Assembly: GCF_004010195.1 (NCBI RefSeq)
Contig: NC_057752.1
Span: 2,645,004-2,709,003 of the forward strand
Length of the DNA stretch: 64,000 nucleotides
From: Chiloscyllium plagiosum
Lineage: Eukaryota
Direction: 5' to 3'
Below are positions 1-64,000 of the stretch, in pieces. The position numbers were made by a program, and so were the translations under genes. The notes beneath the pieces are model-generated. The model made no database searches, was not told the origin of the DNA, and was given only the letters and a program-made list of their open reading frames with translations. Position 1 is the first letter of the stretch; each line of letters begins with the position of its first letter.

Positions 1-975
1 CATCGTAATTGCCTTTCCCCCAGCTGTAACTCTTGCCCAGTGGTATACACCTATCCCTTTCTATCATTAAAGTAAACATAACAGAATTGTGATCGCTTTC
101 ACCAAAGTGCTCCCCTACTTCCAAGTCTAATACCTGGCCGGGCTCATTACCCAGTACCAAATCTAATGTGGCTTTTCCCCTTGTTGGCCTGTCTACATAC
201 TGTGTCAGGAAGCCCTCCTTCACACACTGGACAAAAACTGACCCACCTATTGTACCTGTACTGTAGTGTTCCCAGTCAATATTTGGAAAGTTGAAGTCCC
301 CCATGACAACTACCCTGTCTCTCTCACTCCTATCGAGAATCATCTTTGCTATCCTTTCCTCTACATCTCTGGAACTATTCGGAGGCCTATAGAAAACTCC
401 CAAGAGGATGACCTCTCCTTTTCCTGTTTCTAACTTCAGCCCACACTACCTCAGTTGATGAGTCCCCAAACACCCTTTCTGCAACTGTAATGCTGTCCTT
501 GACCAACAGTGCCATACCTCCCCTTCTTTTACCATCTTCTCTGTTCTTACTGAAACATCTAAATCCTGGAACCTGCAAAACCATTCCTGTCCTTTATCTA
601 ACCATGTCTCCAAAATGGCCACAACATCGAAGTCCCCGGTACCAATCCATGCTGCAAGTTCACCCACCGTATTCCGGATACTCCTGGTGTTGAAGTAGAC
701 ACACTTTAAACCAACTCTTTGCTTGCCGGTGCCATCTTGCGTCCCTGAAACTTGATTTTGGACCTCCTTACTCTCAACCTTTTCTATACTCGAACTACAA
801 TTTTGGTTCCCAACCCACCGCTGGATTAGTTTAAACCCACCCCAATAGCCTTCGCGAATTTCCCCCCCAGGATATTGGTACCTCTCTGGTTCAGATGAAG
901 ACCATCCTGCTTGTAGAGGTCCCACCTACCCCAGAAAGAGCCCCAATTATCCAAGAATCCAAAACCCTTCCTCCG
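1..975 (-). mobile_element. CR1-type LINE fragment: ORF1 SGNH-esterase C-terminus plus start of ORF2 APE endonuclease
   Basis: Minus ORFs give FLDNWGSFWGRWDLYKQDGLHLNQRG (esterase DGLH motif) and LKCVYFNTRSIRN...DVVAILETWL, ...GGMALLVKD (APE domain); frameshifted; runs off window start. Confidence 0.88.
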
Positions 976-1329
976 TGCCTGCAACCTGTCACTGACCTGC
1001 TCCTGACTGAAGCTGTAGAGTCCCTCTCTCAACCTGTCTGTCTGTCAACCCCTCTGTCCTCTGTTTAAGAGGATCCTTCACACCTAATCTTTAAGTGAGT
1101 GTTTAGTCACCTGTTTTAATGTCTTCCTGTGGGGCTCAGTGTCAGATATTGTTTAAATATCATTTAGAATTTACAGTACAGAAGGAGGCCATTTGACCCA
1201 TGGCTACCCAGCTAGTCCCATTCTCCAGCCCTATCACCATAAAGTCATCACTTGGAGAGCTCTCTTTGGAACCTCCTATAGAATCTGCCTCCACCACTCT
1301 CCCAGGCAGTGCATTCCAAATCTTAACAA

Positions 1330-2918
1330 TGACATAGCTTTGTCAAATAGAATTAAGGAGAATCCAAAGGGTTTTTTTCAAATACGTTAAGGACAAAAGG
1401 GTAACTAGGGAGAAAATAGGAACCCTCAAAGATCAGCAAGGTGGCCTTTGTGTGGAGCCACAGAAAATGGGAGAGATACTAAATGAGTATTTTGCAGCAG
1501 TATTTACTGTGGAAAAGGATATAGAAGATATAGACTGTAGGGAAATAGATGGTAACACCTTGCAAAATGTCCAGATTACAGAGGAGGAAGTGCTGGATGT
1601 CTTGAAATGCATAAAGGTGGATAAATCCCCAGGATCTGATCAGGTGTACCCTAGAACTCCTGTGGGAAGCTAGAGAAGTGATTGCTGAGCTTCTTGATGA
1701 GATATTTGTATCATCGATAGTCACAGGTGAGGTGCCGGAAGACTGGAGGTTGGTTAACGTGGTTCCACTGTTTAAGAAGGGTGGTAAGGACAAGTCAGGG
1801 AACTATAGACCAGTGAGCCTGACGTCGGTGGTGGGCAAGTTGTTGGAGGGAATCCTGAGGGACAGTATGTATGTGTATTTGGAAAGGCGAGGACTGATTA
1901 GGGATAGTCAACATGGCTTTGTGCGTGGGAAATCATGTCTCACAAACTTGAGTTTTTCTGAAGAAGTAACAAAGAGGATTGATGAGGGCAGAGCGGTCGA
2001 TGTGATCTATATGGACTTCAGTAAGGCGTCTCCCCATGGGAGACTGATTAGCAAGGTTAGATCTCTCAGAATACAGGGAGAACTAGCCATTTGGATGGTG
2101 GTAGAGGGTTGTTTTTCAGACTGGAGGCCTGTGACCAGTGGAGTCCCACAAGGATCGGTGTGGGGTCCTCTACTTTTCATCATTTATATAAATGATTTGG
2201 ATGCGAGCATAAGAGGTACAGTTAGTAAGTTTGCAGATGACACCAAAATTGGAGGTGTAGTGGATAGCGAAGAGGGTTACCTCAGATTACAACAGGATCT
2301 TGACCAGATGGGCCAATGGGCTGAGAAGTGGCAGATGGAGTTTAATTCAGATAAATGCGAGGTGCTGCATTTTGGGAAAGCAAATCTTANNNNNNNNNNN
2401 NNNNNNNNNNNNNNNNNNNNNNNNNNNNNNNNNNNNNNNNNNNNNNNNNNNNNNNNNNNNNNNNNNNNNNNNNNNNNNNNNNNNNNNNNNNNNNNNNNNN
2501 NNNNNNNNNNNNNNNNNNNNNNNNNNNNNNNNNNNNTGAGGGGTGACCTTATAGAGGTTTACAAAATTGAGGGGCATGGATAGGGTAAATAGGCAAAGTC
2601 TTTTCCCTGGGGTCGGGGAGTCCAGAACTAGAGGGCATAGGTTTAGGGTGAGAGGGGAAAGATATAAAAGAGACCTAAGGGGCAACTTTTTCACACACAA
2701 GGTGGTACATGCATGGAATGAGCTGTCAGAGGAAGCGGTGGAGGCGGGTACAATTGCAACATTTAAAAGGCATTTGGAGGGGTACATGAATAGGAAGGGT
2801 TTGGAGGGTGATGGGCCAGGTGCTGGCAGGTGGGACTAGATTGGGTTGGGATATCTGGTCAGCATTGACTGGTTGGACTGAAAGGTCTGTTTTCATGCTG
2901 TACATCTCTATGACTCTA
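1330..2918 (+). mobile_element. CR1 (HER1-like) LINE, 5'-truncated, RT region and 3' tail; contains assembly gap
   Basis: NYRPVSLTS, QHGF, GVPQGSV, KFADDTK RT motifs; ends in catctctatgactctat tail; interrupts an older antisense CR1 fragment (1170-1330/2920-2965). Confidence 0.92.
2390..2536. other. Assembly gap
   Basis: Run of N. Confidence 1.
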
Positions 2919-3424
2919 TAACTGTCTGAGCAAAGACGTTTTTCCTCATCTCACTCCTAGCTCTTGTAATGCTTTTGTAAAGCATCTTGAGGTAGATTTA
3001 CAACATTAAAGGGTCTTGATGAATACAAGTTGCTATCTTGATGATGCTGCCCTGATAGCATTATCCCATGAGCCTTTGCCTTCTAGCAAACGAAAATGAT
3101 TACTGTTACTCATGTTTCTTTCTTTGATTGTGTGATGGTCTTTCTGGGTGAGGTTGTATTTTAGGTACACTATAAGCACACATTACTATCAGTCATGTTC
3201 TATCTGTTCCACTAAGTGGTGGAATGAGACCTATCTTGGTCTATTATTGTCCCTGGTGTGGAGAGAAGTGCGTCTGCATGCAATCTTAAACTCTGCTCAC
3301 CATGCACTGCCTCAAATTGTTCGTGGCCCTGAATATGGGGGTTGGACCCTGTTTGGATCAGGTAGGCCTGAGGCCTGATCAAAATTATGCCAGAGGATAA
3401 GGTCAGCAGCAACCCTCGATAACA

Positions 3425-4445
3425 TGAAGAATGTGGTTGAATGTCAAGTTACCCATGTTGGTCACAAAAACAGGATCTGAATGGGGATAGTTGGGGAAAT
3501 GCAATGAGACCTGGGTTTCCTCGTACACCAGTCACTGAAAGTAAGCATTACAGATGTAACAGGCAGTGAAGAAGGCAAATAGTATGTTGGTCTTCATAGC
3601 GAGAGGATTTGAGTACAGGAGCAGGGATGTCTTGCTGCAATTGTACAGGGCCTTGGTAAGCCCACACCTGAAGTATTGTGTGCAGTTTTGGTCTCCTTAT
3701 CTGAGGAAGGATGTTCTGGTAATGGAGGGAGTGCAGCAAAGGTTTACCAGACTGATTCCTGGAATGAGAGAAAGCGATGACTGCAGATGCTGGAGATCAG
3801 AGTTGAAAAGTGTGGCATTGGAAAAGCACAGCAGGTCAGACAGCATCCAAGGAGCAGGAGAGTCGGTGTTTCAGGCATAAGCCATTCATCAGGACATTCC
3901 TGATGAAGGGTTTATGCCTGAAACACCACCTCTCCTGCACTTCGGATGCTACCTGACCTGCTGTGCTTTTCCAGCGCCACAATTGTCAACACTGATACCT
4001 GGGATGGCAGGGCTAACCCATGAAGAGAGACTGGATCAGTTCAGACTGTCCTCGCTGGAGTTTCAAAGAATGAGGGGGCATCTCAAAGAAACTGATAAAG
4101 TTCTAACAGGATTAGACAGGGTAAACAAAGAAAGGATGCTCCCAATGTCTGGGGAGTCCACAACCAGGATTCACAGTTTAGGGTAGGCCATTTGGGACTG
4201 AGATGAGAAGAAATGTCTTCACCCAGAGAGTGGGGAGCCTGTGGAATTCTGTGTCACAGAATGTGGTTGAGGCTAAAACATTGAATGATTTCAAGAAGGA
4301 GTTAGATATAGTTCTTGGGAATAAAGGGATCAAAGGGAATGAGGAGAAAGCTGGAAAAGGGGACTAAATTGAATGATCCGATTGAATAGCGGAGCAGGTT
4401 TGAAGGGCCGAATAGTCTATTCCTGCTCCTATTTTCTATGTTTTT
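3425..4445 (+). mobile_element. Older CR1 LINE 3' fragment, interrupted by a PLE-derived hairpin
   Basis: KKANSML...LYRALVSPHLKYCVQFWSPYLRKD; 3' tail cctgctcctattttctatg. Confidence 0.88.
3767..3990. mobile_element. Penelope-terminus-derived fold-back element (family A)
   Basis: Long inverted repeat centred near 3895; flanked by actgattcctggaatg (3751-3766) and actgatacctgggatg (3991-4006). Confidence 0.85.
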
Positions 4446-5074
4446 AAGTCCGAGGAGGAACATTGGGATGGACCATAATGGCAGGGGCAATTGCAAGAAG
4501 CTGATGTGCCAGAGAAGATCAATGTAATAAATGATTTTGTTGCACTGAGTGCTGGACAATAAGGATCCAACTGGTTAAAACCAAATCGAGGCCTGATGTC
4601 AGGGAGCTCATCAGATGGAAGGATTCTGGAATTGTACAAGGACCAGAGTCTGGAATCATTTAAGAAACCATTGCAATCTTGTGGTCAGGGGACTTTCGGG
4701 GATTTCCTGCAGCAAAGTGCTCCCCCCATGGTTGTTTTTTTGTTTGATATTTACTATGTGATCCTATGGTGCACTTGGTCTTGCACTCACTTCTGAGCCA
4801 GTAGAGATGTAGGTACAAGTCCCACTTAAGGGACTGCAGACCAAATTTTTGGTAGAGTCGAAAGGGAATTGAGGGATTGCTGCCCTGTCAGAAGTGCTGT
4901 CTTTTAGCTTTTATAGACAAAGCATTAGTGTGTATGTCTCTTACTGAACTATGCAGATCACCATGGGCCTTTTGCCAGCTTTGCCACTATATCGAAGGTT
5001 TTCATCTATTCTCCCTCTGAGCTAGTTCCTGCCAGGGCCCTTCTGTATAGAGAAGAAGCTATGAATTTAACTAT

Positions 5075-5350
5075 ATATCTTCCTATCCCTAGCCACACTG
5101 GTATGTGGCACAGCAAATAATCCTGAGATTACAACTCTCGAGGTCCTGCATTTCGGTTTCCTAACTAACTCCTAGAACTCCTTTTGCAGGATCGTATCTC
5201 TCCTTCTACCTATGTCATTGGTACCAATATGGACCTTAACCTCTGGCTGCTCAGTGCTTGCTTGGAGATATCTTGACCCTGGCACCAGTAGTCCCACAGC
5301 CACAGAAAAGCCAAGCTGTGCCCTGACTATAGAGTCCCCTATCACTACTC
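5075..5350 (-). mobile_element. CR1 ORF1 SGNH-esterase fragment
   Basis: Reverse strand reads VVIGDSIV (~5325-5350) and VHIGTNDI (~5211-5234), the GDS and GxND blocks. Confidence 0.75.
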
Positions 5351-5364
5351 CTCACCCACTTTGT

Positions 5365-5690
5365 AGGAATAACAGCAAAATGGGCTGCTATTTAAATGTT
5401 GAAAAATTGTAGCATGCTGTGTAGCGGGACCTGGGTGTGCTTGAGCATGAATCACCAAAGAGTTGATTTACAGGTGCAGAAGTAATTAAGAAGGCAAATG
5501 GAATATTGTCCTTCATTGCTCGAGGGATGAAGTTTAAAAACAGGCAGGTTCTGCTGCAGCTGTATGGGATCAGACCTACAGTACCATGTATAGTTTTGGT
5601 CTCCTTACTTGACAAAGGATGGACTGGCACTGGAGGGGGTGCAGAGGAGGTTGATTCCGGAGTTGAGAGGGTTGGCTTATGAGGAGGGGA
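5365..5690 (+). mobile_element. CR1 RT C-terminal fragment
   Basis: LALEGVQRRLIPELRGLAYEE; similar to other CR1 copies here. Confidence 0.75.
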
Positions 5691-6594
5691 ATGGCCTCAG
5701 TTGCTGTGATATTCTTCTTATGCATTGCCTGCTCACACTTACTTGTCTTCCTAGTGGTCATCCCTCTCTGTGTAGCCCTTACAGGTGGTGTGAGCAGCTT
5801 AATAAATGTGCTATTGACGACATTCTCAGCCTCATGAATGCCCCATAGTGAGTCCATCCGCAGCACATTGCCAGTGTTGCCAGCCAGATTTCCGAATTGC
5901 ACTTTAAGCAAAAAAACAAGGAACATCCCAAAAGCATAAAATATTAGATCCAGAAACATCAGCATTGATTTCACTAATCTCTGCACAAACAAGATCGAGA
6001 AAATGTCAGAATCAGAGGAACAGTTGTCACGGCCCAACAAAGCAAGTTCTTAACAATCGGTAACCTAATTATCCTCCATCTGTCCCTGAAAGTGGTCAGA
6101 CATTCTCGTGCAGTTTGTTCTGTCTTAACTCTTTATAATTCACTGTGCATTATCTGTTATACACTGTATTACTATTAATGTGCAGACAAGCTATTTTAAA
6201 TGCCTGACTACCCATTTACATGGATCATGTATTTAAAAAGAATTATTTTGCTATTGTTCAAGCCGAACAGTGCACTGGCAAATATTCAGTCTGTGAATAG
6301 ACCAAATGCGGTCTCCAGCAAAATCTATTCTGAAACCACAAGGACCTTGAGCTAATTAAAGGACATAGCCATGGCTCATACTTCACCCATCTCTCTGTCC
6401 AATTTCCGAATTGCACTCAGAGTCGTGTGCAGCCTGGTATTAATGTACTTATGAAATGGTGGTTCTGTCAGCTCCTAGTCCTGTTGTGTAGTATCTTTAC
6501 TGTCTAGGCCTACCTTTGGGATGTGATTTCTTGCCGACTTTCTCTGTCTTCAAGAATTCAGTGTTGTGTCTAAGCCCTACTGTGTGCGAGATCT

Positions 6595-6705
6595 TGGAGA
6601 AGATTTGTAGTTCAGGTTGTGAATCAGGTTGTCGGTTTGCTCACTGAGCTTGTGGGTTTGATGTTAAACAAACCCACCAGCTCAGCGAGCAAACTGACAG
6701 CCTGA
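6595..6705. repeat. Short fold-back element (distinct family, possibly another PLE terminus)
   Basis: caggttgtcggtttgctcactgagcttgtgggtttg / caaacccaccagctcagcgagcaaactgacagcctg arms with a short loop; cctactgtg on both sides (6576-6584, 6706-6714). Confidence 0.7.
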
Positions 6706-6784
6706 CCTACTGTGCATGCAAACGTGCCCTCATTTCCTGTGTTTGGTACAGCATCTCTACACTCTATCCTAATCCATGGGAATT

Positions 6785-7450
6785 TCACCAAAATCCGAAG
6801 AGTTACCATTGACCAGAAACTGAACTAGACTAGCTATATGAATACCATGGCTGCAAGAGCAGGTCAGAGGCGAGGAATAATGCAGCAAGTAACTCACCTC
6901 TTGACTCTCCAAAGCGTGTCCACCATCTACAAGGCACAAGTCAGGAGTGTGATGTAATACACCCCACTTGCCTGGATGGGTGCAGCTCGAACAACACTCA
7001 AGAAGTCTGACATCATCCAGGACAAAGCAGCCCACTTGACTGGCACCACATCCACAAACATCCACACTCTCCACCACCAACACTCAGTAACAGCAGTGTG
7101 AACTATCTACAAGATGCACTGTAGAAATTAGCCAAAGAACCTCAGGCAGCACCTTCCATGACTTCTACCTTCCAGAAGGACAAGAGCAGCAGATGCATGA
7201 GAACACCATCCACTGCACGTTCCTCTCCAAGCCACTCAACAACCTGAAAATTTATCGCTGTTCCTTCAGTGTCGTTGGGTCAAAATCCTAGAACTCCCTC
7301 CCAAATGGCATTGTGGGTCAACCCACAGCACATGGACTGCAGTGGTTCTAGAAGGCTGCTCACCACCACATGTCAGGACAATTAGGGCAGGGCAATAAAT
7401 ACTGGCCCAGCCAGCAATGCCCACATTCCATGAATGAATTTTAAAAAAAA
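6785..7450 (+). mobile_element. Non-LTR LINE 3' fragment of a clade distinct from the HER1-type CR1
   Basis: Plus frame reads approximately STIYKAQVRSVM*YTPLAWMGAARTTLKKSDIIQDKAA; tail gggcaataaatactggcccagccagcaatgcccacattccatgaatgaatt followed by an A-run. Confidence 0.75.
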
Positions 7451-7734
7451 CTTATCTTCAGTGGCTGGCATTTCGGCGTACAACACATTCTTTGTCCCAG
7501 CTTTGGAAAATTTCCTTTTGTTCATGGTGCTTTGCCAGGCACCTTTTGAGAGTTTATTGAGCTGTAAAACAACAGGATTCAATTCTGATTTTCGTTTGTC
7601 TCTGGTTTGTTGATAACTGCCCAGTCCTGAATCCTCAACTTGTTTTAGTCTGCTAGCATGCATTGTTCACACCATGTTTCCCCAGTTCAGTGAGCCCTGG
7701 TACCCATAGAGAACAGGCTCTTTTGCCAATTGGT

Positions 7735-8460
7735 GTGATAGAACATTACAGCGGAGTACAGTCCCTTGATGTTGCGCTAACCTGTGGAACCATCTGCAGC
7801 CTATCTAACCTACACTCTTCCATTTTCATCAATATGTCTATCCAATGACCATTTAAATGCCCTTAAAATTGGTGAGTCAAGATTAGAGTGGTGCTGGAAA
7901 AGCATAGCAGGTCAGACAGCATCCGAGGAGCAAGAAAAGCAATGTTTTGGGCAAAAGACCCTCGTCAGGAATCATCAGGATTCCTGCTGAAGGGCTTTCG
8001 CCCGAAACGTCGATTTTCCTGCTCCTCAGATGCTGCCTGACTTGTTGTGCTTTTCCAGCACCACTCTAATCTTGACTCCAATCTCCAGCATCTGCAGTAC
8101 CCACTTCTGCCTTTAAGTTGGTGAGTCTACTACTGCCGCAGGCAAGCCTTTCCACTCCCATACTACTTTGAGTAAAGAAACTACCTCGGATATCTGTCCT
8201 ATATCTTTCATCCCTCAATTTAAAGCTATGTTCCCTCGTGCTAGCCATCACCCTCAAGGAAAAAGGCTCTCATTATCCACCCTGTGTAACCCTCTGATTA
8301 TTTTATATGTCTCAGTTAAGTCACCTCTCAACCTTCTCTCTAACGAAAACAGCCTCAAGTTCCTCAGCCTTTTCTCGTAAGACCTTCCCTCCATACCAGG
8401 CAACGTCCTCGTAAATCTCTGAACCCTTTCCACAAAGCTTCCACACCTTCCCATAATATG
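7735..8460 (-). mobile_element. CR1 3' fragment (second family), interrupted by a PLE hairpin
   Basis: VQRFTRTLPGMEGRSY...RLRGDLTETYKIIRG on minus strand. Confidence 0.85.
7879..8109. mobile_element. Penelope-terminus-derived fold-back element (family A)
   Basis: Inverted arms around 7975; flanking duplication ccttaaaattggtgagtc (7861-7878) / cctttaagttggtgagtc (8110-8127). Confidence 0.85.
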
Positions 8461-9664
8461 ATAACTTTAAAATAATTCGACTTTGTAAACTGAGAAGATG
8501 TTTACACCTGTGAGGCAGTCTAAAACTGGGTGTATGAAGATGGCCACTCATTAATCTATAAGACCATAAGATACAGGAGCAGAAGTAGGCTATTCAGCCC
8601 ATTAAGTCTGCTGAGCCATTCATTGAGATGCTGGTTGATCTGATCATCCTCAACTTCACTTTCCTGCCTTTGCAGACAGGAATTCAGGAGCAACTTCCTC
8701 ACCCAGAAAGTGGGAGAATGTGGAACTTCCCACCAGGAATAGTTGAGGTGAAGAAAGGAAATACCATTTCAGTAGAAACTGGATAAGTACATGAGGGTAA
8801 AAGAAATAGACTGATTCTTTTAATCATTGCATGGGATGTGGGTGTCACTGGCTAAGCCAGCATTTGTTGCCCATCCCAAATTGCCAGGCCATTTAAGAGT
8901 CAAGACACATTGCTGGAGTCACATGTAGGCTTGACCAGGTCACAATGTCAAATTTACTTTCCCTACTTCTCCTAGTTCTTATGAATGGCCATCTGTGCTA
9001 TAAAGGAGTGTGCGAGACTGAATAAAAAGCTGGACTCTTGTTGACCATTATCTGTCAGATAACCTGGGGAGATCATGCAGACCCTTCCCATTGGCAACAT
9101 AAAGCCCATTAATAGAATTACAATCCTTCATGTAATAGATCTCTCCCTGGAAAAGGGAATAACCGTGGAGCTATGGGGAAAAGGGCAGGGGAAGGGAGAC
9201 TAATTGGATGCAGCATGATTGGCTGCAAGATTCTCCGTACCTCTAAGTTCAGACCTCTAGACAAGGCCTGTTCAAGGTTGAGGGATGACTGGGTGATGAA
9301 CTGAAGCCAGTTTGAGTGGCTGTTCCTTAAAGTAAATGAGAGTTGGCAAGTCTTCAGACAGAATCCATCGCAATTCTCTTGGCACATTTGAATGTCAGGG
9401 AGGCCCAGGAGCCAAACTTGGCAGTCTGGAATGTGAACTAAATGCTCCGACTGCTAGACTACATTACAGCAGTCTGAAAATATGTTAGAATACATACACG
9501 GTGTGTACATGCTAGTTAATCTCACTAGCTTTTTGCTGCAAAAGACTAGATGGCATCAGCGCTACCTTAACTGTGCCATGTGAGGGCACAACCACTTGAC
9601 TCCTAATTGTTTTCAACATGACTTGCAGAATTAGGTTCTGGTTTTCAGTAAAGATTTGGTCAGC

Positions 9665-9960
9665 GTTTATTACCCATCCCTAATTGCTCAGAGGGCAGTT
9701 AGGAGTCAACCACCCACATTGAAGTCATGTATTGTCCAGACCAGTTAGAGATGGCAGTTTCCTTCCCTAAAGGGTATTAGTGAGCCAGTTTTTTTCGACA
9801 ATTGACACTGGATTTGTGGTCATCACTAGATTCTTAATTCCAAATTTTTATTGAATTCAAATTTCAGCATCTGCCATGGTGGGATTTGAACCCTCTCCCC
9901 AGGATATTACCTGGGTCTCTGATTAATAGCAAGAATGCCACTACACCATCACCTCTCCAT
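9665..9960 (-). mobile_element. tRNA-headed SINE sharing its 3' tail with the 6785-7450 LINE
   Basis: Reverse strand has A/B-box-like head (ggtgtagtgg...gggttcaaatccc) and gatgggtaataaac tail. Further copies at ~8820-8965(-), 15160-15450(+), 18750-18850(-), 20165-20750(-), 21465-21790(+), 58740-59072(-). Confidence 0.8.
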
Positions 9961-10115
9961 TCATTTTCCTCCCCTTTTTTTTTGATGCTGACTGTCATCT
10001 TATACATTGTTAAAAGTGCCCCTTTGTTATGTGGAAGCATCAACATTGGTTTGACTGAGGAGAGGGGAGGCTTTAGAATGCAGACAATTTCAGTCCTCAC
10101 CAGCATGTATATGCA

Positions 10116-11525
10116 AGACCATAAGACATTGGAGCAGAAATTAAGCCATTCGACCCATTAAGTCTGCTCTGCCATTCAATCATGCTTGATAGGCTTTCAA
10201 CCCCATTTTCCTGCTTTTTCCCTGTAACCTTTGATCCCCTTGGCAATCAAGAACTTCTCTATCTCTGTTTTAAATGTACTCAATGGCCTGGCCTCCACAG
10301 CCTTCTGTGGCAACGAATTCCACAGATTTACCATTCTCTGGCAAAAGAAATTTATCTTATCTCCGTTCTAAAGGGACTTCCCTTTACTCTAAGGCTGTGC
10401 CCTTGGGTCCTCATCTCTCCTGCCAATGGAAACATCTTCCCAATATCCACTCTGTCCAGGCCGTTCAGTATTCTAAAAGTTTCAATCAGATCCCCCCTCG
10501 TCCTTCTAAACTCCATCGAGTATAGTTCCAGAGTCTTCAAACATTCCTCATATGTTAATCCTTTCATTCCTGGGATCATTCCCATGAACCTCCTCTGGAC
10601 CCGCTCCAGGGCCTATATGTTTTTCCTGAGGTATGGGGACCAAAACTGCTCTCAATTCTCTAAATGTGGTCTGACCAGAGCCTTATAAAGCCTTAGAAGT
10701 ACACCCCTGCTTTTATATTCTCATCCTCTTGAGATGAATGACATTGTATTTGCCTTTCTAACTACTGACTCAACCTGCAAGTTTACCTTGAGAGAATCCT
10801 GGACTAGGGCACCCAAGTCTCTTTGCACTTCAGACTTCTGAATTCTCTCCCCATTCAGAAAATAGCCCAGGCCTTTATTCTTCCTACCAAAGTGTATGCC
10901 CTCACACTTTCCCACGTAGTATTTCATCTGCCACTTCTTTGCCCACTCTCCTAACCTGTCTAAATCTTTCTGCAGCCTCCCTGTCTCCTCAGTACTACCT
11001 GTCCCTCCACCTATCTTTGTATCGTCTGCAAACTTAGCCAGAACACCCTTAGTTCCTGCATCCAGATCATTAATGTATAAAGTGAAAAGTTGTGGTCCCA
11101 ACACTGACCTTTGTGGAACACCACTAGTCACTAGCTTCCAGCCTGAGAAGGACCCTTTTATCCCCCCTCTCTGCCTTCTGCCAGACAGCCAATCTTCTAT
11201 CCATGCCAGTACCTGGCCTCTAACACCATGGACCCTTATCTTACTCAGTAGCCTCCTGTGCGGCACCTTATCAAAGTCCAGATAGACAACATCCATTGGC
11301 TCTCCTTGGTCTAACCTGCTTGTTACCTTCACAAAGAATTCGAGCAGATTTGTCAGGCATGATATCCCTTTGATAAAACCATACTGACTTTGCCCTGTTT
11401 TATCATACACTTCCAAGTATTCAAAAATCTCACCCTTCATAATGGACTCCAAAAGCTTACCAATGACTTTAGGTCAGGTTAATCAGCCTATAATTTCCTG
11501 TCTTTTGCCTTGCTCCCTCCTTAAA
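10116..11525 (-). mobile_element. CR1 LINE, RT region and 3' tail
   Basis: ORF 10721-11452: QYGFIKG, FDKVPHRRLL, GVPQRSVLGP, KFADDTK. Confidence 0.92.
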
Positions 11526-11534
11526 TGTATACAC

Positions 11535-11712
11535 ACTCAGTTGGCTAGATGGCTGGTTTGCAATGCAGGGTGGTACAGTGTGTATTCAATTCCTGCCCTG
11601 ACTAAGGTTTTTTTTGACCATGAAGGACTGTCCTTCACAATCTCTCCCCTTGTTTGAGGCATGGTGACCATCCCATTAAACCATCACAAGTTGTTTCTCT
11701 CTCTAGTAAAAG
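11535..11712 (+). mobile_element. Probable additional tRNA-derived SINE (degraded)
   Basis: ctcagttggctag...ttcaattcctg resembles Pol III A/B boxes; followed directly by an HE1-like insertion. Confidence 0.5.
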
Positions 11713-11732
11713 AGCAGCCCTATGGTCCTATT

Positions 11733-12035
11733 CATAGAATCCCTGCAATATGGAAGCATGCCATTCAGCCCATCAAGTCCACACTGGCCCTCCAAAGAGC
11801 ATCCCACCCACACCTGTCCCCCTATTCAATCCCTGGGACTTAGCATTTCCCATGGCTAATCCATCTATCCTGCACATCTCTGGACTGTGGGAGGAAACTG
11901 GAGCACCCGGAGGAAACCCACGCAGACGTGGGCAGAATATGCAAACTCCACACAGACAGTCATCTGAGGCTGGAATCAAATTTGCGTCACTGGCGTTGTG
12001 AGGTAGCAGTGCTAAGCACTGAGCCACTGTGCTGT
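11733..12035 (-). mobile_element. HE1/V-SINE-like tRNA-derived SINE
   Basis: Reverse strand: gcacagtggctcagtgcttagcactgctacctcaca...ttgattcc head, tgtctgtgtggagtttgca...ggtttcctccgggtgctcc core, CR1-like tail. Confidence 0.85.
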
Positions 12036-12109
12036 TACCTTTATGTACAGGCATGCAGGTGCACCAATACTCAGACCCATACATTCACACAAGTATACAC
12101 ACCTACCCT

Positions 12110-12890
12110 AACCATAAGATGTAGGAGCAGAGGAAGACCATTTTGTGAAATTCTCCTGACTGTCTCTAATGTCAGCATATCTTTGGTTAGGTAAGAGGAC
12201 CAAAACTGTTCACAGTATTCCAGCTGTGGTCTGACTAGTGGTTTGTATAGTTTTAACAAAATCTTTCTACTTTTATGCTCCATTCCCTTTGAAATAAAGG
12301 AGAAAGTGAGGACTACACTCCTGATAGAATAAAGAATACAGTGCAGAACAGGTCTTTCAGCCCTCGATGTTGCGCCGACCTGTGAACTATTCTCTGCTTG
12401 TCCCCCTACACTATCCCACCATCATCCATGTGCTTATCTAAGGATTGTTTAAATCTCCCTAATGTGGTTGAGTTGACTACGTTAGCAGGTAGGGCATTCC
12501 ACGCCCTTACCACACTCTGCATAAAGAACCTGCCTCTGACATCTGTCTTAAATCTATCACCCCTCAATTTGTAGTTATGCCCCCTCATACAAGCTGATGT
12601 CTTCATCCTAGGAAAAAGACTTTCACTGTCTACCCTATCTAATCCTCTGATCATCTTGTCTGTCTCTATCATATCCCTTCTTAGCCTTCTTATTTTATTC
12701 CTGAAACATCAACTCTCCTCCTTCTTGGATGCTTCCTCACCTGTGATTTTCCAGTGCCACCGTTTTCGCCTTTGAAATAAAGGTCAACATTCTATTTACC
12801 TTCCCTATTGCCAACTGAACTTGGATGCTGGCTTTTTGTGATTCATGATGAGGCCTCCCAAGTATTTCTGTTCTGTCGCTTTCTGTAGTC
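12110..12890 (-). mobile_element. Three-level nest: old CR1 containing a PLE hairpin remnant (12301-12768) containing a younger CR1 3' end (~12325-12690)
   Basis: Perfect duplication cctttgaaataaagg at 12286-12300 and 12769-12783 brackets the PLE remnant; CR1 peptides LYKPLVRPQLEYC and RGLDRVDSESLFPR on minus strand. Confidence 0.8.
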
Positions 12891-12979
12891 TGGAAGCAGA
12901 AAAGGGGTAGAGGGAGCAATGGTGCAGTTGGGGGAGGCTGCGAAAAAGAGGAAACACAATAGTAAGGTTGATTTGCACT

Positions 12980-13022
12980 GGGGTTGAGGTGGGTTGGGTG
13001 GGGGGGTGGGGGGGGTGGGGGA
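12980..13022 (+). repeat. G-rich tract with G-quadruplex potential
   Basis: ggggttgaggtgggttgggtgggggggtggggggggtggggg: more than four G-runs with short loops. Confidence 0.6.
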
Positions 13023-14649
13023 GAGGTTTGGAGAGCAAAAACAGAATAAAGAGAACAGCAGCCATCATAAGGACGATTTGATGGGTGACTAGTGATTTGC
13101 TGGGTGACTAATGGACTGGGACAAGTAAACTCGCCCATGCAGATTGCCAACAGGGCTACAACTGACCTCTTCCCATGCTGGAACCATGTCACTTGGGGAA
13201 AATACAATGAGTTCCTTTGGCCAATTCAAAACCCCTGAACTTTCCATCCCATGATGGCACACAAAGCCAAAGGATAAGGGTTGACTATTTTGGACTGCGA
13301 TGAGAAGGGTTTTCTTCACTCGTTTGGGGGTAGAATGTAGGGAAGAGCTTTAGAATACTCTAATCAGAGGGCTGTTGGTGTTCAGTCATTGAGTACATTC
13401 AAGATGGAGTTGAGTGAAAGATGTCAAGGAATAGTTCAGGAAAATGGTGTTGAAAGAAAAGATTGGCCATGATGTTGAATGGCAGAGCAGGTTAGATGGG
13501 CCAATTGGTCTTTTCCTGCTCCTATTTCCAGCATTTCTCTAGGTGTGCATTTGAACAGCTATAGGGAATAGGATTTCCCTTTACTCCCCCAATCAGGGCT
13601 ACTCTCAGTGTTATGGAACCTCTATGCCAAATGCTAACACTGTTGTCACTTGGGTTGAACAAATGTAGGCTTCAGCTGCAGCCTCCTGAACTTGGAAAGA
13701 TTGCAGACTGATCATTTCAGGTTCTGAATCCCTGGTGCTTGAGCTGGAATGTTGGGTCTTTTATCAGGAGTACTGCTATATAGCCTCTTTGTATTGGGTG
13801 CAAATAGGCTGTTCTGCCTGTGTGGCAGATTGAATGCAGTGAACAGAAAGAACAAGCAATGTGAACATCCATTAAATTTTCCTGTGACATTTTACCCTTC
13901 GCAAAGACACTGCTGAATCTGCTCTTTTAACTCTGCTCACATCTGTGTACTGCCACACATAAGCAAATGATGGTTTCCAAATGTTTACAGCAAACATATC
14001 AGTCAAGTTATTTTGCTGCATAGTCTGATGCTCAGCATTTATTCCTCATCAGTTCTCCCTCCTCCTGAAGGCTGGAGTATGTCCCCACAGTCCCAGACAA
14101 CCTATCCCACCCCTGCTATCTGACTGAGCCTATTTGCCTGTCTGCACCCTTCTGAGCAGGAGCTTCCCACTTCTGGCTTGGAGGCATTTTGGCTGATGTT
14201 ACTAACCTGATATTTTTGGGAGGGGGGGGTGGTGGTTGGTGTTAAGGGAAGGGCTAAAATAAATTTTGAGATGTTCAGTAGGCCCTGTCACTATAATCTG
14301 AAGCTTGCGATTTTGAGTTGCACGCGAGACTTGAGTGTAAAGTCTGGCTGGCAAAGTGCAGTGTTTCATTTTCCAATCCTCCCAGAAGGAAGGATTACAC
14401 TTGTGAAGTTTGTATCTGTCCCATGCAATTTGCTAATAAAGGCAGTCAAGTAATCTCCAGACACAGCCTGGGCCCAGAGTGCTGCTGTGCAGACAATCAG
14501 TGGCCACGTGATGACATCCAAGTGCTCGACTCATTTTCATCTTGTGTTCTTAAAGGGATATTAGCCACAAAGTGATAATGCAATAGTTACTGGGGTTAGT
14601 CTTTAAGCTTTCTTCATTCATCTGTCTCTCTCTGAGGGCCTCAAAAACA

Positions 14650-15135
14650 AAACAACATAGTTACATAATGCCTTTAGTGTTGTAAAATGTCTTTATGGCA
14701 AAATGTCCTGATAATCGCTGACCAAAGTATGACACTGAGCCTCGTAAGGAGATATTAGGGTTAGACGACCAAAAGCTCTGACAAAGTGATTGGTTCTGGG
14801 AAGTGTCTTAAATGAAGAAATGAAATAGGTGGAAAGGATTGGCAAGGAAATCCAAGAGCTTGAGGCTGAGGCATAGTTATCTCTTTTATTCACTCGTGGG
14901 ATGTGGGGATTGGTGACTGGGCCAGTGTTTATAGCCCGTCTCCGCTAATAAAAATCCTGTTAAGATCGGGGATTCTCAAGAGGCCAGAAGTAAAGGAGTG
15001 CAGATATGTTGGAGGGCTGTGAGGTTTGAGGAGGTTATAGAGGTTAGGGAAGGGCAAGGCCATGAATGGATTTGAAAACCAGTATAAGAATTTAATAATG
15101 GAAGCATCAATAAACAGAAGCAAACGTAGGTTAGC
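14650..15135 (-). mobile_element. L2-like LINE 3' remnant
   Basis: Minus frame similar to ...ILILVFKSIHGLALP*PL... typical of L2 RT ends; related pieces at ~43420-43700 and 60610-61020. Confidence 0.55.
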
Positions 15136-15159
15136 AAGCATGGAAGGTGTTGTTTCATT

Positions 15160-15450
15160 GGGGAGGTGATGGTGTAGTCGTATTAGCAGTAGACTTCTGA
15201 TGCAGAGACTCAGGTAATGTCCTGGGGACTCTGGTTCAAATCCCGCCATGGCAGAATGCAATAAAAATCTGGAATTAACAGTCGAATGAAACCAATCCAG
15301 TTTACAAGTATCCTTTAGAGAAGAAAATCTACTGTCCTGACCTATGTGTGACTTCAGATCCACAGTCAATGCAGTTTATTCTTAACTGCCCTTTGGGCAG
15401 TTAGCGATGAACCTGGCCTAGCCAGTGACTAAATGAATGAATATTTAAAA
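15160..15450 (+). mobile_element. tRNA-headed SINE (same family as 9665-9960)
   Basis: gggaggtgatggtgtagtcg...ggttcaaatcccgccatggcag head; cctggcctagccagtg...gaatgaat tail. Confidence 0.8.
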
Positions 15451-16334
15451 AGAGACAACTTGATGGGCAGTGCATGGGAAAATCAGCTATAAGTGCATCT
15501 TGGAAAAAAAACGGAAAGAGTTTAATCTTTTCTCAACTTCTTGTTAAGGGTTCTCAATTTCTCTGTGTGCCTCTGCAGGAAAGAAAATGGTGACTTGCAT
15601 TGTTTTCCACCAGGGAATTTCCAACAATGATCGGTGAAAAATGGAGGTTTTGCAAACATGCATGTGTGCATTTATGTGTGTGTGTGTGTAACTTTTCACC
15701 AAGCCAAAACTTTTCATGTATCGTGAATCAATGAACAAACTGTTCCTTGCTCCGAGTCACTCAGCAGTTCTTCAGTTCAAAGAGGATTCCTTTGTAGATG
15801 GGCTCCTAGACACTTAAATCATTATATTTGAATCTTGAAAGCCAATCTTCACCCCAGTGCAGACTTTCTGCCCCCTGGCTATATGTCTTAGGTGCTGATC
15901 CAACACTTGAACACAAGTCGCAGAGCTCCTTTATGTTTTTCCTGAACAGGCCTTAGAGGTGCCAATTCTGGAAGTGGGTGTGTTCCCAGAGGGTTGAGCT
16001 CCCACCTCACCCTGCCAACTCTAGATATTTTTGCAACTAATAAATCTAACTGTTCAGTAAAGCTGGGGTTGGAGGCTGGGCACCCTTTTTGTTTAATGCC
16101 CCCCACCGTGAACTTTCTCCTCGATGTACTGGCTGCAGAGACCTGATGATGATTCATTTTCAAAAGGATTTAGATTTTTATTGTCATGTGTACTCGAGTA
16201 CAGTGAAAAGTGTACAAAGTCGCCATTCTCCGGTGCCATCTTGAAGTACAAAAGACAAGATTAAAAACAGAAGCAGAAATAAAAGAAACAGCCAAAAGAA
16301 AGGAAATGTCCAGATCACTTCCCTGCCTCCACAA

Positions 16335-16835
16335 CTGCATTGGAGGCAACTCAGAGAAGTTCATTTGATTAATTCCAGAGATGAAAGGCTTGTCTCATGA
16401 GGAGAGATTGAACAGTTTAGGCTGCTGCTCGCTAGTGTTTAGAAGGATGAGCGATCTAATTGAAGTTTATAAGATGCAATAGGGGATTGATAAAGTAGAC
16501 GGAAAGAGGATGTTTCCCCATGTGGGGCAATCTAGAACAAGGGGTCATCATGTTAGGATAAAGAGTAGCAGAATTAAAACAGAGATGAGAAATTACTTCT
16601 CTCAAAGAGTTATGAATCTATGGAACTCCCTACCCTAGAATGCAGTGGATACCAAGACACTGAGTCAATTTAGGTAGACAGGCAGATTTTTAATTAATAA
16701 TGGGTTAAAACATTATGGAGAGTGGGCAGGAAAGTGAAGTTGAGGCCAAGATGAGATCAGCCGTGATCATATTAAATGGCAGAGCAAGTGTAAGGGGCTG
16801 AATGGCCTACTCCTGTTCCGAGTTGTTAGGTTCTT
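16335..16835 (+). mobile_element. Old CR1 3' fragment
   Basis: Homologous to other CR1 3' ends; ends ggctgaatggcctactcctgttcc. Confidence 0.75.
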
Positions 16836-17440
16836 AATTCTCAGGCAGTCCTCCAGTTTGGCAACTCCAGGCCATTTATTGCTGGGATTCTGCACGCCTA
16901 CCACCGTTTCTGCATTTGCACTTTTGATACAGTTGTGATGAAGAAATATGCAACATTGTGATCGGGTACAGACTTGGGAGCACAGGTAGGCAATTCATTC
17001 AAGACTATGTATCGGAAGTTGGGGAAGGAAAGGACAGGTCAGCTGGCTACATGGTACATGCAAAGCAAACAAAAGAGTTTCTGAACCAAATGATTGACAG
17101 AATTAGAGTTTCTATTTACCCAGCCTGAGGATAAAAACTAGGAGCAGAAGTAGGCCATTCAGCCCCATAAACCCTGCCATCTAAAATGATTATGATTGAC
17201 CTTCAACCTCAACTCCACTTTCCTGCCCTATCCCCATATTACCCAATCCGCTGAGTGGACAAGAACTGATTCTGTCCTCTCAGATGAAGTATAATGTGGG
17301 TAAATGTTAGCTTATCCTCTTTGGTAGCTAAAATGAGGTGGCAGATTATTGTCTGTTGATGGTCTGGGATGATCTGGATGTTCTCATATACCAGTTGCAG
17401 AAAGAAAGCATGCAGGTGCAGCAGGTGGTGACAAAGTCAA

Positions 17441-18330
17441 ATAGAGTCATAGAGATGTACAGCACAGACAGAGAGACCCTTCGGTCCAACTTGTCCATGC
17501 TGACCAGATATCCGAACCTAATCTAATCCCATTTGCCAGCATTTGGCCCATATCCCTCTAAACCCTTCCTATTCATATACCCATCCAGATGCCTCTTAAA
17601 TGTTGCAATTGTACCAGACTCCACCACTTCCTCTGGCAGCTCATTCTAAATGTGTAGTACCCTCTCTGTGAAAAGGTTGTCCCTTAGGTCTCTTTTATAT
17701 CTTTCCCCTCTCACCCTAAACCTTTAGCTCTGGACTTCCATACCCCAGGGAAAAGACCTTGTCTATTTACCCTACCCATGCCCCTCATGATTTTATAAAC
17801 CTCTAAAAGGTCACCCCTCAGCCTCCGATGCTCCAGGGAAAACACCCCCAGCCTATTCAGCCTCTCCCTATAGCTCAAATCCTCCAACCCTGGCAACATC
17901 CTTCAAAATCTTTTCTGAACCCTTTCAAGTTTCGTGACATTCTTCCGATTGGAGGGAGACCAGAAATGTATGCAATATTCCAAAAGTGGCCGAACCAGTG
18001 TCCTGTACAGATGCAACATGACCTCCCAACTCCTATACTCAATGCTCTAATAAAGGAAAGCATATCAAATGCTTTCTTCACTATCCTACATACCTGCAAC
18101 TCTACTTTCAAGGAGCTATGAACCTGCATTCCAAGGTCTCTTTGTTCAGCAACATTCCCCAGGACCTTCCCATTAAGTGTACATGTCCTGCTCTGATTTG
18201 CCCTTCTAAAATGCAGCACCTTGCAATGTAAATTAAACTCCATCTGCTAATCCTCAGCCCATTGGCCCATCTTATCAAGATCCCGTTGTATTTTGAGGTA
18301 ACCTTCTTCACTGTCCACTACACCACCAAA
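17441..18330 (-). mobile_element. Young CR1 (HER1-like) 3' fragment inserted in an older + strand CR1 (~17280-18460)
   Basis: LPGLEDLSYRERLNRLG; tail agagtcatagagatgtacagc; host sequence resumes across caaat. Confidence 0.9.
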
Positions 18331-19826
18331 TGTTATGTTGGTATTCATAGTGAGAGGTTTTGAGTACAGGAGTAGGGATGTCTTGCTGGAATTGTACAGG
18401 ATCTTGGTGAGACAACACTTAGAGTACTGTGTGCATATTTGATCTCCTTTTCTGAAGAAGGAAGCCACTTACTGTGTAAATGTGTTTTCCCACAATGACA
18501 CTGTTGCTTCTTTTGCCAATCACTTTAAATGTGTCCTGCTGGCTCTCAATCCTTCCATCAATGAGAACATTTTCTCTCTGTCCAGACCCCTCATGATTTT
18601 GAACACCTCGATCAAATCACCTGTCAGACTTTCTCTTCTTCAAGGTGAACAGTCTGAACTTCTCCAATCTATCCAAGTCACTGAAGTTCCTCACCCTGGG
18701 CACATTCTCTAATACTGCACCCTTTTCTAATACTTTCAAAAAGTATTAGAATGTGGGCACCACTGGCTGGACCAGCAGGAGTTACCCACATTGCTGTGGG
18801 TTTGGAGACCAGGTAATGATGGCAGCTTCCTTCCCTAAAGAGGCATTAAGTGAATTTTCACATCCTTCATACGGTGGGATGCCCTGAACGGGACACAATA
18901 CTTCAATTGAGTCCAAATCAGTACTTCATGCAGGTTTAACACAATTTCCTTCCTGCAGATTAACTTTCGGTTTGGTTGCCTGGAGCAGTGCTGGTAATCT
19001 GGATTTTAACGCGTCACATCAGCCGAGATGTGAGAGTTGATGGCTTTCTGTGAGATCCGGGTGGGCTAGAAGGATTTTTTAAGAAGCTTCAGGTCACAGT
19101 CGTGACAGGGACGAGGTGGGGTCTTCCCTGGAGAAATTCCATCCGGTCGGCCGTACCAAAAAAAGGTGGATGTTGTGACGATAGTTGCACAACTAGGTCC
19201 AAGAGAACAAAAGGTTTCTGCCACTTTGATGGAGGAGCTCCTTGCGAGCAGCCCTCCGTGGGGGATCCAGCTGGTGTTTCATGTGGGAACGAAACTAAAG
19301 AAAGCAGCTGCATCTGCACGAGCTAAGCCCACGCGCTCCAGCTCAAACTAGTCCTTTCCACTGCCCGGGACCAATATGGCCAGCGGCATTGACAAGTGGT
19401 GCCCGATGCTGCCACATTTGTTACGGTGTTGCCGTGAAGACGATGGCAAACAGCAAAAGTAAGGAGCAAACACTGATGGTACAGTTTTAAGGAGCAGGCC
19501 ATTCAGCCTGTCGAGCCTTTCCTGTCATTCAACCGTATCGCGGCTTTCTGTGGGACTACCGTATCTATAACGGACTCGGCTTTGGTTCACATCCTACTTT
19601 GCCAATATACTGCCAACCTTTTTGGTCTTGAGTGCTCCGGTTGATCCCCGGTGCCCTCAGCTTTTTGAGGGACAGACAATTCCAAATTGTCGCTTTGGGG
19701 GTGTGAAGAGTTGCCTCCTGGCATTAGCCCTGAACGGCCCGACCCGGTTCCTCAGTGTCAATCCCCCTTATTATTGTAAGTGAGATCAACCCTCACTCAC
19801 TGAAATTCAAGGCAAGGTTATCTAAA

Positions 19827-19981
19827 ACTGAAAATGTGTTGCTGGAAAAGCGCAGCAGGTCAGGCAGCATCCAGGGAACAGGAGAATCGACGTTTCGGGC
19901 ATGGGCCCTTCCTGCTGCGCTTTTCCAGCAACGCATTTTCAGCTCTGATCTCCAGCATCTGCCGTCCCTACTTTCTCCTAG
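19827..19981. mobile_element. PLE-derived fold-back element (family A), centre partly deleted
   Basis: Perfect 13-bp duplication aaggttatctaaa (19814-19826, 19982-19994); inverted arms. Confidence 0.85.
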
Positions 19982-20164
19982 AAGGTTATCTAAAGCAAAA
20001 ACCGAAATTCAGCAGGCCAAACAGCATCAAACCAGGTTATCTAACCTGTGCTAAATTCGCCCTCTGCAAGGTAAAAGCTGATTATCTCTCAACTATAAAG
20101 ATTTGCTAGGCTGGGGCCATTACCGATAGATGTCTGGACGATACTCCTCCTGCAGAGTTTTTTT

Positions 20165-20750
20165 TCAAATTCATTCATGGAATGTGGGAGGCCAGCATTT
20201 ATTGCCCATTCCTAATTGCCCAGAGGGCAGTTGAGAGTCAACCCCACATTGCTGTGGGTCTGGAGTCATGTGTTGTTGAGAGTGTGGAGCTGGAAAAGAA
20301 CAGCAGGTCAGGCAGCATCCCAGGAGCAGGAAAATCGACGTTTCAGGCTGGAACCCTTCATCAGGAATTTGATTAGTAAAAATCTGGAATAAAAGTCTCG
20401 TGATGACTATAAAAACTATAAAAGGACTATGACCTGCTGTGCTTTTCCAGTCCCACACTCTCAACTCTGATCTCCAGCATCTGCAGACCTCACTGTCTTC
20501 TAGTTGAAGTCACATGTCGGTCAGACCAGGTAAGGATCCAGTTTCCTTCCTTCAAGGACATGAGTGACCCAGATGGGTTTTTCCAATAATCAACAATGCT
20601 TTTATAGTCATCACGAGACTTTTATTCCAGATTTTTATTGAATTCAAATTCCACCATCTGCTGTGGTAGGATTCAAGCCTGGATCTCCGAACATTACCCG
20701 GGTCTCTGGATTAACAGTACAGCGATAATACCGCCAGACCAAAACCTCCC
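20165..20750 (-). mobile_element. tRNA-headed SINE interrupted by a family A PLE hairpin (~20274-20503)
   Basis: SINE sequence resumes (gagtcatgtgt / aagtcacatgt) on either side of the hairpin. Confidence 0.82.
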
Positions 20751-20789
20751 CTGTGTCTGACACTAAGAGATATCAGGACATTCGCATAC

Positions 20790-21350
20790 AGGAGCATAAT
20801 CCTTTAAGAAAATTAATTTCTCCGGTTCTCTGTTATAAATCTGATACCCCTTCTCCTAAAGCTATGACCTCTTGTTCCCCACATGAGGAAACATCCTCTT
20901 TATGTCTAGTTTGTCAATCTCCTTTAGCATTTTATCTACCTCAGTTCAATCTCATTCTTCTAAACTCTCGTGAGTAGGGGTCTAAAATGCTCAGTCTCTG
21001 TCATGAGACAAGCCTTTCAACTCCAGAATTAGTCTAATGAACCTTGGCTGAACTGTCTCCAATACTAGGTAAAAACAATGACTGCAGATGCTGGAAACCA
21101 GATTCTGGATTAGTGGTGCTGGAAGAGCACAGCAGTTCAGGCAGCATCCAAGGAGCTTCCAATGAGCTGCCTCCAATACTAGTACATCCCCAAGTAAGGA
21201 TTCCAAAACTGTATGCAGTACTCCAGATATGGTCTCACCAATAAGTTGCAGTTGCAACAACACTTCCTGACTTTTATACTCCATTCCTCTAGTAATCGAT
21301 GTCCAAATTCCATTTTCCCTCCTTATTACCTGCTGTACCTGCATACTAGC
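20790..21350 (-). mobile_element. Old CR1 fragment with a single-arm PLE-terminus insertion (21069-21162)
   Basis: MQVQQVIRRENG...; duplication tgaactgtctccaatactag (21049-21068) / tgagctgcctccaatactag (21163-21182). Confidence 0.78.
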
Positions 21351-22569
21351 TTTCTTTTACAGTTCATTTAATTTAATTAACTACAATTACTGTGAACAAT
21401 CACCATCTGAGTTTTAAGAAGAAGCAAGGTGATGCACATAGAGAAACAAGGACTTAGCAGAATCAGGGAAGATGATAGTGTCATGGTCATGTCATTGGTC
21501 AAGGAAACCCTGAGGCTGGGGTGGGGACCTGGGTTCAAATCCCATCATGGCAAGTGGTGGAATTTAAATTCAATTCATAAATCTGGAATATAAAATGAAC
21601 ATGACCATGACAACTATTGTTGTAAAAACCCTTCTGGTTCACAAATTTCCTTTAAGGAAGGAAATCTGTCTTTACCTGGTCTGGCATACATGTGACTCCT
21701 GACCCAAGGCAATGTGGCTGACTCTCCACCGCGCTCTGAAATGGCTGAACAAGCATGGGCAGTGAATGCTGGCCCACATTACATGAAAAAAATAACAACA
21801 AGCTGCAGAGAGAATCGACAAAAGTAGCAAGGGGAAAATATAGCGAGAGAGACAGCATTCCGCAATGAGAAAAGTAGGGAGACAATTAGAAAATACCACC
21901 AAGAAGGTTAATTAAAACTGTGCTCCATGAACTATAATTGCATATTATATTGCATAAATGGCAGACAATGTACAAATCAGCCACTTCTATTAAAAACAGA
22001 AGATGTGTAAAATGCAGATAATACATTTATACATTTTGCCATTATATAATGTGCTTCATGGTATATTATTTCAGCTACATACAATATCTAATGACAGCTC
22101 TTTGCTGACACAGTCTGTATTTGTGTTTGAACATGTTTTCCTCAGTGATTTGTGCTATGATAAATGATGTTTCTCATTCAGGCAGCAGTCCCTGAATCAG
22201 CTGTTTATGGGATAGAAGCGATTCAGTTCAGTTTATGCAAATGCCGTGGTGAAAGGTGCACCTTTCAAAGTCACTTTGCCACAAAAGCAAAAGTGGGAAT
22301 GAAAAGTGTCTTTGCTACATTTAATCTCCCGAAAGCACATCTGCAGGACAATGCTGAGCACTTGCAGAATTGCACACACCAACAATGGCGAGGGAGATGT
22401 TGCCAGGCCATTTGGGTGCCATCAGTGGCATCTGGGAAAGGTTTTCCTCTCGTTCATACCAGATTGTACACACGTTCTCTTCGAACAGTTTCCTGATCTT
22501 GGTAACAATATCCAGTGCAGGAAACCTCCCACCTATTGTTACGGTGTCACTAACAGGCAGAGTACAAAG

Positions 22570-22990
22570 AAAGAACTTGCATTTATGTAGCCCCTTACAG
22601 CAGCACAAAATACTTCACAGCCACTGAAGTACTTGTGAAGTGCAGCTACTGATGTAATGTAGGAATTGTGGCAGCCAATCTTTGCACAGCAAGCTCCTGC
22701 AAATTACGATGTGATAATGACCAGATTATCTGTTTTTTGCGATGTTGATTCAAAGACAAATATTGGCTGGAGCATACAAGAGAACTACACTGTACCTCTT
22801 CAGAATAGCGCGGTGAGATGTTTCACATCCACCCGAGAAGTAAGTGAGGTCGCCATTTAATGTCTTACCTGACAGAAGGTGCCTTTTGACAGTGCTCTGC
22901 TCCGTCAGTGCAGCATGGGGAGGTGGGATCCTGGGTTCTTGTGTTACAGTCTCAGAGTGGGACTTGAACCCATGATCACCTAACTCTGAT
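22570..22990 (-). mobile_element. DeuSINE (SacSINE1/AmnSINE1-like) SINE
   Basis: Reverse strand has ggttcaagtcccactc head, agataatctggtcattatcacat...ggagcttgctgtgcaaagattggctgcc core and ctacataaatgcaag tail. Other copies ~28960-29140(+), 33070-33250(-), 49840-50095(-), 50110-50470(+), 59590-59900(-). Family name from memory of the consensus. Confidence 0.7.
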
Positions 22991-23147
22991 GTTAGCTTTC
23001 GATCAAAGGAGCCAGAGTTTCCAGTGACTTAAAGTTGCCCTTTGTGGTGAGGGTTGCATAGTCCAGTGTTACTGTAGGTGTTGCTTGATATACTGTCACT
23101 GTCGTGAGAGTTCCTTTGTATAGGCTACTATAGGAGGACTGACATGG

Positions 23148-23600
23148 TGCAGTGTTTCTACAGTATAAGTTATGTGGTACCATTTCAGTACATTGGGATT
23201 TATGGTACAGTATCATCACAGCATGAGTGACATGGTATTCATCAGGAGTTGGATGGTGCACATTATCACTACAGTGTGAGTTAGATGGTATAGTCTCGGA
23301 CTGTGGGAATTATGTCAGACAGTGTCAGTACAGTGGCCATTATGTGGTACTGTGTTAGTACTATGAAGGTTATGTGGTGCTGTGTCAGTACAGGGGAAAT
23401 TATGTGGTAGTGTTGCTACAGTGGGAATTAGGTGCGACAGCATCACTACAGTGGGGTTACATGGTACAGTATCAGAACATCAGAAGTTACATGGTACTGT
23501 GTTAGTACCACCGGGTTTATGTGGAGCAATGTCAATACAGGGATAGTTATGTGGTCCAGGATCTGAACAGTGGGAGTTATGTGGTATAGTATGGTATACT
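23148..23600. repeat. Degenerate ~30-bp minisatellite (~15 units)
   Basis: Consensus about cagtgggagttatgtggtacagtgtcagta, repeated with a 28-30 bp period. Confidence 0.85.
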
Positions 23601-24028
23601 GCTTCCCAAAACCCCTTGGATGTATTGATCTTATCTGCTTCACTAACTGCTGCACTTAGCCTAGCTACATACTCATTGTTTACACACCTAACGCACCTAA
23701 ATATTTAGTTACTGCACCCTCAGTGATGCCTTACCCTCTGCTTCATTGTGATTGCTATTTTTAGCCTTCACTGTGCAGTGCAGAAATTGCTTGTTCTCTG
23801 ACACTTTCTACCTGTGGAGCCAGGATGGTAGCTTCACTCCCTTTCAGCGCACTGCATTCCAGTGTGTCTGTACATCAGCAGGAAGCAACTTAGTCCAGCT
23901 GCATTCTGAAGCTCACAGCTAACACATGGGAGGGAGCCAGAGGCCCCCAAGGTTCACTCCTTGGGTGAGCGCAATTCTGCTGAAACCTTCACCAGGGAAT
24001 TTGAAACAAAGAATTACAAATCCACTCC

Positions 24029-25458
24029 GTGGCTGTCTCAGGGTACAGCGTCACTTTGATGCCTGTCTCAGGGCATTGTGGTGACTCCCCCAGCTACTTG
24101 GACTGTACATCCTCGCACCCTGTTTCCTGTAAAGAATCCATTCCATCCTCCCAATTCCTTATCTCCATCGCATCTGTTCTGATGACGCCAACTTCGACAA
24201 GGGAGCTCTGAAATGTCCACCTTATTCCTCAACCGAGGATTCTCCAGCACCATTGTCGACAAAGCCCTCAACCGGGTCCGATCCATGTCTGTACTTCGGC
24301 TCTCACTCCCCCTCTTCCTTCCTCCTTGTCCTTACTTACCATCCCACCAGCATCTGTATCCAGAGGATCATGAGCAGCCATTTCTGCCAGATGCCAGCAA
24401 GATGCTACCACCAGACACATAGTCCCCTCCCTCCCATGTCCACCTTTCACAGGGACCGTTCACTCTGGGGCATCCTGGTCTACTCTTTCTTCACTCCCAA
24501 CATCCCTCCACAATCCCACGGCACCTTCCCCTGCAATCGCTCAAGGTGCAACACTTGCCCATTTACCTCCTCCCTCCTCCGTATCCAAGGGCCCAAACAC
24601 ACGTTTCAGGTGAAGCAGCACTTTATCTGCATTTTCCACAATCTGGTCTATTGCATTCGCTGATCACAATGTGGTCTTCTCTGCGTTGGGGAATGAAACG
24701 TCGACTGTGTGACCATTTCGCAGAACATCTACGTTCTGCCTGCAAAAAGACCCTGAGCCTCCAGTTGCCTGTTACTTTAACATACCACCCTATTCCCTGG
24801 TCAACATCTCCTGTCCCAGGTTTGCAGCAGTATTCCAGCGAATCTCAGTGCAAGCTGGGAAACCAACACCTCATTGTCTGCTTGGGGACCCTGCAAACCT
24901 CCGGATTCAATACTGTGTTCAACAACTTTAGGGCCTGAACTCCCCCCATGACCAAGTCCTCATACCACACACACCAGGCCTCGCTATCACACAGTCTGCT
25001 ATTACATACAATCCATTGTTAGCCACTAACAGTTTCCATTAACAACTATTCACCCTCTCAGCCAGATCGTTATCCACTCCTTTGTCTGTCCAGCTGTTCT
25101 CTCTCTTTGGGCTCTTTCCCTATCTATCATTTACTCCTTGCCCCTCCTCCACCATATCTTCTGCATATAAACCAACGTTTTCTGAGCTACCATCAGTTCA
25201 GATGAAGGGTCACTGCACCCGAAACATTAACTTTGATTTCTTTTCACAGGTGCTGCCCAACTTGTAGAGCTTTTCCGGCAACTTCTGTTTTTGTACAGTG
25301 TCATTGTGATGGTTGCCTCAGGGTACACTGTCACTGTAGTGACTGTCTCAGATTACAGTGTCATTCCGCCTGTCTCACAGTACTGCATCACTCTGATGCC
25401 TGTCTCAGGGTATAGTGTTACTGTGGTGACTGCCTCATGGTCCAGTGTCACTGTGACC
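24029..25458. repeat. Second ~29-30-bp minisatellite, split by a Penelope insertion (units at 24029-24087 and ~25292-25458)
   Basis: Unit about tgtctcagggtacagtgtcactgtggtgac on both sides of the PLE. Confidence 0.75.
24088..25292 (+). mobile_element. Penelope-like element (family C), 5'-truncated: RT thumb plus GIY-YIG endonuclease plus 3' terminus
   Basis: YLDCTSSHPVSCKESIP, GTFPCNRSRCNTC...FHNLVYCIR, KRRLCDHFAEHL; terminal hammerhead-like motif at ~25196-25241. Confidence 0.88.
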
Positions 25459-26296
25459 ATGTTGTTTGATGAGTATGTATTATCCATTTCAGGTGTTTTT
25501 GCAATCTGTGTGTTCTGGTCTAATTGTTGCTCATCTTCAAGGATATATGAAATAGATCAACATGTTTTTGTGCTCGAATCACTTTGCTTGGTCTGTGCTG
25601 GAACATAAACACACCTTGAAGCTTTAGGTGACTTTGAGAGGCCAATCAACTATCACTTCCTTTGCTGATTCTTGCCATTCAGTTTCCTCAATTGCAAAGA
25701 TATTCCTGTACGTTTCTTGCTGTGTAGCTCAAGTGTCCTCGTACTTGACAGCTGTGCAGGTCCAGTGCAGGTATGCCCAGGCTATTTGACTGTGGGGTGA
25801 ACCTGTTCAGATGCTCATTTGCCACTTGCACTGCCTAGTGGCAATAGGGGAGGGCTGTTGAGGACAGGGGCTTCTCTGGACAATGATCAACTGCAGCAAC
25901 CCCAGGTGTGGAGTTTCCTCACCTTCGTCTTAATGACAGACAGAGACCGGTTTCAGTTCTGAAGCTACCACAGAAAGATGCAGGTGAGATTAAATTCATG
26001 AGATTACGTCTTTTTACTTTTGTCATGTTTTCTTCTTGTTCAATGAGACGGAATATTGGGGTCCTCAAAATGTCTTTTGGCCATTCTATCTGGCATGCAA
26101 CTCTTAATCACTTCTGATGTGCCTTTGTGTCCAAGTCCTTTCATCACTTCTGCAGGGATTCCATCCAATCCTAGCAGTTCTTGAAGAAATAGATTCTGCT
26201 GAAGTTTACCATTTAAGATAATTGCGTGAGGCATTCTTGTGATGTTCCTCTGTTCATTATCTTGGCGAAGGTGTTATCGGCTCTATTCAAGTCACA

Positions 26297-28810
26297 CGCT
26301 TGGTTAGAGACAAAAAAACTGCAGATGCTGGAACCAAAGTAGACAGGCAGGAGGGTGGAAGAACACAGCAAGCCAGGCAACATCAGGAGGTAGGCGAAAG
26401 TGAGGACCGCAAATGCTGGAATTAGAGGCGAGAGTGTGGTACTGGAAAAGCGCAGTAGGTCAGGCAGCATCCGAGGAGCAGGAGAGTCGATGTTTCAGGC
26501 AAAAGCCCCTCATCAGCAGGTAGAGAAGTTGACGTTTCAGGTGTAACCCTTTTTCAGGACTCAGGGTGGGTGTAGGGGCAGCTGCAGATAAAGGGGGTGG
26601 CGGGGGCAGGGTGGTGAAGTGGGGATAGGTGAAGACAGTTAGAGGGTACGACCTGGTTGATCAATGGGAGGAATGAGTCTGGTTTGTGGCAGGGAGGAGT
26701 AGAACGGAGGGGGAGGAGCTGGGAACGGAGTCGGGGGATGGGGAGGGAGGTTATTTGAAATTGAGGAACTCAATGTTGAGTCCTCCAGGCTGTAGGCTGC
26801 CCAGGCGGAAGATGAGGTGTTGTTCCTCCAATTTGTGGTTTGGTTTGTTGTGGCAATGGAGGAGGCCAAGGATGGTCATGTCCGAAAGGGAGTGGGGAGG
26901 AGAATTAAAATGGGTGGTGACTGGAAGGTCCGGTCGGCCCCTGTGGGCCTGGTTTAGATGCTCAGTGAACCGTTCCCTAAGTTTACGTTTGGTCTCCCCG
27001 ATGTGGTCTTCTCTACATTGGGGAGCACCTGATGCAGTAAACTAGGTTGGAAGAGAGGCAGGTGAACCTCTGTGTCACCTGCAAGGACTGTTTGGGGCCC
27101 GTATGGAGTTGAGGGGGGTGGTGTACCAGCAGGTTTTGCATTGTTTCCGGTTGAGGGGAAGGTACCTGGAGGTTTGGTGGTGTAAACCAAGGACTGTCGG
27201 AGGGAACAGTCCTTGTGGAAAGCAGAGAGGGATGGGGAGGGGAAGATGTTCTTGGTGGGGTAAGGATGGCAGTTTCCTTCCCTGAAGGGCATTAGTGACC
27301 CAGATGGGTTTTTCCACCAATGATACCCTCCTCAGCCTTGCCGAACTGGTTCTCACCCTGAACGGCATTTCCTTCAACTCCTCCCATTTCGTTCAAATCC
27401 AGATGGGCCCCAGCTATGCCTGCCTCTTTGTCAGATATGTCAAACAGTCCCTCTTCAGTACCTATACAGGCACTGTGCCCCAACTGTTCCGTCATTACAT
27501 CAATGACTGCATCGGTGCAGCGACTTGCACCCCGGCTGAACTAGAGCAGTTCATCGACTTCACCCACAACATCCACCACGCCCTCAAATTCACTTGGTCC
27601 ATCTCAGACACCCTCCTCTCCTTTCTTGACCTCTCCATTTCCATCTCCGGTGACAGTCTCCAGACAGACGTTTACTACAAACTCATAGACTCCCATAACT
27701 ATCTGGACTGCACATCCTCCCACCCCGTATCCTGCAAGAACTCTATCCCATTCTCCCAATTACTCCGCCTCCTCCTCATCTGCTCGGACGAGGAGACATT
27801 CCACTCCCAAGCATCACAGATGTCCACCTATTTTGAACAACATGCTTTTCCTCTCTCTGTCATCCAGACAGCCCATCACTGCACCACCTCCATTCCCCGT
27901 TCCACTGCTCTGAACTTCCCACCTCCCAAACGCAATAAAAGCAGTCTCCCCTTGTCCTCACCTACCACCCCACCATTCTCTGCATTCAACGCATCATCCT
28001 TAAACACTGCTACCAACTCCAACTAGACCCCACCGCCAAGAACATCTTCCCTTCCCCACCCCACCGCCAAGAACATCTTCCCTTCCCCACCCCACTCTGC
28101 CTTCCGCAAGGACCATTCCCTTCCACAATCCTTGGTTTGCGCCACTCTCCCCACCAACATCTCCCGAACCCCCAGGTACACCATCCCCCTCACCTCCATC
28201 CAGGGCTCCAAACAGTCCTTGCAGGTGAGACAGAGGTTCACCTGCCTCTCTTCCAACCTAGTTTACTGCAACAGGTGTTCCCGATGTGGTCTTCTCTGCA
28301 TCAGGGAGACCAAACGTAAACTTAGGGAACGGTTCACTGAGCATCTAAACCAGGCCCACAGGGGCCGACCGGACTTCCCAGTCACCGCCCATTTTAATTC
28401 CCCTTTCCACTCCCTTTCCGACAAGACCATCCTTGGCCTCCTCCATTGCCAAAATGAACCAAACTGCAAGTTGGAGGAACAGCACCTCACCTTCCACCTG
28501 GACAGCCTACAGCCTGGAGGACTCAACATTGAGTTCCCCAATTTTAAATAACCTCCCTTTCCAACCCCCTCCCCCTCCATTCCACTCTTCCCTGCCACAA
28601 ACCAGATTCATTCCTCCCATTGACCAACCAGGTCGTACCCTCTACCTGTCTTCACCTATCCCCACTTCACCACCCTGCCCCCCACACCCCCTTTATCTGC
28701 AGCTCCCCCCACACCCACGCCCAGTCCTGAAGAAGGGTTACACCCAAAACGTCGACTTCCCTACCTCCTAATGCTGCCTGGCTTGCTGGGTTCTTCCAGC
28801 CTCCTGCCTG
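26297..28810. mobile_element. Penelope-like element (family B): inverted 3' copy (~26306-27258, minus) head-to-head with a sense RT+GIY-YIG copy (~27320-28810, plus)
   Basis: ORF 27295-28026 (MGPSYACLF, RHYINDC, FLDLSI, YLDCTSSHP) and ORF 28132-28551 (NLVYCNRCSRCGLLCIRETKRKLRERFTEH). Whole unit flanked by tctattcaagtcaca (26282-26296, 28811-28825). Confidence 0.92.
26394..26510 (-). mobile_element. Single-arm family A PLE-terminus insertion nested in the family B terminus
   Basis: Duplication catcaggaggtag (26381-26393) / catcagcaggtag (26511-26523). Confidence 0.8.
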
Positions 28811-30806
28811 TCTATTCAAGTCACAGTCGGAATTGGCATATGCACCCATTGTTAATTTATGCCTGTGCCTTCAGCTGTCTCAACCCTCACTCTCTGGAAT
28901 TCCTTCTCTGCCTCTCTCGTTTGCACAGTATTTATTCCTCAATCACTGTAAAAAAAGATTGTCTGGCCGCTATTATTTTCCCGTTTGTGGAAGTTTGCCA
29001 TGCACAAGTTGGCTGCCGTGCTTCCTAATTAACTAACACATCAGTCACAACACATCAAAAAGTACTAAATTGTCTATAAAATGTTTTGGGGCCATCCTGA
29101 TATTGTGAAAGGCACTATATAAACACAAGTCTTGCATTCCTTAAGATGTTTGTTAAAACGGAACATCTCTGACCAAGCTTTTTGTTACCTGTCTTAATGT
29201 CTCCTTACATGATTCTAATATTGTCCAGCAGCAGTCCCTGAGAAATGATAATGGTGCTTTTAAACTGCACATTGTTTGCCAATATTACAAATTGCCAGGA
29301 AAGCACAGATGAGGAGAAGGGGGTCATTGAATACTGCACTGGGGTTTAATACTCTTGCCTTTGCACTTTTGCGAGGTTTAATCCAGCCAAGATCCATCGT
29401 GAGAGCGTTTCCTGTTTGAGTGGGTCTATTTTTAAAAGGGATTTGACTGTCTCAACCAACTTCCTGCTGAGATTGGCTTCATTTTTCAGGCTGAGGCTTT
29501 AGCTCCTACTCCTGTGGTCCAGGAGATGTTGGGAAACGCCCATTAGCAGTGTTGAAAGAAGAGCAGGTAGCCATTTTGTGCAGAGCAAGATCCCACAGCA
29601 TTCTGGTCAACATGTCTCCCTCAAGCCTACACCCACCGAAAGGCAGTCTTTCCACATCTTCAGTACTGTTTGGGGAGGGGGAGTGCATTTTGAGTTAGGA
29701 TAAGTGTTTGCCCACACAACAACAGTCACTTTACCTAAATAGAAGTCGTAGTTCAATATGCCTTAAGCCACTTTGACATGTTATATCACTGGCACTGTTA
29801 GAAATTTGGTTGTCACAATTTGGCAACTGATTTTGAGATATCGCCCCATTCTGGAAGTTTACATCCCCCGCTGTTTGCATAAAGCCTGAGGGCCTGACTA
29901 GCCTCAAATCAGGCAACAGTTGCCACTATTTCTCCATTGTTGGGAAACCAGAGTTGTACACCCAGTTTTTCTGATGTACCTGGTGGGCCACTGTCTTTGT
30001 ACTGACACTCTCAAAGTCCAGTTTCTGCAGCTGATCTTCCGAGGCCCCAGAAGCAACATGCTCACCATTCTGTTGTTGGGCCTATCCAGACTAAATTGGT
30101 CATGGCATTTTTGTATTGCTGATTTTGGGCTGTAGTTTCATAAGCACAAGGAAAACCCTCTGATTTTGGCTTTGTCTCTTGTTGAGACGCAGCATCAACC
30201 TTTGACTGATAATGCTCTTGGGACCTTTGGTGAAGCTAAGAGTGCTGCTTAAATGCAAACAATTTCTTCCATCTCAGCAAGGCCATCTCATTGGTCACAA
30301 GTATGATCAGACCATTTGACCATGACAGAAGAAAATAGTGTCTTCACTAGATGAAACCACCAGCACTATGTTTGTGTAATCAAAACTCAAAGCCAGCTGA
30401 TTTTCTTCAACTTATCCTGTCATCATCACTGATTAAATGCAAAGCCTCTTGAACTGCATGGCTTAATTTTACATTGGGTGTCCTTTCACCTATTGAGCCA
30501 TTATTGGAGCTCATGGTGGATGTAAAACATTGGTTTACAAACAAAAACAAAACACAGGAATGTTCCTAAGGATGAGAGACCAGTTACAAGGAAAGATTGA
30601 CAGAATTGAGACTGATTGTAGAAACTGATTGTAAGGATGGCTTGAGAGGGAGAGTTGATCCGTATCCTGAAGGATCAGACAAAATGCATCAGGAGAAACT
30701 GTCTTCGTTAGTGGAAGGATTGAGAATGAGGGGACACAGATTTAAGTTGATAGGCAAAATAAACAGAAATGATGACATGAGGAACAACTTATTTAGACAG
30801 CAAGTG

Positions 30807-30979
30807 GAGAAAGTGAGGACTGCAGATGCTGGAGATCAGAACTGAAAATGTGTTGCTGGAAAAGCGCAGCAGGTCAGGCAGCATCCAAGGAGCAGGAGAA
30901 TTGACGTTTCGGGCATGAGCCCTTCTTCAGGAATGGCTCATTCCTGAAGAAGGGCTCATGCCCGAAACGTCGATTCTCC
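30807..30979. mobile_element. PLE-derived fold-back element (family A) inserted in an old CR1 3' end (~30550-31190)
   Basis: Perfect 13-bp duplication tagacagcaagtg (30794-30806, 30980-30992). Confidence 0.88.
30944..30971 (+). ncRNA. Minimal hammerhead-ribozyme-like core (PLE type), with an identical core on the minus strand at 30903-30930
   Basis: CTGAAGA-A-GGGC-TCAT-GCCC-GAAA-C-GTC; palindromic ACGT replaces helix III; stem I is weak in this copy. Confidence 0.62.
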
Positions 30980-31611
30980 TAGACAGCAAGTGATCAGGAT
31001 CTGGAATGCACTGCTTGAAAATGTGGGGGAGCGAGATTCAATTGAGGCTTTCAAAAGGGATTCAGTTTACGATCTGAAAAGAACACCGTTTGCAGGGCTG
31101 AGGGGAATGGTGGGGAGTAGATCTGAGTTGCTTTTGCAATGAGCTGACATGGACACGACGAATCAAAGGCTTTCTCCTGTGTTGTAAGTTTATCTTATGA
31201 TTCCATGCATGTATTACTTCATATTCAAAAATTTGTAGCTCTATTACTAGGGGCAACCTCATGTCATCAACTCTCCAGGATTGCCCTGATGTTTCCTGGT
31301 ATTGAAAATTATTGTCCTGGAAATTGCTGCGAGCAAATCCTGGGATGGAAAGACAGAACAATTTGGTCTCTCTGGTGTAACCATGTCTTTGATGCTGGGG
31401 GCATGGGTATGAAACGAAAGGCTTTTTGAGTGGGTGGGGTAGTTGGGAGGTGGGAGAGCATGTATTGAGACTTGCAGGAATGCGTCCATTGGTGACCCTG
31501 TGGGAAATGCCAAGCAAAGGTACAGCTTGAAAGGTTAAGGATACTTAGTAACTAGTAGCTTAATGTGATCCTTACTTCCACCCATGAAAAGAAAGAACAG
31601 AATAGATGAGC

Positions 31612-32076
31612 ATAGAGTCATAGAGATGTACAGCACGGAAACAGATCCTTTGGTCCAACCCGTCCATGCCGACCAGATATCCCAAACCCATTCTAGTCTC
31701 ACCTGCCAGCACCCGGCCCATATCCCTCCAAACCCTTCCTATTCATATACCCATCCAAATGTCTTTTAAATGTTGCAATTGTACCAGCCTCCACACTTCC
31801 TCTGGCAGCTCATTCCATACACATACTACCCTCTGTGTGAAAATAGTTGCCCCTTAGGTCCCTTTTATATCTTTTGCCTCTCACCCTAAACCTATGCCCT
31901 CTAGTTCTGGACTCACCCACCCCAGGGAAAATACTTTGTCTATTTATCCTATCTATGCCCCTTATAATTTTGTAAACCTCTATAAGGTCACCTCTCAGCC
32001 TCCGACGCTCCAGGGAAAACAGCCCCAGCCTGTTCAGCCTCTCCCTATAGCTCAAATCCTCCAACCCTGGCAACAT
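31612..32076 (-). mobile_element. Young CR1 (HER1-like) 3' fragment
   Basis: LPGLEDLSYRERLNRLGLFSLERRRLRGDLIEVYK; atagagtcatagagatgtac tail. Confidence 0.9.
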
Positions 32077-32609
32077 GATAAGAGGAGCATGACATTAGGA
32101 ACTCGCGTTGAGAGGATTATCAAAGTCTTGAAATCCTGACTTTGTTTCAGTGCATGGTGTTATAATCCAGAAAGCTAGGTGGTGAAGGATCCAACTGGAC
32201 CAATCCTTACACACTTTTTTATTAGCATTTATTTACAGAGATGCACATTACAGACATATGCTTCCTAATCTAACAAAATCTCTGAGATTTGACAGCCATG
32301 TCAAGACCTGTGGCTGTTTCTCTCCTGGAGATTCTCTCTGACTTGGTTGCGTATTGCTCATTTTTATTTCAAGTTTTCTGCATTTGTAGAATTTTGCCTT
32401 TGCAACTGGTGTTTGTTGAGGAATCTGCATTGATTAGGAGAACTCCTTGATTCTGAATAGTGCCATATTCTTGAAACAATAAGATCCTGAGGGGACTTGA
32501 CAGGGCAAATGCTGAGAGGACTTTTCTCCTTGTGAGAGAGACCAGAATGAGGTTGCACAGTTTGAAAATAAGGGGCCTTCCATTTAAAATGGAGAGGAGT
32601 ATGATCAAT

Positions 32610-32756
32610 AGTCAAAAAATGTGGTGCTGGAAAAGCTCAGCCAGTCAGGCAGCATCTGAGGAGCCGGTTGAATCGACGTTTCGGCCATAAGCTCTTTATC
32701 AGAAATGTGGAGGGGGCAGGTGACTAAGAGATAAGTAGAGGGGTGGGGAGCTGGGA
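32610..32756 (-). mobile_element. Single-arm family A PLE terminus
   Basis: gtggtgctggaaaagctcagccagtcaggcagcatc...gacgtttcggccataagctctttatcag, followed by purine-rich PLE 3' sequence. Confidence 0.75.
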
Positions 32757-33319
32757 TCATCATACAGCACGGAAACAGACCCTTCGGTCCAATTTGTCCA
32801 TGCTGACCAGGCATCCCAACTTGACCTTGTCCCATTTGCCAGCATTTGGCCCATATCCCTCTAAACCCTTCCTATTCATGCTTTTTAAATATTGAAATTG
32901 TGCTCTGTTGAATTCTTGTTCCGAAAGACCAGTGGAGGCTGAGTTAGAAAAATTTTTATTTAGTGAAACTATTGAGGGTTATGGGGCAGAGAGGATGTGA
33001 AAATGAGACCTTGATCTTATTGAATGGTGGAGCAGGTTTGAGGGGCCTCCTCCTATTTCCTGACAGTTAGACAGAGCCTTGGTTTTAATGTTTCAAATCA
33101 GGAAATAAACAGTATCTCTGGAAGTGCAGCATTCCCTCAGGATTGCACTGGGAGTGATAGCCTAAATGTTTATCCTAAAGTGGGGCTTGAACCCACAGCC
33201 TTTTTAATTCCAATGTAAGCACACTTACCCACTGAGCCACAGCTAACACAATGGGAGTAGAGGAAAGAGTGATTTGAAGAGGGATGGAGACATTAATGTG
33301 AACTCTATCCCAGGAACAT

Positions 33320-33900
33320 ATTTGAGCAAGGTGGTGATGTTGAACCTGTACAAGATCCTTGTTAGACCTCAGCTGGAGTATTATGAACAGTAGTCAGTGC
33401 CACATTATAGGAAAGATGTGAACGTTCATTGGAGAGAGTGCAGAAGCAATTTACACAAATGGTTCCAGGGATGAGAAACTTCAGTTATGAGGATTGATTG
33501 AAGAAATTGGGACTGTTCTGCTTGGAGAGAAGATGGCCGAGAGGGAGATCTGATGGAGGGTTTCAACATCATGAGGGGACACTGGACAGAGTAGATCGGG
33601 GGAAGCTGTTCCCACATGTAAATTGAACAAGAATGAAAGGGGCATGGATTTAAAGTGATGAAGCAAGGGTGATGTGAGGAAAAACATTTTCACCCAGCGA
33701 GTAGTTAGGGTCTGGAATGCACTGCCTGGGAATGTGGGGGAGGCAGGTTCAGTTGAGATATTCAAGGGCAGCATTGGATGGTTATTTGGATAGAATGGTG
33801 TGCAGGGTAAAGGCACGAGATTGGCAGTGGGGATAGAACCAGTGCAGACATGATGGGCTGAATGACTTCCTTATGCATTTTAACAGTTCTGTGATTCTGA
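33320..33900 (+). mobile_element. Old CR1 3' fragment
   Basis: LYKILVRPQLEYY-like sequence, cacccagcgagtagttagggtctggaatgcactgcc, tail ttctgtgattct. Confidence 0.8.
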
Positions 33901-34621
33901 TCATTTGATTTGAAGATATTACCATTTACAGTTGTTAATCAGCAGTGGGGAGATGTCAGCAGGCAGATTTGTGGTAAAATAGCTCTTCCTCAGGGATGCC
34001 CCAATGCTGAGCCTCAGACCTGTCAACAGTATTGCGTGAGGCAGATCAATTGCTGTGCTTCAAAACTGATCAGTTGAGACAGCCAGTGGAGAGGTAACCT
34101 CGTAATTGAGTTTCATTAATGAAAGTTCAATGGACCTCATGGAGGCCTTTACGGTTATGAAGGAGTTTAGTCAGTTGGGTGTAGAGTCCAAAACTTGAGG
34201 CTAGAAATGTAAGATAATCACTCCTAAATTCAGTAGTGTGTTCAGCAGATACGTTTTCACTCAGCTGGGAGTGGTGAGAATATGGGAGGCAAACAGAGAT
34301 CCTTTTCAGGGGAAGTTGGATAACTGCATGAAGAGCTGGGAACAGAGAGGGAATTTTGGGGGGGAAAGGCTTGAGTGAAGCATAAGCACTGGTATGGGGC
34401 AGGTAGGCTGAATGGTCTGTCTCTGTGCTGTATGTTTGATGCAAGCCAGCGAAATATGTAATCAATGATAAATGTTGGAAGGATCAAACTGGACTGGAAA
34501 TCCTTTTCTTGAGAGCTGGCTTTTTCATAGAATTCAGTATTTCATATGTCTACCTCTGACCTGCAACTTCAGTATCCCAGAAGTCACTTTTAAAAATAAA
34601 ATGTAACCTATTTTTCTAAAT

Positions 34622-34722
34622 AACCTGTACAGAGATGTTATTACACACTTCTAAAACAGGTCAGATTTGAATCTGGGCCTCCAAGCCCAGGGGTAGGGAC
34701 GCTGCCACTGTGTCCTAAGAGG
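34622..34722 (-). mobile_element. Short tRNA-like SINE head (related copy ~39700-39790, plus)
   Basis: Reverse strand gacacagtggcagcgtccctacc...ttcaaatc resembles ggcacagagctagaatccctacctctg...ttcgggtcccac at 39711. Confidence 0.5.
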
Positions 34723-35073
34723 ATCCCCAGTGCCTTTTTTTTTAAATTCCCCCACACTGCCACTGCACCCAGTCTATCTCTTTATAAGTGCTCTGGGTGC
34801 TTAATTAACAATGACCTTAACAATATAATTGGCAGACCATTAATGATTGTCAATCATTAATCCTAGGTGTAATGTTCCAAATCCTAGGTATAATGTTAGC
34901 TGGCATCTCCAATCTCAGTGTCCAACTTTATCTCACCGAGATTGCTATCTCTGCCTGTGTTATCTGCCCCTACTCCTGGCTGGGAGCTTGCCACCTGAAC
35001 TCGAAAGTAGGCAGGATTTTCTCTCACTTTGACTTCCAGCCGTTAATGGAATTGGATTTTGTTTTTTTCCCAG

Positions 35074-35240
35074 CAGCCCTATGCCCCACCCGCCCAGCAG
35101 ATGGCACCGCCCAGTCCCAGCACCAACAGCAGCAGTAACAGCAGTAGCGTTGGAGGAGAGCAACTGAGTAAAACCAACCTTTACATCCGTGGGCTTCACC
35201 CTGGTACGACTGACCAGGACCTTGTCATGCTCTGCCAACC
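35074..35240 (+). CDS. RBMS2: RBMS-family (MSSP) RNA-binding protein, internal coding exon (exon-2 equivalent; low-complexity N-terminus plus start of RRM1 with RNP2)
   Basis: Translates [56 protein letters not shown]. Preceded by pyrimidine tract ttttgtttttttcccag and followed by gtaagt at 35241. 167 nt, ends in phase 2. [10 protein letters not shown] is closer to RBMS2 than to the HPMAPPSPS of RBMS1/3 as I recall them; family is certain, paralog less so. Confidence 0.92.
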
Positions 35241-36854
35241 GTAAGTACTTTGTGTGCTTTAAATGATCCTATGGGACTGGAGGAGAGGGGAACAACATCT
35301 TTGAGACATTTTTGTGATGGCTGTGCACTGCTGAGGTATGCTGTTTGCTAACAACAATGATCACGAATTGAATAAATCTCTTGAAATGTTGCAACTTTCA
35401 AATCTTTGACCATCCTTAAAGTTCCAGTCTTCCTTTGGTTATCCACTTGCCTCTGTCACAAAGCAAGGTGTCAGCGAGAGCTCAGAAAATGAGGTGTGGA
35501 TATCATGTTGAGGGTGTGACAGATAGTATGTGATTTGGGCGGGGGGCTTTCGAGGAGATGGCCACTCTGGTACCTTGTCCTCAGAATGGCACACGTCGAG
35601 ATCTGCAGCCTATGCCACTTGTCTTTGTTTACCCCTGTGCCTGTCTGTGCAGCAGTACAGAAATGTGACAGTGTTAGCTTTGATCGTAGTGTTAGCATTG
35701 CATGATGCACAAAGGCAACTCGCAATCAAATAAAGGACCAATGGTGGGGCCTCCTATGCATGTGCTAAGGTTGCTACCTCTGCCATTGTCACAGAGCGAT
35801 CAACTGACTGTGTCCTTTGAGGTTCACACTGGAAGATCTGAGGATTGCCCAGGTTTCCTTAAATCCAAAAAGGCTGATGGTGATTTTAGCATTTCTCACT
35901 GACTAACCCAATGCAGTAGAAAGGGTTTGTGTTCCTTCGAGTTGATGAGAGGTGACCTTGAAAGTCAAATGTTGCAACTCACCAAATTCTGGGCATGAAA
36001 CAAATTGAAAGACCTTTCATGAATATTTAGCTGAGGTTGAAAAGTGGCCATGATCGCATTGAATGGCAGAGATATCTGGAAGGGCCCAATGACCTACTCT
36101 TTCTCCTCTGTTTGTCAAATAGAATGATCTTGGGATTGATGTAATTATTTTTACCTGCTTCTCCAATTTACCATCAGTGTTTTTCAGGAGGCATCTTTTG
36201 TGCTCATTAAAGTGAGCATTGCCAGTGATGAGAAATGGCATCCCATGGCACTGTCACTGCCTTTCAGGCACCCCAGTGGTGACAGCAATCACTTCCAGTC
36301 TGGTAAAGCCCAGACTGTTTCTGAGGGCACTCTCTATTTCTCTCTCTCTTTGCTGCTGTGACAACTGAAGAGACTTGGGGGCACATGCCCACTGAACGGT
36401 ATGGTTGGTAAGAGCATGGCAATCCAGCCTAAACTCAGAGTAAAAATTTAAATGAAAGGGTAAAGTATTCTGAGTGCAAATTCTTCCCAACTTGTAGAGT
36501 TTTGTGTTGAACTCCACAGGGTGGGGCAAAATCTCCAGTGGAGATGAGGGAGAGTCCTGCTGGGTCCTTCCACCACTGCCAACAAAAAGACAGTTTTAGT
36601 TGGGAGTGAGCCTTGATTCTTTTTTAACCTGCAAATTATGACTAAATGAAGTGTGTGTGGACTCAATGCAATGAAAACTGTATGCAGTTGTTCAGTGGCT
36701 CTTGTAATATTCATTAAAAAGGTGGCAGACGAAGGTGTTTCTTTGGAAAAACAGCTGCTGAAAATTATAGAATCCCCATAGTGTGGAAACAGGCCATTTG
36801 GCCCAACAAGTCCCCACAAGTGGTCTCCATTTTAGAAGGAATACTTCAGGAGCA

Positions 36855-37775
36855 GAAACATAGAAAGCAGCAGCAGGAATAGGTCATTTGTCCCTTCGAG
36901 CCTGCTCTGCCATTCAATATGACCATGATGATCATTCAACTCACTCTCCTGTTTCTACTTTCTCCCCATACCCTTTGATGTCTTCAGCACTAAGAACTAT
37001 ATCTAACTCCTCCTTGAAAGCATTCAGTGCTTTGGCCTCAACTACTTCCAGTGGCAGAGACTTCCACAGGCTCCCCACTCTCTGGGTGAAGACATTTCTC
37101 CTCGTCTCAGTCCTAAATGGCCTACCTCATATCCTTAGACTATGATCCATAGTTTTGGACTCCCCAGTCATTGGGAACATCTTTCCTGCACTTACCCTGT
37201 CTAGTCCTGTTTTATAAATGTTATTTATAAATTTTATAATTTTATAAATTTCTATGCGATCCCCCTCATTCTAAATTCCAGTGAATATAGTGCTAACTGA
37301 TCTAGTCTCTCCTCATGTGTCAGTCCTGCTATCCCAAAAATCAGTCTGGTAAACCTTTCTTGCACTCCCTCCATCACCAGGATGTCCATCCTCAGATAGT
37401 GAGACCAAAACTGCACATAATATTTCTGGTATGGTCTCACCAAGGCCCTGTACAATTGCAGCAAGTCATTCCTGTACCTGTACTCAAATCCTCTTTGAAG
37501 GCCAACATGCTGTTTGCCTTCTTCACCGCCTGCTGCACCCGCAGTGTTTATTTTCAGAAACTTGTGTACAAGGACATCTATGTTTCATTGAATCTTCCCC
37601 TCTCCCAATCTGTTCCCATTCAGGTAATAATCTGTCTTCCTGTTTTTGCTTCTAAAGTGGATAACCACACATTTATCCACATTATACTTCAACTGTCCAC
37701 TTACTCAACTTGTCCAAATCACTCTGCAGCATTCCTGACTCATCCTCACAGTTTGCCCTCTCACCCAACTTTTCC
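36855..37775 (-). mobile_element. CR1 RT C-terminus and 3' tail
   Basis: LQLYRALVRPYQKYYVQFWSHYLRMD; same family as 3425-4445 and 53412-54185. Confidence 0.88.
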
Positions 37776-39351
37776 AAGAAGTTGAAAGTTGATGGCTTGA
37801 TGTGCCCTTCCAAAGTTGAACAAGGAGGACTTCATACTTGGTGAGAATGAGCTGCCTGCACACACCATGCTCTGTTGTGGAACTGGGAGCACATTACACA
37901 GAGAAGTGTGCCTTTTGTCACTGATTAACTGACTCCAGTTTCTGGGGTAAGTTAGTGAGGACAGTGGAATGGCAAAGGCCCTGATTCTGGTCAGAGAGTT
38001 GAAGTCGACTTTCCAGGCTGGCTGCAAGGTAGATCATTTTGCAGTTTGTCGATTTGATGTCAGTTTGAAAGTCTGTGCCAAAGTTGGATTTTTGCAAATG
38101 ATTGCCCAGTCTGCAGCAGTGCCTCGTGGCCTGCTCCTCACCCACAGGATGGTGCTTCCTGATTGTTCTTTTCTCCAAGCTCATTTTTATGCCCAGCAAA
38201 CTGTAGGGACAGCCAGGGCACAGGAGGGAGTGTAAAAACCAGGAGACACAATCTCAGAAGAAGGGGTAAGCCATTTCAGACTGAGATACTGAGATCAGGA
38301 CCAGAGGTTGTGGAGGGTCAGTCATTGAGTCCATGATCGTGACTGAGATTGATAGATTTCTACATATGAAAAACATTAAGGGATTTAGGGAGAGCGTAGG
38401 AAAATGCCACTGAAGTATAAAATCAGTCACGATCTCGTTCATTGGTAGAGCAGGCAATATGTATCTCTATAAATCAATAGTTATTAAAGTGCTTAAAGAT
38501 TGGCTCCAGTTCTACCCATTACCAACTGGCTTTCTGATGTATATGACTGCACATTGTACAACTGTCAATGAGGGGTGAGATGGGCAGAGCCAAACAAGCT
38601 TTCCTTTGCTCCACATTATACAGCAATGGTTCTGAAAGGGCTAATGCTGAAGGCTGCATTAAATTACACCCAATCTGATGAAGTCATAAGGATCATTGGG
38701 CATGTGAACCCTCAAATGTAGAAGCCCAATCATTAAGAATAAATGTAAATGGGTTGCTCTGTACCACGAGGTGGCAAATACCTGGAAGAAAGATTGACAG
38801 CTCACCTAAAGATGGCAGGTAGCAACAGACAAGTTGTCAGCCTGTGATTAGTGCAAATGTGTTTTCTTTGTGTTAACAACTGTATTAAAAAGTAATTACA
38901 GGCCCCTTCTGATGATATGTTGGGAATAGCATGGCCTCACTTGACACTGAGATACATCGACCAGAAAAAGGTAGCCTGACAAAGATCATTGTGGTTTAGG
39001 CTGGCATTGGTAGGTTGCCTGGCGACAGGACCAGGCTGGGAAATGAAGCCTGCCATAGTTGAGCAGTTGGACACCGTGTGGGATAACAGGTGAAGAATGG
39101 TCATTGAAGTGGGCTATTAGAGGGCTGCTGCCATCCATACAATCCCACAACAGTCAGTACTTTAAACGCAACCGCTCCAGGACTGAATGTTCCAAACCTA
39201 GTAGGCTGCTTAAGTGGGCAACATAAAGTTTTAGGTGGCACATCTTGCAAGACCTCCTATTGGCTAGCCAAAAATTCTTCCTGGGCAATATAAGCCTAAG
39301 ACATGCTATCCAGTCACTGGTACTTGTTTCTGCTATTAGCTAATAAAGAGT

Positions 39352-39440
39352 ACAAGCAGGAGGCTGAAAGAACATAGCAAGCCAGGCAGCATCAGGAGGT
39401 GGAGAAGTTGACGTTTCGGGTGTAACCCTTCTTCAGGGCT
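39352..39440 (-). mobile_element. Single-arm family B PLE terminus with intact hammerhead-like core (39410-39436, minus)
   Basis: Reverse strand CTGAAGA-A-GGGT-TAC-ACCC-GAAA-C-GTC; matches the 28727-28810 terminus. Confidence 0.78.
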
Positions 39441-39824
39441 AATGCAGGGCAGTTAACCACAACCTAAACACAGAAATCTAAACAGGAGAAGACCATTTGG
39501 TCCATCGAGCCTGTTCCAGAATTCAAATTAGATTGTGGCAAATCTGTACTGAACTCCATCTACTTGCTGTGCTTCTCTAACCCTTAGTAACCCTGCCCAA
39601 CAAACATTTGTCCTATTCAGTTTTGAAGCTTTCAATCAAACCTCAGGCTCCATAGTCATTAATACTCAAGAGAAGACAAGCCAAGACTATGCAATTTGTA
39701 GGGCTGTTGTGGCACAGAGCTAGAATCCCTACCTCTGGGTAAGGTGACCTCAGTTCGGGTCCCACATATTTCCAGAGGTGTGGCTGTAGAGGTTGGTCAC
39801 TATAATTATATTTTAAATTTTGAA

Positions 39825-40032
39825 TAAAAGCAAAATCTGCTGGAAATCTGGAACAAAGACAATGCTGGAGAAACTCAGCAGATCTGGCAGCATCTGTGGG
39901 GAGAGAAACAGTTATGTTTCAAGTGCAGCATGAGTCCTGAAGAAGAGTTGCATCAGACGTGCAATGTTAGTTGTTTCTCTTTCGATAGATGCTGTCAGAG
40001 CTAGTGAGTTTCTCCAGCACTTTCTTTGTGTT
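39825..40032. mobile_element. Older PLE-derived fold-back element (family C-like); second copy at ~44140-44385
   Basis: gctggagaaactcagcagatctggcagcatctg...agatgctgtcagagctagtgagtttctccagc arms; right arm resembles the 25245-25292 PLE terminus. Confidence 0.72.
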
Positions 40033-40153
40033 AAATTTGCTGATGACCCACTGCTACCAAAAAACATGCAACCTGGCCTCGTACTTTAGTCCTAGTTGAA
40101 GGCATTTGAACAAATCTGTCAACTTGTTTGAATTTGACTTTAAATTCCTCGGC

Positions 40154-41323
40154 TGAGTTGAAACATGTAGTGCTGGAAAAGCTCAGCAGGCCAGGCAGCA
40201 TCCGAGGAGCAGGAGAATCGACGTTTCGGGCATAAGCCCTTCTTCAGGAATGAGGCTGGTGTGCCAAGCGGGCTGAGATAAAAGGTAGGGGTTGGGGGGG
40301 NNNNNNNNNNNNNNNNNNNNNNNNNNNNNNNNNNNNNNNNNNNNNNNNNNNNNNNNNNNNNNNNNNNNNNNNNNNNNNNNNNNNNNNNNNNNNNNNNNNN
40401 NNNNNNNNNNNNNNNNNNNNNNNNNNNNNNNNNNNNNNNNNNNNNNNNNNNNNNNNNNNNNNNNNNNNNNNNNNNNNNNNNNNNNNNNNNNNNNNNNNNN
40501 NNNNNNNNNNNNNNNNNNNNNNNNNNNNNNNNNNNNNNNNNNNNNNNNNNNNNNNNNNNNNNNNNNNNNNNNNNNNNNNNNNNNNNNNNNNNNNNNNNNN
40601 NNNNNNNNNNNNNNNNNNNNNNNNNNNNNNNNNNNNNNNNNNNNNNNNNNNNNNNNNNNNNNNNNNNNNNNNNNNNNNNNNNNNNNNNNNNNNNNNNNNN
40701 NNNNNNNNNNNNNNNNNNNNNNNNNNNNNNNNNNNNNNNNNNNNNNNNNNNNNNNNNNNNNNNNNNNNNNNNNNNNNNNNNNNNNNNNNNNNNNNNNNNN
40801 NNNNNNNNNNNNNNNNNNNNNNNNNNNNNNNNNNNNNNNNNNNNNNNNNNNNNNNNNNNNNNNNNNNNNNNNNNNNNNNNNNNNNNNNNNNNNNNNNNNN
40901 NNNNNNNNNNNNNNNNNNNNNNNNNNNNNNNNNNNNNNNNNNNNNNNNNNNNNNNNNNNNNNNNNNNNNNNNNNNNNNNNNNNNNNNNNNNNNNNNNNNN
41001 NNNNNNNNNNNNNNNNNNNNNNNNNNNNNNNNNNNNNNNNNNNNNNNNNNNNNNNNNNNNNNNNNNNNNNNNNNNNNNNNNNNNNNNNNNNNNNNNNNNN
41101 NNNNNNNNNNNNNNNNNNNNGTTGTGGGAGTCGGTCGGTTTGTAGTAAATGTCTGTGTTGAGTCGGTCGCCCGAGATAGAAATGGAGAGGTCTAGGAAGG
41201 GGAGGGAGGAGTCTGAGACGGTCCAGGTAAATTTGAGGTCGGGGTGGAAGGTGTTAGTAAAGTGGATGAACTGTTCAACCTCCTCGTGGGAGCACGAGGT
41301 AGCGCCAATACAATCATCGATGT
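40154..41323 (-). mobile_element. Penelope-like element (family A), 5'-truncated, mostly in an assembly gap
   Basis: YIDDCIGATSCSHEEVEQFIHFTNTFHPDLKFTW...FLDLSI...YYKPTDSH; 3' terminus matches family A hairpin arms, with intact core at 40220-40247; flanks attcctcggc / attccttggc. Confidence 0.88.
40301..41120. other. Assembly gap
   Basis: Run of N. Confidence 1.
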
Positions 41324-42129
41324 ATTCCTTGGCCTCTGCCTTGGTATTCGGCACTGACAAGTTAACTCCTTTAGCCCAGGGTCGTTTTTGTGTTGCAAAT
41401 CCGCCAAGTTGAACATCTCCTTTCTAAGCCGCAGTGCCCAAACTGAACACAGGAAACAAATGTGGTTTTTAGTTCAGGCAAGGCCAAAAGCTTTTGTGTG
41501 CAGAATGTCAGCTAGCCTCCTTGCTGTTGTGTTCTCTGTGGTTTGTGGGTTGCCTCCTCTGACCTGACCAGTCCTTTCTATTTGTGAATGGACTGAGAAG
41601 GAACTGAAACTGGGGTGAAAAGCTGCAAAGGGTTTTCCTGTTGAGGGTTTTCTCTTGACTTGCTCTGTCAAGCATTTACACAAAAAGTAGGAAATGGTAG
41701 GCACCACAGTTTATCAGTTGGAGGGGGATCCTCAGTTATTTTCTCTGGTTTTGGGGGCATTGAAGGGGGTGGGGTGGGGCAGAATATTACCCCAACAGCA
41801 GTGATGTCAGAAAGCACTTCCTTCCACTGAAAAAGTTTGGAATTTCTCCAATTGATAATAGTTTGGGCAAGGGGTAATAACCGTTATGAAAATCAAGGTG
41901 AGCAGAGCAAGTTCACGTGCAGGTCAGCCATGATCTCATTGAATGACAGTAAGAGGTTCAAGGGGCTGAATGGCCTGCTGCTTCAGTTCTTGTGTTCCTG
42001 AATGTGAAAGCTGCTTGCCAGAAGATAAGCAAACACCTTCAGAACACAGGAGGTTGAGGAGCAGAGCAGGTTTAGAAAAGGTTTGAGATCTGTCAACGTA
42101 CTTCTGAAAGGAATTCCCACCTTCAGGTA

Positions 42130-42880
42130 GAAGGTCAAGGCCTTTGAGGTGAGGAGAAGCTTCAGAGGAGATTTCATTGAGGTGTTCCAAATCTTGAAGG
42201 ATTTCAATATAATAAAATGTTTCCATTGACAGAAGGATTGGAAATCAGGGACACATGTTGAAGGTGATTGGCCAAAGAACCAGAGGGGTGATGAGAATTT
42301 TTTTGATGTGTTGCCACAAACAGCAGTGGATTCAACCATAACTTTCAAAAGAGAATTAGTTAAATACTTGGAAAGGGAAATTTTGCAGAACCATGATAAA
42401 AGAATGGGTTAACTGGATAATACTTTGAAAGAGCCAACACAGGAATGATGGGCTCAATGGATTTTTCCTATCCTGTGTGATTGTTTGTTTCTGTGGAAAA
42501 ACTGGAAAGGAGTGACATAGAGTAGGTTGACTGATGGAGTTCATACTAAGAGGCTGTTTCCCTCTGGCAGGGGAATCTAGAACATGGGGACATAGTCTCA
42601 AGATAAAGGGTCAGCCATTTTGGACTGGGATGAGGAGAAATCTCTTCACCTAGAAGGTGGTGAATGTTTGAAATTCTTCACCTCCAAGGGTTGTGGAAGT
42701 TCCATCATTGTCTATCCCCATTCTTAACTTTATTCAGAGTTTTGGTCCTTCAGGGAATTGTGGGATGTGGGGAGCAGGTTGGAAAGTGGCATTTAGATCC
42801 AAGATCAGCAACAATCAGATTGAATGGCAGAGCAGGCTTGCAAGTCGTGTGGCCTCCTTCTGCTCTAATTGTGTTTTTGT
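42130..42880 (+). mobile_element. Two tandem degraded CR1 3' fragments
   Basis: Homology to CR1 3' ends (gaggctgtttccctctggcaggggaatctagaac; gattgaatggcagagcagg). Confidence 0.65.
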
Positions 42881-42944
42881 GAACATGGAGAGGAGGAGAA
42901 ACAGACAGAAAGCAATGAAAGACAGAATTAAGGTCTGAATTTGT

Positions 42945-43160
42945 TGAATTTAATGCAGAAGGTCAAGGACTGCCCTGGAGAATAATGAGGGTCTGCTCCT
43001 AAAGCTTATTTGGAACATTGCAAAAACAGCTAAAGGCTGAAAGCTTTGAGCGGGTATGGGAGAAGATTTGGAAGTGGTGAGCCAGAGGGCAAAATCAGGG
43101 TTATGTTTGAGGGTGTAACAGAAATGTTCGGCGAAGTGATTACCCAATTTTCACCACAGA
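42945..43160 (-). mobile_element. Highly degraded PLE GIY-YIG remnant (similar remnant ~54740-55020)
   Basis: GNHFAEHF resembles the GDHFAEHL of the other PLEs here. Confidence 0.5.
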
Positions 43161-44751
43161 TGAGCAGTGCATATAGGACACTAGGTCAGAGGAATAGCAT
43201 AGATATTGCTGTCTCAGGCAAAAGGACTATTTTAGGGAGAGAAAAATGCTGATTGGATGAGGTAGGGAGGAGGCTTGTTTGCCGCCTCAGCCACTAGACC
43301 TAAATGGCTGTTTACTGTGCCAAGCAATTCTGTCCAAAAATCCCTTATAGCAAGTAGTTCAAAAAGAACCCTGACTGCCTCTCTATCTCACTCATAGAAT
43401 CAATAATAAATAGGGAGCACACTGAAAAGGCATTAGCTTATATTTATATGGTGCTGTTATCATAAATTGAAGCATCCTTCACAGAGAGAAAACAGAGCAA
43501 GATGGACTCCTAGCCAATGAAACAGGTGACTAAAGAGGCGTGCTTAAAGAGAGAGAAGGCAAGGATTCGGGGAGGGAAGTGCATGGAATCACATGACTGA
43601 AGGCAGAGCCGACAATGTTGGAAGGGAAATGCTTCTGAACCATAAATGAGACAAAAAGGAATTGACAACTGAAGATTGCATAACGTGATAGGTAAAAGTT
43701 AAAAACTAAGAGATTTCAGTCAAGTTGAATGCTGTTCAAGAAAGGGAAAGGGTGATGGTTCTGCGTAAGTGTTTTTGTGTTGGTGTGTGTGTGTGTTAGT
43801 GTAGGTGCATTAGTGATTGTGTGTGTGTTAATGCATGTTCGTGTTTGTGTTAGTGAAAATGTGTGTATGATGTACTTGCATGCCCTCATGCATGTTGTGA
43901 TACAGCCTTGCTTGTCACAGCTGGCTCTCGCTGTTACAGCACAGAAAGACTGTAAGAATATTTGTGAGATTGACGCAAATAATTGATTTTTTTTTGTTAC
44001 CCCAGTCCCAAGTTTGATTATCACTCAAACTCCAGCATACTCCCATAATCTGGCACTTTCCAATAAAGTTGAGATTGTATCCATCAGGGAGAAGTGGCTG
44101 AGATGGTGAACTGAAGGGATCTTAGTTCAACATACAAAGCAAAATGCTGTGGAAGCTGGAAATCTGAGCTAAGACCAGAAAAAAAAACTGCCAGAGAAAC
44201 TCAGCAGGTCTGTCAGCATTTGTGGAGAAAGAAACAGAGTTAATGTTTTAGTTTGAGGACCTTACATTAACCTGTTGAAAGGTCGTTTTCACTTGGAATG
44301 TTAACAGTTTCTCTCTCCACCAATACTACCTGACCTGGTCACGATTTGTAGTGTTTCTTGTTCTTTGCCCTGTTTTGTTTTTAAACCTCTTGGATATACT
44401 CTTTATAACTCACAGTCATATTTATTCCGTGCTTGTCCCTCATAACCTCCTCCTCACTGCCTTGTTTTGGGCTGCCAAGCCTTGTGCCAGCTCTCCTCCC
44501 CACCCACCTTGCCCAGGTGGCCAATCTTCTTCAGTTATGGGTGGCACAGTCTGGCGTTTTGAGGAGAGGAAACTTGCAGGATAACCCTGCCCATGTGACT
44601 CCTGACCAATGGCGTTGATCCCATTCCCAAATGGGATGAAACCCGAGATTTTCCCTTTCTGTACAGTGCAATGCCATCTCCACAGCGTCTTATATCGTTG
44701 GCACACAGCTGTCCTTCTGATAGTGGGGAGAGGCCTGCTGTTACATATAAC

Positions 44752-45027
44752 ATAGAATCCTTACAGTGTGGAAGCAGGCCATTCAGCCCATCAAGTCCAC
44801 ATCGACCCTCCAAATAGCATCCCACCCCCTGCCCTATCCTAATAACTCTACATTTCCCATGGCCAATCCTCTTGACCTACACATCGTTGTGGGAGGAAAT
44901 ATGAGCACCTAGAGGAAACCCACGCAGATACAGGGCGAATGTGCAAATGCCACACAGTCATCCGAGGGTGGAATAGAACCCGGGTTCCTCGCACTGTGAG
45001 GCAGCAGTGCTAGCCACTTTGCTGCCC
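44752..45027 (-). mobile_element. HE1/V-SINE-like SINE
   Basis: Reverse strand agtggctagcactgctgcctcacagtgcgaggaacccgggttctattcc head; same family as 11733-12035. Confidence 0.85.
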
Positions 45028-45451
45028 CTGCATTGGCATGAGAAGCAGAATTACCAACTCTGCTTTGGTGTTCTCCTGGACCTCGAGTCACATGATCCTC
45101 CCATTGCCAACACACTGCTATTGGTCCATCTCCTGGGTGATCCTGCCTTCCAACAATCAACTAGGAAAAGGACAGACCCTTTTGCCGTGATATGTACTGA
45201 ATGAGATTGGCCTCTGTTGGAAGTTGAGATTGTGGAGTTTCTGACAAATTTACTGGCAGGGCCTTGTTTGAGGGATTTTTTGTTTGATGCAAAGAGGGGC
45301 TGCCCACCAAGTGGGATAGTCTGTGACACCAGGGAGCCCTTGGGAGCAGTCCCCAGGATGAGAAAAGCCAGCAGAATGGCTAAAGACAGAAAGCAGGATG
45401 GGGCTGTAGTCATGGGAGAAGCCCATCGTGGAGAGGTTTGCTTGAGGGCTG

Positions 45452-45565
45452 TGGTGGGGCAGGAAGAGCACAGCCGGTCAGGCAGCATCCAAGGAGCAGG
45501 AGAATCGACGTTTTGAGCATAAGCTCTCCATCAGGAATGAGGCCTCATTTCAGCACTACGCTCTT
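45452..45565 (-). mobile_element. Partial family A PLE terminus
   Basis: ggtcaggcagcatccaaggagcaggagaatcgacg...catcaggaatgagg. Confidence 0.72.
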
Positions 45566-47019
45566 TGATGTGTGGGACCGTGTCTTTACTGCCACAGATG
45601 GCACTGACAGTGGGCTAAAACTGAAGGCCAGTGTTGAGCTGGTGTCTGTAGTTTGAAGGTTTGATGCCATGCCAGTGCCAAGTTGCCCAGTGCCGACAGG
45701 GGTGCAGTAAGGGCTCTGCAATGGGCACTCATGTATCTACTGCTGGGGGGTAGAGCAGGGAATGGAGCTGATGATTAGAGAGGAGTGTGAGAGATTAACA
45801 GAGGACCAGCCAAAGATTTTGACCACATTTGACCCTCTTAGTAACCCCCATCTGCACACCGTCTACTGGAGAGTCTTGAGATGCTGAAGTCAGGTGAGGA
45901 CTGGCTCAGGCACAGCTGTGATGCCCCTGCAGCTGAACATCTGGCCCGTGTTCAGTACCTTTGTCCCATATATGCAGAGTGATGCTGGGAGTGACTCATC
46001 GGCTTGTGTGAGGAAGGGGAAGTGTTAGTGTCGGTGGGGGTCACCTGCTTAACAAAGATAGGCTGCACTGGCATTGCACCCATGACATCCCAAAATGCTT
46101 CCCAACCAATGAAGTGCTTTCTGAGTGTGGGGAAAGAGTTGGGACCTTGTGCAGGAGGGAAAATTGTAACCTGTGTCAGTAGCTATAATGAGCTTCCACC
46201 CTCTGGAGAATGAGCTCCAAGAGAAATACAGCACACTGCAAGTACAGTCAGTTGCAAGATGTGACTGTTAGAATCTGTCATGTGAGTGGGCACAAGTTCC
46301 ACTTACTGCGTTCACAGCCTGGTTTGACAGCATTCCTGATCGACAGCACATTTTTTTTTGAACTAGCCTTTGGAAGAGGGAAATGACTCGCATTTCTGTG
46401 TCGCCTCTCATATCCTCAGGGCGTGACATAGTGTACCTCCCAGTCACTAAATTATATACGGAAATGATTTCCATCATCACTGTGTCAGCACCTGCAGCAA
46501 ACACAGCTAAGCCATGCCAATGGGAATTAGTGACTGGGTGAATCACGCAATAGTTAGAGCACAGATATAGGCCACTCAGCCCATTAAGTTCATACTGGTG
46601 TTTCTGCTCCACATGAGCCTCCTCCCACAACTTAACCTTCAACTTCTTCCTCCCTCCTTGTTATCCCTTTCAACACATCTCTGTGATTCAATGCTGTGGG
46701 CATTGCCTCCAGATGCTCGCTGCTGATAATTTTTTGTGGTATCAGTTGCCCGCCTGTGAGTGCCACTAGCTAGGCTGAGTCTCCCTTCCTGTGACAGAGT
46801 GTCCAAAACTGGCGATGATAAGCCAGCCCGGACAGATCGTTCTGGGGCAGTGAGAAGGAAGAGAAGGTCAAATTGCCCATTGTGTGTATATTCAATAGGA
46901 TGCATTGAGGTGTACAAATGCTTATGACTCTGCAAAGGCTACAGGAACTTGCACACTGTGGCCTACCATAGTCATGTGACCTATAATGTAGTTGCTTATG
47001 GATTGAGGCATGCAAACAT

Positions 47020-49508
47020 AAACCACTGCATTTATTTCAATGCAAGGGGCCTAACAGGGAAGGCAGATGAACTCAGGGCATGGTTAGGAACATGGGACTG
47101 GGATATCATTGCAATTACAGAAACATGGCTCAGGGATGGGCAGGAGACTGGGACTACCATAGTGTTAAGGGTTTAGATGGAGAGGAATTTATTAAGCATG
47201 TACAAGAAAATTTTCTTATTCAGTAAGTAGATGTACCAATTAGAGAAGGTGCACACCTTGACCTACTCTTGGGAAATGAGACAGGGCAGGTGACTAAGGT
47301 GTCAGTGGAGGAACACTTTGGGGCCAGCGACCATAATTCTATTAGTTTTAAAATAGTGATGGAAAAGGATAGACCAGATCTAAAAGTTGAAGTTCTAAAT
47401 TGGAGAAAGGCCAATCTTAGGCAAGAACTTTCAAAAGCTGACTGGGCGCAGATGTTCGCAGGTAATGGGATGGCTGGAAAATGGGAAGCCTTCAGAAGTG
47501 AGATAACGAGAGTCCAGAGACAGTCTGTTCCTGTTAGGATGAAAGGAAAGGCTGGTAGGTATAGGGAATGCTGGATGACTAGAGATATTGTGATTTTGGT
47601 TAAGAAAAAGAAGGAAGCATATTGTCAGGTATCGACAGGATAGATCGAGTGAATCCTTAGAAGAGTATCAAGGCTGTAGGAGTATACTTAAGAGAGAAAT
47701 CAGGGCAAAAAGGGGACATGAGATAGCTTTGGCAAATAGAGTTAAGGAGAATCCAAAGGATTTTACAAATACATTAAGGACAAACGGGTAACTAGGGAGA
47801 GAATATGGCCCCCCCAAAGATCAGCAAGGTAGCTTTTGTGTGGAGCCGCATGAGATCAGGGAGATACTAAGCGAGTATTTTGCATCAGTATTTACTGTGG
47901 AAAGGACACGGAAGATGTAGAATGTAGGGAAATAGATGGTGACATCTTGAAAAATGTCCATATTTCAGAGGAGGAAGTGCTGGATGTCTTGAAACACATA
48001 AAAGTGGATAAATCCCCATGCTCTGATCAGGTGTCCCTGAGAACTCTGTGGGAAGCTAGGGAAGTGATTGCTGGGCCTCTTGCTGAGATATTTGTATCAT
48101 CATTAGTTACAAGTGAGGTGCCGGATGACTGGAAGTTGGCTAACGTGGTGCCAACTGTTTAAGAAAGGTGGTAAAGACAAGTCAGGGAACTATAGACCAG
48201 TGAACCTGATGTTGGTGGTGGGCAAGTTGTTGGAGGGAATCCTGAAGGACAGAATGTACGTGTATTTGGAAAGCAAGGACTGATTAGGGATAGTCAATGT
48301 GGCTTTGTGTGTGGAAAAGCATGTCTCACAAAATTGACTGAGCTTTTTGAAGAAGTAACAAAGAGGATTGATGAGGGCAGAACTTCAGTAAGGCATGGGA
48401 GACTGGTTAGCAAGGTTAGATCTCATGGAATACAGGGAGAACTAGCTAGAAGACAGAGGGTGGTGGTGGAGGGTTGTTTTTCAGACTGGAGGCCTGTGAC
48501 CACAAGGAGTGGTGTGCCACAAGGATCAGTGCTGAGTCCACTACTTTTCGTCATTTATGTAAATGATTTGGATGTGAGCATTAAAGGTATAGTTAGTAAG
48601 TTTGCAGATGACACCAAAATTGGAGGGGTAGTAGACAGCGAAAAAGGTTACCTCAGATTACAGTGGGACCTTGATCAGATGGGCAAATGGGCTGAGGAGT
48701 GGCAGATGAAGTTTAATTTAGATAAATGCGAGGTGCTGCATTTTGGGAATGCAAATCTTAGCAGGACTTATACACTAGCGAGTTCTGCTGAACAAAGAGA
48801 CCTTGGAGTGCAGGTTTATAGCTCCTTGAAAGTAGAGTTGCAGGTCGATTGGATAGTGAATAAATCATTTGGTATGCTTTCCTTTATTGGTCAGAGTATT
48901 GAGTACAGGCGTTGAGAGGTTATGTTGCGGCTGTACAGGACATTGGTTAGACCACTTTTGGAATATTGCATGCAATTCTGGTCTCCTTCCTATCAGAAGA
49001 ATGTTGTGAAACTTGAAAGGGTTCAGAAAAGACTTACAAGGCTCTTGCCAGGGTTGGAGGATTTGAGCTATAGGGAGAGGCTGAACAGGCTGGGGCTGTT
49101 TTCCCTGGACCGTTGGAGGCTGTGGGGTGACCTTATAGAGGTTTATAAAATCATGAGGGGCATGGATAGGGTAAACAGACAACGTCTTTTCCCTGGGGTG
49201 GGGGAGTCCAGAACTAGAGGGCATAGGTTTAGGATGAGAGGGGAAAGATATAAAAGAGACCTAAGGGGCAACTTTTTCACACAGAGGGTGGTACGTGTGT
49301 GGAATGAACTGTCAGAGAAAGTGGTGGAGGCTGGTACAATTGCAACATTTAAAAGGCATCTGGATGGTTTTCTGAATAGGAAGGGTTTGGAGGGATATGG
49401 GCCAGGTGCTGGCAGGTAGGACTAGATTGAGTTGGGTTATCTGGTTGGCATGGACGAGTTGGACCGAAGGGTCAGTTTCTGTGCTGTACATCTCTATGAC
49501 TTTCTGAC
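47020..49508 (+). mobile_element. CR1 (HER1-like) LINE: nearly full ORF2 (APE endonuclease plus RT) with frameshifts and internal deletions, and 3' tail
   Basis: CIYFNARGL...IAITETWL, GASDHNSI, GVPQGSVLSP, KFADDTK, LYRTLVRPLLEYC; tail catctctatgact. Confidence 0.94.
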
Positions 49509-49509
49509 T

Positions 49510-49787
49510 CTAAGTCCACACTGACTCTCCAAAGAGCATCTCACACAGACCCATCCCCCTACCCTCTGTAATCCCACATTTCGCATGGCTAATGCACCTA
49601 ACTAACACATCCCTGAGCACCATGGGCAATTTAGCATGACCAATCCACCTAACCTGCACATCTTTGGAAACTAGGGGGAAACGGGAGCACCCAGAGAAAA
49701 CCTGTGCAGACATGGGGCGAATCATCAAGGCTGGAATTGAACCCGGGTCCTGGTGCTGAGGCAGCAGTGCTAACCATTGTGTCACCA
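49510..49787 (-). mobile_element. HE1/V-SINE-like SINE, tail-to-tail with the CR1
   Basis: Reverse strand ggtgacacaatggttagcactgctgcctcag...ccgggttcaattcc. Confidence 0.82.
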
Positions 49788-52220
49788 TATCACTCTTAAT
49801 TAATTCTAGGTACATCATTGAAGGTAAGGACATTTTAGAAATTGCATCGCTCCAACGTAATTAAACACCTTATAGGCAATGCTCTGCTTTGAAAAGCCCA
49901 CAAACTATGGATAAGGCGGCAGCCATTTTGCATACAGTAAGATTCCATAACCTTCAGTGAGATGAATGACCAATTAGTCTGGAACAGTTTTGGGAGGGGA
50001 GGGGGATCTCATTGGTTGGGGCTTGAGGATTGGCCAGGACCTCAAGGAGGATCCCTTGCCCTTCTTCAATGGAACTATGAATTTATGTCTAGATCAGAAA
50101 TACCAGGCTCAAGCCTCAATTCCCCACTCTAGAGGCTGGAGCACAACAATCTAGGCTGACTGTGGAACTGCTGCACTGCCCGAGCTGTTGTCAGCCATTT
50201 ATGACCTTAACCTGGTGCCCTGTTGGCCTACTGTGCTGGCATTTTGCAGGACAGTGGGGCAATTGTCTCCTGTGCTCTGAGCAACATCGATCGGCATGAC
50301 ACACACAAAAAAAGAGAGAATCAGATGATGACATTGCTGCTTGTGGGAGTTTGCTGGGTGCAAACTGGATTCTGTACTTGCCACAACAACACTTCAAAAG
50401 GTACTTCATTGCCTGGGAAGCACTGTGAATCGTCTGGTAGTCATGCAAGTTGCTATGTAAATGCATACCTGAAGCATGTTTTAATGAAATTGGAAAGGCA
50501 ATTTTAAAATTGAGTAAACCTGACTGAGAGCCAGTGTTGATCAATGAAGGAAAGTGAAGGAAGGCGATTTGCTGCATGTTAGGCCACCAGATGAAAATTA
50601 GTGACTGTGACGTGCTGGGAATTTACCTTCTGGCAGAGATCTACAGGGGATGTATTACCAGAGGTGAGTTGGATGAAGAGAAGGTTGTCAGAATTAGGCA
50701 TTAGTGGGCACACAGGTCTGGAAGGCTGGTGAGAGAGACAGAGAGAGAGTGGGAAGTGGGCAGCTGAAGTTGCTGCATGCAACAGGTGCCTTACAGAGAA
50801 TGAAGAAGGAAACTGCCAATTTACTCTGAGTGGGCGTCGAATCTGGGATGGCCACAGGAGAGCTACAGTACCAAGGGAGCACTGAAGGGTGAGTGTTGGG
50901 GGATTCAGAAGGGCACAGTGCAGGAGAAGAGAAGGGAGAGGAGGCACAATGACAAAGAGAGGGGTCTAGGAAGGTCAAAGAGAAAGTAAATACAGAAGTT
51001 TTGAAACGTGATTGTACACAGTATTTGGAGGTTGGAGAATGGTTTCCACAATGGTTTATATGGAGGTAGGATTGCCATCAGTGTTGCCTCAAATTTGTGT
51101 GCGCTATGGTCCTTTTAAGACTGACACATGACTAACTGTACATATCTTACAGGGGCCATGGCTAATGTGCAACCTGCTTGCAAGGCACATGATGGCTGCC
51201 GGACTGAATATCTACACACACCTTCTAGCGAACATCAGTTCCCTCAATCTGTTAATCTTTTTGTGCACTCCAACAGTGGGTTGGCTTCACTCTGAGCTAC
51301 TGAGTGATTGCCCACACCTCCACGAGGACATTCTTTGCTTTCCGTTTCATTCATCATTCCTCCCTGTAGTTCCTGTTCTCACATTTTCCAACATAATTCG
51401 CCAACTCTCTGCCCATTTCTCAAGTATCTCCAGATCTCATCCTGCATTGGAGCATCTGCCACCTCCAGATCCTTCATGAAGGGATCAAACAAGATTAATC
51501 TCAAAGCAGATCCTGGTAGGCCTCACTGAGAACATTGCCCCTGGTTGACGACAACACCTTGTACGAGTTCCCCTCTGGGTTCTTTCATTCAACCACTTAC
51601 ATATCTATTATACAATACTTCCACTGATTCCCGCTCTTTTTTATTTTCAGTACCAGCCTCTCCAGAGGATCTGTGTCAAAAAGGCCGTACTGCAATCCAA
51701 GTACACCTCATCCACTGCATTAACTCTGTCCAGCTACTTTGTCACACTCTCAAAGAAAACCAGTAAGTTACACGTCAAAACCTCCCCTTCATGAATTCAC
51801 GTTGTCTTTCTCTTTTCTGATTTTGCTTTCTAAACAGATGCTCCGCGAACTTATCTCTGCTAAGTGTTTGCATAACTCAACCACAGTGGTTGCCAAGTTT
51901 CATGGGTCAGTAATTTCCTGGGTTGTTTCTGGCTGCTGTTTTTAACACCGGGAGGAACACCTGCTTTTCCCCAGTCGCTGTGTGGCCTTGCCAATGTTCT
52001 GGTACTTCTAGAAGATTAGGATTGAGGTTCCTCACTTAATTTATGTATCTAGGGACAAAGTCCTGAAGGCAGCAAGCTTGGAGACAGAAAGGGCATCTCA
52101 TGAGGCAGGGTGGTACCACACCAAAACCTTGCCAACTTTCCACTTCAACCAGAATTAATTTGTAGGCAGCAAGGGTCATGTTTGACCTTCTTAGCCCATT
52201 GCTAATTGAGGTCCTTAAGA

Positions 52221-52350
52221 AGGGAAAGTGAGGACTGCAGATGCTGGAGTTCTGAGTCAAAACGTGTGGTGCTGGAAAAGTGCAACAGGTCAGGCAGCAT
52301 CTGAGGAGCGGGAGAGTCGACATTTCGGGCATAAGACCTTCAACAGGAAT
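52221..52350 (-). mobile_element. Single-arm family A PLE terminus
   Basis: gggaaagtgaggactgcagatgctgg...caggaat flanked by gtccttaag / gtcttaag. Confidence 0.8.
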
Positions 52351-53411
52351 GTCTTAAGTAGCCAATTAATAACCACTCAAGGGCCTCCTCCTGGGATTAT
52401 CATAGCTACAGATGGGCCTATCACCATATGGCATTCCTGATAGCTGCATACCTGAGGACCACGGTGGGGTTTCCTCGATCAAGGGCAATCAGGGCCTGAT
52501 CAAGGGACTGGACATCGGGTGCAGGGGTGGGGGTAGCGGTGTTTACTGGGAGCTGCTCCCCACCCTTGCTTTCTGCCCCTCACTCCATGCAGCCCACAAC
52601 CAAAACCACTTGCTGATTGCTTACCTTTGACCTGGGTCCTCTGAGCGCAAAACCTGCCAGCTTCTGATTGGCTGATGGATCTTTCTGGACTGAATATCCT
52701 TCTGGGGTCTTGATTCCAGGGGTGTGTTCACTGGTGCCCTTGGCACTGTCTGATTGGCATGTGGTTTGGTAAGCCTTCTCCAGAAGAAGCAAAACGGGTC
52801 TCTCTCTGGCTTGCCAGCCCACTGACAGGATCCCTGACACCTCAACAAGATTTATTTTACATTTAGACAAGTGCTTGACCATGCCTGTCGTGATACATTA
52901 CCTTGACAAAATGCTTGTGATCCCTCTCCAGATCAAATAAATTACTTATCTCCTCCTTGATTAAAGCTGAGGCTGAATACCCTAATAGTATTCTAGCAGC
53001 CTGTGTGCCATCAGTTGCCATGCTTCACCTTTCTGTAGACCCCACTCCAGCTTTCACAAATGAAAATGTTTTGGTGTTCTCTTTCAGTTGTCCCATTGTA
53101 TTCAAACTGAAAGCTTTCTTTCAAATATTGCTGATATTTTGAAACACCTGCCATTTTGCCATTGAAGTTGTTTTAACTTGTCATCCAGTTGTTGTATTTA
53201 ATGGTACCTACTCATGGTGTTATTTTGCTGTCAGCAACCAGTACCAGTTTGTTCTCTAGTTCTGCTGTGTTTCTGTTTTTTCAGTCTGGCTGTGGTATTA
53301 GTTTGTTGACTGGTTTGTCAGTGCACTAACCTCTCTGTAATCCTGCCCCAAATGTTGGTAATCCTACAGAGATGCCCTGGTGCAAGGGTCAGGAAGAACA
53401 CACTGGCTCAG

Positions 53412-54185
53412 TAACATAAAAACAAAGAAAACTAAAGCAGAAGTAGGCCACTCAGCCCTTCTAGACTGCTCATCCATTCAATATGATCATGGCTGATCAT
53501 CCAACTCAGTATCCTGCTCCTGCTTTCTCCCCAAACCTTTTGATCCCTTTAGCCCTGGGAACTATATCTAACTCCTTCTTGAAAACATTCAATGTTTCAG
53601 CCTCAACTACTTTTTGTGACAGAGAATTCCACAGGCTCCCCACTTTCTGGGCGAAGACATTTCTCCCCATCTCAGTCCTAAATGACCTATCTTTTGTATC
53701 TTTGGACTGTGATCCTTTGTTCTGGACTCCCCACTCATTGGGAACATCCTTCCTGCATTTACCTTGTCTAAACCTAGAATTTTATTGACTTCTCTGCCTT
53801 TGCCCCTCATGTAGATTCCAGTGAATACCGACCTAACTGATCCAGTCTCTCTTCATACGTTACTCCTGCCATCCCGGGAATCAGTCTGGTAAATCTTCGC
53901 TGCATTCACTCCAATGTCAGAACATCCTTCCTCTGATGAGTAGGCCAAACTGCACACAATATTCTAAGACTCTGTACAATTGCAGGAAGATATCCCTACT
54001 ACACTCAAATCCTCTCACTATGAAAGCCAACATACCATTTGCATTCTTCCCCGCCTGCTGCTCCTGCATGTGACTGGTATACAAGGACACCCAGGTCTCA
54101 TTGCATTTCCCCATTCCCCCAACTAGCCCCTTTCATATCCTGTTTTTGCTACCAACATGGATAATCTCACATTCAACCACATTCT
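53412..54185 (-). mobile_element. CR1 RT C-terminus and 3' tail
   Basis: NANGMLAFIVRGFE...LYRVLEYCVQF. Confidence 0.85.
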
Positions 54186-54591
54186 TCATATTATCTGAGG
54201 GCTGCTGCCGGCCTTACCTTCTGGCATAATTCCGATCCGGCCTCAGTGTCACTATGTGTGTGGTTACAGGTGAGGCATCTTATCGGAGCAGAACAGAGGA
54301 AGGCGAAAGGCACTTATGTTGAGTTCAGCAGCCACAGTGGTGCCAACAGATTCTGGGAACCCACTCTGAAGCAATGCCCGCACTATAGAGAGATGTCTGC
54401 TATCTCTCTTTTGGGGTGCTGTTTCCTGATCTCTGACCTCATTGTTGTATAGTGGTGACTTATTTGGCTGGCAACACAGGTTCTTGGGGAGGTCACCAGC
54501 AATGGCACAGAAAGAGAGCATCATCCCGTAGAGACCGAAAAGGTGGAATAAAAAGAGGAATAAAAACATTTGATGAGCCTGGCAGCCTCTG

Positions 54592-54593
<2 letters not shown>

Positions 54594-54626
<33 letters not shown>
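54594..54626. repeat. (GA)n microsatellite
   Basis: Direct reading. Confidence 0.95.
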
Positions 54627-54629
<3 letters not shown>

Positions 54630-55024
54630 GTGTTCAGGTTGAGGACCTATCAGAACAGGCCAACATGGAACAGATTTAAAGCAAGTAAGGAGGCAGTGAT
54701 AAGACTAAAGGGAAGATAAAATAGGATAAAACAAGGGAAGGTCTGTGATGGATGGGAGGCAGGAGAGATTAAGTGACCAAAGGGTTTGCAGTGCAAGACA
54801 AAAGGGGATGCTAATGGGTCAAATAAAAAAATAACATATGGACATAGAGCTATTGCCACTATCTGCTGTCCAAGAAAAGAGATGCAATGGGTATGTGATG
54901 AGATTATTGCTTTTGGTTTTGTAACTAACAATGGCTACTAGATGAAGTGCTGCTCCTAGAGCTCACGTTGAGCTTCAGTTGATGCATTTGAGAGGACGAG
55001 GGCAGACTTTACACACCACATGTG

Positions 55025-55505
55025 GCAGATAAGCTGCAGAACTGGGCAGAAAGGTGGCAAATGGAGTTCAATGTAGCTAAGTGTGAGGTGATTCACTTTG
55101 GTAAGAATAACAAAAAGATGGGGTACTGGGCTAATGGTCGGATACTTGGTAGTGTGGATGAGCAGAGGGATCTTGGTGTCCATGTACACAGATCTCCGAA
55201 AGTTGCCACCCAGGTAAATAGTGCGGTAAAGAAGGCATATGGCGTACTGGCTTTTATTGGTAGAGGAATTGAGTTCCGGAGTCCTGAGGTCATGATGCAG
55301 TTGTATAAAACTCTGGTGCGGCCGCATCTGGAATATTGTGTGCAGTTTTGGTCGCCATACTATAGGAAGGATGTGTATGGGCATTTAAGTGGGCACTGGA
55401 TAGGCATATGGAGGATAGTGGGCTAGTGTAGGTTAGGTGGGCTTGGATCGGCGCAACATCGAGGGCCGAAGGGCCTGTACTGCGCTGTATTCTTCTATGT
55501 TCTAT
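55025..55505 (+). mobile_element. CR1 3' fragment with internal deletion
   Basis: WAERWQMEFNVAKC...LYKTLVRPHLEYCVQFWSPYYRKD then jumps to the terminal segment; tail ttctatgttcta. Confidence 0.9.
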
Positions 55506-56074
55506 ATAAGGCCAGAGGCTAGCTTGAAAACTAAAACAGGACTCTGCACATGATGTCCACACTGCTTCTTGCTGAGTCAGCAGGCAGATTCTCTTCGGGC
55601 CTGTGCCCAGACATCTTCAAGCTGCCCTGGCATTTCAGATGTTGATGTTTGCAGCAGCTAGATGGACCAACCTCTTGGCACGGCTGGGAACCAACGTGCC
55701 AAGCATTGGCTGACGTGATGTGGTGCCCAGATCAACCAGCCCTGCTTTCAGTCCAGTGACAGGCATTGCTGTTATCAATGTTAATGGGTGAAGTTGGCAG
55801 AGGCAAGTGTTCAGGCTCTGGTGATTTGCTTGCACAGTTGGTGCAAGGTGGTTGGCGCAGGATGGCAACCACAGCGTGGCACTGGCATCACAAAAGACTC
55901 CAACCCCAGCGGCAATTGTCTAGTAAGAAACACTCTTTGAACATTGCCTTGACCAATCTTGCTGACATGTCCCCCTCAGTGGGCCGAGGGAGGGGGCCAC
56001 AAGCTGCATGTGAAGTTGGATGTCAGTGGAGCCTGGCATAAAGAATGCCCAGCAGCTTATTCAAGTTTGGGTGC

Positions 56075-56378
56075 AATCATAGGAGGTATAGATAAGGTGA
56101 ATGGCAGGTGTCTTTTCCCTGGTGTGTGGGATTTCAAGATGAGGGGGAAACTTTCTTAAACAGAGTGGTTCATGTGCAGAATGAACTTCTAGAGGATGAA
56201 GTGGATGTGGACACATTACAACATTTAAAAGACATTTAGTTAAGTACATGAATAAGAAATGTTTGGAAGGATATAGACAAAACACAGGCACATGGGACTA
56301 GTTTGGTTTGGGATTGTGGTAGGAATAGGCTGATTGGACTGAAGGGTCTGTTTCTGTGCTGTATGACTATGACTCTAT
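56075..56378 (+). mobile_element. CR1 3' end
   Basis: GIDKVNGRCLFPG; tail atgactatgactctat. Confidence 0.82.
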
Positions 56379-57257
56379 CTGAGATAACATGCAACAGGTA
56401 CACAAGGGAGACAATAATTGAAACAAAGGGTGTGATAAAATAGGGTGGCAGGAGGCTTGTATGCAGCATGAACACTTGCATAGAGCAGATGGGCCAAATG
56501 GCCTGTCACTCTGCCGTAATTTGGTAGAATTCATTGTAATCTATAAAAAGGGGTGGGGGTTGGTCACTCAACTAAAATTCCGCTCTAGCTTGCTTACTGG
56601 TAACCCTGATGAGCCGTAAAGGGTTATACAGGGCTGGGCAGCGATATCCCTTGGCGTTGAAGTTGTGTCGGTGAAGGGAAGGCTTCCTAAGCCAGCGAAC
56701 ATGCCCGAGACTGAGCTGGTGGTGCCCGGATCTCTGGTCTCAGTGGCCAGCATGACAGAGCGAGTGGAAAAGGGGACAGATGCAGCCTCCTGTTCAGGAG
56801 ACCAAGCCTGGTTCAGTCTGTGGCTTCTCGCACGCACTTGGCCACCAGTGCAATTAATCACCAGAATAAACTGTAATGAACACCGAGCCATTGAGAAAGA
56901 GCATGAGATCACACGGATGCCTTTGCTTGAATGAGTCATTCAGGAAATTTATACGCACTCTCGAGGCTGTAGCTGACGAGAACAGGAAATATTTTTGCAC
57001 GTGACAAGATTTATTTATAGAGGCTCCTGATTCATTTAACTCTGGTAACCTTTTCCCTCCTAGGAAGGGGGGAATTGTTCAAAGCAGACTGCTTGCTTTG
57101 AACATGAGAAATCTGAGGAAGAGTGGACTATTTGGCCCACTGAGAGCATCCTGCTATTTTGTGTATCAGTTTCTCTCATTCTTACTCTGACCTCTCTTGT
57201 GTTAATCAAGTGGATTTGGGTGTTTAATTTTACTTTATTCAGAGTAATGTGTGTCAC

Positions 57258-58140
57258 TGGTCCAGCATTTATAGCCTTTCCCTCATTCCCCTAGAGAAGG
57301 TAGTGGTGAGCTGCCTTCTTGAACCACTGCAGTCTGTGTGCTGTAGGTAGACCCACAATGCCCTTAGGGAGGGAATTCCAGGATTTTGACCCAGCAACAC
57401 TGAAGAAACAGTGATACATTGCCAATGTCGAGAGTGTGGTGCTGGAAAAGTACAGTGGGTCAGGCAGCATCCGCTGAGCAGGAGAATCGACGTTTCGGGC
57501 ATAAGCCCTTCATCAGAAATTAATCATTCCTGATGAAGGGCTTATGCCTGAAATGCTGATTCACCTGCTTCTTGGATGCTGCCTGATCTACTGTGCTTTT
57601 CTAGCACCACACTCTCGACTCTGATCTCCAGCATCTGCAGTCCTCACTTTCTCCTCCTTCAGGGATGTAGTGCCAACCAATTGGGCTGCATTGTACTGAA
57701 TGGTGTCGAGCTTCTTGAGTGTTGTTGGAGCTGCACTCATCCAGGCAAGTGGGGAGTAGTCCATCACACTCCTGACTTGGGCCTTCTAGATGGTGGACTG
57801 GCTTTGGGGAGTCAGGTGGTGAGTTGCTCACCACAGTATGCCTAGCCTCTGTGACCTGCTCTTGTATTCATTGTATTTATACAGCTAGTTAAGTTGTGTT
57901 TCTGGTCAATGGTAACCCCCAGGATGGTGATAGTGGATGTTTCAGTCATGGTAGTGTTGTTAAATGTCATGGGACAATGGTTAGATTGTGTTTTGTTGGT
58001 GTTGGTCATTGCCTAGCATTTGTGTGGCGCAAATGTTACTTGCTACTTGTCATGCCAAGCTTGGATATTGTCCAGGTCCCACTGCATTTGACCTTGGACT
58101 GCTTCAGTTCCTAAGGAGATGTGAATGATGCTGATCACTA
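57258..58140 (-). mobile_element. LINE 3' fragment (same family as 6785-7450), interrupted by a family A hairpin (~57427-57655)
   Basis: Reverse-complement similarity to 6800-7420; hairpin centred ~57523 with intact minus-strand core at 57489-57516. Confidence 0.82.
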
Positions 58141-59992
58141 AGTGGTGTTTCATGCTTTACACTGTTATAGATTTAGGGATAGACAGGGAGAGCATTGGGG
58201 CAGGGTAATGAAGTTGTGGGTATGTTATAGGTGTTATGCAGAGGAAGGGGTTGGAGTATACGAGGAGGATTTTCTGTTTGGACAGCTGTTTGGCCACAGT
58301 ACTATTTATGGAAGTGCATACTACACTGTGGGCTGTTGTGAGATGAGGATAGGATACGGACATATCAGAAGCCGAGAGATGGGATTGGAGATAGCAGTGC
58401 AGACAGAATCACATGGGTGTGTGAGAATGGAGTATACAGTAATTGATATCTCCTTGTACACCATTGTTTAGGATACCACACAGAGAGTGCTTCACAGCTG
58501 ATAAGGTCCTTTGGAAGTGCAGTTACTGTTGTAATGGCAACAGTCTCTTTGCACACGTGGCTCAATGATGCTGGTTAAGCAGCACTGGAGGATTCCCCAG
58601 AACCTTTTTGGGATCTTTTCCATCCACTGGAGAGGGCCTCAATTTCACATTCCACCCAAAAGGTGACACTTAAAATTGGACCAGGGTCCTTTTGGTACCT
58701 CATTTATACATTTCCACACACATAATTTTTCTCGCTGTATTCGTTCACAGGATGTGGGCATCACTGATTTGGCAGTATTTATTGCTTATCCCTAATTACA
58801 ATTAGGGCAGAGGGCAGTTAAGAGTCAACCACATTGCTGTGGGTCTGGAGTCACATGTTGGCCAGACCAGGTAAGGACTGCAGATTTCCTTCCCTAAAGG
58901 ACATCAGTGAACCAGATGAGGTTTTATGGCAATTGATAATGGTTGCCACTAAGCTAATTTTAAAATTTAATTTGAAAATGAACTTGTAGGATTTGAATTC
59001 ACGTTGCCAGACCATTAGCCTGGGGCTCTGAAGTATTAGCCCAGAGACATTAACATAAGACCACAACCTCTCCAATTGGGACAAATGGGATTTTAGTATC
59101 TTTGACTGGAATTATGTTGGGGAGTTGAGTAAAATAATTTTAATCGACAAAAGGCTAATCTCTGTCTCATTGTACATAGACTGAGCAATAGTGCCACTTT
59201 TCATAATTTTCTAATGTATGTCAGCAGGAAGGCATGCTCAGCTGGTTAAAGATTTGTTGGAAAATACGGGTGGTCCATTATAACATTGGTTGTTTTCTCA
59301 GTGGAAAGGGGCCATGAACTTTAGGCAGGGGTCACTCAGGCGTCAAGGAAGGGGGTCGGGTGACTACATGGTGATTGGGACCACCTCGTACGTTGAGAAA
59401 TGCAGCCCTCAGGGTGGGCCCACATAAGAATTTGAAAGAGAAAGCAATTTTCTGGGTAGAAATATATTTTTTAAAATTAGTCAGGAGGATTATGGGAAAT
59501 CAGAACATTCAGAAACCAATGATGTGTTTGAACCAGCGAATCAAAAACTAGACTTTGAATTGGCATTGACTTGACAGAGAACCAAAGGCTTGCATTTATA
59601 TAGCACCTACTTCAGCGTGAGCTAAAGCTCCTTGTAGTCAATGTAATACTTGTTGAAGTGTAAGCACTTGTGTAATGTAGGGGGAAACGCAACAGCTATT
59701 TGGTGCACAGCAAGCTCCAACATGATAATGACCAGATAATCTGCTTTATTATGTTGCCTGAGGGACACTTATTGGTCAGAAGGTTAGAGAGCGCCACCTC
59801 ATCTCCCGCTCCTCTTTGAAACAATGCCAGGGGAGTTCAGGATTGGCAAATGGAGCTGTGGTTTAATCCCTTGCCTGAAATGCACCACTTAGTACAGTTC
59901 TCTATCAGGGCTCCCCCTGGAGGCTCAACCTGAGGCTAATGGCCTTAATGCTGATTTACGTAATTTCTGAATTGTCCTTTTCTTTGTAACAG

Positions 59993-60051
59993 GTATGGTA
60001 AAATCGTCTCCACAAAGGCCATTCTGGACAAGACAACCAACAAGTGCAAAG
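59993..60051 (+). CDS. RBMS2: RBMS-family coding exon (exon-3 equivalent; RRM1 middle)
   Basis: ttgtccttttctttgtaacag|G TAT GGT AAA ATC GTC TCC ACA AAG GCC ATT CTG GAC AAG ACA ACC AAC AAG TGC AAA G|gtagga = (P)[19 protein letters not shown](G). 59 nt; the first G completes the CC-G Pro codon of the previous exon. Not shown in this frame by the ORF track. Confidence 0.93.
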
Positions 60052-61675
60052 GTAGGAGACTGTTCTTGTCCAGTGTTTGGTATTAAAGGACTTAGAAGCT
60101 CGAAGCAGGGAGCCTTGACACAACTGTCCACCCCTTGCCCCCACTCAGATGCAGACCTATCATTCATAATTTTGGCATTCCCCGATTTTAAGCTGCGCTA
60201 GCATGGAAGGTGAGGAAGCTCAGAGAAGCCATTGCAATTGTGGAGTTATCGTCAGTTCCTTGTTGGAATCCGAGGTTAAGTATTGTAAAGGGATGTTGTA
60301 ATCTGCATTGAGGTGTGATAACTGCATTGTGATTTTGTTTTTAATGCGAGTTTTCAGCCAGTCACCTGAACAAACTAGTTGGATTTGACCTGAGATCAGC
60401 AAGGTGTGAGATAACGGGGAATGCGATCTTGTGCTTTGATTGCAAAATGAGGAGTGAATTGCTCTGGTAACTGTATTTATACTGTGGTAATTTCTGCTAC
60501 TGTACTGTCCAAACAAGTTTGCAAATGGGTTGACGTTGCTCAGTGAGATGCCAACGATACTGAAATATTCGGACGAAATTCTCCTTCTTTGGGGATTGTG
60601 GTAACAACAACTTGCATTGATATAGCGCCTTTGTAGTTTGAACATCCCAAAAGAAGTGTTATCAGCTACAAAATTCGGTTCCGAGTCACATGTAATGGAG
60701 ACGGGAGAACAGATGGCCAAATGTTTGGTCACAGGGTGGATTTTTCAGAGGGGACAGAGGTGGAGAGGTTAAGGGAGGGGATTGCAGAGCTTGATACCCA
60801 GGCAGCTGAAGGCACGTAGTGACTTAAAATTGGGAGGAGCTTGGAGGTTTGTAGGGATGGATGACTTTACAGAGATAGGTAGGGGAGGGATTTGGAAATC
60901 AGGATGTGAGTGAAAATCAAGACCAAGCTTCAGTGAGTATAGGTGTGATGGCTGAACAGGATTCAGTGTATTTTAGGATGTTGCTCAGTAAAATCTCAAA
61001 TGAGCTCAAGTTTGCAGATAACTAAACAGATTTGGCCTCCATTCAGATAACGATACTTGTCTTTTCTTTATGCTCTCACAGGATGTGGGCGCTGCTTGCG
61101 AGGTTAGCATATATTGCTCATCCCTAATTGCTCATCCCTCTTGACTAAGTCGCAATGGACTAGCTGCTTAAACCACTGCGATCCGTGTAGTGTAGGGCAT
61201 TCTTGGTGCTGTTACGCAGGGAATCGAGAGGATGATTTGAACCTGAAATGGTTTGCATGAACCTTCATTCAGTGGGAGCAGGGCAGGATTCAAAATCTTT
61301 GCTTCCTCGCTGCTTATTCCATGGGAAAAGGCTCAGGATTCTCCAGTCATTGCTTTGGGGTGGTGACTTGAGGGGAAGGTGGGGGGGAGAGGTGAATGAA
61401 CTACAGTTCCGTTAGTGTGAAGCTGGGAGCTGGCAAACAGCCCGCAGAGCAAAGAGTACCACAATTATATTCTTTGTCAGCAAATAGGTTTTAGTAGATG
61501 ACTTTTTTTAAAAAAAAGCAAGGCCTTTTTATTTCTCACAAAACTGCATTGGTATTTTCTCTTTACCCTTCACACTTCCCCTCCTACACTACTGACCCCA
61601 CAGAAAGTATCATTCTCATCCACAACAAAACACAGGTTTGAGATCTTCAAATGCAGTTCTTTGCAGATCATTCTG

Positions 61676-61860
61676 TTCTCTCTCACTCATTCGCTTGCTC
61701 TCACTCACTCACACTCTCTCTCTCTCCCTCTCTCTCTCTCTCTCACACACACACGCTTTCACAGGCCTCACATTCCTTGGATTCTGGCTGTCTGTCGATC
61801 ACAGAGAGGTCACAGTGGACAACGCTTGTTGCGGAGAGAATCAGAGAGAGAGAGAGAGAG
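61676..61860. repeat. (CT)n(CA)n tract and downstream (AG)n tract
   Basis: CT run 61714-61744, CA run 61744-61754, AG run 61843-61860. Confidence 0.9.
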
Positions 61861-62707
61861 CATGCAGTAAAGTTGTCTGAAACATGTAACAGCATCTGTG
61901 CAAGTATTTATACACATAGAACTCGGTGTTCTTCCAGCAGCATTTCCTGTTGAGGTTGGCGAGCCAAAGTGGGCTGGGGGGATGGGGAGAGTCGATTCAC
62001 CTTCAGTCCTCCTGAGGGTGACCAGAGTGGGCCATTTTAGAATCTACAACAGTTCTATGGCAATCCAAATAAAGTTGTGGTGGTTTGAACTCAATGCCCC
62101 GGGGGCAACGTTTGTGGTAATTAAAGAGCAAATAACCTACCACATGTCCCACAAATCATCACCATGGGAATATTGGTAGACTTGACCTCTGGCCTTCTGT
62201 TCTCCACGCCCCCCCCATCCAAACCCTCCTCCACATTATTCCTTACTGTCCACTGTTTTTGGGAGTTCAGTCTGCTGCAACCATTGATTTTTCTTTTAAA
62301 TTCCAAAACAATATCTCTCTCATTTGGTCATACTGCATTTAATGAATTGTTTTTACAAAAATAAATGTTATGATTTAAAACTTTGTCAGATCTTGGCAGC
62401 CATGCATGCATGTTTTTGGAGGGAAAAAAAGTATGACCTTTTTATTTAAACCATGACTCAACGTTGCCATCCTTTACTATGTCCATTTAAAAGAGAGAGT
62501 GCTTCTCAGCTATTTGACTGGAGCAGCTTTGCAACCCAGAGCTGACCTGGCATCTGCACACCCAGACTTTCCAGCGGGCTGAGTGCACTGATCAGGAGCC
62601 AAGGTCCTGCCACATTTGCTGTCATGCCAAAAAAAGTGTTAATGTGAAGGAAGGAAAAGTCACAGGTCAGTGGTGATGCCTATACAGTTTGCCAACACTC
62701 AGGTTAG

Positions 62708-64000
62708 AGTCAAAGAGTCACAGAGATGTACAGCATGGAAATAGACCCTTCAGTCCAGCTCATCCATACCAACCAGATATCTTAAACCAATGTAGTCCTA
62801 CCTGCCAGCATCTGGCCCATATTCCTCCAAACCCTTCCTATTCAGATACCCATCCAGGTGCCTTTTCAATGCTGTAATTGTACCAGCCTTTACCACTTCC
62901 TCTGGCAGCTCATTCCATACACTCACCACCCTCTGCGTGAAAAGATTGCCCCTTAGGTCCCTTTGATATCTTTCCCGTCCTAACCTAAACCTATGCCCTC
63001 TAGTTCTGGACTCCCTCCACCCCAGGGAAAAGACCTTGTCTATTTACCCTATCCATGTCCCTCATGATTTTATAAACTTCGATAAGGTCACCCCTCAGCC
63101 TCCGACGCTCCAGGAAAACCGCCCCAGCCTGTTCAGCCTCTCCCTATAGCTCAAATCCTCCAACCCTGGCAACATCCTTGTAAATCTTTTCTGAAACCTT
63201 TCAAGTTTCACAACATCCTTCCAACAGAAAGGAGACCAGAATTGTACACAGTATTCCAAAAGTGGCCTAACAAATGTCCTGTACAGCCACAACATGACCT
63301 CCCAACTCCTGTACTCAATACTCTGACCAATAAAGGAAGGCATACCAAACGCCTTCTTCACTATCCTATCTACCTGCGACTCCGCTTTCAAGGAGCTATG
63401 AACCTGCACTCCAAGGTCTCTTTGTTCAGCAACACTCCCTAGGACCTTACCATTAAGTGTATAAGTCCTGCTAAGATTTGCTTTCCCAAAATGCTGCACC
63501 TCACATTTATCTAAATTAAACTTCATCTGCCATCCCTCAGCCCATTGGCCCATCTGGTCAAGATCCCATTGTAATCCGAGGTAACCTTCTTCACTGTCCA
63601 CTACACCTCCAATTTTGGTGTCATCTGCAAACTTACTAACTATACCCCCTATGTTCATATTCAAATCATTTACGTAAATGATGAAAAGTAGTGGACCCAG
63701 CACCGTTCCTTGTGGCACTCCACTGGTCGCAGACCTCCAGTCTGAAAAACAATCCTCCACCACCACCCTCTGTCTTCTGTGTTCGAGACTAATGGCTAGT
63801 TGTCCCTGTATTCCATGAGATCTAACCTTGCTAACCAGTCTCCCATGGGGAACCTTGTCGAATGCCTTACTGAAGTCTATATAGATCACGTCCACTGCTG
63901 TGCCCTCATCAATCCTCTTTGTTACTTTTTCAAAAAACTCAAGTTTGTGAGACATGATTTCCCACACACAAAGCCATGTTGACTATCCTTAATCAGTCCT
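62708..64000 (-). mobile_element. Young CR1 (HER1-like) LINE, RT region and 3' tail; runs off window end
   Basis: ORF 63095-63967: DFSKAFDKVPH, GVPQGTVLGP, KFADDTK, LYRTFVRPLLEYC. Confidence 0.94.

Follow-up and report, generated by a model that had tools for sequence, protein, structure and literature searches.

Are the short hammerhead-like motifs that accompany Penelope-like elements (PLEs) in the window (the whole stretch of 64,000 nucleotides of Chiloscyllium plagiosum DNA analysed here) genuine ribozymes, and if so, in which state are they copied with their elements? We consider it very probable that they are minimal type I hammerheads located in the terminal repeats of Neptune-type PLEs, that they are copied uncut, and that their cleavage, which we predict, takes place pairwise and with the aid of protein. 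Judged by their sequence, they belong to a known kind, the published minimal hammerhead of PLEs, to which new members are added here. One point is unusual: roughly one genomic copy in two ends at the front edge of the fold rather than at its cut site.

Motif copies and element remnants in the window

The five motifs listed in a preliminary description can be read directly in the sequence, with the letters and coordinates given there: two of family A (30944-30971, plus strand, and 40247-40220, minus strand), two of family B (28727-28753, plus, with G12 changed to A, a CpG-type change, and 39436-39410, minus) and one of family C (25195..25232, plus, with the core at 25199-25228 and the stem I arms at 25195-25198 and 25229-25232). 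The core is perfect in three of the five, those at 25199 and 28727 bearing one change each. The copy of family B at 39410-39436, which had been called intact, is so in its core, but its stem I keeps just two of four pairs. The copy of family C, with U4 changed to A and a CpG-decayed helix III, was correctly transcribed but is a poor guide to its family: the family majority has CUGAGGA, a 5-bp stem II and a GUU site (as reconstructed by undoing CpG decay), so that the U4-to-A change, the 4-bp stem and the AUU of this copy are private changes. The three families are thus present as described, but the window also holds unlisted copies and a decayed fourth family, D, and the motif does not lie at the 3' termini, as had been stated, but 55-100 bases inward of the element 3' end.

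With a descriptor made of the core, a 4-bp stem II and a loop-less helix III, the window gives seven perfect-core matches against a mean of 0.125 in eight shuffles that keep dinucleotides, and 15 against 1.4 if one core mismatch is allowed; the two-mismatch level is uninformative, since 27 window matches then stand against 18 in shuffles. The Rfam check that had been suggested came out negative for hammerheads, with zero such matches in the window at E up to 1; the scan returned microRNA-like matches, which come from the head-to-head hairpins, and one lncRNA match.

A family C element of the Neptune type is represented at 24500..25294 (plus) by a 3' fragment with a broken Cys linker, a GIY-YIG remnant, the 3' UTR, the hammerhead and a short tail (+66; signed positions are counted from the cut site). 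A family B insertion occupies 26297..28810 (plus), where an inverted long-tail arm (26317-27161) is joined to a sense arm carrying reverse transcriptase (RT), thumb, a GIY-YIG remnant, the hammerhead and a short tail; its 15-bp target duplication (26282-26296 and 28811-28825) was recognised by eye, the scripted test having missed it. The broken open reading frame at 27286..28551 (plus), which covers the C-terminal half of the RT, the thumb and GIY-YIG, aligns with the family A protein (tblastn E 1e-71 and 1e-33); a Pfam search with the window's own broken frames gave zero matches. The hammerhead of the sense arm (28723..28757, plus) combines a 4-bp stem I with the G12-to-A change, that of the inverted arm (26531..26557, minus) has G8 changed to A, and a short family A copy (26392..26516, minus, from -28 to +98, hammerhead at 26516-26489) sits in the tail of the inverted arm. 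We rejected a tandem of a B and an A hammerhead at this place in favour of this single nested insertion.

A head-to-head family A insertion at 30807..30979 is bordered by a 13-bp target duplication (30794-30806 and 30980-30992). Its hammerheads (30930-30903, minus, and 30944-30971, plus) pair mutually in a 42-bp hairpin, and the cleavage predicted earlier after 30971 is unlikely in that copy because the motif is locked in a duplex with its own antisense arm. There follow a short family B copy (39352..39440, minus, core at 39436-39410), which begins at the stem I 5' arm (-31), the decayed and previously unlisted head-to-head pair of family D (39838..40031), and a family A element (40160..41324, minus) composed of an RT piece (41324-41121), an assembly gap, the 3' UTR, the hammerhead at 40247-40220, whose core is intact, and a short tail. 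Other head-to-head pairs of family A are found at 3768..3996, outside the range first described (5' ends at -30 and -33), at 7881..8104 (both arms begin at -32) and at 57435..57656 (-32 and -34). As far as their letters tell, the copies of the window are decaying fossils, most of which would be unable to cut.

The host type can be read from a long family A copy (L293), in which RVT_1 (E 8e-9) and GIY-YIG (E 8.5e-5) precede the motif and share its strand, and which also carries an inverted 5' arm; the B and C remnants of the window align to its protein. The motif is on the sense strand, 3' of RT and GIY-YIG, in families A, B, C, E and G. According to the text available of PMC8557442, Neptune elements are marked by a CX2-5CxxC linker between RT and the C-terminal GIY-YIG; a C-X3/4-C-X2-C linker precedes GIY-YIG in families A, B, C and E, which we assign to the Neptune type by this linker, and is absent in family G, which looks Poseidon-type. 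For family D, upstream element sequence was never seen. No 5' direct repeat with a hammerhead was found in 20 long loci and 4 more, one likely tandem junction (L324) falling inside an assembly gap. A PDB sequence search with the RT gave zero matches, and the long open frames from the genome search were discarded, being mostly assembly gaps or tandem repeat.

Unselected genome sequence (778 kb in 80 stretches) contains 71 strict matches, against 0-1 in five shuffles, which extrapolates to about 3e5 copies in this genome of 3.56 Gb. Anchoring on the tails gives 368 copies in 1.03 Mb, both arms of each pair being counted, and 222 of them reach back across the whole core.

Constant core and covarying stems

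Clustering of 514 distinct seed matches from all loci yielded 12 subfamilies (with 69 matches unclustered), which make up seven families. The catalytic core CUGANGA...GAAA...NUH is identical in the majorities of all 12, and the family majorities agree with the published consensus CUGANGAH G..C GAAA N-palindrome-N UH. The extra A after A9 that had been pointed out is indeed present, but it already figures in the published consensus and is no new trait; an unpaired base between A9 and G10.1 occurs in 70 of 71 strict matches (A in 64, U in 5, C in 1), found with a descriptor that permitted its absence, and it is A generally and U in families F and G. The majority of family C has G.U at 10.1-11.1, probably by CpG decay. 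Helix III is a palindrome without a loop, which reads ACGU in families A, B, C, F and G and AGCU in E; the majority of family D is CpG-decayed here.

Covariation of stems I and II had been set as a test of the hammerhead reading; it was run on the family consensuses, and covariation was found. Over six variable pairs and seven families, 39 of 42 cells are Watson-Crick, against a shuffle mean of 15.9, and 0 of 200,000 shuffles reach 39. When each of three deep lineages is represented by one family, 16-17 of 18 cells pair (exact P 4e-5 to 2e-4). Among ten real copies, 88% of cells are paired and covariation is 0.88 (a score depressed by two family E rows that are one column off in helix II), falling to 0.23 or less when the partners are slid. 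Helix II measures 4-6 bp across families, with compensating changes, and the first three pairs of stem I are Watson-Crick in 20 of 21 cells, family A, the most abundant, having a U.U mismatch at the third pair that is repaired in one young subfamily alone. The covarying stems, together with the core, the extra base, the G10.1-C11.1 pair, the helix III palindrome and the position in the element, match the PLE minimal type I hammerhead, as the preliminary description had proposed. A canonical type I hammerhead, which has a 6-bp helix I and a contact between loop 1 and loop 2, was rejected, helix I being 3-4 bp long here and Rfam hammerhead matches being zero.

For seven of eight single copies the predicted fold is no more stable than that of shuffles (z above -1.6), and by nearest-neighbour energies other dimers beat the double hammerhead by 5-14 kcal/mol in all three copies tested. 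This energy estimate would make the double hammerhead a non-preferred dimer if it receives no help, in line with the weak cleavage that has been published.

Where the copies begin and end

On the 3' side, the copies end at two points about 38 bases apart (near +60 and +98 in family A, near +56 and +92 in family E). Sixty-four of 67 head-to-head pairs combine one long and one short tail, as expected from two RT start sites of the sort reported in PMC11167929. Each insertion would then combine a pair of cDNAs, begun at the two tail sites and each primed on a different target strand.

On the 5' side, 6 of 277 ends fall at the cut site (-1 to +2) and 136 of 277 at -18 to -42, that is, on the stem I 5' arm, where they are densest at -28 to -37, with the mode at -32 and -31 and a rate 6.6 times that of both flanks. 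The zone was picked on this first set and tested on a second, from 20 further stretches, in which 18 of 37 ends lie in it (8-10 times the flank rate). The pooled test leaves out copies affected by gaps or edges (16 of 344 and 5 of 45) and families D and F, for which the upstream reference is absent, and its P values are overstated because both arms of each pair are counted. The peak is about 20 bases wide, the ends differ between the two arms of a pair, and the pile-up is absent in family G (2 of 11). In RNA reads of organism B, three of four opposite-strand joints are exactly at -32. It follows from these 5' ends that the templates were uncut, and that roughly every second cDNA is terminated at a landmark in front of stem I; both cDNAs of an insertion would thus run back through an uncut hammerhead, about half of them stopping at its front edge.

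The median 5' end is at -31 to -33 in long-tail and short-tail arms alike, which argues that position, not the length of the cDNA, sets the stop, and on this ground a fixed cDNA length was rejected as its cause. So was a fold-back of stem I, whose geometry occurs in 1 of 67 pairs, and so were templates defined by cleavage, the cut site being without a 5'-end peak. As to stalling of RT before the fold, on its 3' side, all that is seen is a small bump at +1 to +10. Divergence between subfamilies lies behind the apparent 5' end in 5 of 40 copies, which was corrected by extra references: the upstream flanks of these 40 non-inverted short copies are unrelated, apart from the five that continue into another long subfamily and two that fall in gaps. 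A clear target duplication of 9-17 bp is present at 14 of 228 anchors examined, so at least those short copies are primary insertions.

The front-edge stop suggests the place where the copied RNA begins, and a roadblock of protein or structure on tandem transcripts explains it equally well. Because the stop is fixed in position and family E has a poly(A) site behind the hammerhead, we have considered the idea, which we regard as rather doubtful, that the pseudo-LTR is built like a retroviral U3-R-U5, with the hammerhead as the R repeat at both RNA ends. The RNA would start at the stem I 5' arm and receive its poly(A), in family E, about 27 bases past the cut site, the R-like segment spanning -32 to +27; target-primed reverse transcription would begin in the tail, near the RNA 5' end, and run off; short copies would be integrated strong-stop cDNAs, long ones would have jumped to the 3' R, and the two R copies would be held together for the jump by the palindromic double hammerhead. 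If this were true, the 5' stop of about half of the copies would mark the start of the copied RNA. The consensus of the transcription initiator is YYANWYY. In families A1, B, C and D, the stem I 5' arm begins at the A of such a word; the word is absent at E, F and G, and it is common anyway, with 2-8 matches per 300 bases. A clear cap-derived G is absent from the 14 copy junctions examined, and linkage across the hammerhead of family A shows no drop (r2 0.29 vs 0.26). The breadth of the peak, the missing pile-up in G, the tails of A, B and C, which lack a poly(A) signal, and the more distant RNA start of the D. virilis element also tell against the idea. In the openly accessible literature we found neither the pile-up nor a strong-stop model described before.

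The poly(A) site of family E was seen in X21, one single-cell poly(A) run from a species not known to be C. plagiosum and poorly suited to showing cleaved ends, in which 1180 family E reads carry poly(A) about 27 bases past the cut site and span the uncut hammerhead. These reads belong to several subfamilies and may derive from host transcripts. Read starts and ends show no pile-up on family A or E in this library. A poly(A) signal, AATAAA or ATTAAA, is found 9-14 bases past the cut site in 41 of 44 family E copies, followed by a GU-rich stretch, and is absent from the tails of A, B and C. Family E itself is absent from the window.

Three other readings of the motifs have to be weighed. We find it hardly credible that a chance likeness to the hammerhead core was multiplied by repeat amplification. 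It is true that the excess over shuffles overstates the case, since the copies within a family do not count as independent, and that single copies are no better folded than shuffles; yet three lineages with unrelated tails have the core in common, both sides of stems I and II change together (exact P under 2e-4), and helix III, in passing from ACGU to AGCU in family E, is still palindromic. Chance similarity is refuted by the covariation result. It is also very improbable that the short copies form a family apart, a non-autonomous one of SINE-like or retrozyme type that starts at the hammerhead and is multiplied from masters of its own. Such a family would suit the size of most copies (85-130 bases), the 14 of 228 anchors with a clear target duplication, the case of D, never found with upstream element sequence, and the report that retrozymes derive from PLE termini (bioRxiv 10.64898/2026.07.22.740005, in the text available). 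It would not suit the subfamily-diagnostic bases common to short and long copies, the 5' ends spread over some 20 bases and unequal between the two arms, the unrelated upstream flanks of the non-inverted short copies (with the seven exceptions given above, 5 of 40 and 2 in gaps), or the absence of regular tandem spacing among 129 cores, whose 32 same-strand pairs within 4 kb are irregularly spaced (226-3815).

Less remote, and in our opinion still unlikely, is that the fold persists as a structural handle for RNA pairing, protein binding or template switching, cleavage being absent or incidental. The derivation of genomic copies from uncut RNA would agree with this, as would the double hammerhead not being the lowest-energy dimer and, as far as the available text of PMC11167929 goes, two observations on an anole PLE: catalytic mutants of its hammerhead left in vitro insertion unaffected, and RNA-seq ends were not found at its hammerhead site. 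However, the anole motif does cleave in the presence of protein (same source), and a handle would not need what all 12 of 12 subfamily majorities show, namely stems that vary around catalytic bases and an NUH triplet that do not. We therefore keep to minimal hammerheads that are copied uncut. In the RNA of the parent element they would likely fold in pairs only, by means of the four-base palindrome standing in place of helix III, and the predicted cut, after GUC or GUU, would occur only with the element's protein.

Comparison with known PLE hammerheads and retrozymes

Minimal hammerheads in the pseudo-LTRs of metazoan PLEs, including the fish elements Xena, Poseidon and Neptune, were described by Cervera and de la Pena (2014, PMC4209133); in the text available to us, dimers and trimers cleave at a low level and monomers not at all. 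Dimer cleavage was reported by Lunse et al. (RNA Biol), as related in the review PMC6765202. The motifs studied here have in common with those of PMC4209133 the core, the unpaired 9/10.1 base, the G10.1-C11.1 pair, the loop-less palindromic 15.2-16.2 and the short helix I, and as there, many families coexist in a genome, mostly as solo or opposite-strand copies. The searched part of its supplement has no shark or chimaera entry. The copy number is far above the counts given in that paper for coelacanth (about 4,000) and Xenopus (about 9,000), with descriptors that differ between the studies.

The closest experimental system is the Poseidon element PAc of Anolis carolinensis (Frangieh et al. 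2024, PMC11167929). According to the part of that paper at hand, its hammerhead cleaves only with the element's protein and is dispensable for in vitro insertion, and reverse transcription starts at two internal sites. As in PAc, the hammerhead here is followed, at about 55-100 bases, by two RT start sites that delimit an optional tail, and both target strands would be primed with an uncut RNA template. Unlike PAc, the families of the window are Neptune-type by their Cys linker, and in the same part of the paper neither a 5'-end pile-up at the hammerhead nor a poly(A) site behind it is described for PAc.

Animal non-LTR retrozymes also have a type I hammerhead, short units and a link to PLE termini (PMC7229834 and bioRxiv 10.64898/2026.07.22.740005, each in the text available). 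However, their hammerheads are canonical and stand in tandem repeats of about 170-400 nt, whereas ours are minimal and occur in single or head-to-head copies; retrozyme identity was rejected because helix I is short and tandem units are absent. Another likeness is with the Penelope element of Drosophila virilis, whose pseudo-LTR has, by the account available (Schostak et al. 2008, PMC2377424), an internal TATA-less promoter close upstream of the hammerhead. There, the RNA begins further upstream, at a start 46 bases before a 75-base intron that ends at helix I; a Penelope-like exon fused to short copies was not found in the upstream flanks examined here.

The motif is thus ordinary for PLEs, and what is added here is members from a large vertebrate genome, present in very great numbers, and a covariation set that is clean and includes a helix III swap. 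The role of the hammerhead in PLE transposition and the regeneration of the pseudo-LTR are called open in the available parts of PMC8557442, PMC2377424 and PMC11167929; hundreds of thousands of dated copies, a fixed 5' stop and the poly(A) site of family E make these questions testable.

Strand and state of the copies within the host gene

Two plus-strand exons of a host gene that shows the start of an RRM lie in the window, at 35074-35241 and about 59990-60050; the match to Pfam RRM_1 (E 0.13) is under the cut-off, and the gene resembles one of the RBMS family. The Penelope-like element (PLE) copies lying between these exons are intronic. Among all copies of the window, those on the host sense strand either sit within head-to-head hairpins, that is, two opposite-strand copies in one insertion (3900, 7984, 30944 and 57530), or have a mutated catalytic core (25199 and 28727); the stand-alone copies with a perfect core (20364, 39436 and 40247) are antisense to the gene. 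We think that this split, seen in few cases, may reflect selection against cutting of the pre-mRNA. The family C fragment is adjoined by degenerate 30-base tandem repeats (23145-23585 and 24033-25477). On the minus strand at 26392-26557, a short family A copy is nested in a family B tail (the sequence 3' of the predicted cut site), which leaves a pair of hammerheads separated by about 40 bases; this arrangement occurs once, and both hammerheads are mutated.

The predicted cut site and the sequence behind it

In families B, C and D the predicted cut site is the middle of a 6-base palindrome (GUCGAC, GUUAAC), because N17, the base before the cut, is complementary to position 1.1. This palindrome gives a competing, non-catalytic dimer, which might serve as an off state. 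Behind the hammerhead, the tails of families A-D share a conserved block opening with ATG (+15 to +50), preceded in C and D by a pyrimidine run and CAG resembling a splice acceptor. The block may be the ORF start of the next unit; no tandem junction that would bear this out was seen.

Family E, whose loci all lie outside the window, has a poly(A) signal, AATAAA or ATTAAA, directly 3' of the hammerhead in 41 of 44 copies (for example L201:1583-1640, and other loci of the family). In X21, a single-cell poly(A) RNA run from a species not known to be C. plagiosum, 1180 reads carry poly(A) about 27 bases past the predicted cut site; the predicted cleavage of such RNAs would remove the poly(A) tail. 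Family E copies may contribute poly(A) sites to host transcripts.

Head-to-head hairpins

The microRNA-like Rfam matches at 3844-3948, 30895-30980 and 39883-39999, all below the gathering score, are head-to-head PLE hairpins, and intronic hairpins of this kind could be a source of double-stranded RNA. In family F, a further PLE family of this genome, all 40 scored loci (L231-L260) are head-to-head pairs, an outcome that may stem from query selection, because a head-to-head pair had served as the query; near-equal in size, these pairs are akin to small hairpin elements.
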